This document shows, one piece after another, positions 1-64,000 of a stretch of 64,000 nt of DNA. The notes under the pieces are model-generated. The model had not been told where the DNA came from. It ran no database searches and saw only the letters and a program-made list of their open reading frames with translations. The DNA is from an uncultured SAR86 cluster bacterium (lineage in GTDB: Bacteria > Pseudomonadota > Gammaproteobacteria > Magnimaribacterales > D2472), in assembly GCA_902547295.1 (NCBI GenBank), contig CACCNJ010000006.1, positions 2,678 to 66,677 of the forward strand. Direction: 5' to 3'. How positions within the stretch are numbered: position 1 is the first letter of the stretch; every line of letters begins with the position of its first letter. The translations under genes were made by a program, and so were the position numbers.

Positions 1-1443
1 TTAAATAACCTAAATAATGATGATTTTTTATTATTTTATGAGCCATTAGATACTTTTTATGAGATAAGGCATCATAAACATAAAATTACACTTCTAATAT
101 CATCTCTTAGAAAGTTAGTAACAAAAGTTAAACATACCAATATCATTCATCATAAAATTACTAAAAAAAATAACCAAAACTTAAAAGATGCTTTATTTAA
201 AATTGTTGATAAAAACAATATAAATAAAATTATGATTTCAAAACCATCAGATTTTAAGATTTATAAAGACCTCTTATTTTTTTCGCAATCAAACAATATC
301 GAATTAGAAATTTTAGAAGATAAAAAATTTATCTCAAACGTAGAGGATTTTACTGATTGGGCATCAGATAAAAAAACAAGAATACAAGAATATTACTATC
401 GTTGGTTAAGAAAAAAATACGATATATTTATGAATGAGGAAGGCAAGCCTATTGGAGATAAATGGAATTTCGATAAAGATAATAGAAAGGGAATCAAGCA
501 GCTTAAGTCAGATATTCCTGAAAGAAAAAAATTAATACCAGATCAAATAACTTTTGATGCCATGGTTGATGTAGAGGAATGTTTTCCAAATTCTATTGGT
601 ACCTTGGAAGACTTTAATTGGGCTACTACTCATGAAGAAGCTGAAAATTTGTTAGATGACTTCATTGAGAGATATCTTTTAAATTATGGATCATTTCAAG
701 ACGCAATAAACAAAGAAAATACTTTTATGTTTCATTCATTATTATCTCCTTATCTTAATTGTGGGCTTCTCGATCCCAAAATTTGCATTGAAAAAGCAGA
801 AAAAAAATATTACAAATCAAATGGAAAAATTCCTATAAATTCTGTGGAGGGATTTATAAGACAAGTTTTAGGATGGAGAGAGTTTATTAAGGGTGTATAT
901 TGGGAAAATATGCCTAAGTATAAAAATCTTAACTTTTGGTCTCATAAAGGTAAGTTAAATTCTAATTGGTATGAAGGAACTACTGGCATCCCTCCCCTAG
1001 ATGATGCAATAAATGAATCAAGCAAATTTGCTTATTCTCATCATATAAATAGATTAATGATCATTGCAAATCTTATGAATCTTACTGGCATTAATCCTAA
1101 CGAAATGTATAGATGGTTTATGGAAATGTATATCGATTCATATGATTGGGTTATGGTTCCAAATGTATATGGTATGGGTTCATATGCTGATGGTGGAATA
1201 TTTTCTACGAAACCATACATTTGTGGATCAAGTTATATGCTTAAAATGTCTAACTATAAAAAAGACGAATGGTGCGATACGGTAGATGGTTTATATTGGA
1301 GATTTGTTGAAAAAAATATCAACTTTTTTAAATCCAATCCAAGGTTAGCAGTCATGACAAGATCCTTAGAGAAAATGAATAAAGAAAGAAAGAAAAATAT
1401 ATTTAAAAAAGCAGAGATATTTATTAAAGAAAATACACTATAG
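1..1443 (+). CDS. cryptochrome/photolyase-family protein (COG3046-type photolyase-related, PhrB/CryB-like); 5' end cut by window edge
   Basis: Frame 1 is open from nt 1 with no stop before the ATG at 232. Upstream residues HHKHKITLLISSLRK and downstream WREFIKGVYW, HHINRLMIIANL, DWVMVPNVYGM and LYWRF resemble this family. Confidence 0.8.
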   Translation, partial: LNNLNNDDFLLFYEPLDTFYEIRHHKHKITLLISSLRKLVTKVKHTNIIHHKITKKNNQNLKDALFKIVDKNNINKIMISKPSDFKIYKDLLFFSQSNNIELEILEDKKFISNVEDFTDWASDKKTRIQEYYYRWLRKKYDIFMNEEGKPIGDKWNFDKDNRKGIKQLKSDIPERKKLIPDQITFDAMVDVEECFPNSIGTLEDFNWATTHEEAENLLDDFIERYLLNYGSFQDAINKENTFMFHSLLSPYLNCGLLDPKICIEKAEKKYYKSNGKIPINSVEGFIRQVLGWREFIKGVYWENMPKYKNLNFWSHKGKLNSNWYEGTTGIPPLDDAINESSKFAYSHHINRLMIIANLMNLTGINPNEMYRWFMEMYIDSYDWVMVPNVYGMGSYADGGIFSTKPYICGSSYMLKMSNYKKDEWCDTVDGLYWRFVEKNINFFKSNPRLAVMTRSLEKMNKERKKNIFKKAEIFIKENTL

Positions 1444-1445
1444 AA

Positions 1446-2300
1446 TTAATAATCAAGTCCCTCAAGTAAGAATGGTATCGCATTTTGAGACATGATTGTT
1501 GTGTTATGGTCTAAATTAGATATGACTTTGTAGCGCCATCTTAATGGAATCTTATTTTTTTCACTAAAGCTAACTATATTTTTAAAATAGCTGGTTCCTC
1601 TATCAAACCTATTTTCACCTTGTTTTCTCGCGCCTCTACTATTATTTAGTGATTCATGATTTGGATCGTTATCTTTAGCACCAAGTATAAAAAGAACTTG
1701 TCTTGATAAAAACCATTCATATCTCTCTCTTTCAATAGGCATATTTCTCAAGCCGAATGGAAAAGGCTCATTATTAAGAAATGTATACCAGCCAGCACTT
1801 CCAAGAACAACTTTATCAATTTGTTTATCTTCGCTGAATAACATATACCTATGAGTAAATTGAGATCCAGCAGAGAATCCAAATAATGAATAAGATGTAC
1901 TACTCAAATTGTATTTACTTTTGAAATATGAGAAAAATGAGGACAATGAGTTTTTTAGGTTATTTGATTGATCCTTTAAAATTTTTCCAGAAGATGTTGC
2001 CATTTGAAGTGTTGCAAAATTTGGATAGCTAATCTTATCAAAATATGGTGCCACTAAAATTACATTTTTATCTTTAGATGGCTCTATCCACTGATTCAGA
2101 TATTTTTCAACATCTCGAGAATTACCATGAATAATAAATAAAACTTTTGTGTTTTCATTAATTTCCTTTGGAAGAACATACAATATTTCTACGTCAGGTT
2201 TGTTCCATGAAGCATATGTGACTTTATCTACAGAATCAGATAAAAATTCACATGAAAAAAGTAGAAATAAAAAATAAGATACGCTTTTTTTTGAGAGCAT
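1446..2300 (-). CDS. exported alpha/beta-hydrolase (esterase-like), probable lipoprotein
   Basis: N-terminal signal with LFSC lipobox. Has a GFSAGSQ nucleophile elbow (GxSxG) and an HGNSRD motif. Confidence 0.6.
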   Translation of the reverse strand: MLSKKSVSYFLFLLFSCEFLSDSVDKVTYASWNKPDVEILYVLPKEINENTKVLFIIHGNSRDVEKYLNQWIEPSKDKNVILVAPYFDKISYPNFATLQMATSSGKILKDQSNNLKNSLSSFFSYFKSKYNLSSTSYSLFGFSAGSQFTHRYMLFSEDKQIDKVVLGSAGWYTFLNNEPFPFGLRNMPIERERYEWFLSRQVLFILGAKDNDPNHESLNNSRGARKQGENRFDRGTSYFKNIVSFSEKNKIPLRWRYKVISNLDHNTTIMSQNAIPFLLEGLDY

Positions 2301-2362
2301 GATTTATTCTAACAATGAATTATTAATATTGGGTTAAAATAAATATATTTAAGCGAAGATAA

Positions 2363-3469
2363 TTGAAAAAATATTTAGACATTGTTAACGAAATTCATAA
2401 TTCTCCCTACAAGCTTACAATTGTATCTAGCGGAGGTGGAACTAATGCCATATCAGCTCTGCTAGAAGTTCCTGGAGCAAGTAATACTATTTTAGAGTCC
2501 CACATACCTTATTCAAAAGAATCTATGAACTCTTTTTTAAACAAAAAACCCGATCATTATTGTTCTTTAGATACATGTTTAAATATGGCAGCAAACGCAT
2601 TTAAGAAATCTAAACAAATTGATACCAAATCAAAAACAAAGCATCTATTAGGGATTTCTATTACAGCTAATCTTGCGACAACTTATGAAAAAAAAGGAGA
2701 TCATAAGTTTTTTATTGTTGTTCAGGCATATGACTATACTAAATATCTTGAATGTTATTTAGATAAAGGTAAAAGAACAAGAGAAGAGGAAGAAGAACTC
2801 ATTACTGCATGTGTTATTAGTCTTTTAGCAGATTCATGTGGTTTTGAATTTAGTATTCCTGAAATTGATGAAGATATATCAATAAATAAAGTTACTGCAG
2901 AAAAATCATGGATAAAATTATTTAATAACAAAGTAGGATTTATATCCAACAATAAGAACAACCCAGAGCTCATATTTCCTGGCTCATTTAACCCTCTTCA
3001 TGAGGGGCACATAAAAATGAAGGAATTAGCCGAAAAAAAAACTGGCATGCATACTACATTTGAGATCTGTGCTAACAATGCGGATAAGCCTCCACTTACA
3101 TTTTATGAGATAAAAAGAACTCTTGATCAGTTTCAAAATGATGAAAGTTGGATGCTTACATCTGCAGGAAGATTTAGTGAAAAAGCTGAAATGTTTCCAA
3201 ATTCAGTATTTATAATTGGTGCAGATACTTTAATGAGAGTATTTGATGAAAAATTTTATAAAAACTACAAAGACATGATGAATCATATTCAAAGGTTTAA
3301 TGATCACAACATAAACTTTTTAGTATTTGGAAGAAAAATTAATAAAGAATTTATCTCACTTAACAACTTAAAGGTTCCTGAAATTATAATCAATAGATGT
3401 ACTGGTATCGATGAAGAAATGTTTAGAGACGATATTTCTTCAACAGCAATTAGATTAACTAATAACTAA
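2363..3469 (+). CDS. fusion protein: CinA-C/PncC-like N-terminal domain plus NadD-like nucleotidyltransferase C-terminal domain
   Basis: TTG start. N-terminal SSGGGTNAISALLEVPGASNTILESHIPYS resembles the CinA C-terminal (NMN deamidase) signature. C-terminal GSFNPLHEGH (HxGH) and ISSTAIR (ISSTxxR) are cytidylyltransferase/NadD motifs. Confidence 0.6.
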   Translation: MKKYLDIVNEIHNSPYKLTIVSSGGGTNAISALLEVPGASNTILESHIPYSKESMNSFLNKKPDHYCSLDTCLNMAANAFKKSKQIDTKSKTKHLLGISITANLATTYEKKGDHKFFIVVQAYDYTKYLECYLDKGKRTREEEEELITACVISLLADSCGFEFSIPEIDEDISINKVTAEKSWIKLFNNKVGFISNNKNNPELIFPGSFNPLHEGHIKMKELAEKKTGMHTTFEICANNADKPPLTFYEIKRTLDQFQNDESWMLTSAGRFSEKAEMFPNSVFIIGADTLMRVFDEKFYKNYKDMMNHIQRFNDHNINFLVFGRKINKEFISLNNLKVPEIIINRCTGIDEEMFRDDISSTAIRLTNN

Positions 3470-3660
3470 TTATGAGGCGGCAATTTGGCTTCAACAAACC
3501 ATTCGTGGATTCTTTTTACAGGATTAAATTTCTTTAATCTCATTTTTCTATTTTCAAGAGTAAACTTTCTAGTTTTAATAGCTGTATAGTGATAGGTATG
3601 ACTATCACGAGTTTCGTTTTCAGGTATTAAATAAACTTTAGTTTGTTTTTTGTCTGCCAT
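3466..3660 (-). CDS. rpmG: ribosomal protein L33-like (divergent, Cys-less, stand-alone)
   Basis: HYTAIKTRKFTLENRKMRLKKFNPVKRIHEWFVEAKL aligns by eye with E. coli L33 [35 protein letters not shown]. It is 64 aa versus about 55 aa. Confidence 0.5.
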   Translation of the reverse strand: MADKKQTKVYLIPENETRDSHTYHYTAIKTRKFTLENRKMRLKKFNPVKRIHEWFVEAKLPPHN

Positions 3661-3717
3661 AATGGATTCAAATTATACACAATCTTTGCTTTTTAAGAGA
3701 TTTTATTTAAATAAAAT

Positions 3718-4623
3718 TTAATTATTTATTTTTTTATATAAATTTAAATTTCCATATAGTGGAGTTTTTTCCTTTGTAATAATTCCTATTGAAATTTTGT
3801 CAAGCATCAACTTATGAACATCATAGTGGCTCTTCATAAATAAATCGCAGAATTCATCTTTATTGATATTTGGATAAATTGTTCTTATTAGACTGCCAGC
3901 GAGTAAAATGCCATTTCCAGGAATAAAAGTTACTGCAAAATCTGTGAGAGATTCAGCAAGACATCTAATAAAGCCCTCAATCACCTCGATTGCAGTTGAG
4001 TCTTTCTCTTTATATTTTTTATATATTTCTTCTGAAGTTAAATTTATATTTTTTTTTAATTTATATATGTTTGATATAGCAGAGCCAGAAATGAAATCCT
4101 CTAGAAGAAAATTATCATCTGTCTGAATGTTATAGTTTTTTTGCATTTTAAGACTCATATTTGATGTTACGCCAATTTCAGTTGGTATCACTAAATCTTT
4201 ATTCACAAGTAGTGATGCTCCCAAGCCAGTTCCAGGACCCAAAAAAAAGACTTTTTCGTTAAACTTTTCGCCGGTTTTAATATAATCAATTTCATCTTTA
4301 ATGAAGCTATAGCTATGAGCAATTGCTTCCCAGTCATTTAATAAAATGCAATTCTTAAGATTAAATTTACTTTTAAGCTTAGAAGCATCAAAAGTAAAAT
4401 CAATTTTTGACATTTTTATAGAGTGATCATTTATTTTTGGTCCTGCGATAGAAATTATCAAAGTATCAACATTATTATTTTTGATTAAATCGCTAATAAT
4501 TTCTTCAAAATTGTCACTCTCGAATATGATTTTATTTGAATTAGATAAATCATCTTTTTCTATTGATGCCAATGCATATCTCATGTTGGTCCCGCCAACA
4601 TCTATTAATAATGCTTTACTCAT
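3718..4623 (-). CDS. glk: glucokinase
   Basis: LLIDVGGTNMRYAL ATP-binding motif and ROK/glucokinase-like GPGTGLG. I prefer the Met at 4623 (MSKALLIDVGGTN) over the ORF-track start at 4683, which would overlap the upstream gene by 68 nt. Confidence 0.85.
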   Translation of the reverse strand: MSKALLIDVGGTNMRYALASIEKDDLSNSNKIIFESDNFEEIISDLIKNNNVDTLIISIAGPKINDHSIKMSKIDFTFDASKLKSKFNLKNCILLNDWEAIAHSYSFIKDEIDYIKTGEKFNEKVFFLGPGTGLGASLLVNKDLVIPTEIGVTSNMSLKMQKNYNIQTDDNFLLEDFISGSAISNIYKLKKNINLTSEEIYKKYKEKDSTAIEVIEGFIRCLAESLTDFAVTFIPGNGILLAGSLIRTIYPNINKDEFCDLFMKSHYDVHKLMLDKISIGIITKEKTPLYGNLNLYKKINN

Positions 4624-6490
4624 ATTGATTTTTATAGGACAAACCATACCCATATTTAAACTTTGGAAAATATTCTTTATCACTATAATTATTTAGCTTA
4701 TTTCCTGAATTACTATTAGGCCATGAAAATGAAAGCCTACCCTTAAAATCAAAATTAATAGAGCCATCAAGATTGGTAAAGATTACGTCATTAATACCTT
4801 CAACAGCAGTTCCAGGCAACCAAATTGAAATAAATGAGTCTGAGTATTCAATTTCTTCGTCAACAATCAATGGCCTGCCTGTTAAAAATAAAGAAATTGT
4901 TGATATATTCTTTTTTCTAAATTCTTTCATCTTGTTTATTAAGTATCTATTTGAATTAGAAAAGTTCAAATCATCAATATCTCCTTCTCCCTCAGCATAT
5001 GGGGTTTCACCATATACAAAAATTACATAATCAGGTTTTTGTAAAAATGAGCCGTCACTGGAAAATTCAACACTACCACCAAGATTAAGAATATGTTGTG
5101 ATAAAGAATCATAGATACTTTTTGTATTCGGAAAGTCTTCATTAGATAATGAAACTCCTTCCCAACTTTTTCCTTGCCAAGTAATAGTCCAGCCGCCCAT
5201 TTGATTTTCAATTTGTTTAGATTGATCTCCAATTATTAAAAAATTTTTTTTTGGATTCATAGGCAAAACATCATTATTTTTTAATAACACTAATGACTCT
5301 CTTACTGCTTGTCTTGCAAGATTTCTATGATCTGAATTACCAATATAATTATCCTGATAGGCATGAGGTAATCTGTTATCAAAAAGCCCAAGATGTTTTT
5401 TAACCTTTAAAATTCTTGAAACTGCATCGTTAAGTCTTTCTATTGGAATTATTCCTTTTTTAACTTGATCAAGAGTATTCCAATAAAGAGGTTCCCACTC
5501 TGTTGGCACCATAAATATATCAACACCGGCATTTAATGCTTGGGGACAATTTGCATCCTCGCAACCTGGTATTTGTCCATGCCCATTCCAGTCACCAACT
5601 ATAAATCCATCAAACTCCATTTGAGTTTTTAAAATTTCTGTTAATAAATATCTATCACCATGTAGCTTTTTGCCATTCCAAGAATTGAAACTTGCCATTA
5701 TTGATAATGCACAAGAATCAATTGCATCAAAATATGGAGTGCCATGAATCTCTTTAAGCTCAGACTCTGTAATTATTGTGTTACCTTGATCTATTCCTTG
5801 ATCAGTTCCACCATCACCCAAAAAATGTTTTGCAGTAGCTAAGACTTTATTTTTATTTAGGAAAGAATTCCCTTCGCCTTGTAAGCCAAGTATAAAGTTT
5901 GATCCCAACTCAGATACTAAATTATAGTTTTCAGAGTACCCTTCATATGTTCTTCCCCATCTATCGTTTTGAGGCACAGCAATTGTTGGAGCAAATGTCC
6001 ATATAATTCCTGTAGAAGCTACTTCTTTTGCAACGGCACTTCCGATCTCTTTAATCAAACTAGGATTTCTTGTTGATCCTAGACCAATATTATGAGGAAA
6101 AATAGTTGCGCCAATAACATTATTATGCCCATGAACAGCATCTGTACCCCAAAGAATTGGTATCTTAATCCCATCAACCTCCGGAGATGCATCGTAGTAA
6201 ATTTCACTCAAGTCTTTCCAATCTTGAATATCACTATTTTTATTTTGATTTGGAAATCCACCCCCGCCATTTAGAATGGTACCTAGGTGGAATTTTTTTA
6301 CTTGAGCCGGATTAATACTATTAATTTCAGGCATTATTATCTGTCCAACTTTTTGTTCCAATGTCATTTCATTGATTATTTTATTTATGAAAGCTGAATA
6401 ATCTGGAAGTTTGCATTCGTTAGTATTTGACCAATCAACATCAGCAACAATATACGAATTGAATAAAATTAATAATAATATCTTTTTCAT
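4616..6490 (-). CDS. periplasmic glycoside hydrolase family 3 beta-glucosidase
   Basis: Signal peptide. GH3 motifs GTDAVHGHNNV and GFIVGDW (nucleophile Asp). Length 624 aa. Confidence 0.9.
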   Translation of the reverse strand: MKKILLLILFNSYIVADVDWSNTNECKLPDYSAFINKIINEMTLEQKVGQIIMPEINSINPAQVKKFHLGTILNGGGGFPNQNKNSDIQDWKDLSEIYYDASPEVDGIKIPILWGTDAVHGHNNVIGATIFPHNIGLGSTRNPSLIKEIGSAVAKEVASTGIIWTFAPTIAVPQNDRWGRTYEGYSENYNLVSELGSNFILGLQGEGNSFLNKNKVLATAKHFLGDGGTDQGIDQGNTIITESELKEIHGTPYFDAIDSCALSIMASFNSWNGKKLHGDRYLLTEILKTQMEFDGFIVGDWNGHGQIPGCEDANCPQALNAGVDIFMVPTEWEPLYWNTLDQVKKGIIPIERLNDAVSRILKVKKHLGLFDNRLPHAYQDNYIGNSDHRNLARQAVRESLVLLKNNDVLPMNPKKNFLIIGDQSKQIENQMGGWTITWQGKSWEGVSLSNEDFPNTKSIYDSLSQHILNLGGSVEFSSDGSFLQKPDYVIFVYGETPYAEGEGDIDDLNFSNSNRYLINKMKEFRKKNISTISLFLTGRPLIVDEEIEYSDSFISIWLPGTAVEGINDVIFTNLDGSINFDFKGRLSFSWPNSNSGNKLNNYSDKEYFPKFKYGYGLSYKNQYE

Positions 6491-6496
6491 AAACTT

Positions 6497-8071
6497 TTAT
6501 CCCAAAGTCACATAAATCAAAGTAAGAATACTTACGATAATTAAACTATTAACATTAAAGGCTTTTGATGTTTTAAAATTTATTCCACTCAAATCAATAG
6601 CTTTTTCTTGATCCAAATATCCTTGAGCCAATGATGTTAGGTAACATCCCATTCCTGAAACAAAGAAAACAACGCCCATTCTGTGGATATATGGGAAATC
6701 TGGAAAGGATGCTTGGATGAATATAGACATTACAACTGAAAGAATTGCTGCCACAAGAACTGAGAGAGTTGTAGCTTTTTTCCAAAATAAAGCCACAAGA
6801 AATATTACAAGTATTCCAGGTGTAAATAAGCCAGTAAAATTTTGTATATATTGAAAAATTTGATCGGAGTTTCCTAAGATAGGTTTTGCCATTACTAGGG
6901 CTATAAGCATAGATCCAACCACAGCACTTCTTCCAATTAATATTAAAGATGACTGTTGAATTTCATTTTTAGAAAATGATCTACATATATCCATCGTGAA
7001 AATAGTACTAATACTATTTGTCATTGATGCTAATGAAGATACTATTGCAGCAATTAGTGCAGCAAAAGTTAATCCTAATAAACCACTTGGTAGTAGCTCA
7101 ATCATCATAGTTGGATATGCTTGATCAGTCTTGTCTAAAACCGGAAATAAAATTGCGGCACAAATTCCTGGTAAAACTATTACTAATGGCATTAAAAGTT
7201 TTAGGTAAGCTGCAAACAAAACTCCCTTTTGTGCTTCTTTAAGAGATTTAGCTCCAAGAGCTCTTTGAGTAATATATTGATTGAATCCCCAATAAGCAAA
7301 ATGCCCAATCCAAACTCCTGCACCAATTAAAATCCATATCCCAGGTAAATTATTGTATGACGGATTGTCAGGAGACAATATCATGTCAAACTTTTCTGGC
7401 ATCTGTTGATAAACTTGAACCATTCCGGTGGTTATATTTCCATCACCAATTTTAGTCAAAGCAATATATGAGACTGCTAATCCACCAAAAATTAACAAAA
7501 CTACTTGAACTATATCAGTCATTGCTACGGCTTTAAGCCCTCCTGAAAGTGAGTATGCTAATGATAAAAATGCAAGAAGAATCATTCCATTAACTAAAGA
7601 CATTCCTGTCAAAGTATTTATTGCTAATGAACCAAGCCAAAGAACTGCGGTAAGGTTTACAAAAATGTACACAGTTAACCAAAAAAATGACAAAACCAAA
7701 CTTACTCTTTTATCAAATCTTTGTTCCAAAAATTGTGGCATTGTATATATTTTCTTTTCCAAGAAAAGCGGTAAGAAAAATTTAGCCATTACTATAAGGG
7801 CAATTGCTGCAGTGAGTTCCCATACTGCAATTGCCATTCCAACAACAAATCCTTGACCAGACATTCCAATAATTTGCTCTGCGGATATATTTGCAGCAAT
7901 TAATGAAGCTCCTATTGCCCACCACGGTAGAGATCTTCCTGCAAGAAAATAATCCTCAGCACTCCTTTCAGATCCAGCTTTTTTTCTAGAAATATAAGTA
8001 GCAAGTGAAATTATACCGATACAATAAAGCCCAATGATTATCCAATCTAAAGTGTAAAACATGATCCCCAA
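6497..8071 (-). CDS. sodium:solute symporter family (SGLT-like) transporter
   Basis: Polytopic protein of about 13 TM helices. Has the N-terminal YFLAGRSLPWWAIGASLIAANISAEQ SSS signature. Confidence 0.9.
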   Translation of the reverse strand: MGIMFYTLDWIIIGLYCIGIISLATYISRKKAGSERSAEDYFLAGRSLPWWAIGASLIAANISAEQIIGMSGQGFVVGMAIAVWELTAAIALIVMAKFFLPLFLEKKIYTMPQFLEQRFDKRVSLVLSFFWLTVYIFVNLTAVLWLGSLAINTLTGMSLVNGMILLAFLSLAYSLSGGLKAVAMTDIVQVVLLIFGGLAVSYIALTKIGDGNITTGMVQVYQQMPEKFDMILSPDNPSYNNLPGIWILIGAGVWIGHFAYWGFNQYITQRALGAKSLKEAQKGVLFAAYLKLLMPLVIVLPGICAAILFPVLDKTDQAYPTMMIELLPSGLLGLTFAALIAAIVSSLASMTNSISTIFTMDICRSFSKNEIQQSSLILIGRSAVVGSMLIALVMAKPILGNSDQIFQYIQNFTGLFTPGILVIFLVALFWKKATTLSVLVAAILSVVMSIFIQASFPDFPYIHRMGVVFFVSGMGCYLTSLAQGYLDQEKAIDLSGINFKTSKAFNVNSLIIVSILTLIYVTLG

Positions 8072-8121
8072 TTAATATGACGTATGTACTTATTGTAACA
8101 ATTTATTGGTAAAAAAATTAT

Positions 8122-9531
8122 CTAAAAATTAATTATTTGAATTGCTTCTGAATGTTTTTCAGAGAATATGCCAGAAACCATAACAAATTTTAATTTCTTT
8201 TTTCTGTGTAATGGTTTTAGAACATCTCTAACATGCTCAAGAGTCTTTTTGTGATTATTTAATCTCTTTAAATAGAAAGGAATGACTGAGCCAACTAGAG
8301 ACAATTGATTTAAAGTGTTTATATTATTGGTAAATGTATAGATTGGAATATCTTTTGGTTTTGCATTTGATATATAACCAGCAGTTGATCCAGTTCTTGT
8401 AACAGCAATTATTCCATCAGCTTTTATAGATTCACTTAAGTCTCTAGCAGCAACAGCAATTGACTCCCAATCTGAGTTTGTGATGAGTTCTTTTTCATAT
8501 TCTAAAGTTTGAAATTTTTCTGTTCTTTTAGATATAGATTTTAAATATTTCACACATTCAACTGGATATTTACCGATACTAGTTTCTCCAGATAGCATGA
8601 TGGCGTCAGCACCTTCATATACAGCATTTGCAACATCAGTTACCTCTGCTCTTGTTGGTGTTGGGTTTTCTATCATTGATTCTAGCAAATGAGTAGCAAC
8701 GATGGATCTTTTGCCCCATTTTGCACAAGAATGCATTATTTGTCTTTGAATATTTGGTAAGTCTGTAAGGCTAGTTTCAATTCCTAAATCACCTCTTGCT
8801 ACCATAATGCCCCAAGCAGATTCACAAATTTCATCAATATTATCTAATCCCTCTTGATTTTCAATCTTAGCAATTATTTTTGACTCTGATTTTTGTTTAA
8901 AAAGAAGGTCTTCTAATATCCTAAGATCTTTTTTATTTCTGACAAATGAAGCAGCAATAAAATCTACATTATTTTTAATTCCAAAGGAAATATCTTTTAT
9001 ATCTTTTGAAGTTATTGAGGGCATATCTAATCTTACGCCGGGCAAATTTACATGTCTTTTTGAGCCTACCTTTCCTCCATGTATTACTTTACAAACTAAA
9101 TTATCTGATTCTTTTGAAAGAACTCTAAAACTAATCAATCCATTATCAACAGAGATCCTTGAGCCAACATCAACACTATGAACTAGACCTTTATAATTTA
9201 CTTTGATAGATGAGGTTTCAACGTCTATCTCATCTCGGACAGTTAATGTAACTTTATCACCTACTTTGAGATTGATTGGAAGAGAGGTATCACCTGTTCT
9301 TATTTCTGGACCTTGAGTATCAAGCAATATGCCAATGTTAGATAACTTACTATTTTTGGTCTCATTAATACTTTTAATTATATCTATAATCTCTTTTGCA
9401 TTTTTATGAGTTGCATGGGACATATTAATTCTAGCAACATTCATACCAGCAGAATGAAGTCTACATAATGTTGCATTATTAGAGCTCTGCGGTCCAATAG
9501 TGCAAATTATTTTTGTTCTTGTAAAAGCCAT
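8122..9531 (-). CDS. pyk: pyruvate kinase
   Basis: MAFTRTKIICTIGP, ARINMSH, MVARGDLGIE and LSGETS motifs. Length 469 aa. Confidence 0.95.
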   Translation of the reverse strand: MAFTRTKIICTIGPQSSNNATLCRLHSAGMNVARINMSHATHKNAKEIIDIIKSINETKNSKLSNIGILLDTQGPEIRTGDTSLPINLKVGDKVTLTVRDEIDVETSSIKVNYKGLVHSVDVGSRISVDNGLISFRVLSKESDNLVCKVIHGGKVGSKRHVNLPGVRLDMPSITSKDIKDISFGIKNNVDFIAASFVRNKKDLRILEDLLFKQKSESKIIAKIENQEGLDNIDEICESAWGIMVARGDLGIETSLTDLPNIQRQIMHSCAKWGKRSIVATHLLESMIENPTPTRAEVTDVANAVYEGADAIMLSGETSIGKYPVECVKYLKSISKRTEKFQTLEYEKELITNSDWESIAVAARDLSESIKADGIIAVTRTGSTAGYISNAKPKDIPIYTFTNNINTLNQLSLVGSVIPFYLKRLNNHKKTLEHVRDVLKPLHRKKKLKFVMVSGIFSEKHSEAIQIINF

Positions 9532-9571
9532 GACATGACGATATTAATGAATAAATAACATTTTGCAAGAC

Positions 9572-9598
9572 AAAAAAAACAGAGACTAGCTCTGTTTC
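9572..9598 (-). terminator. intrinsic terminator or attenuator ending the GC-rich RNA element, about 40 nt upstream of the pyk ATG
   Basis: The minus strand reads AACAGAG-CUAGU-CUCUGUU followed by U8. Confidence 0.6.
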
Positions 9599-9795
9599 TT
9601 TAAATCGATTCCTCAGGGGTCTAAAGTGAGATTTTCTTTAGCTCCTTGGACTCTTTCTCTTGAATCCTTGGTGGATCTGCAAGCTATTTTTTATCATCGA
9701 CTCTTGCAAATGCTTTCACCCTTCGGTCTCTCCGTCCGGCTTCCCTCTAGACCTCCCGTCTGCAGTTGGTAGCTAGTCAGTTGCCATCCGTACAT
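9572..9795 (-). ncRNA. unclassified structured RNA candidate (independent sRNA or riboswitch-like leader of the pyk operon)
   Basis: No ORF. About 50% G+C (70/140 counted over 9641-9780) in a genome of about 33% G+C. Bracketed by a near-consensus promoter and a terminator. Contains mutually exclusive helices. Confidence 0.45.
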
Positions 9796-9798
9796 TTA

Positions 9799-9826
9799 AT
9801 ATTACTCTTACTAGATCAGATGTCAA
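9799..9826 (-). promoter_or_regulatory. sigma70-type promoter for the GC-rich RNA element
   Basis: Minus strand has TTGACA (9821-9826), a 16-nt spacer, then TAATAT (9799-9804). Confidence 0.55.
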
Positions 9827-9865
9827 CACTTTTTTTTAAATAAATTTAATTTTTTTTAGTCTAAG

Positions 9866-9893
9866 AAAATAAAAAAGGGAGTTAAAAACTCCC
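9866..9893 (-). terminator. intrinsic terminator of the 9915-10667 gene
   Basis: Minus strand has GGGAG-N7-CUCCC followed by a U-rich run. Confidence 0.6.
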
Positions 9894-9914
9894 TTAAATT
9901 AATGAAGCAATATT

Positions 9915-10667
9915 TTAATTCTTGACGGGCACTATACTGTAAGATCGTTCGTTTTCACAAACACCACCAAGTTCTTCGAGAGCTTTAAGCTCCGGCATCT
10001 CTCCTGCTTGATCTGACCAAAAATTTGTCCAATTTTTACCGTAATCAGCTATTGTTGATGTTGTGACTAATTGCACATAGTCATAATCCCAGTTAGAGCT
10101 TGTTCCTGCTCCTGGAAAAATCATTTTTCTTCCAGCTACATCACCAAGTTCTTTTGCTGCTTTTGCATATGCATAATATGCGTTATATACATCTTCTGAG
10201 GTAACTCCTTCTCCCAATTTGCAGTCACTATAAACTGCATAGCTAGCTTGACCATCTGGAGTTTCTGAAACTGTTCTTTGCCATGTAAAAATTGCTTGAT
10301 TTCCAGACTCAAGAATTGTATTAAGTTCTGCTTGAAGTTTCTGACCATTATTAATCCAATAATCATTGCCGCCATAATGTGCTTCAGGATTTGGACTTAT
10401 GCCAACCCAAACAAAATCATGAGGCAATTCGCCAGAATGATAATATGGAACCAACATTGCAGATCTATAATCTTTAAGTGCTTCACTTTCTTCAGCCCAT
10501 TTAGTCCACTTTGCGGCCCATTTCATCATATCATCCATATCCTTACCTTCTTTAAAAGAACTAACATAGTACTCAGCTACATTTGGCTCATAACCTGATG
10601 ATTCAACATGATCATCGGCTATAACTACAAAACTGAAGAGCAAAGATATACTTAAAAGTAATTTCAT
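9915..10667 (-). CDS. secreted protein of unknown function, tandem ~100-aa repeat (paralog family member 1)
   Basis: Signal peptide MKLLLSISLLFSFVVIADD. Shares motifs with the 11770 and 25638 ORFs, for example YAYAKAAKELGDVAG versus AAYAKAYSKVTKAQEEAGNVAG. Confidence 0.6.
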   Translation of the reverse strand: MKLLLSISLLFSFVVIADDHVESSGYEPNVAEYYVSSFKEGKDMDDMMKWAAKWTKWAEESEALKDYRSAMLVPYYHSGELPHDFVWVGISPNPEAHYGGNDYWINNGQKLQAELNTILESGNQAIFTWQRTVSETPDGQASYAVYSDCKLGEGVTSEDVYNAYYAYAKAAKELGDVAGRKMIFPGAGTSSNWDYDYVQLVTTSTIADYGKNWTNFWSDQAGEMPELKALEELGGVCENERSYSIVPVKN

Positions 10668-10749
10668 AATTATCTCCCTATTATTTAAATACTTCTAATA
10701 TATCATCAAGATTTAACTTTTTAATTAAAATTATGTATTTTTTTTGTAA

Positions 10750-11697
10750 CTATTCTAGCAAACCATAAATGTTATATTTAGAAACAAAATCCCAAATCTC
10801 AGAAGATGCATTAACATTGTATGATTGCGTTGTTGGCCAATCGTGTCCCATTTCTGGATGAAGAATTAATTTAACATTTACATTATTTATACATTTTATA
10901 TATGTTTCATATGAAACTAATGAATAATTATCATATTTAATAATTGTATCTGGATCATCACCACAAGAGTTATAGTTCACCCAATAATCAATTACATCAG
11001 GAATACTTTTTGATCCTGCATTTCCATCATATGGAACAACAAAGTCTAACAATCCATGAATTTGTAAGATAGGTGTTGGATGCATTGGATTACAATCATC
11101 ATAAGTACCATTTGTCATTGATCCAGTTACTGATGCTATAGCTGCAAATTTACTACTAAGATTACAAGCTAAATGATATCCCATATATCCTCCATTAGAC
11201 ATTCCAGATGAATATATTCTTGTCTCATCTATTTCAATTTTATCTTCAACCAAACGAATAATTGTATCTACGAAATCGAGGTCATCAATTGTGCTTTTAG
11301 ATGTCCAACCACCTACATTCCAGTGCGAAGACAATGAAGCAGTTGTTGCCCCTTGAGGATAAACAACTATAAAATTCTCAGAATCTGCTAATAAAAAATA
11401 ATTCGTGTAACTTAAATGTCTCATTGCTGAAGAGCCATAACCATGAAAAGCAAATAAAACTGGAATACTCTCGTTTGTATTTAGATTATTTGGAATGTAG
11501 ATATAGTAAAATCTATCTAAGTTATCATGCTTTAGATCACATCTCTTCATCCCAGATCTGCTTGTATCAATACATGTTTCATTAAAAGAATTATTGTCTG
11601 TTTCAAGAGATATACTTACATCTTCCGATCCTGAGGAGCCACCGCCTCCACATGATGACAATATTAAAATTAACAAAGCTAATTGATAAGTTTTCAC
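10750..11697 (-). CDS. lipoprotein esterase (PHB-depolymerase/feruloyl-esterase-like, COG3509-type)
   Basis: Lipobox LSSC followed by GGGG. FAFHGYGSS oxyanion region, GMSNGGYM nucleophile elbow and an HPEMGHDWP motif. Confidence 0.7.
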   Translation of the reverse strand: MKTYQLALLILILSSCGGGGSSGSEDVSISLETDNNSFNETCIDTSRSGMKRCDLKHDNLDRFYYIYIPNNLNTNESIPVLFAFHGYGSSAMRHLSYTNYFLLADSENFIVVYPQGATTASLSSHWNVGGWTSKSTIDDLDFVDTIIRLVEDKIEIDETRIYSSGMSNGGYMGYHLACNLSSKFAAIASVTGSMTNGTYDDCNPMHPTPILQIHGLLDFVVPYDGNAGSKSIPDVIDYWVNYNSCGDDPDTIIKYDNYSLVSYETYIKCINNVNVKLILHPEMGHDWPTTQSYNVNASSEIWDFVSKYNIYGLLE

Positions 11698-11723
11698 ATC
11701 TACATATTAAAGCAGTAAATTTA

Positions 11724-11750
11724 ATAAAAAAAGGGAGCATAATACTCCCT
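11724..11750 (-). terminator. intrinsic terminator of the 11770-12477 gene
   Basis: AGGGAG-N7-CUCCCU followed by a U run on the minus strand. Design is nearly identical to the terminator at 9866-9893. Confidence 0.6.
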
Positions 11751-11769
11751 CAAAAAAGATAATTTAATC

Positions 11770-12477
11770 TCAGTTCGAGTTATAGACTTTGACAGTTTGA
11801 ATTATTGAAATATTTCTAATTTCTCTATTACCATCAACCTCTTTTGAGAACTCAGCAAATGAATCGCTTGAATATAATGTTTCAGCAGATTGCATTGCTT
11901 CTGTCATACTTCCTGCGCCAGTAAATGCATAATGAGTGTAATAATTAACACTACCACCCATTTGTGCTCTTAAGCCATAACTTCCAGCAACATTTCCAGC
12001 CTCTTCTTGAGCTTTAGTTACTTTGGAATATGCCTTAGCATAAGCAGCAGCATCATCAACTTTCATTCTATAAACAGTATAAACCTGATTATTTTCTGGT
12101 TCATAATTTCCACCGCTTATGAGCTTCATGTTTAAAGATTGCTCAACAGGCTCAAGTAAACTCGCTGTTTGTGCTAAATGAGCCTGAAATATTGGATCAG
12201 AAAATGATTCTGTTCCTTTACCAAGACTTTCAGTATCCTCATAGTTTAAAACAACCATATGAGTAGCATCATCATAACCATTGAAAACATATTGATGTAA
12301 ATTTACGACTGCTGGAAATGATTTGCCCCAATCAGAATCCATTAATTCATCTAAAGCCTTAACATACTCTGATGGATTTGAAACAGTAAAAGAATAAGTC
12401 GCTATATACCCAGCAGCGAACACTGACTGTGTACTAACAAAAAATAAAGCTAAAAAACTATAAATAAATTTTTTCAT
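11770..12477 (-). CDS. secreted protein of unknown function, tandem repeat (paralog family member 2)
   Basis: Signal peptide ending VFA-AG. Contains two internally similar ~100-aa modules. Confidence 0.6.
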   Translation of the reverse strand: MKKFIYSFLALFFVSTQSVFAAGYIATYSFTVSNPSEYVKALDELMDSDWGKSFPAVVNLHQYVFNGYDDATHMVVLNYEDTESLGKGTESFSDPIFQAHLAQTASLLEPVEQSLNMKLISGGNYEPENNQVYTVYRMKVDDAAAYAKAYSKVTKAQEEAGNVAGSYGLRAQMGGSVNYYTHYAFTGAGSMTEAMQSAETLYSSDSFAEFSKEVDGNREIRNISIIQTVKVYNSN

Positions 12478-12560
12478 AAATTTCTCCTATTAATGATATT
12501 AATATAGCAAAGTTTTTCAGAAGAAATTTAATAATTATGTATATTTTTTAATTATAAAAA

Positions 12561-12636
12561 TGGTGCGGTACGCCGGTCTCGAACCGGCGGCCTTCTGCTT
12601 GGCAAGCAGACGCTCTACCAACTGAGCTAGTACCGC
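12561..12636 (-). tRNA. tRNA-Gly (anticodon GCC)
   Basis: The reverse complement folds as GCGGTAC/GTACCGC acceptor stem, anticodon loop UUGCCAA, T-loop TTCGAGA and an encoded CCA. Length 76 nt. Confidence 0.95.
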
Positions 12637-12647
12637 ATTGGAGGGTT

Positions 12648-12676
12648 AATATACTCTTTTAAATGACTGCTTTCAA
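12648..12676 (-). promoter_or_regulatory. sigma70-type promoter for tRNA-Gly
   Basis: Minus strand has TTGAAA, a 17-nt spacer and TATATT, ending about 11 nt before the tRNA 5' end. Confidence 0.5.
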
Positions 12677-12693
12677 CAGGTTAAATTTAGATG

Positions 12694-13164
12694 TTACTGA
12701 ATTGATATTTCTTGTATATCCTTTAACTTTCCGTTGAGATCTCTCTTAGAAATAATGAAAGATGTTGGTTCGATATGAAGAGGAATAGCTACTTCTATTT
12801 TAGCTGAAGAGACTGGCCCACCCATATATTCTCTATCCTCATAGCCAATGTGTTGATAATTGGCATAAAAAGGATTACCAATACCCAATGTATAGATAAA
12901 TTTATTCTCTTTACCAAAAACTTTTATCGCATAGGCGTCTTCATCAGTTAAAAACTTAATCTTCTTAAGGGTCCTTTCTTTTGGCTTATCTATTGTAATT
13001 TTATCTATTGAAAAACTTTCTGGGGATCCATCAAAAATAATAATGTAAGAATCGTTGAAAGGATTAGCATGAATCTTATTTAACTGCTTAATACCTATTT
13101 CTTCATTAGAATAAATTATTAGAGGTATTGCGAAAATTAATGCAAGTAAAACTTTAATATTCAT
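12694..13164 (-). CDS. small secreted protein of unknown function, translationally coupled to the M64-like lipoprotein gene
   Basis: The MNIKVLLALIFAIPLIIYS signal begins 2 nt after the upstream TAA. The ORF-track start at 13182 would overlap the upstream gene. Confidence 0.55.
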   Translation of the reverse strand: MNIKVLLALIFAIPLIIYSNEEIGIKQLNKIHANPFNDSYIIIFDGSPESFSIDKITIDKPKERTLKKIKFLTDEDAYAIKVFGKENKFIYTLGIGNPFYANYQHIGYEDREYMGGPVSSAKIEVAIPLHIEPTSFIISKRDLNGKLKDIQEISIQ

Positions 13165-13166
13165 AG

Positions 13167-15212
13167 TTACCATCTCGCCCAATTAATGCCCCAGGTACCT
13201 CCCATTGGGCCATTAATATAACCATAATCATATTGAGTTCTATCGGTAGGATTGTAGCCCCATTGCTCAGTCTCGTAATCATACCAATAGAAGTCAGAGT
13301 TGAATAAACCTTCATAAAAATCTTCAATATCAGTTACATCATCTGGAGCCGTTACAGTTCCTGTTAAATCATCCACCCTCCATGTATAAACTTTTACAGA
13401 ATTATCAGATGGCCTATTAAATGTAACTTGAGTTTTATTTTCTAAAGATGGGTCTTCAACACCATCTACGAACCATTTTAACCTTAGTTTAGAAGTGTCA
13501 TATTCAACATCTATATCAATGTCAAATCCAGATCTTATTCCATTTGTATCTTCTGTGAATCCTACATCATCACCATACACAAAACCTTGATTATGAATTG
13601 AACCTATAGCAAAACCCTCAACATTAACCTCTCCATACTGATCAGTATTAACTTCCATAATTGTTAAAAATTTAGGCCTAAAGTTATCATATTCACCATA
13701 GTAATTTCCTTCAAAAAGACCGACTTGATTACATTCAGGATTTCTTCCTGTTCTGTTTCCATTGGCGTCATAAACGTTGTATAGACAATCGCAAGTCTCA
13801 GGATCTGTTTCATCCTCATAAAGTCCTAAGGAACCATCTGACCAGTTGTAACAAACTTTAAAATTTTTTCCAGCAACATTTGTTAAATCATTAATATGAT
13901 GTCTCCACTTAACCAAAGAAGGATCAGATTGAGTGGTGGTGTTAACATTTCTATCTGCCCAAAAACTAACATCCCTATCATCGTCAGTTATATATTCATC
14001 TCCCATCTCACCATGAGCATGTCCTAGTTCATGCATTAAAACATAATCAGTTCTGGAACTGATTGGTTGAATGTTTGTATTTCCAAGATTAACACCTCTT
14101 CCATCTATGGTTGTCAAAACAGAAACTAAATCATTATCTTCAAAAAGATCATCAAAAACAGACATATTAATGTCACTGGAACCAATACAATAAACATCTT
14201 CATCCCAGTCATAACATCCTGTTTCAATTGAAGCTAAAGAAGTTCCATCAGGAGTTACAGGTTCTGCAACTATAATATCAAAATACCCTGCAAAAAATTC
14301 AGATACATCTGAATCATTCAAAGCATTTATTGAGTTCAATAATGCATCCCTAAAACTTTGTAAGTCAGATACAGAACCATCATTAGAATCTTCATCAAGC
14401 GAATCTGCAACAAATAAATAGTCTGTTCTTCCAAAAGTTGAGCCACCTCCAATAAGATAATATAAATAATAATCTTTGTTAGTAGTCGAGCCTGAATCAA
14501 AACCATCACTTTTATCATCATCCATTGCTACGGTAACTATCTTCTTATCTGCAATAAACCATGTGTTAAAAAAATCTGATGAAGAGTCAACTCCATCAGA
14601 AATTATAATTTCTGCTCGAAAAAATCCCGCACTTTGAAGAGAAGATAAGTCTAGAGTGATTTCTGCAGAACCAGCTTCTGTAGATATAGATGAAGTTGGT
14701 ACGTTGATATCATTAACTGTTGCTGAAAATGTTAAATCTGCTTCTTCATTATCAACATCTGAAAAATTAACTGTAAATTTTGGATTTGATTCAAATATTA
14801 AATGATTTTTATCTAGATCGGTCTTTGAAGACATTATGATTTCTGGAGAATCATTAACAGCATTAACGGTAATTGTTACAGTAGAACTTCTTGTAATATT
14901 TTTTTCAACTGCTGTAACTGAATATGTAAAATTATCAATACCGTTAAAATTTAAACTAGGTGTATAAGTAATTTCAGCATTTTCTGAAAAGACTAAAGCG
15001 CCATTTGATGGAGAGCTAGTTAGAGAATATTGAAGAGTAACAACTTCATTTGCACTTGCAGCCATTGATCCAGAATATGATGTATCTTCATTAGTTAAAA
15101 AAGAATTTTGTGCAAGCGTTAAGGCAAATGGTACTTTTGTTCCTCCGCCGCCACCTCCGCCACCACAGGAAGCAATAAAGACTAATAAAATAAAATATTT
15201 TAAGAAATGCAT
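13167..15212 (-). CDS. outer-membrane lipoprotein: cadherin/Ig-like repeat(s) plus M64-like zinc metallopeptidase domain
   Basis: Lipobox IASC followed by eight Gly. Cadherin-like repeat ending ITVNAVNDSPE. Zincin motif MHELGHAHGEMGDEY (HExxH...DEY, as in the IgA-peptidase M64 family). Confidence 0.7.
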   Translation of the reverse strand: MHFLKYFILLVFIASCGGGGGGGGTKVPFALTLAQNSFLTNEDTSYSGSMAASANEVVTLQYSLTSSPSNGALVFSENAEITYTPSLNFNGIDNFTYSVTAVEKNITRSSTVTITVNAVNDSPEIIMSSKTDLDKNHLIFESNPKFTVNFSDVDNEEADLTFSATVNDINVPTSSISTEAGSAEITLDLSSLQSAGFFRAEIIISDGVDSSSDFFNTWFIADKKIVTVAMDDDKSDGFDSGSTTNKDYYLYYLIGGGSTFGRTDYLFVADSLDEDSNDGSVSDLQSFRDALLNSINALNDSDVSEFFAGYFDIIVAEPVTPDGTSLASIETGCYDWDEDVYCIGSSDINMSVFDDLFEDNDLVSVLTTIDGRGVNLGNTNIQPISSRTDYVLMHELGHAHGEMGDEYITDDDRDVSFWADRNVNTTTQSDPSLVKWRHHINDLTNVAGKNFKVCYNWSDGSLGLYEDETDPETCDCLYNVYDANGNRTGRNPECNQVGLFEGNYYGEYDNFRPKFLTIMEVNTDQYGEVNVEGFAIGSIHNQGFVYGDDVGFTEDTNGIRSGFDIDIDVEYDTSKLRLKWFVDGVEDPSLENKTQVTFNRPSDNSVKVYTWRVDDLTGTVTAPDDVTDIEDFYEGLFNSDFYWYDYETEQWGYNPTDRTQYDYGYINGPMGGTWGINWARW

Positions 15213-15226
15213 AGTTAATTATATAT

Positions 15227-15254
15227 AAAAAAAGAGGGCCAAAGCCCTCTTTTT
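15227..15254 (-). terminator. intrinsic (bidirectional-looking) terminator after the TonB-dependent receptor gene
   Basis: GAGGGC-caaa-GCCCTC hairpin flanked by A7 and T5 runs. Confidence 0.65.
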
Positions 15255-15272
15255 ATTATATTTTGAGTGTTT

Positions 15273-18230
15273 TTAAAACTTATATCTAAAACCTAGCCTA
15301 TGAATTGGTCCATGATCTTGAGATAAAAATAACATCTCTTGGTATCGAGCATACAATCTCGTAGGTTCATCATTTAAGTTTTGAACTTCAAAGAACACAA
15401 CTGCATCCTCATTTATGTTATAAGCCATAGAAAGATCCCATTGTTTTCTTTCTTCAACATATAGCGGTTGATCATAGTTACCAAAACCAGCAACTGTTTC
15501 ACCTCTAGTATTTAAAGCAATTCTTGCTGTAACTTTTGAATCTTCGTAAAAGAGTGAAAAGTTACTTGAATCACCCAAACCGGGCAATATAAATTGACGA
15601 CTTAATTCGTTTCTATCTATATCGACGTCACCACCTGAAACAAATGTTGCATTAATTTGAGTACCAAACCCAGTATCACCAAATAAGTGTTGAAGAACAA
15701 CTTCAAAACCGTCAACAGAACCAGATTCAAGATTTAATGGTCTTGTGATTTCAAATATTGCCAAAGGGTCTGAACTTGTTCCATCTAAATATCCAGGTTC
15801 GCATCTCCACCAACCATCATAATCACATTGTCCCCAAGGGAAACCATTTGTTACATCCACACCTCTAGACATTGCAACTGCGACCCAACCCATATGCTGA
15901 TATAAATTCATCCAAGATTGAGACCATAAAGCCTGTTGTGATACACAATCACCAGACCCCCATTCGCCTGGGAATCCAGGATCAGGTCTTCCAGCTGCAT
16001 CCCATGCTTGCACACATGCTTGTGCATATGCTCCAATTTCACCATTTGCAGGATTCGTTAAAGTATCAATTGTGCCGGTTGAGACATCCGAACTTATAAA
16101 ATTATCAATATCTTTTTTAAAGTAATTTAAAGAAAAGTAACTACCTTCGTCATAATAATATTCATATGCAAGATCGATATTTTCTGATTCAAGAGGCTCA
16201 AGACCTGGGTTACCACCTGAAGCTGTTGGAATTAAATAATCTCTATTCCCAAATTGAAATGAGCTTCTTAAATCTTGTAAAGAAGGTCTTCCCATTGATT
16301 TTCCGTAACTAAATCTTAAAACTTGATCATCAGATAATTCATAAGCCATTGCCAATTGAGGTAAAACAATATCATTAGAACCTGATCTAGCAGCAGCAAC
16401 TTCACCACCATTAGGGTAAATAAGACCATTAATCATATCCCACCTAATAACAGAAGGTGTTGCCTCAAGAGCTGTTGAAGTTGTTTCCGATTCCTCATAT
16501 CTAACTCCAGCAACCACATTAAGCGGCCTATCATTAAAGATAAATTCCATGTTAACCTGAACAAAAACTGCATCTAGCGTTTCCTCAACTTTATCATTAA
16601 CATCAATTGGTCCCGCTGTTATTGCTCCAAAATTTGAAATCCATTCATCGATGGCAACATTTTTATTTATGTCAAAATAGTATGAAGTTAATAAGTCGAC
16701 ATCAAATCCACTCATAAATCCTGCTAAATGAGTTTCAGTAAAAATTGATGAGCTAGCAGCTGTATTTGGAGTGGCATTATTAATCTCTTCATTTCTGATA
16801 TCATTAAATTCAGAATCAGCTCTGGAAATCCCAAATTCAACTGATTTAATAGCGTCACTTATCTTTCCATCTAAGTTTTCCCATTTTCCTTTTAGCTGCA
16901 TTTGTTCCATTTGATTTTCTTTAAATGCGTCTCTGTAATAAAGAGAACCATACATAAAATCATCAGCATCAAATTTAGTATCATATGCAAAGGTATTTAT
17001 ACCTGAAGTGCCTCCATTGTAATGACTAATAGTTGCAGTTGCTGGTGTAGCAAACCCCATTTCATTTGGAAGTTCTGTACCTGTTTTCTCTGCAGATGAA
17101 TCATGAAAATCAAACACAAATGATAATGTATCTGAATAATTCCAATCTAGATTAAAACCTACAGAAGCGTTCTCATTCTCTGTATCTCCCCATATTAGTT
17201 GATGATCATAACCTCTATCTCCAACTACAACATCAGTATAAACACCATTTTTATTAATAGTAGCTTGGGTAGTTGTCCATCCACCCAGCCAAGATCCAAA
17301 CATCTGACCAACTGAACTAAACTCAACTTTTGAGTATGTATAATCAACTGTTGCAATTAAGTTATCTGAAAAAGCATACTGCATTGTTAACTGAGCATTA
17401 GTTCTTTCTCTATCATTTTCTTTTATTTGATATGCAGAAGGTTCTTGATAAAAAGTCTTTCCGTCAGCGCGTTGATTATTGTTTGTTACTCCAGCAGCAG
17501 TTTTGTCAACCCTGGAATATCCTTCGATTGCAGCTAGATCCTCGACAGTAATCCAGTTTGATTCTCTTGTACCCTCTTCAACATTATTTCTATCTTGAAA
17601 AGATCCAGATATTGCAAAACCAAAATTACCAAAATTAGAACTATGAACAAAATTAAATTCTGGTTTTAAACCATCACTACTTGTTGAATCATCTAAAACA
17701 TCAACAGAAAATGAATTTAACGAACCGTTAATTGATAATGGTTTTGTTGTAACCATATTTATTGTTGATCCAATTCCACCAGAAGGTAATGAGCTATTTG
17801 TGGACTTATAAACTTCAACAGCTGAAATACCATGAGAGGAAATGTCTCCAAAATTAAAGGATCTTCCACCACCCCATTGACCAGGAACAGTTGGCATCTG
17901 GCGACCATTTAGAGTAACTAAGTTTAGTTCAGGGCCAAAACCTCTTACAGCAACTCTCTCACCCTCGACATTACTTCTATCAATACCAATACCAACAACT
18001 CTTGCTAGCGATTCAGCTAAATTATTGTCAGGAAATTTACCAAAATCTTCAGCAGTAATGGCATCAACGACACCAACATTGCTTCTTTTTATGTCAATAG
18101 CACTAATTAAGCTCTTCTTAATTCCAGTAACAACAACTTCTTCTATTTCATCCTCACCTTCGTTGTCTTGAGCAACAACAAAAATAGATAAAGGAAGCAT
18201 TAATATTAATGATAGTAAATACTTTTTCAC
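15273..18230 (-). CDS. TonB-dependent outer-membrane receptor
   Basis: Signal peptide. Plug-domain motifs EEVVVTGIK, DAITAEDFGKFPDNNLAESLARVVG and VRGFGPE. C-terminal ...GFRYKF. I prefer the GTG at 18230, which is preceded by GGGGG, over the ATG at 18266. Confidence 0.9.
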   Translation of the reverse strand: MKKYLLSLILMLPLSIFVVAQDNEGEDEIEEVVVTGIKKSLISAIDIKRSNVGVVDAITAEDFGKFPDNNLAESLARVVGIGIDRSNVEGERVAVRGFGPELNLVTLNGRQMPTVPGQWGGGRSFNFGDISSHGISAVEVYKSTNSSLPSGGIGSTINMVTTKPLSINGSLNSFSVDVLDDSTSSDGLKPEFNFVHSSNFGNFGFAISGSFQDRNNVEEGTRESNWITVEDLAAIEGYSRVDKTAAGVTNNNQRADGKTFYQEPSAYQIKENDRERTNAQLTMQYAFSDNLIATVDYTYSKVEFSSVGQMFGSWLGGWTTTQATINKNGVYTDVVVGDRGYDHQLIWGDTENENASVGFNLDWNYSDTLSFVFDFHDSSAEKTGTELPNEMGFATPATATISHYNGGTSGINTFAYDTKFDADDFMYGSLYYRDAFKENQMEQMQLKGKWENLDGKISDAIKSVEFGISRADSEFNDIRNEEINNATPNTAASSSIFTETHLAGFMSGFDVDLLTSYYFDINKNVAIDEWISNFGAITAGPIDVNDKVEETLDAVFVQVNMEFIFNDRPLNVVAGVRYEESETTSTALEATPSVIRWDMINGLIYPNGGEVAAARSGSNDIVLPQLAMAYELSDDQVLRFSYGKSMGRPSLQDLRSSFQFGNRDYLIPTASGGNPGLEPLESENIDLAYEYYYDEGSYFSLNYFKKDIDNFISSDVSTGTIDTLTNPANGEIGAYAQACVQAWDAAGRPDPGFPGEWGSGDCVSQQALWSQSWMNLYQHMGWVAVAMSRGVDVTNGFPWGQCDYDGWWRCEPGYLDGTSSDPLAIFEITRPLNLESGSVDGFEVVLQHLFGDTGFGTQINATFVSGGDVDIDRNELSRQFILPGLGDSSNFSLFYEDSKVTARIALNTRGETVAGFGNYDQPLYVEERKQWDLSMAYNINEDAVVFFEVQNLNDEPTRLYARYQEMLFLSQDHGPIHRLGFRYKF

Positions 18231-18264
18231 GATTACCCCCCTAGGCATGCATTTGTGTAAACTC

Positions 18265-18293
18265 ATTAAACGAATTTGAGTCTTCTATGTCAA
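18265..18293 (-). promoter_or_regulatory. sigma70-type promoter for the TonB-dependent receptor
   Basis: Minus strand has TTGACA (18288-18293), a 17-nt spacer, then TTTAAT (18265-18270). Confidence 0.45.
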
Positions 18294-18345
18294 TATAAAA
18301 GTAATATAAATTAAATATATTTTTATACACTTGGTTAGAAAATTT

Positions 18346-19269
18346 TTAGGATTCTAAAAATTTAAGAGTTTCCTCACCAAATTCTGACCACCACTCCATT
18401 CCCATAAGATGTATCTTTTCTAGATTTTTCTCAGAATCGTCATCTAAAAATCTATTCACTGGTCCTAATGGAGAGTTTATTCTCAAGTAATTATCTTCAA
18501 AAAAATTGTTAGATATTTGATTATGTATTTCTGAATCTAGAATCATTCCTACGATGTCATTTCTTAACCATCCTACTCCTCCCCAATTTGATGATTTTTC
18601 ACCGTCAATCTTTATTTTATTTTGACCAGAGCCTATGCTTAAAACTTTTATATTATTTGTTTCCAAAATTTTTTTAGAGTATGCGTAACCAATCAAAGTG
18701 GGATTATTGGAAATAATACTTCCATCAATCATCCATGACTTATCTTGCATTTGATATGAGGGAAAATACATTGGAGCTGCACTTGAAGCTGCAATAGCAT
18801 CTTTAAATGTTATTTCTGGTGTGTTAATTGTGTCAAAAATTGTATGAGATCTATCTTCTATGTTATATGCATAACAAAGGAAAGGTTTATTTGATTGCTG
18901 TAAAGTATTTGATTTAAAGATTTCATCTAAAAGTTTAAGCCTGCCATCACTTTCGTATCTTGGCCTTGCTTGTATTAATGATGCTTTATCCCAAAAAAAA
19001 GAGCTTCTCATAATTTGATCTAAATAACTTTTGGACCAATATCTTTTAATCTTATCAGCCGAAAATCCTGCGTATGCAAAACAGGCAGCATTAAAAGCAC
19101 CGGCACTTGTTCCGACGAACATATCAAAAATATCAGAAACTTTTTTTCCACTTTCAGCTTCAAGTTTTTTTAAAAAAACCAAAGCAGCTATAGTTCGAAC
19201 ACCTCCTCCGTCAAAGCATATAATTTTTTTATGAGAAAATTTTGATAGGAAACTGAAAAAATTTTTCAT
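18346..19269 (-). CDS. patatin-like phospholipase
   Basis: CFDGGGVRT oxyanion motif, GTSAGA (GxSxG) and a DGS catalytic Asp motif. Confidence 0.85.
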   Translation of the reverse strand: MKNFFSFLSKFSHKKIICFDGGGVRTIAALVFLKKLEAESGKKVSDIFDMFVGTSAGAFNAACFAYAGFSADKIKRYWSKSYLDQIMRSSFFWDKASLIQARPRYESDGRLKLLDEIFKSNTLQQSNKPFLCYAYNIEDRSHTIFDTINTPEITFKDAIAASSAAPMYFPSYQMQDKSWMIDGSIISNNPTLIGYAYSKKILETNNIKVLSIGSGQNKIKIDGEKSSNWGGVGWLRNDIVGMILDSEIHNQISNNFFEDNYLRINSPLGPVNRFLDDDSEKNLEKIHLMGMEWWSEFGEETLKFLES

Positions 19270-19580
19270 TCAGTTATATTTCTTTCTAAGAAAATAGCTG
19301 CGTCTTTTATTCCACCAAGATTTGTAACATCTTCGTATCCAAGGTCAATTAAAATGTCAGTAGCATTTTGAGATCTTCTTCCACTTCTGCAATATAAATA
19401 TATTTTTTGATCTTTTTTAACCTCATCAGTTATTGAAGATATTATTTGCCATTCAACATTGGATGATTCTTCGATATGGCCTTCCTTGAACTCTTCAGGC
19501 GTTCTTACATCAATTACAATAAACTCATTTGCAATAGTATTAATGCCAAATAATATTAAAGAAATATAAAAAATCTTCAT
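19266..19580 (-). CDS. exported single-domain rhodanese (sulfurtransferase)
   Basis: Signal peptide. Active-site loop CRSGRRS. ATGA overlap with the patatin start. Confidence 0.8.
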   Translation of the reverse strand: MKIFYISLILFGINTIANEFIVIDVRTPEEFKEGHIEESSNVEWQIISSITDEVKKDQKIYLYCRSGRRSQNATDILIDLGYEDVTNLGGIKDAAIFLERNITE

Positions 19581-19586
19581 TTGAAT

Positions 19587-21290
19587 TTACTCCCAATCAC
19601 TTAAGATCATATCAGAGGCTTTTTCACCAATCATAATTGTAGGTGCGTTTGTGTTTCCACCAATTAAGGTTGGCATTATTGAAGCATCAACAACTCTTAA
19701 ACTTTCTATACCATGAACCTTTAATTTATTGTCAACAACCGCCATTTCATCATATCCCATTTTACATGTGCCTACAGGATGATAGACTGTATCAGCATCT
19801 TCTCTTATTGCCTGCTCAATATCTTTGTCATCGTCTAAATTTATAGGTCGTTGCGTATGACTTGAGGTATATTTTCCTACAGGATCTTTATTTAAAATAC
19901 TCATCATTTTTTTATAGCCAGCAACAAGATCTTTCACATCATCAGGATGAGATAAAAACTTTGGATCTATTAGTGGATCATCCAAAGGGTCTGCTGAATT
20001 TAAAGTGACTTCACCTCTTGATTTTGGTCTTAATAAACATACGTGACAACTCAGGCCGTGACCCCAAACGGATGTTCTTCCATGATCAATTACCATTGCC
20101 GGCGCAAAATGTAATTGAATATCTGGAATATTTTTTTCATCACTTGATTTAATAAAACCTCCAGCTTCAGCAACGGTTGATGTAAACATTCCAACTTTTG
20201 CAAAAATATATTTAAGAATTTCTAAAGGGAATTTGTAAAAAATCGACTTAAGAGAAAAGCCTATTAATTCTATAGAGTTATATTTATGAATAGAAAGATA
20301 ATCAATATGATCTTGAAGGTTCTTTCCAACTCCTGGCAACTCATGAATGTGCTGAATATTATGTTTAAGAATTTCTTCAGATGGTCCCACACCTGATCTC
20401 AATAATATTTGTGGAGAACCAAATGCGCCTGAGCATAGAATAACTTCTTTGGTTGCATTGATTGTGACTAGTTCACCGGCTTCGTTTAAGCACTCAACAC
20501 CAACTGCTTTTTTATTTTCAAAAATAATTTTATTTACATTGGTGTCTGTCATAACTGTTAAGTTTCCTCTATCAAGTGAGGGAACAAGATATGCTTTTGC
20601 TGCACTACAACGCTTTCCATCTTTTTGAGTAGTTTGATAATATCCAATACCTTCTTGATTTTCTCCATTAAAGTCATCGTTATAACCAAATATTTCTGAT
20701 CCTGTTTCAACAAAATCGTCTGTAGGAGTATTTTGATTCCGAATCTTGCAGACATTTAGAGGACCATTTTGTCCATGATAATGGTCATTAAATACCTCAT
20801 TGTGTTCAGCTCTTTTAAAATAAGGTAACACTTCATTGTATGACCAACCTTGATTCCCTAATTCAGACCAATGATCATAGTCCCACTTGTGGCCTCTTAC
20901 ATATAACATTGCATTAATAGAACTTGAACCACCCAATGTTTTTCCTCTTGGCTGAAATCCCTTTCTATGCTCCATTGATTCAGTTTCAACTTTATGAGTG
21001 CCGCCTGCAGAATCAACAACCTCTTGAACAGGCTGAGCAACTACTTCTTTCTCAAATTCTTTTTGAGGAACAGTTTCATAGTTCCAGCTATATTTACTTC
21101 CATCACCTAAAAATGCAAAACCAATTGGTATATGAATTCTAGGATCACTATCTTTTGATCCTGCTTCAATCAAACAGACTTTAAAGTTAGGATTTTTACT
21201 TAACTTATTAGCGAGAACACATCCTGCAGAACCAGCACCCAAAATAACAAAGTCATATTTTTCCACTTTAAAATTTCTCCAAAAAATCAA
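19587..21290 (-). CDS. GMC-family FAD oxidoreductase (choline/alcohol dehydrogenase-like)
   Basis: DFVILGAGSAGCVLANKLS FAD fold, GKTLGGSSSINAM and C-terminal HPVGTCKMG motifs. Confidence 0.9.
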   Translation of the reverse strand: MIFWRNFKVEKYDFVILGAGSAGCVLANKLSKNPNFKVCLIEAGSKDSDPRIHIPIGFAFLGDGSKYSWNYETVPQKEFEKEVVAQPVQEVVDSAGGTHKVETESMEHRKGFQPRGKTLGGSSSINAMLYVRGHKWDYDHWSELGNQGWSYNEVLPYFKRAEHNEVFNDHYHGQNGPLNVCKIRNQNTPTDDFVETGSEIFGYNDDFNGENQEGIGYYQTTQKDGKRCSAAKAYLVPSLDRGNLTVMTDTNVNKIIFENKKAVGVECLNEAGELVTINATKEVILCSGAFGSPQILLRSGVGPSEEILKHNIQHIHELPGVGKNLQDHIDYLSIHKYNSIELIGFSLKSIFYKFPLEILKYIFAKVGMFTSTVAEAGGFIKSSDEKNIPDIQLHFAPAMVIDHGRTSVWGHGLSCHVCLLRPKSRGEVTLNSADPLDDPLIDPKFLSHPDDVKDLVAGYKKMMSILNKDPVGKYTSSHTQRPINLDDDKDIEQAIREDADTVYHPVGTCKMGYDEMAVVDNKLKVHGIESLRVVDASIMPTLIGGNTNAPTIMIGEKASDMILSDWE

Positions 21291-21350
21291 ACTATGTATT
21301 AAGTTTATGATTTAGAATCATAGCTGTAAACTTAGTTTATAAATTTTTAT

Positions 21351-22100
21351 ATGAATACATTTTATATATTATCGTTTATATGGGTTCTTATTGGCATTGG
21401 AACCTTTGCGTATTTATTTTTTGAAAGTGCTCCATACGGACGTCATATTAAAGATGGTTGGGGAATAGAAATACCAGCTCGGCTTGGATGGGTTGTAATG
21501 GAGTCGCCATGTGTGATTTTGATGATAATTTATGCCTTAATTGTTAGAGATCAGCTTCAAATAATTCACAAAATATTCCTTGTAATTTGGTTATCTCATT
21601 ACATTCACAGAACCTTTATCTACCCGTTTTTGATTGAAATGACTAATCCTAAAATGCCTATCTCAATTGCATTTTCAGCTTTCTTTTTTAATCTCGTAAA
21701 TGTAAGCATTCAAGCCTTTGGTATTTTTTATTTCACGCAATATTCTGAAAATTGGATTTCAAGTCCAGCATTTATTGTAGGATTATCAATTTTCTTACTT
21801 GGGATGTATATCAATATTAGATCTGATTACATAATAATGGGAATGAAAAAAAAGAAAGGGCCTGGTTACCATATTCCGAATGCATTTTTATATAAATACT
21901 TATCAGCGCCTAATTATTTTGGAGAAATAATAGAATGGTTAGGATGGGCTGTATTAACTTGGAGTTTATCAGGAATTGTGTTTTTAATTTGGGTAATTGC
22001 AAACCTTTTCCCGAGAGCTTTATCACATCACAAATGGTATAAAGAAAAATTCAGTGATTATCCAAAAAATAGGAAAGCTATTATTCCAGGTATTATTTAA
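21351..22100 (+). CDS. 3-oxo-5-alpha-steroid 4-dehydrogenase (SRD5A) family membrane reductase
   Basis: C-terminal PNYFGEIIEWLGWAVLTWSL....HHKWYKEKFSDYPKNRKAIIPGII closely parallels the steroid 5-alpha-reductase signature. Confidence 0.85.
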   Translation: MNTFYILSFIWVLIGIGTFAYLFFESAPYGRHIKDGWGIEIPARLGWVVMESPCVILMIIYALIVRDQLQIIHKIFLVIWLSHYIHRTFIYPFLIEMTNPKMPISIAFSAFFFNLVNVSIQAFGIFYFTQYSENWISSPAFIVGLSIFLLGMYINIRSDYIIMGMKKKKGPGYHIPNAFLYKYLSAPNYFGEIIEWLGWAVLTWSLSGIVFLIWVIANLFPRALSHHKWYKEKFSDYPKNRKAIIPGII

Positions 22101-23100
22101 TTAATCCTAATTCTCTTATTTGCTCAGCGATTTCTACTATAGATTCTTCAGCTGGTCTTGGTTTCCACCCAAGAATATCCTTAGCGTTTGTTGCATCCCT
22201 AACACTTCTTACTCTTCCAACATATGGAAGAGAAAATCTTAATTCTTTACTAAAAACTGCAAGTAAAGGAGTAATCCATGCTGGAACACTATATTTTGGT
22301 GCTTTATTAAAACCATTAGCTCTTAAGATTTTTGCAACATCCTTATACCATAGATCTTTTTCGCTTAAAGCAAATCTTTTCCCATTGCTATTTGGATTTT
22401 GCATTGCAAGTATATGTGCAGCAGCAACATCTCTAACATCTACGTATCCAAATTGAATTGGAACCCCGACTGGCATTTTTCCAGTTGCAACCAGTTCAAT
22501 AGCTTTATTTGATTCTCCAATATCTCCTGACAATGATGGACCAATCACCAAGGCAGGATTTATTACCGCAAGTTCAAAGGGATTATTTTCTTCTTTAACA
22601 AAATCCCAGGCTGCCATTTCTGCAAGTGTTTTACTTTTTGCATAATGATTAATAGTATCTTTGTTTGGATCTGACCAGTCGCTTTCATCGTAGTATTCCT
22701 TTAAGACAGTTGTTTCAAAAATTGCAGCCACTGAGGATGTAAGAACTACCTTTTTTACATTATGTTTTTTTGCAAATTTTAAAGCTCTTTTTGCACCAGA
22801 TACTGCTGGTCCAACAAAAAATTCCTCGCCATGATTGGCTAATGCCAAAGGGGATGCAACATGCATTAAATAATCGCAACCTTCCATACCTTCATCCCAT
22901 CCATCATCTTCTGTGAGATTAAAAGTAAAAATTTGAAGATTGTCTGTAGGAGTATTATATTTTTGTAGAGCATCATATATCTCATTTTTTCTTTCAGGTG
23001 ATCTTACTGAACCGTTAACAGCGTAACCCTGATCAAGAAGTTGCTGAATACAATGCAAGCCAATATAACCTGTTGCTCCTGTTACTAAAACTTTTTCCAT
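22093..23100 (-). CDS. NAD(P)-dependent extended SDR (dihydroflavonol-4-reductase / 3-beta-HSD-like)
   Basis: VLVTGATGYIGLH Rossmann motif and YAKSK catalytic YxxxK. Confidence 0.8.
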   Translation of the reverse strand: MEKVLVTGATGYIGLHCIQQLLDQGYAVNGSVRSPERKNEIYDALQKYNTPTDNLQIFTFNLTEDDGWDEGMEGCDYLMHVASPLALANHGEEFFVGPAVSGAKRALKFAKKHNVKKVVLTSSVAAIFETTVLKEYYDESDWSDPNKDTINHYAKSKTLAEMAAWDFVKEENNPFELAVINPALVIGPSLSGDIGESNKAIELVATGKMPVGVPIQFGYVDVRDVAAAHILAMQNPNSNGKRFALSEKDLWYKDVAKILRANGFNKAPKYSVPAWITPLLAVFSKELRFSLPYVGRVRSVRDATNAKDILGWKPRPAEESIVEIAEQIRELGLIK

Positions 23101-23114
23101 ATAAAATATCTAAA

Positions 23115-24473
23115 TTATTGAGTGTCTAAATTATATCTCGATTTTTCAATTGCAGACGCATATTCTATGATTAACTTATCATTCCAGCGATCTCCAATAA
23201 TTGAAATTCCAACAGGAAACTTATTAATTTCAAAGTAAGGAATTGTTATGTGAGGCATTCCATTGTGCGCAGCATACCCTCCGCTACCAAATTGAGGTGA
23301 GTCATTCATAGCAACATAGTCTCCTCCATCATAATTTATTTTCCATGCAGGACCTCTTGTCAGACCAATAAAGGCATCTAAATCATATTTTTCTAAAAGA
23401 TCTTTTGTGGACTTGTAAGATTTATTTAATTTGTATTTAGACCATAAATATTTTAGATAGCTTGTACTTTCAACAGATTTATAAAAAATGTCTTGCCCGA
23501 AATATGGCATAACAATATCTTTATTTTTAATATTGAAATCAATAATGTCCGTAATTTGTTTCATTGAAGAATTAGTATTTTTTAGATATTCTTCCAGCCC
23601 TACTCTAAACTCATAGAGAAGAACATAATACTCAGCATCGCCAGGATAATCCCTATCGTCATTTATTAAAATTACTTCACCGCCTAAAGAATTAACAATA
23701 TCTTTTATTTTTTTATGTAATTTAATTACTTGTGGATTTGAGTTTTCTGAATCCAACAAGCCTAATCGAACCCCTTTGAGAGAAATATTCTTTGTTACGC
23801 TTGAAAAATTAAAATCAAAATTAGATGGAATTAAAGAAGTTGCAGGATCATCTTCATCATATCCTGAAATAACTTCTAATGTTTTTGCAACTATATCAAC
23901 ACTTGTACCCATGGGCCCAGCTGTATCTTGTGAAGATGATATTGGAACAATACCAGATCTACTAACCAAGCCTGTAGTTGGCTTCATGCCAACAATTCCG
24001 TTTACAGATGATGGACATGAGATTGATCCATTTGTCTCAGTGCCAATAGCAATATCTACAATCCCCATAGAAACAGCAACAGCAGATCCCGAGCTAGAGC
24101 CACAAGGATTATAAATATTATCAAGATAATGTTTCGTTTGACCGCCCAAACTTGACCATCCACTAACCGAATCTTCAGATCTAAAGTTTGCCCATTCGGA
24201 TAAATTTGCTTTACCAAGAATATAATAATTTGCTCTTTTTAATTTATCTATTATGAAAGCGTCCGATTTTGCAATATTATCTTTTAGTGCCAAAGATCCT
24301 GCAGATGTAACTTTGCCACCAATATCGATATTATCTTTAATAACAATATTAATTAAGTTTATGTCATTTGGATTATCGTAAATTTCAATTAAAGAATTCT
24401 TTTCATCGAAAGATGCGTTAACAGTTACTAAAAAAAATAATAAAAAAATATACAAATTTAACTTTTTGAACAT
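23115..24473 (-). CDS. exported amidase (amidase-signature family)
   Basis: Signal peptide. AS-family motif GSSSGSAVAV and GTETNGSIxxPS. Confidence 0.8.
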   Translation of the reverse strand: MFKKLNLYIFLLFFLVTVNASFDEKNSLIEIYDNPNDINLINIVIKDNIDIGGKVTSAGSLALKDNIAKSDAFIIDKLKRANYYILGKANLSEWANFRSEDSVSGWSSLGGQTKHYLDNIYNPCGSSSGSAVAVSMGIVDIAIGTETNGSISCPSSVNGIVGMKPTTGLVSRSGIVPISSSQDTAGPMGTSVDIVAKTLEVISGYDEDDPATSLIPSNFDFNFSSVTKNISLKGVRLGLLDSENSNPQVIKLHKKIKDIVNSLGGEVILINDDRDYPGDAEYYVLLYEFRVGLEEYLKNTNSSMKQITDIIDFNIKNKDIVMPYFGQDIFYKSVESTSYLKYLWSKYKLNKSYKSTKDLLEKYDLDAFIGLTRGPAWKINYDGGDYVAMNDSPQFGSGGYAAHNGMPHITIPYFEINKFPVGISIIGDRWNDKLIIEYASAIEKSRYNLDTQ

Positions 24474-24486
24474 CTCAATCTAAAAG

Positions 24487-25572
24487 TTATTCTAAAGCTT
24501 CTTTCACTCCTGGATGAACAATTGTTCCATCAAGAATATTTAGACCATTCCTCAAATGCTCATCAGAATCTAGAGCATTTTGAATACCATTATTTGCAAG
24601 ATTTTCAACATATGAAAGTGAAACTTTATTCAGTGCTTCAGTAGCTGTCAATGGAACTGCTCCAGGCATGTTAGTTACACAATAGTGAACAATGTCATTC
24701 TCTAAAAATGTAGGACTGTCATGAGTAGTTGGTTTGCTTGTCTCAAAACATCCACCCTGGTCTATAGAAACATCAACCATTACAGTGCCCGGATTCATCG
24801 AAGATAACATATCTTTAGTAACTACCTTAGGGGCTTCCTTACCTACAACATATACACTTCCAATTACCAGATCAGATTCATTAACAGAAACCTGAATTGA
24901 ATCCTTCGTTGAAAGGATATATTCAACATTATCTGTTCCATATTTATATTTAAGATCATCGAGTTTTGATTGAGAGGAATCAACAACTTTTACTAGTGCC
25001 CTATTGTCAATTGCCTTCAAAATCGACTGTGTGCCTGCAACACCAGCACCAATAACCGTAACTACTCTTGGATCCATATCATCCATATGACCAATCATGA
25101 CACCCTTTCCTTTATTATGCTTAAGGAGATGATAAGAGCCAACAACAAATGCAAGTTGTCCTGCAATAGTACTCATTGGAGCAAGCAATGGCATGGATCC
25201 ATCTGATGAGGTGACTGTTTCATAAGCAATACCTGTTACACCGGTATCAATTAATTTTTTTGCGTTTTCAGGATCTCCAGCAAGATGTAAATATGTGAAA
25301 AGTGTTAGATCACTATTTAAAAACTTATACTCATCAGGAATTGGCTCTTTAACTTTTACTACCATTTCAGAAGATTTATAAACTTCTTCAGCAGAATCAA
25401 TTATTTTTGCACCAGCGTTTTGGTATTGATCGTTAAAAAATCCAATGTTTGCACCAGCGTTATTTTGTATTAAAACATCATGGCCAGAATCTACTATTTT
25501 CTTAACTGAATGAGGTGTTAAACCTACTCGATTTTCGTTATTTTTGACTTCGATTGGAACTCCAATAATCAT
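24487..25572 (-). CDS. ald: alanine dehydrogenase
   Basis: MIIGVPIEVKNNENRVGLTP N-terminus, VIGAGVAGT NAD motif and DVSIDQGG. Confidence 0.9.
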   Translation of the reverse strand: MIIGVPIEVKNNENRVGLTPHSVKKIVDSGHDVLIQNNAGANIGFFNDQYQNAGAKIIDSAEEVYKSSEMVVKVKEPIPDEYKFLNSDLTLFTYLHLAGDPENAKKLIDTGVTGIAYETVTSSDGSMPLLAPMSTIAGQLAFVVGSYHLLKHNKGKGVMIGHMDDMDPRVVTVIGAGVAGTQSILKAIDNRALVKVVDSSQSKLDDLKYKYGTDNVEYILSTKDSIQVSVNESDLVIGSVYVVGKEAPKVVTKDMLSSMNPGTVMVDVSIDQGGCFETSKPTTHDSPTFLENDIVHYCVTNMPGAVPLTATEALNKVSLSYVENLANNGIQNALDSDEHLRNGLNILDGTIVHPGVKEALE

Positions 25573-25591
25573 AATATGTAGAATGTACCAT

Positions 25592-25620
25592 AAAAAAAAG
25601 AAGCTGCGTAAAGCAGCTTC
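25592..25620 (-). terminator. intrinsic terminator of the 25638-26492 gene
   Basis: GAAGCTGC-N5-GCAGCTTC followed by U8 on the minus strand. Confidence 0.7.
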
Positions 25621-25637
25621 AATTTTTTATCTTTTAC

Positions 25638-26492
25638 TTAGTCTCTTGAAGTAAAATCTGGCATGAAGTCTTTTGCATCGCTGTTGTAAAATGTCCAACT
25701 ATGATAAACATCTGCCACTTCAGCACATGTTGCAAATTCACTAAATAATGGAAACATTTCATCCCTAACATCTTTTTCAAATGATTCAGTTGCTTTGTCC
25801 ATAGAATCCTTACCATCTGTAAAGTTAGCCCATAAGAAATCAATGTCAGCTTCTACATGAGAACCATCCTCATTTTTATGTGCAAAATAATTTCCAAATG
25901 AATAGTTTGTATCACTGTAATCAGAATTGCTTACCGCGTTTACAAAACCTGGTAAAAATTCCTCAGCATCTGCTCTAGTTGAGTCTTCGATATAATTACA
26001 TTGATAAAATTCACTGTAAAAGTATCCACTCTCGTTAGTGCTTCCATAAGTGCCTGGTGCAATTGGATAGTCAGCATCGAAAGAATTTCTTCCCTCACCA
26101 TCACACACCATTACACTTGAATATTCCTCAGCCCAAGCTTGTGCATCTTCATTATCAACCCAAGCACTCCACTCTGCACTAGCTTCTTCTTCTGAGCTCC
26201 AATTTAGTTCCCACCATAGAGTATCACCGAATGCATTTGTTTCAGCTGCAGGAACATACCCCCATGCACCTAAGAGCGAATCTGCTGTAATCATTTTTTG
26301 CCAGTCAGCTATCATCTTCATTGCATTTTCAGCATTAAAATCTGATCCAGCTGTACATGCCATAAATTCAGCATAGGCTTTACCACCACCAGCGTTATCT
26401 GATGATGACTCAACAGCCATCTCATTTGAGCAACTTGCAATAAATAAAGCTCCAATCACACTAGCTAATACTAGTTTATTTTTATTTAACAT
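25638..26492 (-). CDS. lipoprotein of unknown function, tandem repeat (paralog family member 3)
   Basis: Lipobox IASC. Acidic and Trp-rich. Its module pattern is shared with the 9915 ORF (AE[YF]..C/S..G.D....M..W.K; VP......D..W). Confidence 0.6.
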   Translation of the reverse strand: MLNKNKLVLASVIGALFIASCSNEMAVESSSDNAGGGKAYAEFMACTAGSDFNAENAMKMIADWQKMITADSLLGAWGYVPAAETNAFGDTLWWELNWSSEEEASAEWSAWVDNEDAQAWAEEYSSVMVCDGEGRNSFDADYPIAPGTYGSTNESGYFYSEFYQCNYIEDSTRADAEEFLPGFVNAVSNSDYSDTNYSFGNYFAHKNEDGSHVEADIDFLWANFTDGKDSMDKATESFEKDVRDEMFPLFSEFATCAEVADVYHSWTFYNSDAKDFMPDFTSRD

Positions 26493-26516
26493 ATTTTTCT
26501 CCTCTGTATATGTTTC

Positions 26517-26882
26517 TTATGATTCAACATGGAACAATTTTGTATAAATTCTCCATGTATTATCTTTTTTTAAAAAAGAGAATGAATCAATAAAGATCAT
26601 TCCCAAGTATGCCTCTCTAATTTGAACAATTGCTGTATCGCCAACAATTTCACATGAAATTATTTCAAGAAATTCTTTATCGCCTTTTTCTTTTGGCGAG
26701 GGTTGTTGAGCTGAAACAAATTCTGAAAACTCATCTAAATTCATTTCATGTAGTCCGTCAGGTAAGTATCCTGAAATCATGGCATTTTTATCAAAAGCCT
26801 CTTTAATTTTGTTTGAATCAGATTCACAACATCCCGCATAATAAACATCAATACAATTTTCAATTTGTTCTTTATCGCTCAT
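26517..26882 (-). CDS. NTF2-like (SnoaL/lumazine-binding-like) small protein
   Basis: 121 aa. Pattern and size are typical of NTF2-fold proteins. Starts 1 nt from the upstream stop. Confidence 0.5.
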   Translation of the reverse strand: MSDKEQIENCIDVYYAGCCESDSNKIKEAFDKNAMISGYLPDGLHEMNLDEFSEFVSAQQPSPKEKGDKEFLEIISCEIVGDTAIVQIREAYLGMIFIDSFSFLKKDNTWRIYTKLFHVES

Positions 26883-27313
26883 TATTTATTCTTCCTTTGA
26901 AATCCATTCATTAGAGTTCTATGGTCATTTGTGTAGGCTTCCATAGCATTTTTTAGATCATCATTTGTATCACCAAGAACTTGAAAGCTCTTTACAATAA
27001 AAGTTTCAAGAAACTTATCCCTGTGAGGCGCCTCTGCAAAAGCATTCATATGAAATATAGCGTCCTCATTTGAATGATATACCTCCATTAAAGATACATT
27101 TTTTTTGTCCTCTGAAATCCAATATTTGTAATACATTGTCTTCGGTTCAGTCTCATTAACAGCAGCTACTAAATAATCTACAAATTCTTCAACACCATCC
27201 GATTTTCCATCAGCAATTTCTAAATCCAAATAAAAAATTATTGGATTCTTTTCATGATGCATACCAAATAGTAGGCCTGGTAATATTAAAACTGACAAAA
27301 ATAAACTTTTCAT
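26882..27313 (-). CDS. exported ABM-domain (antibiotic biosynthesis monooxygenase-like) protein
   Basis: Signal peptide. Ferredoxin-like ABM pattern (YLDLEI...MEVYHSNEDAIFHMN). Confidence 0.5.
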   Translation of the reverse strand: MKSLFLSVLILPGLLFGMHHEKNPIIFYLDLEIADGKSDGVEEFVDYLVAAVNETEPKTMYYKYWISEDKKNVSLMEVYHSNEDAIFHMNAFAEAPHRDKFLETFIVKSFQVLGDTNDDLKNAMEAYTNDHRTLMNGFQRKNK

Positions 27314-27408
27314 ATCGAACTCCTCTAGTTATAAGATACTACTATATTTGTGATATTTCGATATTTTTATGTTTAAAATATATCAATATTTTTATATAAC
27401 TTTTAAAA

Positions 27409-27804
27409 ATGAGTAAAGCAAAAAATTTAATCCATAAATGGCACGAAGTCATTGAAAGTGATGATCTTAAAATGTTAGATGAGATTATTGCTGATGACGC
27501 TGTATTTTCATCACCGGTTGTCTTTAAGCCAATGGAAGGTAAAGAAATTACAATGATGTATCTTCATGCTGCAGGTCAGTCTTTTAATATGGAAAAGTTT
27601 AAATATACTAGAGAAATTCATGATGATATGAATTCCGTATTAGAGTTTGAAACATATATAGATGACATTTCAGTAAATGGTGTTGATATGATTGAATGGA
27701 ATGAAGACGGCAAAATAAGCAACTTTAAAGTCATGATTAGACCGTTCAAAGCAGTTCAAAAAGTCCAAGAAAAAATGATAGAGGCTTTAGATAGTCTTAG
27801 TTAG
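27409..27804 (+). CDS. NTF2-like (SnoaL-type) small protein
   Basis: 131 aa, with a WHEVIESDD...DDAVFSSPV pattern typical of SnoaL-like proteins. Confidence 0.5.
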   Translation: MSKAKNLIHKWHEVIESDDLKMLDEIIADDAVFSSPVVFKPMEGKEITMMYLHAAGQSFNMEKFKYTREIHDDMNSVLEFETYIDDISVNGVDMIEWNEDGKISNFKVMIRPFKAVQKVQEKMIEALDSLS

Positions 27805-28046
27805 CTTTTATCTTTAGGTCTTGATTCATTTACAACCAGCTCTCTTCCATCAACTTCAGTTCCGTTTAATGCTTCGATAGCAGCTTCTGCGCCATCGCTC
27901 ATTTCAACAAATCCAAAGCCTCTTGAACGACCAGTTGCTCTGTCTGTAATAATTTTTGCAGAATCGACTGTGCCGTATTCAGCAAAAACGTTTTCTAGAT
28001 CTTGGTCTGTTAATCCCCAAGAAATATTTCCGACATATATATTCAT
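27801..28046 (-). CDS. RRM-type RNA-binding protein
   Basis: RNP-2 IYVGNI and RNP-1 RGFGFVEM motifs. Length 81 aa. Confidence 0.9.
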   Translation of the reverse strand: MNIYVGNISWGLTDQDLENVFAEYGTVDSAKIITDRATGRSRGFGFVEMSDGAEAAIEALNGTEVDGRELVVNESRPKDKS

Positions 28047-28112
28047 TATTTATCCTAAATGAGAAAATCAAATCTTACATTAAATATAGGGATAATAGTA
28101 AAAAAATTTAAC

Positions 28113-28223
28113 TTAATTTACGTATCCAAAATAAACAAATATTGACCATAGAGAAAAATAAATTATTGCACCGACTGATAATCCAATAATTAAAGTGGAT
28201 ATTTTTGTAAATAATTTGTTCAT
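28113..28223 (-). CDS. possible 36-aa hydrophobic peptide (MNKLFTKISTLIIGLSVGAIIYFSLWSIFVYFGYVN)
   Basis: Uninterrupted ATG...TAA ORF in an otherwise unassigned 211-nt gap, with a single predicted TM span. No homology evidence. Confidence 0.25.
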   Translation of the reverse strand: MNKLFTKISTLIIGLSVGAIIYFSLWSIFVYFGYVN

Positions 28224-28257
28224 TCGCTTATAGTATCAAAAGTTATACTATGAAACT

Positions 28258-28545
28258 ATGAAGATTGACTGGATATTAATTGGCTGGATTATTGACATGA
28301 TTTTAAATGGAGTTGTGTGGCTTGTTATTGTTGCTTTAGCTCTTCCGCTAATTGACAAGACTGATAAATGGACAAGAAAAGCTGTTAAATTAATGGGCAG
28401 TGCTGATGATTTTATAAGAAAAGTTTTAGAAGATTTCTTTGAGTTGGTTGAAAAAAAGAATTTACAAATTCTGGCAGCTTTTATATTAATGATTATTTTA
28501 GGTGTCCTAGCCCAAATTGGCTTAATACCAAAATTAATAACTTGA
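28258..28545 (+). CDS. small membrane protein of unknown function (2 TM)
   Basis: 95-aa ORF with two hydrophobic helices flanking a charged loop. Confidence 0.4.
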   Translation: MKIDWILIGWIIDMILNGVVWLVIVALALPLIDKTDKWTRKAVKLMGSADDFIRKVLEDFFELVEKKNLQILAAFILMIILGVLAQIGLIPKLIT

Positions 28546-28566
28546 TAAGTTCATTTTCGAAAAAAA

Positions 28567-29019
28567 TTATTTCCAAGTCCCGTATTCACTTCTTCCTTTT
28601 CTTCTCAATCCGAAAGGACCAGCAATAAAAATTGTAATTGGCTTGATGCCTGGCTCTAAGTCGACTCGGTGTAAATTGTCAGCACTTCTAAAACCTACAT
28701 AAAATCTTCCACGCCATTTTCTTTCTTTTTTAATGTTTGTCTCCCAATAACCGCCACTTAAAATAAATGTAATATATGGACAAGGGTGATTATGCAGTCC
28801 AACTCCATGGTCATTATCAATAATACGATGAATGAATATATTGAAAGGAAACCATTTTGGTCTTTTTCTAAATAGCAAATAATACCTGTCAGTCCATGGT
28901 TTAGCTAAGTGATATTCTGGGTGTGAAGGACCCCTGTCCAACACTACTCTTTTTCGTCCTAATTTCTCTAAAATCTTCAGAAAAAACATATAAATAATAA
29001 TGCCATAGCAGTTTGTCAA
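28567..29019 (-). CDS. hypothetical protein, possible cupin-like metal site
   Basis: GLHNHPCPYITFILSGGYWE and NLHRV resemble cupin motifs 1 and 2. The true start may be the internal Met at 28989. Confidence 0.4.
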   Translation of the reverse strand: MTNCYGIIIYMFFLKILEKLGRKRVVLDRGPSHPEYHLAKPWTDRYYLLFRKRPKWFPFNIFIHRIIDNDHGVGLHNHPCPYITFILSGGYWETNIKKERKWRGRFYVGFRSADNLHRVDLEPGIKPITIFIAGPFGLRRKGRSEYGTWK

Positions 29020-29132
29020 AATAAAATAGATTGTTTAGGATAATTATTGTGAATAATTGGGTTAATTGGGTTATCTTTGGTTGCTTAGCAATATATATTT
29101 TTGTATATATAGTTAAACTGGCATACAGCTAG

Positions 29133-29600
29133 TTATTGATGGACACAAGGAACATCGGTACTTCTATCTTTCGGTTCTAATGAATTAATCTTCCATTCAT
29201 CAGAAGTATTGATATAAACATAATGTGTCCTGCCTTTGAAAAGCAATTTATCATTGTTATCGTATCTAGAATAATCAGCGCATAATAAATAAGTATCATC
29301 TTTAACATTAGTTACACTAATATTATCTATCACGCTGTATGCGTAACCTTCTTGTATATTGGCTTTGAGGTCTTTAAAAAAAAGAATTACATCTTCATTT
29401 GTTTCCGCAATGTCATTAAATGATTTTAAATCAACTGGGGTATCAAAATAACTAGCAATACTTTCAAAATCATTGGCAATAAAATCATCTACATAGAGTC
29501 GATATAATTTTTGTATTTCAAATCTATTTAAATCATCTTCATTATTTACAGAACAACTTACTGCAAAAAAGACACAACAAATCATTATCAACTTTTTCAT
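29133..29600 (-). CDS. lipoprotein of unknown function (NTF2-like size and pattern)
   Basis: Lipobox AVSC. Length 155 aa. Confidence 0.45.
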   Translation of the reverse strand: MKKLIMICCVFFAVSCSVNNEDDLNRFEIQKLYRLYVDDFIANDFESIASYFDTPVDLKSFNDIAETNEDVILFFKDLKANIQEGYAYSVIDNISVTNVKDDTYLLCADYSRYDNNDKLLFKGRTHYVYINTSDEWKINSLEPKDRSTDVPCVHQ

Positions 29601-29732
29601 AACATCTCTTATTAATAGATAATCTAGATAGATAATGTCAGGCTAGCTTGTGAAGATAAATTATATATTTTATGTATATTTTTTATAGCTAATTAACACT
29701 CCAAAACCTCAAAACATTCTCAACCACTAGGT

Positions 29733-29758
29733 AAAAAAAGCCCACTAGTGTGGGCTTT
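29733..29758 (-). terminator. intrinsic terminator downstream of tRNA-Glu
   Basis: AAAGCCCAC-tagt-GTGGGCTTT hairpin, with an A/T run on the appropriate side. Confidence 0.65.
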
Positions 29759-29767
29759 ATAGTAAAT

Positions 29768-29843
<76 letters not shown>

Positions 29844-29857
29844 AGGATAAAAAGTGT

Positions 29858-29885
29858 ATTATATGGAATCAAATAAGATTATCAA
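29858..29885 (-). promoter_or_regulatory. sigma70-type promoter for tRNA-Glu
   Basis: Minus strand has TTGATA, a 16-nt spacer and TATAAT, 14 nt before the tRNA 5' end. Confidence 0.5.
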
Positions 29886-29892
29886 ATCAAAA

Positions 29893-30618
29893 TTATTTTA
29901 ATTTTTTCTTTATTCCGGACAAAAAACCCCTCATGAAACTTGCTTCCATTTCATCAGGCTGAAGTCTTGTAAACATCCTTTTGATTCGCGAAATAATTTT
30001 TTTTGGATTGTCTGGATCTATCACGTCAATATCTACAGCAGTTTCAATAAAGTGGTCAATTAATCGTTGTAATTGATCAGAATTAACTTCAGGATAATCT
30101 CTCCATTCTCTTTTACTATCATCAGATGACGCTTTTAAAATTTCATAACAAATAATTTGAGCGGACATTGCTAGATTAAGAACTGGATATTCGGGATTTG
30201 CAGGAATCTCAATAAGTTTATTTGCTAGTTCCAATTCTTCGTTTGTAAGACCCCTATCCTCTTTTCCAAAAACTATTGAAACTTCTTTTTTAGAATTAAC
30301 TACATTACAAATATCATTTGCTGCTTGTTCAGCATTCATTATCGGCCATTGAATAGATCTGTCTCTTGCAGATGTTGCATAGACAAAGGTGCTATCTTTT
30401 ATAGCATCTTTTATAGAATCAAAAATATTTGCGTTTTCAAGAACATCTGTGGCATTACCAGCTAGAGCAGTTGACTCACCAGATGGAAAAACTCTTGGGT
30501 TAACAAGTGATAACCTCTGTAATCCCATAGTTTTCATTGCTCGGGCTACAGAGCCAATATTTCCAGGATGGATAGTATCAACTAAAACTATGTTTATTAA
30601 ATTTGTTTCAAAAGTCAT
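29893..30618 (-). CDS. trmJ: tRNA (cytidine/uridine-2'-O-)-methyltransferase TrmJ (SpoU family)
   Basis: IVLVDTIHPGNIGSVARAMKTMGL matches the TrmJ N-terminus. I prefer the Met at 30618. The ORF-track extension to 30753 overlaps suhB and is hydrophobic junk. Confidence 0.85.
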   Translation of the reverse strand: MTFETNLINIVLVDTIHPGNIGSVARAMKTMGLQRLSLVNPRVFPSGESTALAGNATDVLENANIFDSIKDAIKDSTFVYATSARDRSIQWPIMNAEQAANDICNVVNSKKEVSIVFGKEDRGLTNEELELANKLIEIPANPEYPVLNLAMSAQIICYEILKASSDDSKREWRDYPEVNSDQLQRLIDHFIETAVDIDVIDPDNPKKIISRIKRMFTRLQPDEMEASFMRGFLSGIKKKLK

Positions 30619-30653
30619 ATAACTATTATCCTCATTTCTATTACAATAGCGAC

Positions 30654-31442
30654 ATGTCAAAACAAGCTTTGTTAAATATAAACCTTTTGGCTGCGCGTAA
30701 GGGAGCAGCAGAGTTAGAATTTGCTGTAAAAAAAGTACACAGTTTAGATTCATCTAAAGGGACTCCAGATGGATACATAAAAGCAATTGAGAAAAGAGTA
30801 GAAGAATTAGTTTTTGAGGAAGTTATGAAATTCCAAAAAGAAGATAATTTTTTAAGTATTCATAAAGGACATATTGTAAATAATTCAAATACTACTTGGG
30901 TGCTAAAGCCGATTGATGGAGTTGAAAATTTTATAAATGGTTATCCACACTTTTCAATTTCTTTATGTTCAATAACCGATAATGAAATAACAACAGCTGT
31001 GGTCATTGATCCTATCAGAAGAGAAGAATTTTCAGCATCTATAGGCGGTGGTGCGGACTTAAACAATAATAAAATTCGAGCAAGCAAGCAAAATTCATTA
31101 GAGAATGCGATGCTATCTTTTAAGAAATCAAATAAAAATGACGAATTCAATTTTGATAAAGCTTACAAAGAGCTCGCTAATCAAAATTTAAATATGCGTG
31201 AAAGCGGATGTCTTTCTCTAGATCTCTCATACGTTGGCGCTGGAAGATTGGATGGAGTTTGGGGTTATGACGTGAGTCTTATTGATTTTGCCGCAGGAGG
31301 TTTAATTGCCCAAGAAGGAGGTGCTTTGGCTAGTAATTTTAATGGAGATCCAAAATTTATAATGGAAAATAATATTATTTCTGCAACTTCAAAAATTTAT
31401 AAATCTATTCTGAAATCAATAAAGCCAAATCTAATAAATTAA
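30654..31442 (+). CDS. suhB: inositol monophosphatase family protein SuhB
   Basis: MSKQALLNINLLAARKGAAEL resembles the SuhB N-terminus. Has WVLKPIDGVENF and WDVxxxAAG-type motifs. Divergent from trmJ, as in E. coli. Confidence 0.85.
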   Translation: MSKQALLNINLLAARKGAAELEFAVKKVHSLDSSKGTPDGYIKAIEKRVEELVFEEVMKFQKEDNFLSIHKGHIVNNSNTTWVLKPIDGVENFINGYPHFSISLCSITDNEITTAVVIDPIRREEFSASIGGGADLNNNKIRASKQNSLENAMLSFKKSNKNDEFNFDKAYKELANQNLNMRESGCLSLDLSYVGAGRLDGVWGYDVSLIDFAAGGLIAQEGGALASNFNGDPKFIMENNIISATSKIYKSILKSIKPNLIN

Positions 31443-32353
31443 GGCATTCCATCAAAGTCTGCACCTTCAGGTTCAGGAATTGCTAAATCATCTTGAGTTA
31501 GTGTTAAAGACATTAACATATTGGCAACAACATAAATGGAAGAGTAAGTACCTATCACAACCCCAATTATGAGGGCCAAACTAAAGCCTCTTATTAATTC
31601 TCCACCAAAAATAAACAGTGCAAATAATACAAGTAATGTAGTAAAAGATGTGACAAGGGTTCTTCCAAGCATTTGATTAAGTGACAAATCAATCATATCC
31701 ATAGGTTCCAAAACTCTCTCAGTTCTAAAATTTTCTCTAATTCTGTCTGATACAACTATGGTGTCATTAAGAGAATAGCCTATTACTGCAAGCAGAGCTG
31801 CAAGGACTGTTAGGTCAAAATCCCATGAAAATACTGAAAATATTCCTAGAATTATTACTACGTCATGTGCCAAAGCAGTCACAGCTCCCAGTGCAAACTT
31901 ATATTGAAATCTAAAAGCAACATACATTAGTATCATGAATAGTGCCACTATCATTCCTAGACCACCCTGATCTCTTAATTCATCTCCAACTTGTGGTCCA
32001 ACAAATTCGACTCTTTTAAGCTCAATAGGAATTTCTTGATCACTTAAAATATTAAATATACTTTCTCCAACAGAACTATTACCACTTTGATCAGCAACTT
32101 TAATTAAAACGTCTAAATTGGTTCCAAAATTTACAACTTGTGAGTCAGGATATCCATTGTTATCAAGTTTGATTCTTATTGATTCAAGAGAAACCGGAGA
32201 TTCATAAGATACCTCAATCAAAGTTCCTCCACTAAAATCAAGGCCTAGACTTAAACCTCTTAAACCCAAAGATACACATGATATAAGAAATAAAGTAATT
32301 GAAATAAGCCCAGCTATTTTCCTAAACTTCATAAATTTAAATCTAATATCCAT
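31439..32353 (-). CDS. secF: protein translocase subunit SecF
   Basis: LGLDFSGGT motif, 6 TM helices, and position after secD. Confidence 0.95.
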   Translation of the reverse strand: MDIRFKFMKFRKIAGLISITLFLISCVSLGLRGLSLGLDFSGGTLIEVSYESPVSLESIRIKLDNNGYPDSQVVNFGTNLDVLIKVADQSGNSSVGESIFNILSDQEIPIELKRVEFVGPQVGDELRDQGGLGMIVALFMILMYVAFRFQYKFALGAVTALAHDVVIILGIFSVFSWDFDLTVLAALLAVIGYSLNDTIVVSDRIRENFRTERVLEPMDMIDLSLNQMLGRTLVTSFTTLLVLFALFIFGGELIRGFSLALIIGVVIGTYSSIYVVANMLMSLTLTQDDLAIPEPEGADFDGMP

Positions 32354-34209
32354 TATATTTTTAGTTCCTGAATATTTTTATTACCGTAGACAAGATTAAC
32401 CATTGCTCTGGTACACATAATTGCCGTAAACATTGAAGTAACAATTCCAATTGAAAGAGTAATTGCAAAGCCTTTTACAGGACCAGTACCAATAATATAT
32501 AAAATCAACGCAGTAATTAATGTAGTAACATTTGCATCAAAAATGGTAACAAAGGCCCTTGAAAAACCATCTCTTATGGCTGACTGGGGATCTTTTTCTT
32601 TTAATTCTTCGCGTATCCTTGAGAATATCAGTACATTTGCATCCACTGCCATACCAACAGTCAAAACGATACCTGCCATGCCTGGTAAAGTTAAAGAAGC
32701 TCCTAATAGAGACATTATTCCTGTAATTAAAACTAAGTTTAGAATTAATGAAATATTAGCTGCGATGCCAAATACTCTGTAATAAAAAATCATGAAAAGA
32801 ACTACTAATGCAAAACCAATAACAATAGATTTCATTCCTAATTCAATATTTTCTTTACCTAAACTGGGTCCAACAGTTCTTTCCTCTACAAATTTCATAG
32901 GAGCTGCAAGTGCTCCTGCTCTTAGTAGTAAAGCTAATTCACTTGCTTCAGCTGGTGAGCCAACGCCAGTAATCCTGAAACTTGTTCCTAATACAGCCTG
33001 AACAGTTGCAAGGCTAATTATATTTTTTTCAATATAAGATGTTTGCTCAATAACTGACTCACCCATCGCATTTGTTACTAACTCTGATTTAGTTTTTTGT
33101 TCTACAAATAAAACACCTAAACGTCTTCCAATATTTCCAGAAGTTGCCTTTTGCATAGCACGACCTCCTTCCATATCAAGAGTTATATTTACTTGTGCGA
33201 ATCCGCTTTCATCAAATCCTGTATTTGCATTAGTAACTCTATCGCCAGCAACAATAACAGACCTTTCCAAGAATGCCGTTTGAAATTCGTTTTCTTTAAA
33301 ATTAAATTCCTCTTTTCTTAATGGTGAGGTCCTCGAGTTAGCTTCCATTCTAAATTCAAGATTTGCAGTTTTACCTATTATTTTTTTAGCTGCTGTTGGA
33401 TCCTGAACTCCTGGTAATTGAACAACAATTCTGTTGCCGCCCTGTCTTTGAACTATCGGTTCTGATACACCTAATTCATTAACCCTATTTCTTAAAGTAA
33501 TTAAGTTCTGTCCAACCGCATAGTCTCTAATTTCCCTTAAGGCTATATCAGAATATTCAAGCATTAAAACATCTGAGCTTGGTCTTTCAGTAATAATGTA
33601 TTGAACGCCATTTATTACAGGACTGTCATCTCTAAATTTCTTTAAACCTTTGTTATAACTTTGATTATCGCTAAATTTGAAATGAAGCTTCAAATCCTTA
33701 ATTGAAGATTCATCAAATTTTATTCTCTCTTCTTTAAAGGTTTTTCTGTAGGTTTCTAAAAGCAATTCAAGCCTGCCCTGCTGAGCTGTTTCAATATCCA
33801 CTTCTAGTAAAAAATGAACTCCACCAGATAAATCAAGACCAAGTTTTACAGGATTAGCTCCAAGATCTTTTAGCCATTGAGGAGTTGCTGGCTCTAAAAA
33901 TAAAGCAATTATTACTTTATCTAATAGAGCGTTTTGTAATACTGTTTTTGAACTTAGCTGAGTATCAACATCCTTAAACTTAATAACGATTTTATTTTCT
34001 CTCAAAAATATATCTTCATAATCAGTTTGAGATTCTTCAAGGATACTTTCAAGATCATTCAATAATGATTGATCTGCTGATCTACCTGAATCTGTATAAG
34101 CAACTTGAATAGATGGTTGTGTAGGATACAAATTTGGAAGTGCATAAAGTGATCCAACTACCAACACGACTAAAATTAGCAAATATTGATATATGGAAAA
34201 TTTATTCAC
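32353..34209 (-). CDS. secD: protein translocase subunit SecD
   Basis: LGLDLSGGVHF motif, large periplasmic domain and C-terminal 5 TM helices. 1-nt overlap with secF. Confidence 0.95.
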   Translation of the reverse strand: MNKFSIYQYLLILVVLVVGSLYALPNLYPTQPSIQVAYTDSGRSADQSLLNDLESILEESQTDYEDIFLRENKIVIKFKDVDTQLSSKTVLQNALLDKVIIALFLEPATPQWLKDLGANPVKLGLDLSGGVHFLLEVDIETAQQGRLELLLETYRKTFKEERIKFDESSIKDLKLHFKFSDNQSYNKGLKKFRDDSPVINGVQYIITERPSSDVLMLEYSDIALREIRDYAVGQNLITLRNRVNELGVSEPIVQRQGGNRIVVQLPGVQDPTAAKKIIGKTANLEFRMEANSRTSPLRKEEFNFKENEFQTAFLERSVIVAGDRVTNANTGFDESGFAQVNITLDMEGGRAMQKATSGNIGRRLGVLFVEQKTKSELVTNAMGESVIEQTSYIEKNIISLATVQAVLGTSFRITGVGSPAEASELALLLRAGALAAPMKFVEERTVGPSLGKENIELGMKSIVIGFALVVLFMIFYYRVFGIAANISLILNLVLITGIMSLLGASLTLPGMAGIVLTVGMAVDANVLIFSRIREELKEKDPQSAIRDGFSRAFVTIFDANVTTLITALILYIIGTGPVKGFAITLSIGIVTSMFTAIMCTRAMVNLVYGNKNIQELKI

Positions 34210-34213
34210 TTAA

Positions 34214-34510
34214 CTACTTAATTGATTCTATGGTGCCTTTTGGCAAGATGTTTGCAATTGCTGATCTTTGAAGCTTGAAAACAACATTTTCACTTACTTC
34301 AAGAGATATATATTCTCCTTTAATAGCTTTAACCTTTCCAATTATTCCACTTGCTGCAATTACTTCAGCTCCAATTTCTAGTTTAGAAAGCATTTCGTTG
34401 ATTTCTTTGTTTCTTTTATTTTGTGGTCTGATAATTACTATATACATGAATAATAGTAAGAACCCTAAAAAAATTAGTGGTGAAAAAAGTGATGATGCTT
34501 CGCCTTCCAT
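34214..34510 (-). CDS. yajC: preprotein translocase subunit YajC
   Basis: 98 aa, single TM, IIRPQNKRNKE motif, and position between tgt and secD. Confidence 0.9.
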   Translation of the reverse strand: MEGEASSLFSPLIFLGFLLLFMYIVIIRPQNKRNKEINEMLSKLEIGAEVIAASGIIGKVKAIKGEYISLEVSENVVFKLQRSAIANILPKGTIESIK

Positions 34511-34518
34511 AATTTATC

Positions 34519-35634
34519 CTATATTGGCCCGTCGGGCATATCTAAATTTCGTTTATTATAAAAGTCTTTTATGAACTTCGCGAATAAATTATCTTTTATT
34601 GCACTTCTAATATCATTCATTAACGACTGGTAATAAGAGATATTATGATAAGTAGCCAACATTGCTCCAAGCATTTCATTAGTTCTATGTAAATGGTTGA
34701 GGTATGCCCTGCTGTAATTTTGAGATACTTTATTATTACAATTCACATCGATAGGATCATCACAGTCTTTATATTCTGCATTTCTAATATTTATTACGCC
34801 TTCAGAGGTAAATAATTGTCCATTCCTGGCATTTCTTGTTGGAAGAACACAATCAAACATATCAATGCCATACCTTACAGCCTCAACAATATCTTCAGGA
34901 GTGCCAACGCCCATCAGATATCTTGGTTTATTTTCAGGCAACTTATCACACATAAACTCTAATATTTCAGTTTTCTCCTGTTTAGATTCACCAACACTTA
35001 ATCCACCAAGTGCAATTCCATCAAAATCAATTTCAATTAATTTGTTTAAAGACTCTTCTCTCAAATCTTTGAACATGCCTCCCTGAACAATTCCAAATAA
35101 TGATGATTTAGATTTATGCGCTGCTTTGCATCTCTTTGCCCATCTCATAGAAAGTTCCATTGATTTTTTTGCTTCTTCATAAGTTGAAGGATATTCAGTG
35201 CACTCGTCAAATACCATAATAATATCTGAGCCAAGATTCTCCTGAATCATAATTGAATCTTCAGGTCGCATGAAAATTTTTTTACCATCATATGGAGAAC
35301 TGAACTTAACACCATCTTCAGAAATTTTAGCCAAATCGCCAAGGCTCCATACCTGGAATCCTCCTGAATCAGTAAGAATAGGTTTATCCCAATTAATAAA
35401 TTTATGCAGTCCGCCTATATTCTTAATTAATTCATCGCCAGGCCTCAGCATAAGATGGAAAGTATTTCCAAGGATTATCTCTGAACCAGTCTCATTTAAG
35501 TCTTCAACAGTTAAGCCTTTTACAGATCCGTTAGTACCAACTGGCATAAATGCTGGCGTATTGATTTTGCCTCTTGATAGTTGTATTTCAGACGCTCTTG
35601 CAAAATTGGATGTATTTTTAGTTTTAAACTTCAT
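34519..35634 (-). CDS. tgt: queuine tRNA-ribosyltransferase
   Basis: TPAFMPVGT, LTDSGGFQV and FDCVLPTRNARNG motifs. Confidence 0.95.
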   Translation of the reverse strand: MKFKTKNTSNFARASEIQLSRGKINTPAFMPVGTNGSVKGLTVEDLNETGSEIILGNTFHLMLRPGDELIKNIGGLHKFINWDKPILTDSGGFQVWSLGDLAKISEDGVKFSSPYDGKKIFMRPEDSIMIQENLGSDIIMVFDECTEYPSTYEEAKKSMELSMRWAKRCKAAHKSKSSLFGIVQGGMFKDLREESLNKLIEIDFDGIALGGLSVGESKQEKTEILEFMCDKLPENKPRYLMGVGTPEDIVEAVRYGIDMFDCVLPTRNARNGQLFTSEGVINIRNAEYKDCDDPIDVNCNNKVSQNYSRAYLNHLHRTNEMLGAMLATYHNISYYQSLMNDIRSAIKDNLFAKFIKDFYNKRNLDMPDGPI

Positions 35635-36637
35635 TTTTTTTTAAAAGCATAGCATCCCCATAAGATAAGAACCTATATTTCTCTTGAACTGCTATATCGT
35701 ATATTTTCATTGTATTTTCAAAACCAATAAATGCAGAAACTAACATTAATAAAGATGATTTAGGTAAATGAAAATTTGTTATCAGCATATCTACTGCCTT
35801 GAATTCAAAACCTGGATATATAAATAAATCTGTAAAATCTTTGTAACCTTTTTCCTCGATAAATGCAGTTTCTAGAGCTCTAAGAGTTGTTGTTCCAACA
35901 GCAAAAATCTTTTTACCATTATTTTTAGCTTGTTTAACTTTATCCACGATCTCATCATTCACTTCAACAAACTCTTTATGAATCTTGTGATCTTTGATAT
36001 TTTCAGTTTTAACAGGCTGAAATGTGCCTGCCCCCACACTCAAATTAATAGAAATAATATCAACTCCAATGTTTTTTATTTTTTGAAGTAACTCATTATC
36101 AAAATGTAAGCCTGCTGTTGGAGCAGCAACTGAATTTTGAAAATCTTTATCTTCATATACTGTCGCGTATCTTTTTTTATCTATTTCTTCATCATGTCTT
36201 TTAATATAGGGAGGTAATGGAACATGTCCAATATCGTTAAAAATAACAGATGGTGACTCAACAAATTTAACGACAAAAAAATTATCTTTGCGGTCAATGC
36301 ATTTTGCCTCATATTGATCAAAGAACATTTTAGTTCCTGCTTTAGGAGGATTTCCTGATCGAATTTGAACTAAAGCTTTATTGTCATCTAACTCCCTTTC
36401 AAGCATTAGCTCAATTGAGCCACCGGATTCTTTCTTTCCATAAATTCTTGCAGGTATTACTGAGGTATTGTTGTTAATAAGCAGATCTCCTTCATCAAAA
36501 TAATTTGTTATATCCTGAAATGTTCTATGTTCAATTTCATTTAGTCTTACTAAAAGTCGACTTGAACTTCTTGAATTAATTGGATAATGAGCGATTAACT
36601 CATCTGGCAATTCGTAATCGAAATCAGAGGTTTTCAT
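35624..36637 (-). CDS. queA: S-adenosylmethionine:tRNA ribosyltransferase-isomerase
   Basis: MKTSDFDYELPDELIAHYP N-terminus, PLPPYIKR and AVGTTTLRALE motifs. Confidence 0.95.
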   Translation of the reverse strand: MKTSDFDYELPDELIAHYPINSRSSSRLLVRLNEIEHRTFQDITNYFDEGDLLINNNTSVIPARIYGKKESGGSIELMLERELDDNKALVQIRSGNPPKAGTKMFFDQYEAKCIDRKDNFFVVKFVESPSVIFNDIGHVPLPPYIKRHDEEIDKKRYATVYEDKDFQNSVAAPTAGLHFDNELLQKIKNIGVDIISINLSVGAGTFQPVKTENIKDHKIHKEFVEVNDEIVDKVKQAKNNGKKIFAVGTTTLRALETAFIEEKGYKDFTDLFIYPGFEFKAVDMLITNFHLPKSSLLMLVSAFIGFENTMKIYDIAVQEKYRFLSYGDAMLLKKNEV

Positions 36638-36684
36638 GTTGGCTGATTTTAAAATAGATAATACTTAGCTACAATGCTAGTCTG

Positions 36685-36769
36685 GCCCCATTGGCGGAAT
36701 TGGTAGACGCGCGCGATTCAAAATCGCGTTCTTTCGGGAGTATCTGTTCGACTCAGATATGGGGCACCA
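36685..36769 (+). tRNA. tRNA-Leu (anticodon CAA)
   Basis: GCCCCAT/ATGGGGC acceptor stem, D-arm GGCGGAATTGGTAGACGC, anticodon loop TTCAAAA, long variable arm and encoded CCA. Length 85 nt. Confidence 0.95.
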
Positions 36770-36993
36770 ATCTAATCAAAAATAATCAAAAATATGTTAA
36801 ATCGTAGTAAAACTACAAAATAAATACTCCGAAAGTATTATTAAATCAATAAATAACATAAATTTGACATTATTTAAATTTTTTTTGTTAAATATACTAC
36901 ATCAAGTCGCTTTGCCATAAATTTGGTTAGTTTGGGCACAAACTTTTTCTTACGCTTTATGGACGCCCGGCAAATGAATTAAAAGGAGAAATT

Positions 36994-38892
36994 ATGAACA
37001 CTTTAAACAGGGTTGTTCTGTTATTTAGTATTTTTGTCGTTGCCTCTTGCGGTGGTGGTGGCGGAGGTGGTGGCTCCGAGGATCCTTATAATCCTCCTGC
37101 CCCAACTAACAGTGCACCAACAATTACAAATACCGTATTCAATATTAGCGTAGTCGAAAATCAAACTTCTGCATTTACAGTGACCGCCTCTGACCCAGAT
37201 GGAAATACAATCACTTATAGTTTAACTGGTACAGACAGTAGTCTTTTTGGAATTACTATGGAAGGAGTCGTTACTTTCAATAATGCGCCTGATTATGAAA
37301 ATCCTTCGGATTCTAATTCAGATAATGTATATGAAATAACAGCCAATGTATCGGATGGATCTCTTTCAGATTCAGCAAATTTTATGGTAACAGTTACAAA
37401 CGATACTTCAGATGATGTAACAACAGAAGGTTACAATGGAACAGCTGTTGGAGCTGGTCCTATTCAAGGCGCAACTATATGTATAGAAATAAATGCTGGA
37501 ACCTGCTCAGGAGCACAATTTACAACAACTTCTGCACAAGATGGTACTTTTTCATTAACAGTTGACTCAGGCACTACTGGAGTCCTTCGAGGCGAAGGTG
37601 GATTTGACCCTGTTACAAATCTTCAATTTGGCGAGGGCGAGAGTCTTGCCCTGGGTCAACCTGTTACTGATCAAAATGTAGTCATCTCTGTTATCAGCGA
37701 ATTTATGAATGAAGGTGCTACTACTAACTATAATGCATATAAAGAAAGTTTAGGAATTGATCAGTCATTTATGATTAGATTCGATAATCCATTTTCTAAT
37801 CTTGATAATGCCGCTTATAACAAAGTAGCTGTAATCAACACACAGCTAGCTGTTTTAGGTAAGGTGCTAGAAGCAATTCATACAATTAATGAAGGGAGTG
37901 GTGCTCGTTTTAAAGTTTCGAATGCTATTCTTGCTAGATCAGGAACAGAGACATCTCTTGGCGATACTACCTTTATTAAAGATTTTTTAACAAATTATGA
38001 CAGCGACTTTTCACCATCAAGTCAACAATTAATTGATTTATCCTCAGGCATATCTGCTTACATGCAAAAAATAAATGCTAACTCCTCTAATTCACATTCG
38101 CATTTCTTGCAAGTTGGTGTGTCTGAGCTTTCTACTCTTATGAGTGCTGTAATGAGTGGAACAGCCACTTCAACTGAGTTAGATAAATTAGTTTTTAATA
38201 CTATAGATTGGATTAATGAAGATACTGCATGGGGTGGAGGTACGATAACTGATAATGAATCAAAACTTAATCAAATGAACTACACTCTTTCAAATAATGG
38301 AAGTTCTAATTATGTGGTTGATAATATTAATCCTTCAGATACAGAATTTATTATTTATGTTAAAGAAGGAGATGTGATTAAATTTGAGGCAACTACTGCG
38401 GTTACATCAGGGCACCCATTTAAGATGTCCACTGTTCAAAATGCTACAAGCTCCGATTCAGGTCAAATTGGAACTGCAGAAGGATGGAATCAAGATACGA
38501 TGACTTTAACAGTTAGCTCGTCAACTCCTGAAACTTTATATCCCTATTGTGATTTCCACTCTGGGATGTATTCGCAGGGCAAAATTGTAAAAGTATCATC
38601 ATATACCCAATCAAATATTGATATTACAAGTGCTACTGGTGCACTTCAAGTTAAAGGAACTGTAGCCACCGGTCCTTTTAAAGGTGCATCTGGTTATACC
38701 TATAAAGTATATCTAAATTCTCAGGGTGGGTCAGAACATACTCATACCTTCCATGAATATCCAGGACTAACTTTTTATATGCCTGCTGATCAAGGATATC
38801 ATGGGTCTGAATCCTCAAGTTCAGATACGCCATTCAAAGCTAAATCTCACTACGCATCATCAAGTGACGATACTATTAGCGACGAATATTAA
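36994..38892 (+). CDS. outer-membrane lipoprotein with cadherin-like domain and C-terminal cupredoxin (type-1 copper, amicyanin-like) domain
   Basis: AAGGAG RBS. Lipobox VASC followed by eight Gly. Cadherin-like TASDPDGNTITYSLTG...VTVTND. Candidate Cu ligands H474 (SGHPF) and C519-x2-H522-x2-M525 (YCDFHSGM), followed by GKIVKV. Confidence 0.7.
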   Translation: MNTLNRVVLLFSIFVVASCGGGGGGGGSEDPYNPPAPTNSAPTITNTVFNISVVENQTSAFTVTASDPDGNTITYSLTGTDSSLFGITMEGVVTFNNAPDYENPSDSNSDNVYEITANVSDGSLSDSANFMVTVTNDTSDDVTTEGYNGTAVGAGPIQGATICIEINAGTCSGAQFTTTSAQDGTFSLTVDSGTTGVLRGEGGFDPVTNLQFGEGESLALGQPVTDQNVVISVISEFMNEGATTNYNAYKESLGIDQSFMIRFDNPFSNLDNAAYNKVAVINTQLAVLGKVLEAIHTINEGSGARFKVSNAILARSGTETSLGDTTFIKDFLTNYDSDFSPSSQQLIDLSSGISAYMQKINANSSNSHSHFLQVGVSELSTLMSAVMSGTATSTELDKLVFNTIDWINEDTAWGGGTITDNESKLNQMNYTLSNNGSSNYVVDNINPSDTEFIIYVKEGDVIKFEATTAVTSGHPFKMSTVQNATSSDSGQIGTAEGWNQDTMTLTVSSSTPETLYPYCDFHSGMYSQGKIVKVSSYTQSNIDITSATGALQVKGTVATGPFKGASGYTYKVYLNSQGGSEHTHTFHEYPGLTFYMPADQGYHGSESSSSDTPFKAKSHYASSSDDTISDEY

Positions 38893-38916
38893 TTTCGTCT
38901 AACTGCATACGATCTA

Positions 38917-38944
38917 AATGCGGCCATATTGGTCGCATTTTTTT
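38917..38944 (+). terminator. intrinsic terminator of the cupredoxin-lipoprotein gene
   Basis: AATGCGGCC-atatt-GGTCGCATT 9-bp stem followed by a T run. Confidence 0.75.
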
Positions 38945-39266
38945 AATATCTTCGTAGATTTTTTGCTAGCTTCTTAGCATACTTTTTAAATTGCTTTATA
39001 GCAGAATTATAATCTTTGGTTTGGAAGTTATCGGCCAAAGAGTAACCATCCCAATAATATATTGAATAAATGTTATCTTTTTTTAATTCTAGTTCAATCG
39101 AAGCCGGGTCTGCGTTTTCATTTGAATTCTCAAAAATAATTACTTTGTTATCAAAAACTTCACAAGAAGTATTATCTAAGTCGCTAAAAAAAGATTTATG
39201 AAGATTGTAAAATTTTATCTTATCTTCACTTATGTTTGTTTTGATCATATGAATGATGCCTGCCAA
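38943..39266 (-). CDS. hypothetical protein
   Basis: 107-aa ORF with no recognisable motifs. Overlaps the upstream gene by 23-41 nt, depending on the start used. Confidence 0.4.
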   Translation of the reverse strand: MAGIIHMIKTNISEDKIKFYNLHKSFFSDLDNTSCEVFDNKVIIFENSNENADPASIELELKKDNIYSIYYWDGYSLADNFQTKDYNSAIKQFKKYAKKLAKNLRRY

Positions 39267-39477
39267 CTTTAAAAGATCTTAATTCTGAATGCTTTGTTTT
39301 TCTTCCCCTAACTCTCTTACGCCACAAATTAAAACTATTTCTATTGAGATTGTCTCTCATGATCTTTACAACTTGATCATGTGATAAATTAAATTGTGAC
39401 TCAATCGCATCAAATGGAGTTCTGTCTTCCCATGCCATTTCAATAATCCTTGATATGTCAGCTTCGGATAATTTCAC
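39226..39477 (-). CDS. DUF2805 / TIGR03643-family small protein
   Basis: IIEMAWEDRTPFDAIESQFNLSHDQVVKIMR...WRKRV matches my recollection of this family. Confidence 0.65.
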   Translation of the reverse strand: MKLSEADISRIIEMAWEDRTPFDAIESQFNLSHDQVVKIMRDNLNRNSFNLWRKRVRGRKTKHSELRSFKVGRHHSYDQNKHK

Positions 39478-40545
39478 TTAATTTGATAACAAGACTATAT
39501 TATTAGCTGCATTGTCATAGGTGAAGTATGCATCTTGTAAATGCCTTTTTCCATTAGGTATAAAAGGTTCACGAGCATGTAAAACTCTTAAACTTGCAAC
39601 CACAAGTGCCTCTCCCCCATTAAGTCTGAAAGTTGAACGATATTTTTTATCATGAACTCTCAATGAAATCTCATGATATGCCTTATAAAATTCACTTACG
39701 CCCTCTTTTCTTGGATCTATCATTTGCATTAATTGATTTGAAAATCTGAAACTTTCAATTGTTCCATCTGTTGCGCACTTAATAAGAGGCGCTTCAGCAT
39801 ATGTTTCATTTTCTTCATCGAATTCTCTAAATGGTACATTAAAATTTTGAAGTATTGAGAAGTATTCAGGCATCTCATCTTTAAGATCTTTTGCCACTTG
39901 CCAACCATCAACAATTATAGATTCCCCTCCCTCACATTCATTTTCTAACATATGCAAGACTTGAACGCTTGGTTGTGACTTATAACTTGCAAAGTCATTA
40001 TGTGGGGGAAGACCTTTTGGTGTATGCGCTACATTATATACATGACCTGTTACTGAAACATTATGAATTCTTTCAAAAAGGACTTCATTTATTGGTCCTA
40101 GCCTTTTAGCAAGAAATTCTAAAGAATTTGATTCCTTTGGAGCATCTTTAAGAATAATTACACCAAATGTTACGAAGGTTTTAAGAGCCTCAAGTGCTAT
40201 TTCATTACTATTTAAAAATTCTGTCCAACTATATTTTTCCGGCTGGAATCCCTCTGGCCATTCGCATTGGTCTGGATAGCGAGGTAAATATGAGTTTTTT
40301 ATTAGATCTATTGGAATAAAAGATTCATGGCCGTCAGGCCAAATAATCTTAATATTATTATCAATTTCTTCTACATGCTCTGGAACTATATCTACAGGAA
40401 CTGAATGCAATAAAAATTGTTTTTCCTGCGTCTCAGTAATTCTACATTCGTCGCACTGGCAATTGTCTCTTAGCCATAAAAAAGGCAGATCAAATTTATT
40501 TTTTTTTACAGTTAAAATTATTGAATCTTCTTTAATTTCAATCAT
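39478..40545 (-). CDS. gamma-butyrobetaine/trimethyllysine dioxygenase-like Fe(II)/2-oxoglutarate oxygenase (DUF971 + TauD fold)
   Basis: N-terminal LWLRDNCQCDEC (DUF971 Zn motif), PPHNDFASY (HxD) and distal VLHAR. Confidence 0.75.
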   Translation of the reverse strand: MIEIKEDSIILTVKKNKFDLPFLWLRDNCQCDECRITETQEKQFLLHSVPVDIVPEHVEEIDNNIKIIWPDGHESFIPIDLIKNSYLPRYPDQCEWPEGFQPEKYSWTEFLNSNEIALEALKTFVTFGVIILKDAPKESNSLEFLAKRLGPINEVLFERIHNVSVTGHVYNVAHTPKGLPPHNDFASYKSQPSVQVLHMLENECEGGESIIVDGWQVAKDLKDEMPEYFSILQNFNVPFREFDEENETYAEAPLIKCATDGTIESFRFSNQLMQMIDPRKEGVSEFYKAYHEISLRVHDKKYRSTFRLNGGEALVVASLRVLHAREPFIPNGKRHLQDAYFTYDNAANNIVLLSN

Positions 40546-41273
40546 AAATAAATATCAAATCTAGTTGTTTTACCTAATACCTGATAATTAATATTACTAT
40601 AGTTTTTTTCATACTTTAAAGGCCTTTTTAAAATAATTTTTTTGTATTCAAGATCAAAAAAATCCTTAACTAAGTTTTCTCCGCAGTTTGTAAAATTTTC
40701 AATCTCTAATATCTTTTTAATATTTTCTAATCTGCCTGATTTTTTGTTTTTTTTATTCAAAGATGGGTACATAGGGTCCAAATAAATAACATCAAATTCT
40801 TTTGACATGCTTTTGTAAACCTCCAATGAATTATCATTTAAAAATATTAAATTTTTTAATTCTGGTATCTTATCTTTAGCCCTTAATATCGCATCCTTAA
40901 CCAAAGAATAAATAATTTTACTTTGCTCTACAGCAACAACTTTGTGACCCAATGAAAGAAAAATCATTGTATCTGTCAATAAGCCTGCAGTTGAATCAAA
41001 TATAGATAGTTGTTTATCAGTCTTGCCTAAAGCTTTTCTTAAGTTTCTCTCATGATTAACTCTTTTAAGTCTCCATCCAAGTGCCCCACTCAAAAAATCT
41101 ATGTGCAAAACTTCTTTTGGATTTATAGAATCTTTTACAAAAGATAATCCATTTGAATCGTATACAAAATAATTATTAGCAGATGGTTTGTCAGTAACTT
41201 TTTCTAATTTAGAAAAGTTTGCAAAACTTTCATATGTTTCTTTGGTGATATCATCCTTGATAAAGATTTGCAT
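40542..41273 (-). CDS. rsmJ: 16S rRNA m2G1516 methyltransferase RsmJ
   Basis: DSTAGLLTDTMIFLSLGHKVVAVEQS and VIYLDPMYP match RsmJ (YhiQ) motifs. Confidence 0.75.
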   Translation of the reverse strand: MQIFIKDDITKETYESFANFSKLEKVTDKPSANNYFVYDSNGLSFVKDSINPKEVLHIDFLSGALGWRLKRVNHERNLRKALGKTDKQLSIFDSTAGLLTDTMIFLSLGHKVVAVEQSKIIYSLVKDAILRAKDKIPELKNLIFLNDNSLEVYKSMSKEFDVIYLDPMYPSLNKKNKKSGRLENIKKILEIENFTNCGENLVKDFFDLEYKKIILKRPLKYEKNYSNINYQVLGKTTRFDIYL

Positions 41274-42059
41274 CTAAATGATCAATAAAAGTATGCCAAG
41301 CAAAAACCTGTATGCAACAAAAGGAATCATTCCTATTTTTTCAACAAGCTTAAGAAATAACTTTATTGTGAAAAAAGCAATAATCATTGATGTGAAAAAA
41401 CCGATGCTTATACTAAGTAGGTCAAAACTAACATTTCCATTATTTAAATCAAAAATAAGTAAAGTTAATGCGCCAAGAATAGTTGGAATTGCAAGCAAAA
41501 ATGCAAATTTTGAAGCATCTTTTAGACTTAATCCAATCAAAAGACCTGCCGTGATTGCTGCTCCAGATCTTGAAGCGCCTGGTATCAAAGCAAAACATTG
41601 AAATAATCCAATAAAAGATGCGCCTAAGATAGTTATATTAATGAGAGTTTTTTTACCTTTATTGTTTAGAAAAGCAAAAAGCAATATTGATGCAAAGATT
41701 AAGTTTGAAATTGCAATATCATTAATGCTAAATATCCTTTGACTAATTAAATCTCTAAAAATAAATCCTAAGATAACTATTGGTATAGTGGCTATTATTA
41801 ATTGTATTGCTAAGTTTTTATCTTCATTAAAACTATTAGTTACAAGAAGTGATTTACTCATCAGAAAGATTTCATTTCTAAAATAATAAACTACTGCTAT
41901 CAATGTTCCGGCATGAACTGAAATATCAAAATATAATCCTAAATCATTTGAACCAAATATTAGTGTTGGGAACAATAAATGAGCAGAACTAGAGATTGGC
42001 AAAAATTCAGTTAAGCCTTGAACTAAGCCTAAAATAAAACTCAATAATATATCATTCAT
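41274..42059 (-). CDS. uppP: undecaprenyl-diphosphate phosphatase
   Basis: GLVQGLTEFLPISSSAHL and PGASRSGAAI motifs. 8 TM helices. Confidence 0.95.
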   Translation of the reverse strand: MNDILLSFILGLVQGLTEFLPISSSAHLLFPTLIFGSNDLGLYFDISVHAGTLIAVVYYFRNEIFLMSKSLLVTNSFNEDKNLAIQLIIATIPIVILGFIFRDLISQRIFSINDIAISNLIFASILLFAFLNNKGKKTLINITILGASFIGLFQCFALIPGASRSGAAITAGLLIGLSLKDASKFAFLLAIPTILGALTLLIFDLNNGNVSFDLLSISIGFFTSMIIAFFTIKLFLKLVEKIGMIPFVAYRFLLGILLLII

Positions 42060-42483
42060 TTAATTTTCTAAATTTAATATCTTCTTCATAAGTTGGATTA
42101 ACATTTTTAGGATCAAATCTTTTATGAGCATCTTCAGCAGATAAAAATTTCTTTTTTGCAATTATTACTAGCTCCTCTACATCAAGATTATTTTCAGAAT
42201 TATCTTCAATTAAAATTAGCGGTTTTTTTAGAGCAGTTGCAATACCTTTTAAAAAACTAGCAGTGATTCTTGTGGCGGTAAATGAATTTCGGTTGTTCTC
42301 AAATGCAAAAAGATCTATTTCACTTAAATTAAATATTTTTTTATGGCCTATGTTATCTAAAAACATGTCCCAATTTGGTCTATCCTTTCGGCCATGATCC
42401 ATTGTGAACGAATTAATTTCGTCATTTAGCATTAAACTTATACCGGTTCTATCACCAGAACTTTTTATGGCTAAAATTTTCAT
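42052..42483 (-). CDS. tsaB: TsaB (YeaZ)-like protein, strongly shortened (143 aa)
   Basis: MKILAIKSSGDRTGISL and SFTATRITASFLKGIATALKKPLILI align with the TsaB N-domain, and NPTYEEDIKFRKL with its C-terminal tail. The middle ~90 residues are absent. Confidence 0.6.
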   Translation of the reverse strand: MKILAIKSSGDRTGISLMLNDEINSFTMDHGRKDRPNWDMFLDNIGHKKIFNLSEIDLFAFENNRNSFTATRITASFLKGIATALKKPLILIEDNSENNLDVEELVIIAKKKFLSAEDAHKRFDPKNVNPTYEEDIKFRKLNE

Positions 42484-42485
42484 AT

Positions 42486-43130
42486 CTATATTTGAGATGA
42501 TATTGCTCTAAAAACTTCATCTACAGAATTAGAACCATCCACCTTTATGAATTTTAAAAGTCCAGAGTCGCTTTGACCTTTATAAAAAGTTGTAAGAGGT
42601 TTTGTTTGTTCATGATATACATCCAATCTCTTTAGGACTGTATCAGGCTTATCATCCTCTCGTTGAACTAGTGGCTCACCTGTTTCATCATCTAATCCGC
42701 TATTTTTTGGTGGATTATGATCAATGTGATAATTTCTTCCCGATGCAGGATGGACTCTTCTACCTGACATTCTTTTAACAATGATTTCATCCTCTACAAA
42801 AATTTCAATTACATGTGTAAAGTTAATTTTCATGTCAGCAAGCTGCTCAGCCTGTCCTATTGTTCTTGGAACACCGTCAAACAGAGATCCATTTTCACAA
42901 TCTGGTTTTAGAAGCCTTTCTTGAATTAAAGAGCCAATAATATCATCAGAAACTAAGCCACCTGAATCAAGAATCTCTGAAACCCTTGCACCTAATTCAC
43001 TGCCTGATGCAACAGCCTCTCTAAGCATATCGCCAGTACTTATTTTTGGAATATCACACAAATCGCATATCAAATCTGCTTGAGTACCTTTACCTGCTCC
43101 AGGAGGCCCTAATAAAATAATATTATTCAT
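42486..43130 (-). CDS. adk: adenylate kinase
   Basis: ILLGPPGAGKGTQA P-loop and a Cys-less lid. Length 214 aa. Confidence 0.95.
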   Translation of the reverse strand: MNNIILLGPPGAGKGTQADLICDLCDIPKISTGDMLREAVASGSELGARVSEILDSGGLVSDDIIGSLIQERLLKPDCENGSLFDGVPRTIGQAEQLADMKINFTHVIEIFVEDEIIVKRMSGRRVHPASGRNYHIDHNPPKNSGLDDETGEPLVQREDDKPDTVLKRLDVYHEQTKPLTTFYKGQSDSGLLKFIKVDGSNSVDEVFRAISSQI

Positions 43131-43330
43131 TTTTCTAATACCGCAATAGCAATTGCATAATCTCTTTCATCTGCAAGACTAACATGTGTTTTAGTTATAC
43201 CCAAGTCACTAATAATTTTCTCAAGTTTATTGAGCGCATTAAAAATTGGAGTTCCATTTTTGTCTCTAAGTATTTCAATATTTTTAAAATGAGTATCATT
43301 TCGAATGCCTGTTCCAATTCCAAATATCAT
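43127..43330 (-). CDS. acpS: holo-ACP synthase, internally deleted/truncated (67 aa; possible gene remnant)
   Basis: IGTGIRNDTHFKNIEILRDKNGTP...HVSLADERDYAIAIAVL aligns with E. coli AcpS residues ~70-124 ([24 protein letters not shown]...HVTLADERHYACATVI). ATGA overlaps at both ends. Confidence 0.6.
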   Translation of the reverse strand: MIFGIGTGIRNDTHFKNIEILRDKNGTPIFNALNKLEKIISDLGITKTHVSLADERDYAIAIAVLEK

Positions 43331-44034
43331 TTTTTTATTGATTTAAAGATTTTTCGACTAACCAGGTCTTTTCCTTCAAGGCAAATACCTATTGCTTTGG
43401 TTGTAATTTCTTTAAGGTATTTTAAAGGAACATCTTCAAGCTTTCGTTTTTTTATGCTCAAAATATCTTTGCCCTTGAAACTTGAATTATTTGATTTTCT
43501 AAATCCTCTTTCCGATACAAATACATATGATGATTCTGCTTCGATTGGGTCATTTGAATCAATTTCTGAATCATAATCAAATCCATATCCAAGCATATCA
43601 AGCAAATCTAGCTCAAAATGTCTGAGAGAAATCTCAAGATTATTATTTTTATTAATTTTTTTTAGGAATTCGTCATATAAAATAAACAATTCCTCATGTT
43701 TAGCATCTTTTGGAAGAAGTTTCATAAGTAGTTCATTTATATAAAGCAGACTATAGCTCACCTTTGAAAAAGTATTAGAGTTACTTGCTAAATCCCTATC
43801 AATACTTGTAAGTGTTTTTAATTCTGATCTTCCTGAGTAAGTTATTTTTAATTTTTGAAATGGTACTAAATAACCAAAAAATTTAGATTTTGGTTTTTTT
43901 GCGCCCTTAGCTATAAAAGATATCTTGCCACTTTTTTGGGTAAAAACATCTGCAATAATACTTGTTTCACCGTAAGATCTTTGATGTAAAAGGAAACAAT
44001 TATCATTGTTACTTTGACTCATAATTGCCTCCAA
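43327..44034 (-). CDS. recO: DNA repair protein RecO
   Basis: Position after era. N-terminal OB-fold pattern (LLHQRSYGETSIIADVFT). Length 235 aa. Confidence 0.8.
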   Translation of the reverse strand: MEAIMSQSNNDNCFLLHQRSYGETSIIADVFTQKSGKISFIAKGAKKPKSKFFGYLVPFQKLKITYSGRSELKTLTSIDRDLASNSNTFSKVSYSLLYINELLMKLLPKDAKHEELFILYDEFLKKINKNNNLEISLRHFELDLLDMLGYGFDYDSEIDSNDPIEAESSYVFVSERGFRKSNNSSFKGKDILSIKKRKLEDVPLKYLKEITTKAIGICLEGKDLVSRKIFKSIKK

Positions 44035-44917
44035 CTCCGAGGCTATGAATAAAACCTGAGTCTGTATTCCAGTTCTTTTTAACTTTTACCCAAGTTTTAA
44101 GAAAAACTTTTTTATTAATAAGTTTTTCTATATCTGACCTAGCCTGCTTACCAATTTGTTTGAGCACTTCTCCACCAGAGCCAATTACAATTTGTTTTTG
44201 TGAGTTTCTATTTACATATATAGTTGCATAAATTTCACTTAGATCATTTTTATCATCAATTTTTTCTATTTCAACAAAAGTATCATGCGGAAGCTCATCT
44301 CCAAGCTTTCTGATAATTTTTTCTCTTATTAGCTCGGAAAAAACAAATTTTTGATCATTTTTATGAAAAATTAAGTCATCTGAATAGATATGAGGATTTT
44401 GTGGAATATTTTCTTTAATAATGGATATAAGCTGATCTATGCCATCTTTTGTCTTTGCAGAGACCAACATAATTTCTTGAAACGTATGAATTGAAGCAAT
44501 CATTTCCAGAAATGGAAGCAATTTATTTTTATTTTCAACTTGATCGATTTTATTTATCACGCAAAAGACTTTTTGATTTGTATCTTTCAACTTGTTAATA
44601 ATTAATTCATCATTTTTGTCAAAACTTAGTCTTTGAATGACAAAAAGAACTAAATCTGAATCCTCAATGATACTTTGCGCTGATCTATTTAGAATTTTAT
44701 TCATAGTCTTTTCTGACTTGATATGCATTCCAGGAGTATCAATAAAAATCATCTGTTTATTTTTATGGGTTTTTACTCCAAGAATATTATTTCTTGTAGT
44801 TTGAGATTTTCTTGAAGTGATAGACACTTTTTTTTCTAAAATTGCATTGAGAATGGTAGATTTACCAACATTAGGCTTACCTATAATTGAAATATAACCA
44901 CAATATTCTTTAGGCAT
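44009..44917 (-). CDS. era: GTPase Era
   Basis: GKPNVGKSTILN, DTPG and NKID G-motifs plus a C-terminal KH domain. The Met at 44917 (MPKEYCGYISIIG) is preferred over the ORF-track start at 45028, which lies inside rnc. Confidence 0.9.
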   Translation of the reverse strand: MPKEYCGYISIIGKPNVGKSTILNAILEKKVSITSRKSQTTRNNILGVKTHKNKQMIFIDTPGMHIKSEKTMNKILNRSAQSIIEDSDLVLFVIQRLSFDKNDELIINKLKDTNQKVFCVINKIDQVENKNKLLPFLEMIASIHTFQEIMLVSAKTKDGIDQLISIIKENIPQNPHIYSDDLIFHKNDQKFVFSELIREKIIRKLGDELPHDTFVEIEKIDDKNDLSEIYATIYVNRNSQKQIVIGSGGEVLKQIGKQARSDIEKLINKKVFLKTWVKVKKNWNTDSGFIHSLGVGGNYESK

Positions 44918-45569
44918 TATTCTTTTTAAGATGTGACAAGGCTTCCTTAGCAGCTGCGATCTCTGCCTGCCTTTTAGAATTGCCAGAAGCCTCAAATAGA
45001 CCTTCAGGTAATTCGAGTTTGCAATCAAAGCCGCTATTAGATTCGCTTGTTATATATATAGGGAGTTTTAACTTTTTTGATTGAAGCAGTTCCTGCAGTT
45101 CTGTTTTAGAATCTCTAAACTCTTGATCTGCTTCAATAATTGATAGTTCTGTAGAAAATAATTTTAGGATAAAGTTATCTACACTATCCCAGTTGCTATC
45201 AAGAAATACTGCTCCAATAATAGATTCAATTGATCCTTCTAAAATTGAGAATTTTCTGCTATCAGATAAATTTGCAGTGCCTTTAGATATTTCAATATAT
45301 TGAACTAAATTTAATTCAGATGCTTTTTTTGAAAGAGTTTCTCCTTTGACAATAAATGATCTCATTCTTGTCAATAATCCCTCTCTTTCATTAGGAAATT
45401 TTAAAAAAAGATATTTAGATATAGACGAATTTAGAATTGAATCACCTAAATATTCTAATCTCTCATTATTACTTTTATTATTGAAGCTTTTATGAGTTAA
45501 AGCTAACTTTAATAGATTAATGTCTTTAAATTCATAATCGATGCTTTTCTGAAGATCTTTTAATGACAT
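44910..45569 (-). CDS. rnc: ribonuclease III
   Basis: NERLEYLGDSIL signature and a C-terminal dsRBD. Confidence 0.95.
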   Translation of the reverse strand: MSLKDLQKSIDYEFKDINLLKLALTHKSFNNKSNNERLEYLGDSILNSSISKYLFLKFPNEREGLLTRMRSFIVKGETLSKKASELNLVQYIEISKGTANLSDSRKFSILEGSIESIIGAVFLDSNWDSVDNFILKLFSTELSIIEADQEFRDSKTELQELLQSKKLKLPIYITSESNSGFDCKLELPEGLFEASGNSKRQAEIAAAKEALSHLKKNNA

Positions 45570-46516
45570 TACTTAATTTTCCCAGCTTTCTCAAATGATG
45601 GTAGGCAAAACCAACACTCCCAAGTCATCCATAGGTAATCTGCCCTGCCAAAGAAATTTTCTCTTGGAACAAATCCAACATCTTTAGTGCTGTCATTAGA
45701 ATTATCTCGATTATCGCCCATTACAAAATAATGGCCTTCAGGTACAGTCCATTCTTGCGGGAACTGATTATTTTGTCCTCTTGTATTCCTAATAACATAG
45801 CTTGCATTTCCAATATTTTCTGAATACAAGTCCCCGATAGCTTCTGATTCTCTGTTTTCAATAGTACCATTACTAAGTCTATATCTTTTTTTTAAGATAA
45901 TTTCTTCAGATTCAATAAATTTTCTATCTAAAGCTTCTCCATTTATATAAATTTGCTTATTAATAATTCTTACTACATCTCCAGGCATTCCAATTAGTCT
46001 TTTAATATATGGAACAGGATTGTGTTTTGGAATAATTACAACGGCATCTCCATACTGTGGATCTTTAACAAAAAATTTTGGCATGCCTATTCTTTTCACC
46101 TTAAGACCATATGCAAATTTATTTACTAATAAAAAATCTCCCTTCTTTAACTGAGGCTCCATTGATCCGGATGGAATTTGATATGGCTCATATAAGAAAG
46201 TTCTCAGAATAAAAATCAAAAATATTGGTATGAAGTAGCCTCTTGAGGTTGAGACTATTTCTTTATTTTTTAAAAGATAACCAATTATTATTACTATCAA
46301 GGATATTAAAGATCCAAAAAGTAAAACAATACCCAAGTCACCTGAGTTATAAAAAATACTCAGTAACAAAGCTAAACCAGATATAAGAGAGATAGACGAA
46401 ATATACCTTACAACAAAAGGCTCTACTTCATTTTTTTCAATAGTGAATTTTATCCAACTAAAAAGGCAAACGGCCATGCCTATAAATCCTAAAATAAATA
46501 GTGGATCAGTTAACAT
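45569..46516 (-). CDS. lepB: signal peptidase I
   Basis: PSGSMEP catalytic Ser box, YIKRLIG Lys box and GDNRDNSNDS. Confidence 0.95.
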   Translation of the reverse strand: MLTDPLFILGFIGMAVCLFSWIKFTIEKNEVEPFVVRYISSISLISGLALLLSIFYNSGDLGIVLLFGSLISLIVIIIGYLLKNKEIVSTSRGYFIPIFLIFILRTFLYEPYQIPSGSMEPQLKKGDFLLVNKFAYGLKVKRIGMPKFFVKDPQYGDAVVIIPKHNPVPYIKRLIGMPGDVVRIINKQIYINGEALDRKFIESEEIILKKRYRLSNGTIENRESEAIGDLYSENIGNASYVIRNTRGQNNQFPQEWTVPEGHYFVMGDNRDNSNDSTKDVGFVPRENFFGRADYLWMTWECWFCLPSFEKAGKIK

Positions 46517-48304
46517 TTATTGCTCCGAGTTAAAATAATTTAAAAAAGCGTCTTGAGGTATTGATACTTTTCCAAGTTGTTTCATTTTCTTTTTACCTTG
46601 TTTTTGTTTTTCTAACAATTTCATTTTTCTAGTAACATCACCACCATAAAGCTTAGCAGTTACATTTTTTCTATAAGCTTTCACCGTCTCTCTAGATATA
46701 ATTTTAGCACCAAGCGCTACCTGTATAGGAACATCAAACATTTGTCTTGGAATTAATTTTTGAAGATTCTTTGCTATTTCTCTGGCTTTTGATGTAGAAA
46801 ATGATTTATGTACAATCATTGATAACGCATCGATCTTATTATTATTTATTAGAACATCGATCTTGGTTAAATCTGACTTTTGAAAGCCTAATAAAGAGTA
46901 TTCTATTGAAGCAAAACCTTTAGTCGAAGATTTAATTTGATCAAAAAAGTCAATAATTACTGAAGACAATGGCATTTCAAACATAATTGAAACCTGATTA
47001 CCAAAATATTTCATATCTTTTTGAGTGCCTCTCTTTGAGGTACATAATGTAATAATATTTCCGACATATTCATTTGGAGAAATGATTGTAATATTAACTA
47101 TAGGCTCCCTGATTTCATCTATTTCGTTAGGAGTTGGCAGTTGGGAGGGGTTATCACACTTTAAAATCTCTCCATCAGTTTTTAATACCTCATACTCCAC
47201 TGAAGGTGCTGTTGATATTAAATCAAGATCATATTCTCTCTCAAGTCTCTCTCGAACAACCTCCATATGGAGTGTGCCAAGAAAACCGCATCTAAAACCA
47301 AAACCCAATGCATCTGAAACTTCGGGCTCATATATTAAAGAACTATCATTTAATACTAATTTTGATAAAGCATCTCTAAATTTTTCATAATCATCTGAGT
47401 TAAGTGTGAATAAAGATGCAAAAACTTTTGGATTTACTTTCTTAAAGCCCGGTAAAGCATCAGTAGACTCATCATTGAAATCAATTAAGGTATCACCAAC
47501 CGGAGCTCCCTTAATATCTTTTATTCCCGCAACTAGATATCCTACTTCACCTGCAGAAAGTTCTTTTTTTGATGCCTTTTTTGGAGAAAAAATTCCAATA
47601 TCATCAACGATGTGTGATTGACCATTTGAGTGAATTTGGAACTTTTGACCTTTTTTAATAGTTCCATTCTTAACTCTTATCAATGAAACCACTCCCAAAT
47701 ATGAGTCAAACCAAGAATCGACTATCAACGCTTGTAATTTTGCATTAGGATCGCCTTCAGGACCTGGAATCTCATCTACCAATTTTTCTAATAAATCATC
47801 TATTCCGACACCAGTTTTTGCGCTAACCAAAGGGGCCTCAGAAGCATTGATACCAACCATTTCTTCAATCTCTAATTTCACTCTTTCTGGCTCAGCTTGA
47901 GGTAAATCAATTTTATTAATAACTGGAACAACTTCTAGTCCTTCTTCAACAGCCGTGTAGCAATTAGCTAGAGTCTGAGCCTCAACGCCTTGTGATCCAT
48001 CAACAACCAAAAGAGCACCTTCACATGCAGATAGTGATCTTGAAACTTCATAAGAAAAATCAACATGTCCTGGGGTATCAATAAAATTCAAAAGATATTC
48101 CTCACCATCTTTTTTATATGTCAGAGACACTGCCTGAGCTTTGATAGTTATTCCGCGCTCTCTTTCAATGTCCATAGAATCAAGGATTTGGTCGGCCATT
48201 TCTCTTGATGAAAGTCCTCCACAAACCTCAATTAATCTATCAGACAGTGTCGATTTACCATGATCGATGTGTGCTATGACTGAAAAATTTCTAATGTTCT
48301 TCAT
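46517..48304 (-). CDS. lepA: elongation factor 4 (LepA)
   Basis: [19 protein letters not shown] and NKIDL motifs plus a LepA C-terminal domain. Confidence 0.97.
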
Positions 48305-48358
48305 AATTTGCAGCTATTTTACAAGCAAACTGCAAAAATAAGTAAAGAATAGTATTTA

Positions 48359-49753
48359 TTAATTAAGTGTTACTGAGCGAATTAGCCTAGTGCCATTTCT
48401 TATTAAATGAATGGCTATCTTGTTATTAGTAGAAAAATTACTCAGGGCTTGATTAAATGAATCTACATCATAAACCATATATTTTTGCCCTTTGTATTGG
48501 ATCATTGTGATTACGTCGCCACGATTAACTTTACCTGATGCTGCTGAGTTGGGATTTACTCTCGAAACTATTACACCTTCTGGCATATTTGTCATTGAGG
48601 GGTTGTCTCTATCAATATCAGCAACTTTTAATCCAAGAGGGTCTGATGATTGTTGTGTTTTAGCTGGAATAAATTGCTCACTAGTCATTGGGAGTTCACC
48701 TAGTACAAAATCTAAAGTTATTTCTTTTCCATCTCTAATAACTTTTGCTTTTGCTCTTGAATCAGGCTTGATCTGACCAACAACATGCGGAAGATCAGAA
48801 CTGAACTTAATTTCTTTACTATCAAATTCAATTATTACATCTCCAGGAACCAATCCTGCATTGTCGGCTGATTCACCCTCTTCTACATCATTAATAAGAG
48901 CTCCATAAGGCTTATTCATACCTAAAGCATCTGCTAAATCACTATCAACTTCGCTCATTCTTACTCCTAAATAGCCCCTTGATACTTCGCCATTGTTAAT
49001 GATCTGGTCTGCTACATCCATGGCAACATTTATAGGAATTGCAAACGCTAAACCTTGATATCCTCCACTCCTTGAGTATATTTGAGAGTTGATGCCCACA
49101 ACATCCCCATCGAGGTTAAAAAGCGGTCCACCAGAATTTCCTGGATTTATAGCAACATCGGTTTGTAGAAATGGAACATAATTACCAATATTATTATTTT
49201 GAATACTTCTCCCCTTAGCGCTTACGATTCCAGCCGTAACTGAAAAATCAAAGCTAAATGGTGATCCAATAGCTATTACCCAATCGCCAACATTTAATTT
49301 ATCGCTATTGCCTAGATTCACAGCAGGTAAATCTTTTCCATCTACCTCTAGTACAGCAAGGTCTGACAATGGATCAACGCCAACAACCTCTGCTTTGTAT
49401 TCACGCCTGTCTGATAGGGAAACAACAACTTCGGTTGCATCTTCAACAACATGAAAATTGGTAAGAATATAGTTACTTTTAAGAATAAATCCTGAGCCAA
49501 ATGAAACTGATTCTCTTTTTTGTTGAGGCATTTCACGAAAATCTCTAGGAATTCCGAATCTTTCAAGCATTTCATCAGGTATGCCACCGTAACCAAAAGA
49601 AGATCTTTGCGAAATCTCTTTCTTTGCTGTGATGTTAACAACTGCAGGAGCAGATTGATCAACTAATTCTGAAATATTGTCTGGAAGTTGAGCATAAAGA
49701 CTTGAAGAAGATGCAAGAATAATGATTAAAAAGCTTTTTATTAATGTTTTCAT
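48359..49753 (-). CDS. degP: periplasmic serine endoprotease DegP/DegQ/MucD family
   Basis: Signal peptide, TNFHVV His box, GNSGGPLFN Ser box and two PDZ-like regions. Confidence 0.9.
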   Translation of the reverse strand: MKTLIKSFLIIILASSSSLYAQLPDNISELVDQSAPAVVNITAKKEISQRSSFGYGGIPDEMLERFGIPRDFREMPQQKRESVSFGSGFILKSNYILTNFHVVEDATEVVVSLSDRREYKAEVVGVDPLSDLAVLEVDGKDLPAVNLGNSDKLNVGDWVIAIGSPFSFDFSVTAGIVSAKGRSIQNNNIGNYVPFLQTDVAINPGNSGGPLFNLDGDVVGINSQIYSRSGGYQGLAFAIPINVAMDVADQIINNGEVSRGYLGVRMSEVDSDLADALGMNKPYGALINDVEEGESADNAGLVPGDVIIEFDSKEIKFSSDLPHVVGQIKPDSRAKAKVIRDGKEITLDFVLGELPMTSEQFIPAKTQQSSDPLGLKVADIDRDNPSMTNMPEGVIVSRVNPNSAASGKVNRGDVITMIQYKGQKYMVYDVDSFNQALSNFSTNNKIAIHLIRNGTRLIRSVTLN

Positions 49754-49766
49754 AAGTTTACAGGTG

Positions 49767-50453
49767 TTATCTATCTAATGATTTAGCAATTTCTATAGCT
49801 GATGTTATAGATATATTGCCATATAGTGTTACTACTTTTCCATTTTCAAGTGGAACGAGATAAATCATTTTATTTCCATGTTTCCAATATCTCACTTTTT
49901 TAAGACCAAAATCTTTATTTTCAATACGTAACTGAAATTTTTCTTTTCCTTTTATATATGAGATGCCATCACTCGTGTTGATATTAAATCCAACATTTCT
50001 TAAATCAATTTGACTTGATGAGTTCATATAATTTGGATCATTTAACACCTTCATAACATGATCAGTTATATATTCCTCAGATCTTTGAGCAATTAATTGT
50101 GCTTCTTTACTATTTATCGCAGAAGATATTTGATTCGTTGAATCGATATTTTCATTCAATCTGGAGAAATCTGAAAAATTCATAAACGTAAGAGTTAGTA
50201 GGACTGTTGCTGCAGCTGTAAGCCCATTAGAAAGCCAAACGTTAGAGAAAATGTTCTTAAATGAGTGTTTGTAAACAGTTTTTGGTTTTAATTTAGTAGA
50301 TCCTTGATTAACGGCGACATTTATAAGACTGTATAAAGATAATTGCTTTTGCAAGTCTTTGTTGCTGTTAACAATTTCAATCAAATCATCAATTTCTGAG
50401 CTATCTAGCTCTCCGTCGTACATTGCAGAAATTTTTTCTTTAATGTTATTCAT
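49767..50453 (-). CDS. rseA: anti-sigma-E factor (RseA/MucA-like)
   Basis: N-terminal ISAMYDGELD motif, a single central TM helix, and position directly after rpoE with an 8-nt overlap. Confidence 0.75.
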   Translation of the reverse strand: MNNIKEKISAMYDGELDSSEIDDLIEIVNSNKDLQKQLSLYSLINVAVNQGSTKLKPKTVYKHSFKNIFSNVWLSNGLTAAATVLLTLTFMNFSDFSRLNENIDSTNQISSAINSKEAQLIAQRSEEYITDHVMKVLNDPNYMNSSSQIDLRNVGFNINTSDGISYIKGKEKFQLRIENKDFGLKKVRYWKHGNKMIYLVPLENGKVVTLYGNISITSAIEIAKSLDR

Positions 50454-51021
50454 TATTAGTTATTTCCTTTTCGATAAATTCAACTATTAATTCTCTAGAT
50501 CTAAAAATTCTAGAGCGAACTGTTCCTATTGGTGTTTCAGTAATTGCAGCAATATCTTCATAGCTCTTTCCCTCTGATTCTCTTAATACAAATGCAGTCT
50601 TCAGTGATTCAGGCATGGAATCTATAAAATTACTTATCTCTTTTAGTGATTCATTATGAATTACAGCCGATTCAATATCATTAAAAGAACTAATATCTAT
50701 TTCTGCATCTTCAATTGAAGTATTTATTTTTTGTTTTTTAAATCCTGAGCTAGTAACAAAGTTTTTGGCTAGATTAATGGCGATTCTGTAAACCCATGTG
50801 AAAAAAGCACTATCTCCTCTAAATGTATCGAGTTGTTGCCAAACTTTGATGAAAGTTTGTTGTGACAAATCCTCTGAGTCCTCTTTTGATTTAATAAAAG
50901 AAAAAATAGAAGCATAAACTCTTGGATAATACTTGTTCATCAGAATATTAAATGCTCCATGATTGCCTTTTTTTGCCTTTTTTATTAATTCGGAATCAAT
51001 ATCACGTGAATTTTCTTTCAT
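50446..51021 (-). CDS. rpoE: ECF sigma factor sigma-E (RpoE/AlgU)
   Basis: Region 2 (DLSQQTFIKVWQ..F.G.S.F.TWVYRIAIN) and region 4 (SYEDIAAITETPIGTVRSRIFRSRE). Confidence 0.9.
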   Translation of the reverse strand: MKENSRDIDSELIKKAKKGNHGAFNILMNKYYPRVYASIFSFIKSKEDSEDLSQQTFIKVWQQLDTFRGDSAFFTWVYRIAINLAKNFVTSSGFKKQKINTSIEDAEIDISSFNDIESAVIHNESLKEISNFIDSMPESLKTAFVLRESEGKSYEDIAAITETPIGTVRSRIFRSRELIVEFIEKEITNNE

Positions 51022-51041
51022 ATAAATATGTTTCCTATTTT

Positions 51042-51070
51042 TCTGACAAGTAAATTCCCTAAAAGTTTCC
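51042..51070 (-). promoter_or_regulatory. candidate sigma-E-type autoregulated promoter of rpoE
   Basis: Minus strand has GGAAACTT (51063-51070), a 16-nt spacer, then TCAGA (51042-51046). Compare GGAACTT-N16-TCAAA/TCTGA. It overlaps the 3' end of sdhE. Confidence 0.35.
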
Positions 51071-51316
51071 TTGTTCCGTAAAATTTTTTAAATTTTTAAT
51101 AATAAAACTTTCGTGATCTTTATTACCTATAGGCTGATTCTTAAAAATAAAGTCATATAGCTTTTGATCATCATAATCTAGTATCTCATCAAATAGAGAT
51201 AAATCGTTATTACTGAGATTTTTTATAGAATTTTTTGAAAACTCTCTTAAAAGTAAGTCGATTTCTCTCATTCCTCTTCTACATTTCCACTTAATTCTGT
51301 TTATTTCGTTGCTCAT
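51059..51316 (-). CDS. sdhE: FAD assembly factor SdhE (YgfY)
   Basis: IKWKCRRGMREIDLLL contains the RGxxE motif. 85 aa. Divergent from ygfZ, as in E. coli. Confidence 0.85.
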   Translation of the reverse strand: MSNEINRIKWKCRRGMREIDLLLREFSKNSIKNLSNNDLSLFDEILDYDDQKLYDFIFKNQPIGNKDHESFIIKNLKNFTEQGNF

Positions 51317-51349
51317 TGGTTAAAATAAAGTTTTGTTTCATAATTTTAC

Positions 51350-52141
51350 TTGAAAATAGACACTGATAATAACCTTATAATCCCAGGATCACTTGAAATA
51401 AGTGACTTGAAAGCTATAAAAGTTGTAGGTGAACTCAATAAAGTTGAAGATTTCCTTCAAGGGCAGCTTACATCTGACATAAGTCTACTAAATAATGGCG
51501 CGTCTCAATTGTCTTGCATATGTGATCACAAGGGTCAGGTTATGGCTGATTTTATTGTGTTAAAGCAAGATAATGAGTTTTTTATAATAATTCAAAAAGA
51601 TTTTATTAGTATTTTTACAGGTGAGTTAGAGATCTTTGCAAAGTTTGGATCTGTGAGCTTTGATGTATGTGATCATAAGATTATTGGTGAGATTTATAAT
51701 AAAGGCGATTCAGATAATTTTTACTACTCAAATGATGAGTTTGAATTGAACTTACACCTTAAAAAATCAAATTATAAGAACAAAAATTCTATTAATTTAG
51801 ATATGTGGAATGCTGCCAACAAAATATTGGGTATTTTGCATCTTGATAAATCTGATTCTGGTAAGTTTAGACCGCTTGAAATAAATTTTGATAAGCAAAG
51901 GGTCTCTTTTGAAAAAGGATGCTTCAGAGGGCAAGAGATTGTCGCTAGGATGAAATATTTAGGCATTGATAGGAGAAAGTTTTGTACTTTTATAGTTAAA
52001 AATGATTTTGTTGAAAATAATCTTATTAAATCTATTGGAGAAATTATTAATTTAGATGATAAAAAAGTCTTTAATGGAATTGTAAAAAAAGATGATATTG
52101 AAGAAGTGAAGAAAATTTCAGGAATTATTTCAATTTTATAA
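51350..52141 (+). CDS. ygfZ: folate-binding Fe-S cluster repair/tRNA-modification protein YgfZ
   Basis: KGCFRGQEIVARMKYLG signature. TTG start. Confidence 0.8.
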   Translation: MKIDTDNNLIIPGSLEISDLKAIKVVGELNKVEDFLQGQLTSDISLLNNGASQLSCICDHKGQVMADFIVLKQDNEFFIIIQKDFISIFTGELEIFAKFGSVSFDVCDHKIIGEIYNKGDSDNFYYSNDEFELNLHLKKSNYKNKNSINLDMWNAANKILGILHLDKSDSGKFRPLEINFDKQRVSFEKGCFRGQEIVARMKYLGIDRRKFCTFIVKNDFVENNLIKSIGEIINLDDKKVFNGIVKKDDIEEVKKISGIISIL

Positions 52142-52143
52142 AA

Positions 52144-52821
52144 TCACCAAATAATTTTATCTAAATTATGTTTTTCTAAATATTTATTACATTGTGAAAA
52201 ATGTTTTGAACCAAAAAAACCCCTGTATGCAGATAATGGTGATGGATGTGCAGACATTAAAATTAAATTATGTTTGCAATCAATAAATTTTAAATATTTT
52301 TTTGCATGATTGCCCCATAGAATAAAAACTATATTTCTTTTGTTTTGTAAAACTTTTAAAGTTTCTTTAATAAAAATTTCCCAACCAATATTGGAATGTG
52401 ATCCAGGTTTTGATTCCTCAACAGTCAAAGATGAGTTTAGTAAAAGTACGCCTTGTCTTGCCCAGCTTTTTAAACAACCATCACGATTTTTAGATTTACC
52501 AACATCATTTTCAATTTCTTTATAAATATTTTTCAAAGAAGAAGGTATTGGTTTATTTGGTCTTACTGAAAAAGCTAAGCCATTTGCAACACCTTTTTGA
52601 AAGTAAGGATCTTGCCCAAATATCACCACTTTTGTTTTTGAAAAAGAACAGTATTTGAATGCGTTAAAGATTTCATTGTAAGGCGGACAAATAGTTTTAT
52701 TTTTTTCAATTTCTTTAGTTATAAATTTAACTGGGGCATCAATAAGTGAAGAAAATGTAGCCTTTTTAAATAAATTTTTCCAATGTTTTGGTATATGTGA
52801 ATCAATTTTTTTTTTGTTCAT
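52144..52821 (-). CDS. ung: uracil-DNA glycosylase
   Basis: VVIFGQDPY, GVLLLNS and HPSPLSAYRGFFG motifs. Confidence 0.95.
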   Translation of the reverse strand: MNKKKIDSHIPKHWKNLFKKATFSSLIDAPVKFITKEIEKNKTICPPYNEIFNAFKYCSFSKTKVVIFGQDPYFQKGVANGLAFSVRPNKPIPSSLKNIYKEIENDVGKSKNRDGCLKSWARQGVLLLNSSLTVEESKPGSHSNIGWEIFIKETLKVLQNKRNIVFILWGNHAKKYLKFIDCKHNLILMSAHPSPLSAYRGFFGSKHFSQCNKYLEKHNLDKIIW

Positions 52822-52835
52822 TTTTGTTATAAATT

Positions 52836-52870
52836 TTATCCACAGAAACTGTGGATAAAGTTATGGATAA
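52836..52870. promoter_or_regulatory. cluster of three DnaA boxes (two form a perfect inverted repeat)
   Basis: TTATCCACA (52836-52844), gaaac, TGTGGATAA (52850-52858), ag, TTATGGATAA (52861-52870). Confidence 0.6.
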
Positions 52871-53117
52871 CTTTATTTATACCATATTAAGTGGCTTAAA
52901 ATAAGGGTTTTTTCTAAGTTGTATAAATTTTGTACAAAAAACATAAAAATAACCTTATATCAATAGTTTACGTATTTTTTATAAATTATATGTATAAAAT
53001 TTATAACAAAATAAAGAGCCCGTAATAACACTCTTTTATTCTGTTGACAAGTATATTTTTAATAAAGACATAAAAATTAAATATTAAGACAAATGTTTTT
53101 ATTAAATTTGGACTTTT

Positions 53118-54290
53118 TTAGCAAATTCTTACACTAAAAACTCTTTTCATTTTTTTTATATTATCTATTAGTTTCTTTGATGGTTCTAGCTGAAGATCAA
53201 TCAAAGTTATAGCAATTTCATTTCTACTTTTGTTAATCATGTCAGCAATATTAAGATTTTCTGATGCAATTTCTCCAGTTATACGACCTATTACTCCAGG
53301 CTCATCTTTATGAACTATAACTAGCCTATTTTCTGTTGTCCTTCCAAGTTTAACTCTCGGAAAATTAACAGAATTTATTATTTCTCCATCTTTTAAAAAT
53401 CTATTTGCTTGTTCTGCTGCCATGATTGCACAATTAACTTCTGCCTCTTGAGTGCTTGCACCAAGATGAGGCATTAAAATAACATCTTCATGTTCATTTG
53501 ATCTTTTTATCATTTCTGGTGTTGGGAAATCAGTCACAAAACAACTGATATTTTTATTTGATAGAGCTTCTAAAACATCTTCGTTATTTACGATAGCTCC
53601 CCTTGATAGGTTAATTAATTTAGCTCCTTTTTTTATATGCTGAAGATTATCTTTTCCAATTAAGTTTTTTGTTTCATCCACCAAAGGAACATGAATTGAG
53701 ATGTAATCAGAATTAGATAATAGATATTTTAAATCGTCTGCTTTCTCAACTTCTTTTGGTAATTGCCAAGCAGAATCGATAGAAATATTTGGATCATATC
53801 CAATAATTTTCATTCCCATGCTCTCAACTGATTGGGCCAAAAGAGATCCAATTGATCCTAATCCAATTATTCCAATTGTTTTGCCTTTTAACTCACTCCC
53901 TTTAAACGTTTTTTTATTTGATTCAACTAGATTAGTTACATTATTACTATTTGTTTCTTCAATATTTTGTGTGAATTTGTGGCCTTGAATAATGCCTCTC
54001 GAGGATAACAGCAACCCACATATAACAAGTTCTTTGACTGCATTAGCATTTCCTCCTGGAGTATTAAATACTACAACACCCTTTTTGGTAGCCATGCTTA
54101 AAGGAATGTGATTAACGCCTGCACCTGCTCGACAAATACATTTTAGTGATGGATTAAAGTCTTTCTCAATAAGATCATGACTTCTTATAAGAAGTGCATC
54201 TGGATCACTCTCATTCTCTATAAACCCATTGTCTTTTAGAAAATTTATTCCTTGCAGAGCAATATTATTAAAGATTTTATATGTATACAT
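53118..54290 (-). CDS. serA: D-3-phosphoglycerate dehydrogenase (with C-terminal ACT domain)
   Basis: GIIGLGSIGS NAD motif and D-2-hydroxyacid dehydrogenase catalytic region (LSRG...HLGAST). The ~75-aa C-terminal region is ACT-like. Confidence 0.85.
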   Translation of the reverse strand: MYTYKIFNNIALQGINFLKDNGFIENESDPDALLIRSHDLIEKDFNPSLKCICRAGAGVNHIPLSMATKKGVVVFNTPGGNANAVKELVICGLLLSSRGIIQGHKFTQNIEETNSNNVTNLVESNKKTFKGSELKGKTIGIIGLGSIGSLLAQSVESMGMKIIGYDPNISIDSAWQLPKEVEKADDLKYLLSNSDYISIHVPLVDETKNLIGKDNLQHIKKGAKLINLSRGAIVNNEDVLEALSNKNISCFVTDFPTPEMIKRSNEHEDVILMPHLGASTQEAEVNCAIMAAEQANRFLKDGEIINSVNFPRVKLGRTTENRLVIVHKDEPGVIGRITGEIASENLNIADMINKSRNEIAITLIDLQLEPSKKLIDNIKKMKRVFSVRIC

Positions 54291-54366
54291 TTCGATTAGA
54301 TTAATAAAAACAATAGTAGAAAAACAGAAGCATTATATACAAAATTGACATATATTAACTGTACAT

Positions 54367-54987
54367 ATGAGTATTCACATTAATAATTTAACTTTTTCTC
54401 ATGATGATTCTTCTTTATTGCAAGATTTATCTTTCTCAATTGAAAAAAATCAAATTGGTTTCGTATCAGGAAGTAGTGGAATTGGTAAAAGCACACTCTT
54501 TAATATAATTGCAGGACTTATTCTGCCTGAAAATGGCAAAATAATGCTTGATGATATTCTACTCAATGATAAAAATTTCGCACTAGAAACTGAAAAAAGG
54601 AAAGTTGGTTATGTTTTTCAAGATTTTGCACTATTCCCTCACATAAATGTTAAAAGAAATATTCAATATGCAATTTCTTCCGAGGTTAGTGAACTTTTTG
54701 ATGAATTAATATCAAAACTGGGTCTACTTGAGCTTTTAGATAAAATGCCTCATGAATTATCTGGTGGTCAACAACAAAGAGCGGCTCTGTTAAGAGCTAT
54801 TTTAATGAAACCAAAAATTCTTCTCTTGGATGAGCCATTTTCGAATCTTGATAAAGATAATATTACTGCTGCTCAAAAAATAATTAGTCAAATCATAAGC
54901 TTATTTGATATACCTTGCCTACTAATATCTCATGACATTCAATCAACTCAAAATTTTCCAATAGATAAAGAAATTATAATCAGCTAG
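54367..54987 (+). CDS. ABC transporter ATP-binding protein (orphan, 206 aa)
   Basis: Walker A GSSGIGKST, signature LSGGQQQR and Walker B ILLLDEP. No adjacent permease or binding-protein gene. Confidence 0.85.
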   Translation: MSIHINNLTFSHDDSSLLQDLSFSIEKNQIGFVSGSSGIGKSTLFNIIAGLILPENGKIMLDDILLNDKNFALETEKRKVGYVFQDFALFPHINVKRNIQYAISSEVSELFDELISKLGLLELLDKMPHELSGGQQQRAALLRAILMKPKILLLDEPFSNLDKDNITAAQKIISQIISLFDIPCLLISHDIQSTQNFPIDKEIIIS

Positions 54988-56434
54988 TTGTTAGTGATTT
55001 TTCAACGTATGATTTCCAATCATTAAAAGCACTATCATAAGTTTTTGTTAATTCAGTATTTGGTGTAAAAACATTCACATTATCATTTTTTACATTATTA
55101 ATACTCAATCCAGATGCAAGCATGCAAACTTTACACGCGCCAATAGCAGTTGATTCAACATTTTTTGGTTGAATAATTTTTTTATTAAGAGTATCTGCAA
55201 GTAATTGACAAAATGAGTTATTTTGCACCATGCCGCCATCTACTGACAGATTAGTTATTTGAATATCATATTCTTGCAAAATGGAAGTAATTTCTCTAGT
55301 TTGAAAAGAAATTGAATGAAATGCAGCAGTAACCATATCTTCTATTGAGGAATCCTGAGTAAGCCCATAAAAACCCCCTCTAATATCTGAATTCCAATAA
55401 GGGGCACCCAAACCATTAAAAGCTGGCAAAAAAAGAACATTATTGCTATTTCCTTTCTTATTTAGATATTTCTCGCTATCTTTAGCACTTTCAAAAAATT
55501 TCATTTTATCTCGTAGCCATTTAATTATGGTTCCTGATGAGTAAATGCTACCTTCAATAGCATAATGAACTTTATCATCTAATTGATATGCCACTGTTGT
55601 TAGCAGACCTTCATCTACACTTAAGGGCTTTTCTTCTGTATTTACCATTAAGAAGCAACCCGTACCATATGTAGATTTCATATCGCCATTTTTAAAGCAA
55701 CCTTGTCCAACAAGAGCTGCTTGTTGATCTCCAATAACACCTCTTATAGGAATCTCACAATCATTTATTTTTAAATTACCAAAATCGCCATCACAACTTA
55801 ACACTTCAGGCATCATGGTTTTAGGTATTTCAAATAATTCCAATAGCTCATCATCCCATTCCATACTTTTTATATTAAAAAGCAATGTTCTCGACGCGTT
55901 TGTAACATCTGTGAAATGATTCTTTTCTTTAGAAAGCATATAAATAAGATATGAATCAACAGTTCCAAACAATAACTCACCTTTACTCGCTTTTTCTTTT
56001 GCGCCGTCAACATTATCTAGAATCCACTTAATCTTAGTTGCTGAAAAATATGGATCAAGAAGTAGTCCTGTTTTTTCTTTTATAACTGGTTCATGACCAT
56101 TTAATTTCAGATATGAGCAATATTCATGCGTTCTTCTATCTTGCCAAACAATTCCAGGATAGATTGGTTCACCAGTTGATTTTGACCAGACTATTGTCGT
56201 TTCTCTTTGATTTGTAATACCGCAAGCTTCAAGATCTATATCAGCGCTTACAACTTTATTAAGTGTATTTGTAACTGTTTCTATTATTTTCTTCGGCTCT
56301 AGCTCAACCCAGCCATCCTCTGGATAAGTAAGATCATATTCTTCTTGCGCATCTGTTACTAAATTTAAATTTGCATCAAAAATTATTGATCTTGAACTTG
56401 TGGTTCCTTGATCTATTGATAAAAAGTTTTTCAT
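54980..56434 (-). CDS. glpK: glycerol kinase
   Basis: LSIDQGTTSSR, ITNQRETT and FGTVDSYL motifs. Length 484 aa. Confidence 0.95.
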   Translation of the reverse strand: MKNFLSIDQGTTSSRSIIFDANLNLVTDAQEEYDLTYPEDGWVELEPKKIIETVTNTLNKVVSADIDLEACGITNQRETTIVWSKSTGEPIYPGIVWQDRRTHEYCSYLKLNGHEPVIKEKTGLLLDPYFSATKIKWILDNVDGAKEKASKGELLFGTVDSYLIYMLSKEKNHFTDVTNASRTLLFNIKSMEWDDELLELFEIPKTMMPEVLSCDGDFGNLKINDCEIPIRGVIGDQQAALVGQGCFKNGDMKSTYGTGCFLMVNTEEKPLSVDEGLLTTVAYQLDDKVHYAIEGSIYSSGTIIKWLRDKMKFFESAKDSEKYLNKKGNSNNVLFLPAFNGLGAPYWNSDIRGGFYGLTQDSSIEDMVTAAFHSISFQTREITSILQEYDIQITNLSVDGGMVQNNSFCQLLADTLNKKIIQPKNVESTAIGACKVCMLASGLSINNVKNDNVNVFTPNTELTKTYDSAFNDWKSYVEKSLTTS

Positions 56435-56453
56435 ATCATCACTCCAATACTAA

Positions 56454-56573
56454 TTATCCACAATTTATACACTTATTTCCAACAGTATAAAAACACCTTT
56501 TATACACTATATTGTGTAAAAAAATGAAATTGTCACAATATATTGTGTTTTTTTGCTTGATTCTTTATCCACA
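56454..56573. promoter_or_regulatory. DnaA boxes flanking the nrdA promoter region
   Basis: Perfect TTATCCACA at 56454-56462 and 56565-56573. One-mismatch TTATACACT copies lie between them. Confidence 0.5.
56503..56548 (+). promoter_or_regulatory. tandem NrdR boxes upstream of nrdA
   Basis: tACACTATATTGTGTa (56503-56518) and tCACAATATATTGTGt (56533-56548; the 14-nt core is a perfect palindrome). Centres are about 30 bp apart. Matches the acaCwAtATaTwGtgt-type NrdR consensus. Confidence 0.75.
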
Positions 56574-56693
56574 ATAAGTATAGTTAGTTGGTAGGAGAAA
56601 AAAATTTACGTTACTGCAGAATTACTTAAATTTTTCCAAAAAAGAAACAATAAAACTTTTGATAAAAGAAGATGAATAGCGGATAAAGAAAAA

Positions 56694-59564
56694 ATGGAAG
56701 TTCAACAACAAAATCAGAAAGAAAATATTAATCAATCCATAAGCGAAATAGAAACAACAGCACCAGGAAAGCTAAGAGTCATAAAAAGAAATGGGAAAGT
56801 TGTTCCTTTTGAGGACGACAAAATAAAAGTGGCTATAACCAAAGCATTTTTAGCCATTGAATCTGGAAATGCAGCAGCAAGCGAAAGAATACATAACAAG
56901 GTTGGTGAACTTACAGATGCTGTTGTAGAGGTTTTTAAGAGACGAATGCCCTCAGGAGGAACCCTTCATATAGAAGAGATACAAGATCAAGTAGAACTTC
57001 AGCTTATGAGGTCAGAGGAACTTGATGTTGCAAAAAGTTACATACTTTATAGAGCAGAAAGAACACAAGAAAGAAAAAAGGAAAAGGTTGAAATAGATCT
57101 ACATGATGTTCCAAGTATAAATATTACAAAAAGCGATGGAAGCTTGGTCCCTCTTGATGTGGAGAAAGTTGCAGGATTGATAAGTGATGCGTGTGAAGAC
57201 TTGGAAGAAGTATCAGTTAATGAGGTTTTAGATGAAGCTTTAAAAAATTTATATGATGGAGTGTCAATTTCAGACATGAGAACAAGTCTTGTTATGTCAG
57301 CAAGAACAAAGGTTGAGAAAGAGCCTAATTATTCTTTTGTAACAGCAAGAATACTCATGGATCAAATAAGAAGTGAAGCATTGAATTTTCTTGGTGTTGC
57401 TGAAGAATCAACATATCAAGAAATGGAATCAAACTATCCAAAAGCATTTAAGGCCTACATTGATAAAGGAATAGAGCTTGATATATTAAATCCTGAACTT
57501 AAAACCTTTGACCTTGAGAAGCTTGGAAAAGCAATAGATTTTACCAGAGATAATCAATTTACATATTTAGGCCTACAAACCCTTTATGACAGATATTTTA
57601 TTCATTGTGATGACGTAAGATATGAGCTACCTCAAGTATTTTTCATGAGAGTTTCAATGGGACTTGCTATAGAAGAAGAAAACAGAGAAGAAAGAGCAAT
57701 AGAATTCTACAAGCTTCTTTCTAGCTTTGATTACATGAGTTCTACACCAACTTTATTCAATTCTGGAACAAAAAGACCACAATTATCTTCATGCTATCTA
57801 ACAACAATACCCGACGACCTAGATGGTATTTTCTCAGCAATGAAAGATAATGCATTATTGTCAAAATGGGCTGGAGGCTTAGGTAATGATTGGACTCCAG
57901 TAAGGGCGATGAACTCTTACATCAAAGGAACAAATGGAAAAAGTCAGGGTGTGGTTCCCTTCTTAAAAGTTGCAAATGATACTGCTGTTGCAGTAAATCA
58001 AGGCGGTAAAAGAAAAGGTGCTATGTGTGGCTATTTAGAGACTTGGCATTTGGATATTGAAGAGTTTTTAGAGCTTAGAAAAAATACTGGCGACGAAAGA
58101 AGAAGAACTCATGATATGAACACTGCGAACTGGGTGCCTGATTTATTTATGAAAAGAGTTGAAAAAGACGAAAACTGGACACTTTTTTCACCTGGAGAAA
58201 CACCAGAACTGCATGATCTAATTGGTAAAGCTTTTGAAGAAAAGTATGAAGAATATGAAGAAAAGGCAAAAAATGGTGAAATGGATCAATTCAAATCTGT
58301 TCCAGCAAAAGAGCTATGGAGAAAAATGCTTACAATGTTATTCGAAACAGGCCATCCTTGGATTACATTCAAAGACTCTTGCAATCTAAGATCACCACAA
58401 CAGCATTCAGGAGTTGTTCATTCATCAAATCTTTGCACCGAGATCACCCTTAATACAAGTGCTGATAATGAAATTGCTGTTTGTAATTTAGGCTCTGTTA
58501 ATCTTGCAAATCATATGAAAGATGGAAAGCTTGATGAAGAAAAGATCAAGCGAACTGTTTCTACAGCTATAAGAATGTTAGATAACGTCATAAACATTAA
58601 TTATTATTCTGTTGATACTGCTAAAAATTCAAACTTAAAACACAGGCCAATAGGACTTGGTCTTATGGGTTTCCAAGATGCACTTTATTTACAAAATATA
58701 CCTTACTGCAGCGACGAGGCTGTAGAGTTTGCAGATAGAAGTATGGAACTAATAAGTTATAACGCAATATATGCCTCAACAGAGCTGGCAAAAGAAAGAG
58801 GCGCATATGAGAGCTTTGACGGATCCTTATGGAGCAAGGGGATACTTCCAAAGGATTCATTAAATATTCTTGAGGAAAACAGAGGAAGTGAGTATTTAAA
58901 TGTTGACAGAACTGAAACATTAGACTGGGAGACACTAAGAAAGAAAGTTAAAAAAGATGGGATGAGAAATTCAAATGTTATGGCAATTGCACCAACAGCT
59001 ACCATTTCGAACATAACTGGAATAACACAATCAATTGAACCTACATATCAGAACTTATATGTAAAATCTAATCTGTCAGGTGAGTTTACGATTGTAAATC
59101 CTCATCTTGTAAGAAAATTAAAAGAATTGGATTTATGGGATGATGTAATGATTAATGACCTTAAATATTTCGAAGGAAGCTTATCGGAGATTTCAAGAAT
59201 ACCTGAAGACATCAAAAAGCTATTTTCCACTGCATTTGAGGTTGAGCCAAGGTATATCGTTGAATCTGCTAGCAGAAGACAAAAATGGATAGATCAAGCT
59301 CAATCACTAAATTTATATATTGGAAATGCTGATGGTAAAAAGCTAGACATAACATACAGAATGGCATGGTACTCAGGTTTAAAAACAACCTATTATCTAA
59401 GGTCGATTGCAGCAACATCAACAGAAAAATCTACAGTTCAACAGGGTAAATTAAACGCAGTAAGTTCTGATGCAAGTCAGGCTTCAACAAAGGAGCTCGG
59501 TGCACCTGCACCAGTTCCAACAGCATGCTCACTGGATGATCCAGATTGTGAAGCATGTCAATAA
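56694..59564 (+). CDS. nrdA: class Ia ribonucleoside-diphosphate reductase alpha subunit
   Basis: N-terminal ATP-cone(s) (VIKRNGKVVPFEDDKI), catalytic NLCTEI, and a C-terminal Cys pair (CSLDDPDCEACQ). Confidence 0.97.
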   Translation: MEVQQQNQKENINQSISEIETTAPGKLRVIKRNGKVVPFEDDKIKVAITKAFLAIESGNAAASERIHNKVGELTDAVVEVFKRRMPSGGTLHIEEIQDQVELQLMRSEELDVAKSYILYRAERTQERKKEKVEIDLHDVPSINITKSDGSLVPLDVEKVAGLISDACEDLEEVSVNEVLDEALKNLYDGVSISDMRTSLVMSARTKVEKEPNYSFVTARILMDQIRSEALNFLGVAEESTYQEMESNYPKAFKAYIDKGIELDILNPELKTFDLEKLGKAIDFTRDNQFTYLGLQTLYDRYFIHCDDVRYELPQVFFMRVSMGLAIEEENREERAIEFYKLLSSFDYMSSTPTLFNSGTKRPQLSSCYLTTIPDDLDGIFSAMKDNALLSKWAGGLGNDWTPVRAMNSYIKGTNGKSQGVVPFLKVANDTAVAVNQGGKRKGAMCGYLETWHLDIEEFLELRKNTGDERRRTHDMNTANWVPDLFMKRVEKDENWTLFSPGETPELHDLIGKAFEEKYEEYEEKAKNGEMDQFKSVPAKELWRKMLTMLFETGHPWITFKDSCNLRSPQQHSGVVHSSNLCTEITLNTSADNEIAVCNLGSVNLANHMKDGKLDEEKIKRTVSTAIRMLDNVININYYSVDTAKNSNLKHRPIGLGLMGFQDALYLQNIPYCSDEAVEFADRSMELISYNAIYASTELAKERGAYESFDGSLWSKGILPKDSLNILEENRGSEYLNVDRTETLDWETLRKKVKKDGMRNSNVMAIAPTATISNITGITQSIEPTYQNLYVKSNLSGEFTIVNPHLVRKLKELDLWDDVMINDLKYFEGSLSEISRIPEDIKKLFSTAFEVEPRYIVESASRRQKWIDQAQSLNLYIGNADGKKLDITYRMAWYSGLKTTYYLRSIAATSTEKSTVQQGKLNAVSSDASQASTKELGAPAPVPTACSLDDPDCEACQ

Positions 59565-59581
59565 ATTAAAAGGAGAAAGAA

Positions 59582-60850
59582 ATGTTAAATTGGGATGAAT
59601 ACGGAAAAGATGAAAATTCCTCACCTCCGGTTGTATCAGAGCCAAAAACTGAAGTGGTTGATCAAACTACTGAGGTTAAACAACCTGAACCTCCTCAGCC
59701 AGCTGAATCTGCAGTATCTATCGAACCATCTAATATTGGTGAAGGATCTAGAGCAGAAGCAGCTCGTAAAGCTGTAAATAGCCTAGATGAAACAGCTGGC
59801 AACGAGGAACTTGATGAAATGATGGCTAATGCAGGTCGAGTGCAAGTTGATCAAAAAATGATGATTAATTGTAAAGCTGACCTAAATCAATTAGTGCCAT
59901 TCAAGTATGATTGGGCATGGCAGAAATATCTTGATGGAAGTGCTAACCACTGGATGCCACAAGAAATAAATATGACAAATGATATTGTCTTATGGAAATC
60001 TGAAGACGGATTAACAGAAGATGAGAGAGTAATTGTAAAAAGAAACTTAGGCTTCTTCTCAACAGCAGATTCTCTTGTTGCAAATAATCTTGTGCTTGCG
60101 CTATATAGGTTAATTACAAATCCTGAGTGCAGACAATATATACTCAGACAAAGCCTCGAAGAGGCAATTCATACTCATGCATATCAGTATTGTATTGAAT
60201 CTCTAGGAATGGACGAAGGAGAAATATTCAACATGTACAGAGAAGTTCCATGCGTTGCAAGAAAAGCATCATGGGGCCTTAAGTACACTCAAGAAATTTC
60301 TGATCCAGACTTTAAAACAGGCACTATCGAAACAGATAAGCAACTACTAAAAAATCTCATAGCATTTTACTGTGTTTTAGAAGGCATTTTCTTTTATTGT
60401 GGTTTTACACAGATTCTTTCCATGGGAAGAAGAAATAAAATGACAGGAACGGCAGAACAGTTTCAATATATCTTAAGAGACGAATCTATGCATGTAAATT
60501 TTGGAATCGATGTAATTAATCAAATCAAAATAGAAAACCCTCATTTATGGGATGATCAGATGAAAGCTGATGCGGCGCAGATGATTCTTGAAGGAACTGA
60601 GTTAGAGATTCAATACGCAAGAGATACTATGCCAAGAGGTGTATTAGGAATGAATGCATCTATGATGGAAGAGTATCTAAAATTTATTGCAAATAGAAGG
60701 CTCACACAGCTTGGTCTAGATGAAGAGTTTACTGGAGTATCAAATCCATTCCCATGGATGTCAGAAATTATTGATTTAAGGAAAGAGAAAAATTTCTTTG
60801 AAACAAGAGTTACTGAATATCAAGTTGGTGGTGCATTAAACTGGGAATAA
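59582..60850 (+). CDS. nrdB: class Ia ribonucleoside-diphosphate reductase beta subunit (long, Pseudomonas-type N-terminal extension)
   Basis: Di-iron ligand motifs EEAIHTHAY and [18 protein letters not shown]. Low-complexity Pro/Glu-rich N-terminal ~90 aa. Confidence 0.95.
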
Positions 60851-60853
60851 AAC

Positions 60854-61462
60854 TTGAAGCTTTATTCAAGCCCAGTTGCTCCTAGCCCAAGAAAGGTTCT
60901 TATCTTCATTGCTGAAAAAAGTATTACAGATATAGAAGTTAAGAACCTTGATATAGGTAAGCTAGAACACAAAACATCAGAATATAAAAAAATTGCTCCA
61001 AATTCTCGTATACCTGCACTCGTTTTGGATAATGGAGAAGTAATACTTGAAACAACTGCTATCTGTAGATATTTGGAGTGCTTTCATCCTGAACCAAACT
61101 TGTTTGGAGACAATGCAGAAGAGATCGCACAAATTGAAATGTGGTATTCAAGAATTTCTTTCGAATTAATGATGCCTTTGATGCATGGATTTAGACATAC
61201 TCACCCGCATATGAGTGCACTTGAAAATCAAAATAACGAATTTGGATTAGCTCAAAGAGAATTAGCGGTTAAATCACTAAAATATTATGATGAAGTAATG
61301 GCGGATAAAGAATATATAGCCTGCAATAAGTTTTCATATGCTGACATTCAAGCTGTAACATCACTTCAATTTCTTGTGCGTCTTAACAAAATAGATATAA
61401 ATGATTATAAAAATTTATCCAATTACATAGATAATATTGCAAAAAGACCTAGCTTTGCTTAA
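60854..61462 (+). CDS. glutathione S-transferase family protein
   Basis: TTG start 3 nt after the nrdB stop. Thioredoxin-like N-domain (KLYSSPVAPSPRKV ... IPALVLDNGEVILETTAICRYLE). Confidence 0.8.
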   Translation: MKLYSSPVAPSPRKVLIFIAEKSITDIEVKNLDIGKLEHKTSEYKKIAPNSRIPALVLDNGEVILETTAICRYLECFHPEPNLFGDNAEEIAQIEMWYSRISFELMMPLMHGFRHTHPHMSALENQNNEFGLAQRELAVKSLKYYDEVMADKEYIACNKFSYADIQAVTSLQFLVRLNKIDINDYKNLSNYIDNIAKRPSFA

Positions 61463-61467
61463 TGCAA

Positions 61468-62367
61468 CTATTTGTTAATTAATTCAAAAAATTTAAGAGT
61501 TTGTTCTCCTCCATTTTGAAGAGCTCGTGCATCTGTCATATCAGAAATTTTGTCCCAGTTAGCTTCGATATTTTCAGGTGTCATGTCTTCACCCATACCC
61601 AAAGATACTCCCATAGTTTCATGTATAAATATTCTTGAAAAAACTCCTGCACCAGCAGCCATAATGGCTCCATTAGGTGCATTTTCGCTTGATAAGTAAA
61701 TCACTGCAGGTGTAACAAATTCTGGTTGAAGATTTTTGCCAAAGTCTTCTGGAATTAAACCCTCGGTCATTCTTGTATAAGCAACAGGTGTAATAGAGTT
61801 TGTAAAAACATTTTTACTTTGACCTTCAATTTTTAAAGTATTCATAAGGCCGACCATTGCCATCTTTGCAGAGCCGTAGTTTGTTTGACCAAAGTTACCA
61901 AAAACACCACTCGAGGAGCTTGTAAAAACAATTCGGCCATACTCTTGTTCTCTCATTATTGGAAAAATTGTATGTGTGCAATTTAAGCTTCCTTGAAAAT
62001 GAACATCCATTACTAAATTAAAATCTTCAAGACTTACTTTATGAAAACTTTTATCTCTAAGAATTCCAGCATTATTTACCAAAATATCTATTCTTCCCCA
62101 CTTTTCCATGGTTTGATTAGTCATTTCTTTTACAGCATCCAGATCGGTGACACTGGCACCATTTGCAATGGCCTCACCACCTTCAGATTTAATAATATCT
62201 ACAACTTCATTTGCTGCATCACTGGTCCCACTGCCATCAACACTTCCACCAAGATCATTTACAACAACTTTTGCTCCTCGTCTTGCTAACTCAAGTGCAT
62301 GTTCTTTCCCTATACCACCACCAGCGCCTGTGACGATTGCAACCCTATCATCAAATCTTATTGACAT
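61468..62367 (-). CDS. SDR oxidoreductase (MFE-2/HSD17B4-type 3-hydroxyacyl-CoA dehydrogenase-like)
   Basis: FDDRVAIVTGAGGGIGKEHALELARRGAKVVVNDLGG, NNAGILRD and YGSAK catalytic motifs. Confidence 0.85.
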   Translation of the reverse strand: MSIRFDDRVAIVTGAGGGIGKEHALELARRGAKVVVNDLGGSVDGSGTSDAANEVVDIIKSEGGEAIANGASVTDLDAVKEMTNQTMEKWGRIDILVNNAGILRDKSFHKVSLEDFNLVMDVHFQGSLNCTHTIFPIMREQEYGRIVFTSSSSGVFGNFGQTNYGSAKMAMVGLMNTLKIEGQSKNVFTNSITPVAYTRMTEGLIPEDFGKNLQPEFVTPAVIYLSSENAPNGAIMAAGAGVFSRIFIHETMGVSLGMGEDMTPENIEANWDKISDMTDARALQNGGEQTLKFFELINK

Positions 62368-62514
62368 GTTCTTTCTCCAAAATAATAAAGTAAATTTGAA
62401 ATCGAATTGAAGATATTTTAATCAAAAAAAATCTCATTTACTACGATATAAAACTAAGGATTCCAATTCGATTTAAGAATATAATGTATCATCAGTTTTT
62501 TAAAAGGATTTTTA

Positions 62515-63513
62515 ATGAGTAAATCTATAAAAGTTGTTGTTACTGGAGCTGCAGGACAAATTGCCTATTCTCTAATACCAAGATTAGTCGATGGAAATAC
62601 ATTTGGTGATAAAATCGTTGATCTTGCATTAGTTGAGATTCCTCAAGTTGTTGATAAGTTAAAGGGTTTAGTCATGGAGCTTGAAGATTCTTATTTTCCA
62701 AAAATGGGTAAAGTTACTTATACCGATAATTTTGAAGAGGCATCAAAAGATGCTGACTGGTTCTTGCTAGTTGGAAGTATACCAAGAGGTATTGTCTATA
62801 ACGGAAAGAAGATTGAAGAAAGATCAGATCTTTTAAGTATTAATGGTGGTATTTTTGTTCAACAAGGTGAGGCAATTGGAAAATATGGAAAAGATGATGC
62901 TAAGATCTTAGTTGTTGGTAATCCTGCAAATACAAATGCTTTTATTGGAAAAGATGCTGCTAACAATGACAATCAACTTTGGATGGCAATGACAATGCTA
63001 GATTCTAATCGAGCTAAGTCTATTCTTGCAAAAAAAACAAATAATAATGTTTCTGAAGTTAAAAATATGATTATTTGGGGAAATCATAGTCCAACTATGT
63101 ATCCTGATTCAGAAAACGCACTAATCTCTGGAAAGCTAGGTAGCGAAGTAATAAATGATATGAATTGGATAGAGTCTGAATTCATTCCCACAGTCCAACA
63201 GAGAGGAAAAGCGGTTATAGATGCCAGAGGCGCGTCCTCTGCAACATCTGCAGCAAAAGCAGCAATAGATACTGTTATTGCATGCGAAAAACCAACTAAT
63301 TCAGGTGATTGTTTTAGTGCAGCTATTGCAAGTGATGGTGCATATGATGTTCCTGAGGGCATTATTTGTGGTTATCCCTTAATTACTCTAGATGATGGAT
63401 CAATAGAAATTAAAAGAGATATCTCATTATCAGAGTTTGCAAAATCTAAATTTAAGATATCTATAGATGAACTTTTATCAGAAAGAGAAGCTGTAAAACA
63501 TCTCTTAAGATGA
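62515..63513 (+). CDS. mdh: malate dehydrogenase (type 2)
   Basis: KVVVTGAAGQIAYSL, VGNPANTNA and WGNHS motifs. Confidence 0.93.
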   Translation: MSKSIKVVVTGAAGQIAYSLIPRLVDGNTFGDKIVDLALVEIPQVVDKLKGLVMELEDSYFPKMGKVTYTDNFEEASKDADWFLLVGSIPRGIVYNGKKIEERSDLLSINGGIFVQQGEAIGKYGKDDAKILVVGNPANTNAFIGKDAANNDNQLWMAMTMLDSNRAKSILAKKTNNNVSEVKNMIIWGNHSPTMYPDSENALISGKLGSEVINDMNWIESEFIPTVQQRGKAVIDARGASSATSAAKAAIDTVIACEKPTNSGDCFSAAIASDGAYDVPEGIICGYPLITLDDGSIEIKRDISLSEFAKSKFKISIDELLSEREAVKHLLR

Positions 63514-63971
63514 CAAAAAAAGAAAAAATTCTTCATAGTTATATTACAAACATTATTGAAGATGAAAACCCTAAAAATATTTTTATACTTACATCACAAG
63601 ATATATCTAAGCTCATTAAAAGAATAGAGAAATTAAGTGTTAATGGATTATCTATTAGTCCCAATATTGAAAAATTATCAGATGAAAACATTGATTTATT
63701 CATTATCTTGGATGATATACATGCATCTGAATCGAATATTGGAACAATAAAAAATCTTTTAAGCCATAAAATCGCAATTTTTACTGACTTTGAAGATGAT
63801 CAAGAAACAAATGAAGTTATGCTTAAACTTGGGTTCCAAACAGAATTAATTGATAAAAATAATAAATTAAAATGTTTCTCATATAATTTAAAAACATATA
63901 ACAACAAAAGAACCTGGAACAACCCAAAGGGTTGGGCTAATCCTGAAAATTTTGATAAGTTTAGATGGTGA
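63510..63971 (+). CDS. conserved hypothetical protein, translationally coupled to mdh
   Basis: ATGA overlap with the mdh stop. Trp-rich C-terminal motif RTWNNPKGWANPENFDKFRW. Confidence 0.5.
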   Translation: MTKKEKILHSYITNIIEDENPKNIFILTSQDISKLIKRIEKLSVNGLSISPNIEKLSDENIDLFIILDDIHASESNIGTIKNLLSHKIAIFTDFEDDQETNEVMLKLGFQTELIDKNNKLKCFSYNLKTYNNKRTWNNPKGWANPENFDKFRW

Positions 63972-64000
63972 TAAATTTAAACTAAGATTTCAATTGAGGA

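Follow-up and report, generated by a model that had tools for sequence, protein, structure and literature searches.

The region upstream of pyk

The window (the whole 64-kb stretch of DNA that was analysed) contains a gap of 383 nt (9532-9914) between a 250-amino-acid ORF (10667-9915, stop included) and the ATG of pyk at 9531, and the genes next to it code for pyruvate kinase, a sodium:solute symporter, a GH3 glycosidase and glucokinase, as an earlier note on this DNA had named them. That note described the gap as free of ORFs. A search for ORFs of at least 40 amino acids gave a single one in the gap, of 48 amino acids with a GTG start, on the opposite strand (9626-9772). A coding region was rejected, as this sole ORF runs antisense and no start codon follows the motif AAGGAGC. 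The G+C content of 50% between 9641 and 9780 was exact (70 of 140 nt); segments of 140 nt across the window have a mean G+C content of 32.3% (sd 5.3%), and just 0.03% of them reach 50%. The following features were assigned, all on the minus strand.

9865-9895, minus strand: intrinsic terminator of the upstream gene, a 9-bp hairpin AAGGGAGUU-UUU-AACUCCCUU with a U-rich tail (terminator scan)
9830-9857, minus strand: phased A/T tract AAAAAAAAUUAAAUUUAUUUAAAAAAAA, directly 5' of the -35 hexamer (alignment of copies)
9799-9826, minus strand: sigma-70-type promoter, TTGACA (9826-9821), 16 nt, TAATAT (9804-9799) (promoter scan)
9787-9793, minus strand: predicted 5' end of the transcript at about 9793-9791 and two extra base pairs of helix P1 (spacing to the -10 hexamer)
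9595-9786, minus strand: body of the IMES-1 RNA, with a 5' domain of P1 and P1b and a 3' domain in which P2 encloses a junction of P3, P4 and P5 (RF02034, covariation)
9572-9596, minus strand: intrinsic terminator of IMES-1, AACAGAG-CUAGU-CUCUGUU running into U8 (all complete copies)
9529-9568, minus strand: promoter-like element of pyk, outside the RNA, TTGCAA (9568-9563), 16 nt, TAATAT (9546-9541), ATG (9531-9529) (read from the sequence)

Several of these features had been proposed before and were recovered. The terminator of the upstream gene has its stem at 9895-9875, followed by a T-rich tail; the promoter agrees with the consensus at 10 of 12 positions; and the second hairpin (AACAGAG at 9596-9590, CUCUGUU at 9584-9578) leads into eight T residues (9579-9572) that lie 40 nt ahead of the pyk ATG. 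The complementary segments on which the earlier note had based a switch, CUUUAGACC (9626-9618), GGUCUAGAG (9753-9745) and CUAAAG (9641-9636), are also present.

The element is a member of the IMES-1 family

A scan of the whole window against Rfam at gathering thresholds gave a single match other than tRNAs, the family IMES-1 (RF02034). The match covers positions 9786-9595 on the minus strand and model positions 1-191 of 191, with 189.1 bits, 2.3 times the gathering threshold of 81, and an E value of 1.1e-42. In a permissive scan of 9400-10000, the next best family reached 23.6 bits against a threshold of 40. Because the match to IMES-1 is full-length, the element belongs to a catalogued family and is not the orphan RNA that had been proposed. 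The earlier note had named an Rfam search as a check and had held that a confident hit to a known housekeeping RNA would make the element known rather than novel; the confident match does make it known, but IMES-1 is a family without a known housekeeping role. The DNA is of marine origin, with 91-93% identity to SAR86-labelled SAG and MAG contigs, and the element is a member of IMES-1 on every testable point of membership. A misassembly of the IMES-1 region is unlikely, because the independent assembly GCA_902622485.1 contains a contig that is 99.8-99.9% identical to the window.

The IMES-1 motif is said to originate from Weinberg, Perreault, Meyer and Breaker (2009, Nature 462:656) and to have been seen also by Shi, Tyson and DeLong (2009, Nature 459:266); in both studies the RNA was reportedly highly abundant in marine metatranscriptomes, and in the former exceptionally so in coastal ones. 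The discovery of abundant noncoding RNAs in marine metatranscriptomes is credited to the same two studies in a review (PMC8049014). Our full-text literature search found no paper discussing IMES-1. The element is already known as a family, and IMES-1 is known solely as a motif to which no function is attached.

Between the window element and the Rfam family nothing essential differs: they agree in their helices and invariant loops, in their marine source and in being stand-alone RNAs of the "Gene" type. Three features found here in all copies fall outside the Rfam model, namely the promoter with its A/T tract, two additional base pairs on the 5' side of P1, and the intrinsic terminator. Our results do not add a new class of element; they add the full anatomy of the gene, from its promoter and likely 5' end through the extra pairs of P1 to the terminator.

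The fold is maintained by compensatory base changes

Comparison of related sequences for covariation, which the earlier note had suggested as a check, revealed strong compensatory change in two alignments, in neither of which the observed covariation score was reached by any of 500 shuffles. The first (A1) was a sequence-only MAFFT alignment of 64 copies from genomes, onto which the Rfam structure, the two extra P1 pairs and the terminator were mapped. In this alignment, 91.4% of the cells were paired, compared to 30-51% when the 3' partners were slid by one to three columns; double changes occurred in 24 of the 44 pairs, and the covariation score was 0.317 versus 0.137 for shuffled alignments. 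For the second (A2), the window and 99 metagenome loci were searched with a covariance model built from A1. The 105 matches comprised the window copy and 104 copies from metagenome contigs outside model-building, and here 92.5% of the cells were paired, with double changes in 31 of the 44 pairs and a score of 0.348 versus 0.127. The consensus helices P1, P1b, P2, P3, P4 and P5 are thus formed and kept by compensatory change in both alignments. P3, P4 and P5 were 94-100% paired with abundant compensatory change; in the long-range helix P2 the two central pairs were mostly unpaired. The minimum free energy fold of the window sequence alone contained the same helices (-61.5 kcal/mol, z = -2.67 against shuffled sequences).

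The two extra P1 pairs, formed by C9790 and G9789 with C9728 and G9727, lengthen P1 past the 5' limit of the Rfam model. Of 57 sequences in A1, 55 had CG at one of these pairs, whereas CG, GC, UG and UA occurred at the other; the two pairs also covaried in A2 and were present in the single-sequence fold. They fit a transcription start at about 9793-9791, the position predicted from the spacing to the -10 hexamer.

Conservation extends to the unpaired positions. The hairpin loop of P1b in the 5' domain, CAACUGCAGACGG, is invariant, as are the junction strands GGGUGAAAGC, CCACCAAG and AAGGAGC of the 3' domain, the A-rich loop of P3, AAGAGAAAG and AAUCUCAC. Nearly all unpaired positions are invariant among the high-scoring SAR86 copies, and the flanking DNA of the same species is merely 74-91% identical. 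In a divergent metagenomic subgroup (Rfam scores of 91-125 bits) the 3' domain and the terminator are kept and the 5' domain, including its loop, is different, which suggests that the 3' junction domain is under the strongest constraint.

Copies, hosts and limits of the IMES-1 unit

When each GTDB species was represented by one genome and these genomes were scanned with an exact pattern, 66 loci were obtained, 64 of which were genuine. The other two, from Anaerolineae (L025) and Armatimonadia (L029), were chance matches to the pattern with neither promoter nor terminator and were dropped. Most of the 64 genuine loci came from genomes labelled SAR86, about 12 from genomes labelled generically as Gammaproteobacteria or Proteobacteria, and three from genomes labelled Pseudohongiella, Neomarinimicrobiota and Woeseiaceae; most of these genomes are SAGs or MAGs. 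All three oddly labelled copies have the full unit. The Neomarinimicrobiota copy (L023) probably reflects a binning or labelling problem, because it has the same downstream gene, for pyruvate dehydrogenase (PDH) E1, and a near-identical IMES-1 as SAR86-labelled copies, and we suspect the same for the Pseudohongiella and Woeseiaceae labels. The host of IMES-1 would be SAR86, as judged from scans for exact patterns, in which divergent relatives go undetected.

With an HMM search of the loci, the number of copies increased to 73 in 56 genomes, 12 of which have at least two. Tandem pairs of IMES-1 occur. Three genomes have paralogues with 100% identity, as would be expected under gene conversion or under selection for dosage. 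With a pattern for the 3' domain, at least 126 copies were found on at least 120 metagenome contigs. The same pattern applied to viral contigs (IMG/VR) returned a single copy, which was partial and cut at the contig end, and a phage origin was rejected. In one chimeric contig an IMES-1 fragment is joined to RNase P RNA via GCGGCCGC, which hints at a cDNA origin of that contig. The E value of 1e-42 in Rfam, the recurrence of the unit, which was found in 56 genomes that each represent a species and on at least 120 contigs from metagenomes, and the z score of the single-sequence fold show that the element is not due to chance.

Paralogues and copies from different genomes are homologous over a stretch of about 290 nt that includes the A/T tract at one end and the U-run at the other; the similarity is lost shortly before the tract and directly behind the run. 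The terminator of the upstream gene lies outside this unit and marks its upstream limit, homology to other copies beginning at about 9857. When 65 copies were aligned on the -35 hexamer, an A-run, a T-run and another A-run followed by GTG were kept 5' of it. By analogy with rRNA-type promoters, this tract may act as an UP element and create a very strong, rRNA-like promoter. TTGAC was located at a fixed distance of -59 (±1) from the anchor AACTGCAGACGG in 63 of the 64 genuine copies, the 64th (L051) ending at a contig edge; the -10 hexamer, TAATAT in the window, is TATATT, TATTAT or similar in other copies. At the other end, the hairpin ACAGAG/CUCUGU, at +169 to +175 from the anchor, and the following 7-9 T residues were present in every uncut copy. 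Its stem is 100% paired and essentially invariant, with at most G-U wobble at the edges.

The unit shared in this way has at least about 190 further copies in SAR86 genomes and marine metagenomes. These results show that the stretch 9857-9572 on the minus strand of the window is a complete and self-contained IMES-1 gene, with a five-helix RNA of about 220 nt including the terminator. On this point the earlier note was right: the RNA is real and structured, and it has a near-consensus promoter as well as an intrinsic terminator of its own.

Gene neighbourhoods of IMES-1 and a possible promoter of pyk

The gene contexts were determined from the nearest ORF on each side of 69 copies; the ORFs were clustered and the cluster representatives named by Pfam. 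The unit occurs in one to several copies per genome and in many unrelated gene neighbourhoods. Its commonest neighbour, an IDO-like gene (PF01231), is located upstream in divergent orientation in 32 copies. For 61 copies a downstream gene was assigned, which was co-oriented in 38 cases and convergent in 23, an unremarkable ratio that does not exceed what would be expected of neighbouring genes in bacteria. The co-oriented genes were pyk (20 copies), the PDH E1 gene (6), FAD monooxygenase (3) and, among others, symporters, GMP reductase and a patatin-like gene, and the convergent ones were oxaloacetate decarboxylase beta (OAD-beta; 11), an ADH-type oxidoreductase (3), the ammonium transporter Amt (3) and others. 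The distance from the U-run is 40-67 nt for pyk (17 copies) and 63-86 nt for the PDH E1 gene (6 copies). Along with the assignment to SAR86 and the frequent multi-copy state, these contexts are what public genomes add here to the description of IMES-1.

Downstream of the IMES-1 terminator, pyk is preceded by the promoter-like element listed above. Its hexamers were below the threshold of the promoter scan; the ATG follows 9 nt after the -10 hexamer, and there is no Shine-Dalgarno sequence. The layout CTTGCA(A/T) ... TA..AT ... ATG was found in 11 of the 17 pyk-context copies from other SAR86 species. This arrangement suggests that pyk may be transcribed from a promoter of its own into an mRNA with no leader or almost none.

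A sister genome with two IMES-1 copies

Contig CACNPZ010000012.1 (assembly GCA_902622485.1; locus L069) codes for a pyruvate kinase identical to that of the window. This locus contains two direct copies of IMES-1 (617-839 and 5770-5991), which flank a 5.15-kb block with genes for an FAD monooxygenase, malate synthase G, a DUF1330 protein and an IDO-like protein. In comparison to L069, the window is 98.2% identical over 1-853 and 99.9% identical over 5706-15534, with a single IMES-1 and without the 5.15-kb block. Between the IMES-1 of the window and the copy next to pyk in L069 there are 4 differences within 120 nt in the 5' part of the unit, compared to 5 differences in the next 4.6 kb, a clustering that would be expected from a crossover inside the repeat. 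Either the IMES-1 repeats mediate deletion of the block in natural populations, or one of the two assemblies collapsed at the repeat. An arrangement of two copies 4-10 kb apart was also present in four other SAR86 species.

IMES-1 as a probable trans-acting, partner-binding RNA

The best explanation of the data as a whole, in which we have high confidence, is that IMES-1 is a stand-alone gene for a structured RNA, which would act in trans by binding a partner. The earlier note had considered that the element could equally be an independent sRNA, and of its proposals this is the one favoured by the evidence. According to this model, strong transcription from the UP-element promoter would start at about 9793-9791, and the transcript would be released at its own hairpin terminator to act in trans. 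Most likely it would work as a folded particle, with a protein or a small ligand as its binding partner, and serve as a scaffold or titrating RNA; the U8 tail and the (ARN)3-like loop of P4, CAAGAGAAAG, would permit binding of Hfq as well. We favour a folded particle over a simple antisense or seed-pairing sRNA because nearly all unpaired nucleotides are invariant, and not just one seed.

In its general lifestyle, and in this alone, IMES-1 resembles 6S RNA and CsrB. With 6S RNA and with CsrB, RsmY and RsmZ it shares the property of being a small, independently terminated RNA gene that is strongly promoted (as predicted for IMES-1) and conserved over the whole fold, and with CsrB/C and RsmX/Y/Z the presence of multiple copies in some genomes. 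However, the rod with a central bubble of 6S RNA is absent from IMES-1, and whereas the Csr/Rsm sponges have many GGA motifs in hairpin loops, IMES-1 conserves only one or two, located in the junction between P4 and P5 (AAGGAGC) and at the 3' end of P2 (AGGA). A sponge of the Csr/Rsm type was rejected for this paucity of conserved GGA motifs, the other GGAs being variable or located in stems. The permissive Rfam scan of 9400-10000 gave no match to 6S RNA or to the Csr/Rsm families.

The alternative that fares best is an Hfq-type base-pairing sRNA, in which one conserved loop would pair with translation-initiation regions of mRNAs and the rest would be scaffold. Multi-copy paralogues such as those of IMES-1 are common among Hfq-type sRNAs, e.g., Qrr and OmrA/B. 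The own promoter, the Rho-independent terminator with at least 7 U residues in all complete copies, the three A-R-N triplets of the P4 loop and an A/U-rich stretch before the terminator are features of IMES-1 that agree with this idea, but the invariance extends over essentially all loops and junctions, which is unusual for antisense sRNAs, and we consider this alternative possible but rather improbable. In a tblastn search of the window and 68 loci (568 kb, mostly SAR86-labelled, from partial genomes) no genes for Hfq, CsrA or ProQ were found.

Less likely still is a dual-purpose cassette, in which a trans-acting IMES-1 would be combined with a very strong promoter and a leaky terminator that contribute a large share of the transcripts of co-oriented genes, often those for pyruvate kinase and PDH E1. 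The terminator stem is short, with 7 bp and 3 G-C pairs, and therefore leaves room for read-through into pyk; moreover, pyk and the PDH E1 gene begin at the short distances from the U-run given above, and enzymes of pyruvate and glyoxylate metabolism are enriched nearby (pyruvate kinase, PDH E1, OAD-beta, malate synthase G). However, OAD-beta is convergent, and read-through can therefore not serve it; the orientation ratio of 38:23 does not exceed the bacterial expectation; pyk has a conserved promoter-like element; and the enrichment may go back to a single ancestral locus and its rearrangement through recombination among the copies. We regard as speculative, and as unlikely in its entirety, a more elaborate scheme in which IMES-1 would be a ligand- or protein-binding RNA tying the growth state of SAR86 to the pyruvate node, with a promoter of rRNA strength and a leaky terminator that co-drive pyk or the PDH E1 gene and with copies that serve as recombination sites for moving the malate synthase/IDO-like block in and out of genomes in natural populations.

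Evidence against IMES-1 as a leader of pyk

The earlier note had interpreted the element as a riboswitch or attenuator, in which mutually exclusive helices would decide between a stop at U8 and transcription into the pyk/symporter/GH3/glk operon. Such leaders share with the window copy a junction-rich conserved fold and a terminator followed by a metabolic gene. The element precedes pyk by 40 nt in the same orientation and has a terminator at its 3' end, pyk is the downstream gene of 20 of the 61 copies in other genomes, the 3' domain with its invariant unpaired bases resembles an aptamer, and GGUCUAGAG and CUUUAGACC are complementary in the window copy. The local pairing of CUUUAG with CUAAAG is a genuine helix, identical to P5 of the Rfam model, with 98.5% of the cells paired and 3 compensatory pairs in A1. 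The helices proposed as its alternatives, however, failed in the 64 copies. For the distal helix between GGUCUAGAG and CUUUAGACC, 75.7% of the cells were paired, there were no double changes, and 93 of 500 shuffles equalled the observed pairing; the complementarity arises because both segments are conserved for other reasons. For the helix between GGUCU and AGACC, the corresponding values were 57%, one compensatory pair and 396 of 500 shuffles.

The terminator overlaps no covarying helix, and between it and P2 lies a linker of variable sequence and length. Mutually exclusive helices, one of them overlapping the terminator, were not supported by conservation or covariation. Neither the covariation of the 64 copies nor the placement of the terminator provided evidence for an expression platform. 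A constant downstream gene or pathway was likewise not found, as the same unit precedes more than 12 different genes. In 23 copies it faces a convergent gene, the second copy in the sister genome precedes the FAD monooxygenase gene, and in the window a promoter-like element of pyk lies between the terminator and the ATG. In summary of these differences from known leaders, IMES-1 has no constant downstream gene, no covariation of alternative helices and no overlap of terminator and aptamer, and the interpretation as a leader is largely refuted already and has very little probability left. A further argument that IMES-1 is not a cis-regulator of pyk comes from the occurrence of the unit, with promoter and terminator intact, opposite a convergent gene whose 3' end is 10 nt away. 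Its position before pyk would reflect the local arrangement of the genome rather than regulation of this gene.

The weakest alternative, a repeat, mobile DNA element or recombination site with an incidental RNA structure, can be practically dismissed, as the multi-copy state, the sharply bounded 290-nt homology, the identical paralogues in three genomes, the 5.15-kb deletion or insertion bounded by two direct copies and the many metagenome contigs that break inside the unit would suit it, but dozens of compensatory base-pair changes, the conservation of promoter and terminator in the right order and spacing and the lack of a transposase gene in the immediate flanks speak against it, and recombination between copies follows from any repeated gene, as with rRNA operons.

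A cultured representative of the host group

According to the paper on strain HIMB1674, few bacterial groups in the surface ocean are as abundant as SAR86 (PMC11582366). Noncoding RNA, Hfq and CsrA are not mentioned in that paper. HIMB1674 is the first SAR86 isolate (PMC11582366), and the function of the trans-acting RNA favoured above could be addressed experimentally in this strain if its genome carries IMES-1.

Paired IMES-1 copies and a block absent from the window

In the sister genome GCA_902622485.1, which is 99.9% identical, two IMES-1 copies in direct orientation were found 5.15 kb apart on contig CACNPZ010000012.1, and the block between them encodes an FAD monooxygenase, malate synthase G, a DUF1330 protein, and an IDO-like protein. 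When window positions 9555-10409 and 29-9857 were compared with positions 1-853 and 5706-15534 of this contig, the alignment revealed a single IMES-1 copy in the window and the absence of the entire block from the FAD monooxygenase gene to the IDO-like gene. The window copy is apparently chimeric. The absence of the block would be due either to recombination between the IMES-1 repeats leading to a deletion or to a collapse during assembly. The paired arrangement is also present in four further SAR86 species.

Some SAR86 genomes carry IMES-1 genes in tandem, about 300 bp apart, and others carry two copies about 1.2 kb apart with a patatin-like gene in between.

Tandem or patatin-flanking IMES-1 pairs in species-representative genomes
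L027, 2204-2753
L055, 6476-7015
L062, 2967-3490
L036, 2820-4214
L064, 5843-7233

The paralogues within a genome were 100% identical in three genomes and 90-96% identical in the remaining six. In five of these six genomes, each copy was less similar to its own paralogue than to a copy from another species.

Neighboring genes and their putative promoters

The most constant neighbor of IMES-1 is not pyk, the pyruvate kinase gene, but the IDO-like gene (PF01231, E = 3.5e-86), which was found in divergent orientation at 32 copies (for example at the genome loci L001 [1477-2619], L004, L006, and L014). It starts only about 120 nt from the start of the IMES-1 RNA, and its predicted promoter must overlap the phased A/T tract directly upstream of the IMES-1 -35 hexamer.

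Between the terminal U-run of IMES-1 and the ATG of pyk, a promoter-like element is located:

9529-9568, minus strand, putative pyk promoter (TTGCAA, 16 nt, TAATAT; ATG 9 nt further)

pyk seems to have its own promoter, and if this is true, its mRNA would be leaderless or nearly so. No Shine-Dalgarno sequence precedes the ATG within 9529-9568 on the minus strand. A layout of this type was kept in 11 of 17 loci from other species in which IMES-1 lies in the pyk context.

Divergent, chimeric, and incomplete metagenomic copies

Among the listed marine metagenome matches, a divergent subgroup retains the terminator as well as the junction domain on the 3′ side and has a different 5′ domain, in which AACUUAAGACGCAGAAAG replaces CAACUGCAGACGG. 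Its Rfam scores reach only 91-125 bits, and several of its contigs also carry tRNA genes a few kilobases from IMES-1.

Members of the divergent subgroup
L138, 5674-5904
L156, 1975-2205
L160, 2767-2997
L105, 5350-5582
Further members: L135, L098, L104, L162, L189

One metagenome contig, L086 (Ga0247592_1020895), is chimeric:

449-640 and 61-494, minus strand, IMES-1 fragment and RNase P RNA

The IMES-1 fragment lacks promoter and terminator, the junction is GCGGCCGC, a NotI site, and the partner is a G+C-rich class-A RNase P RNA. The contig looks like an artefact of a cDNA library or metatranscriptome, and this resemblance weakly hints that IMES-1 is present as RNA.

Among the metagenome matches listed (L070-L189), a contig end falls exactly at 31 of the 45 incomplete IMES-1 copies, indicating that the repeat regularly breaks short-read SAR86 assemblies.

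Other features of the window

12561-12636, minus strand, tRNA-Gly-GCC
29768-29843, minus strand, tRNA-Glu-UUC
36685-36769, plus strand, tRNA-Leu-CAA

The Rfam scan of the window at gathering threshold listed tRNA-Gly-GCC and tRNA-Glu-UUC and did not list tRNA-Leu-CAA. Leaving aside IMES-1 itself and the tRNA-Glu region, the sole 140-nt stretch of the window with at least 50% G+C is 15950-16091, which falls within a 997-amino-acid open reading frame (15273-18266).
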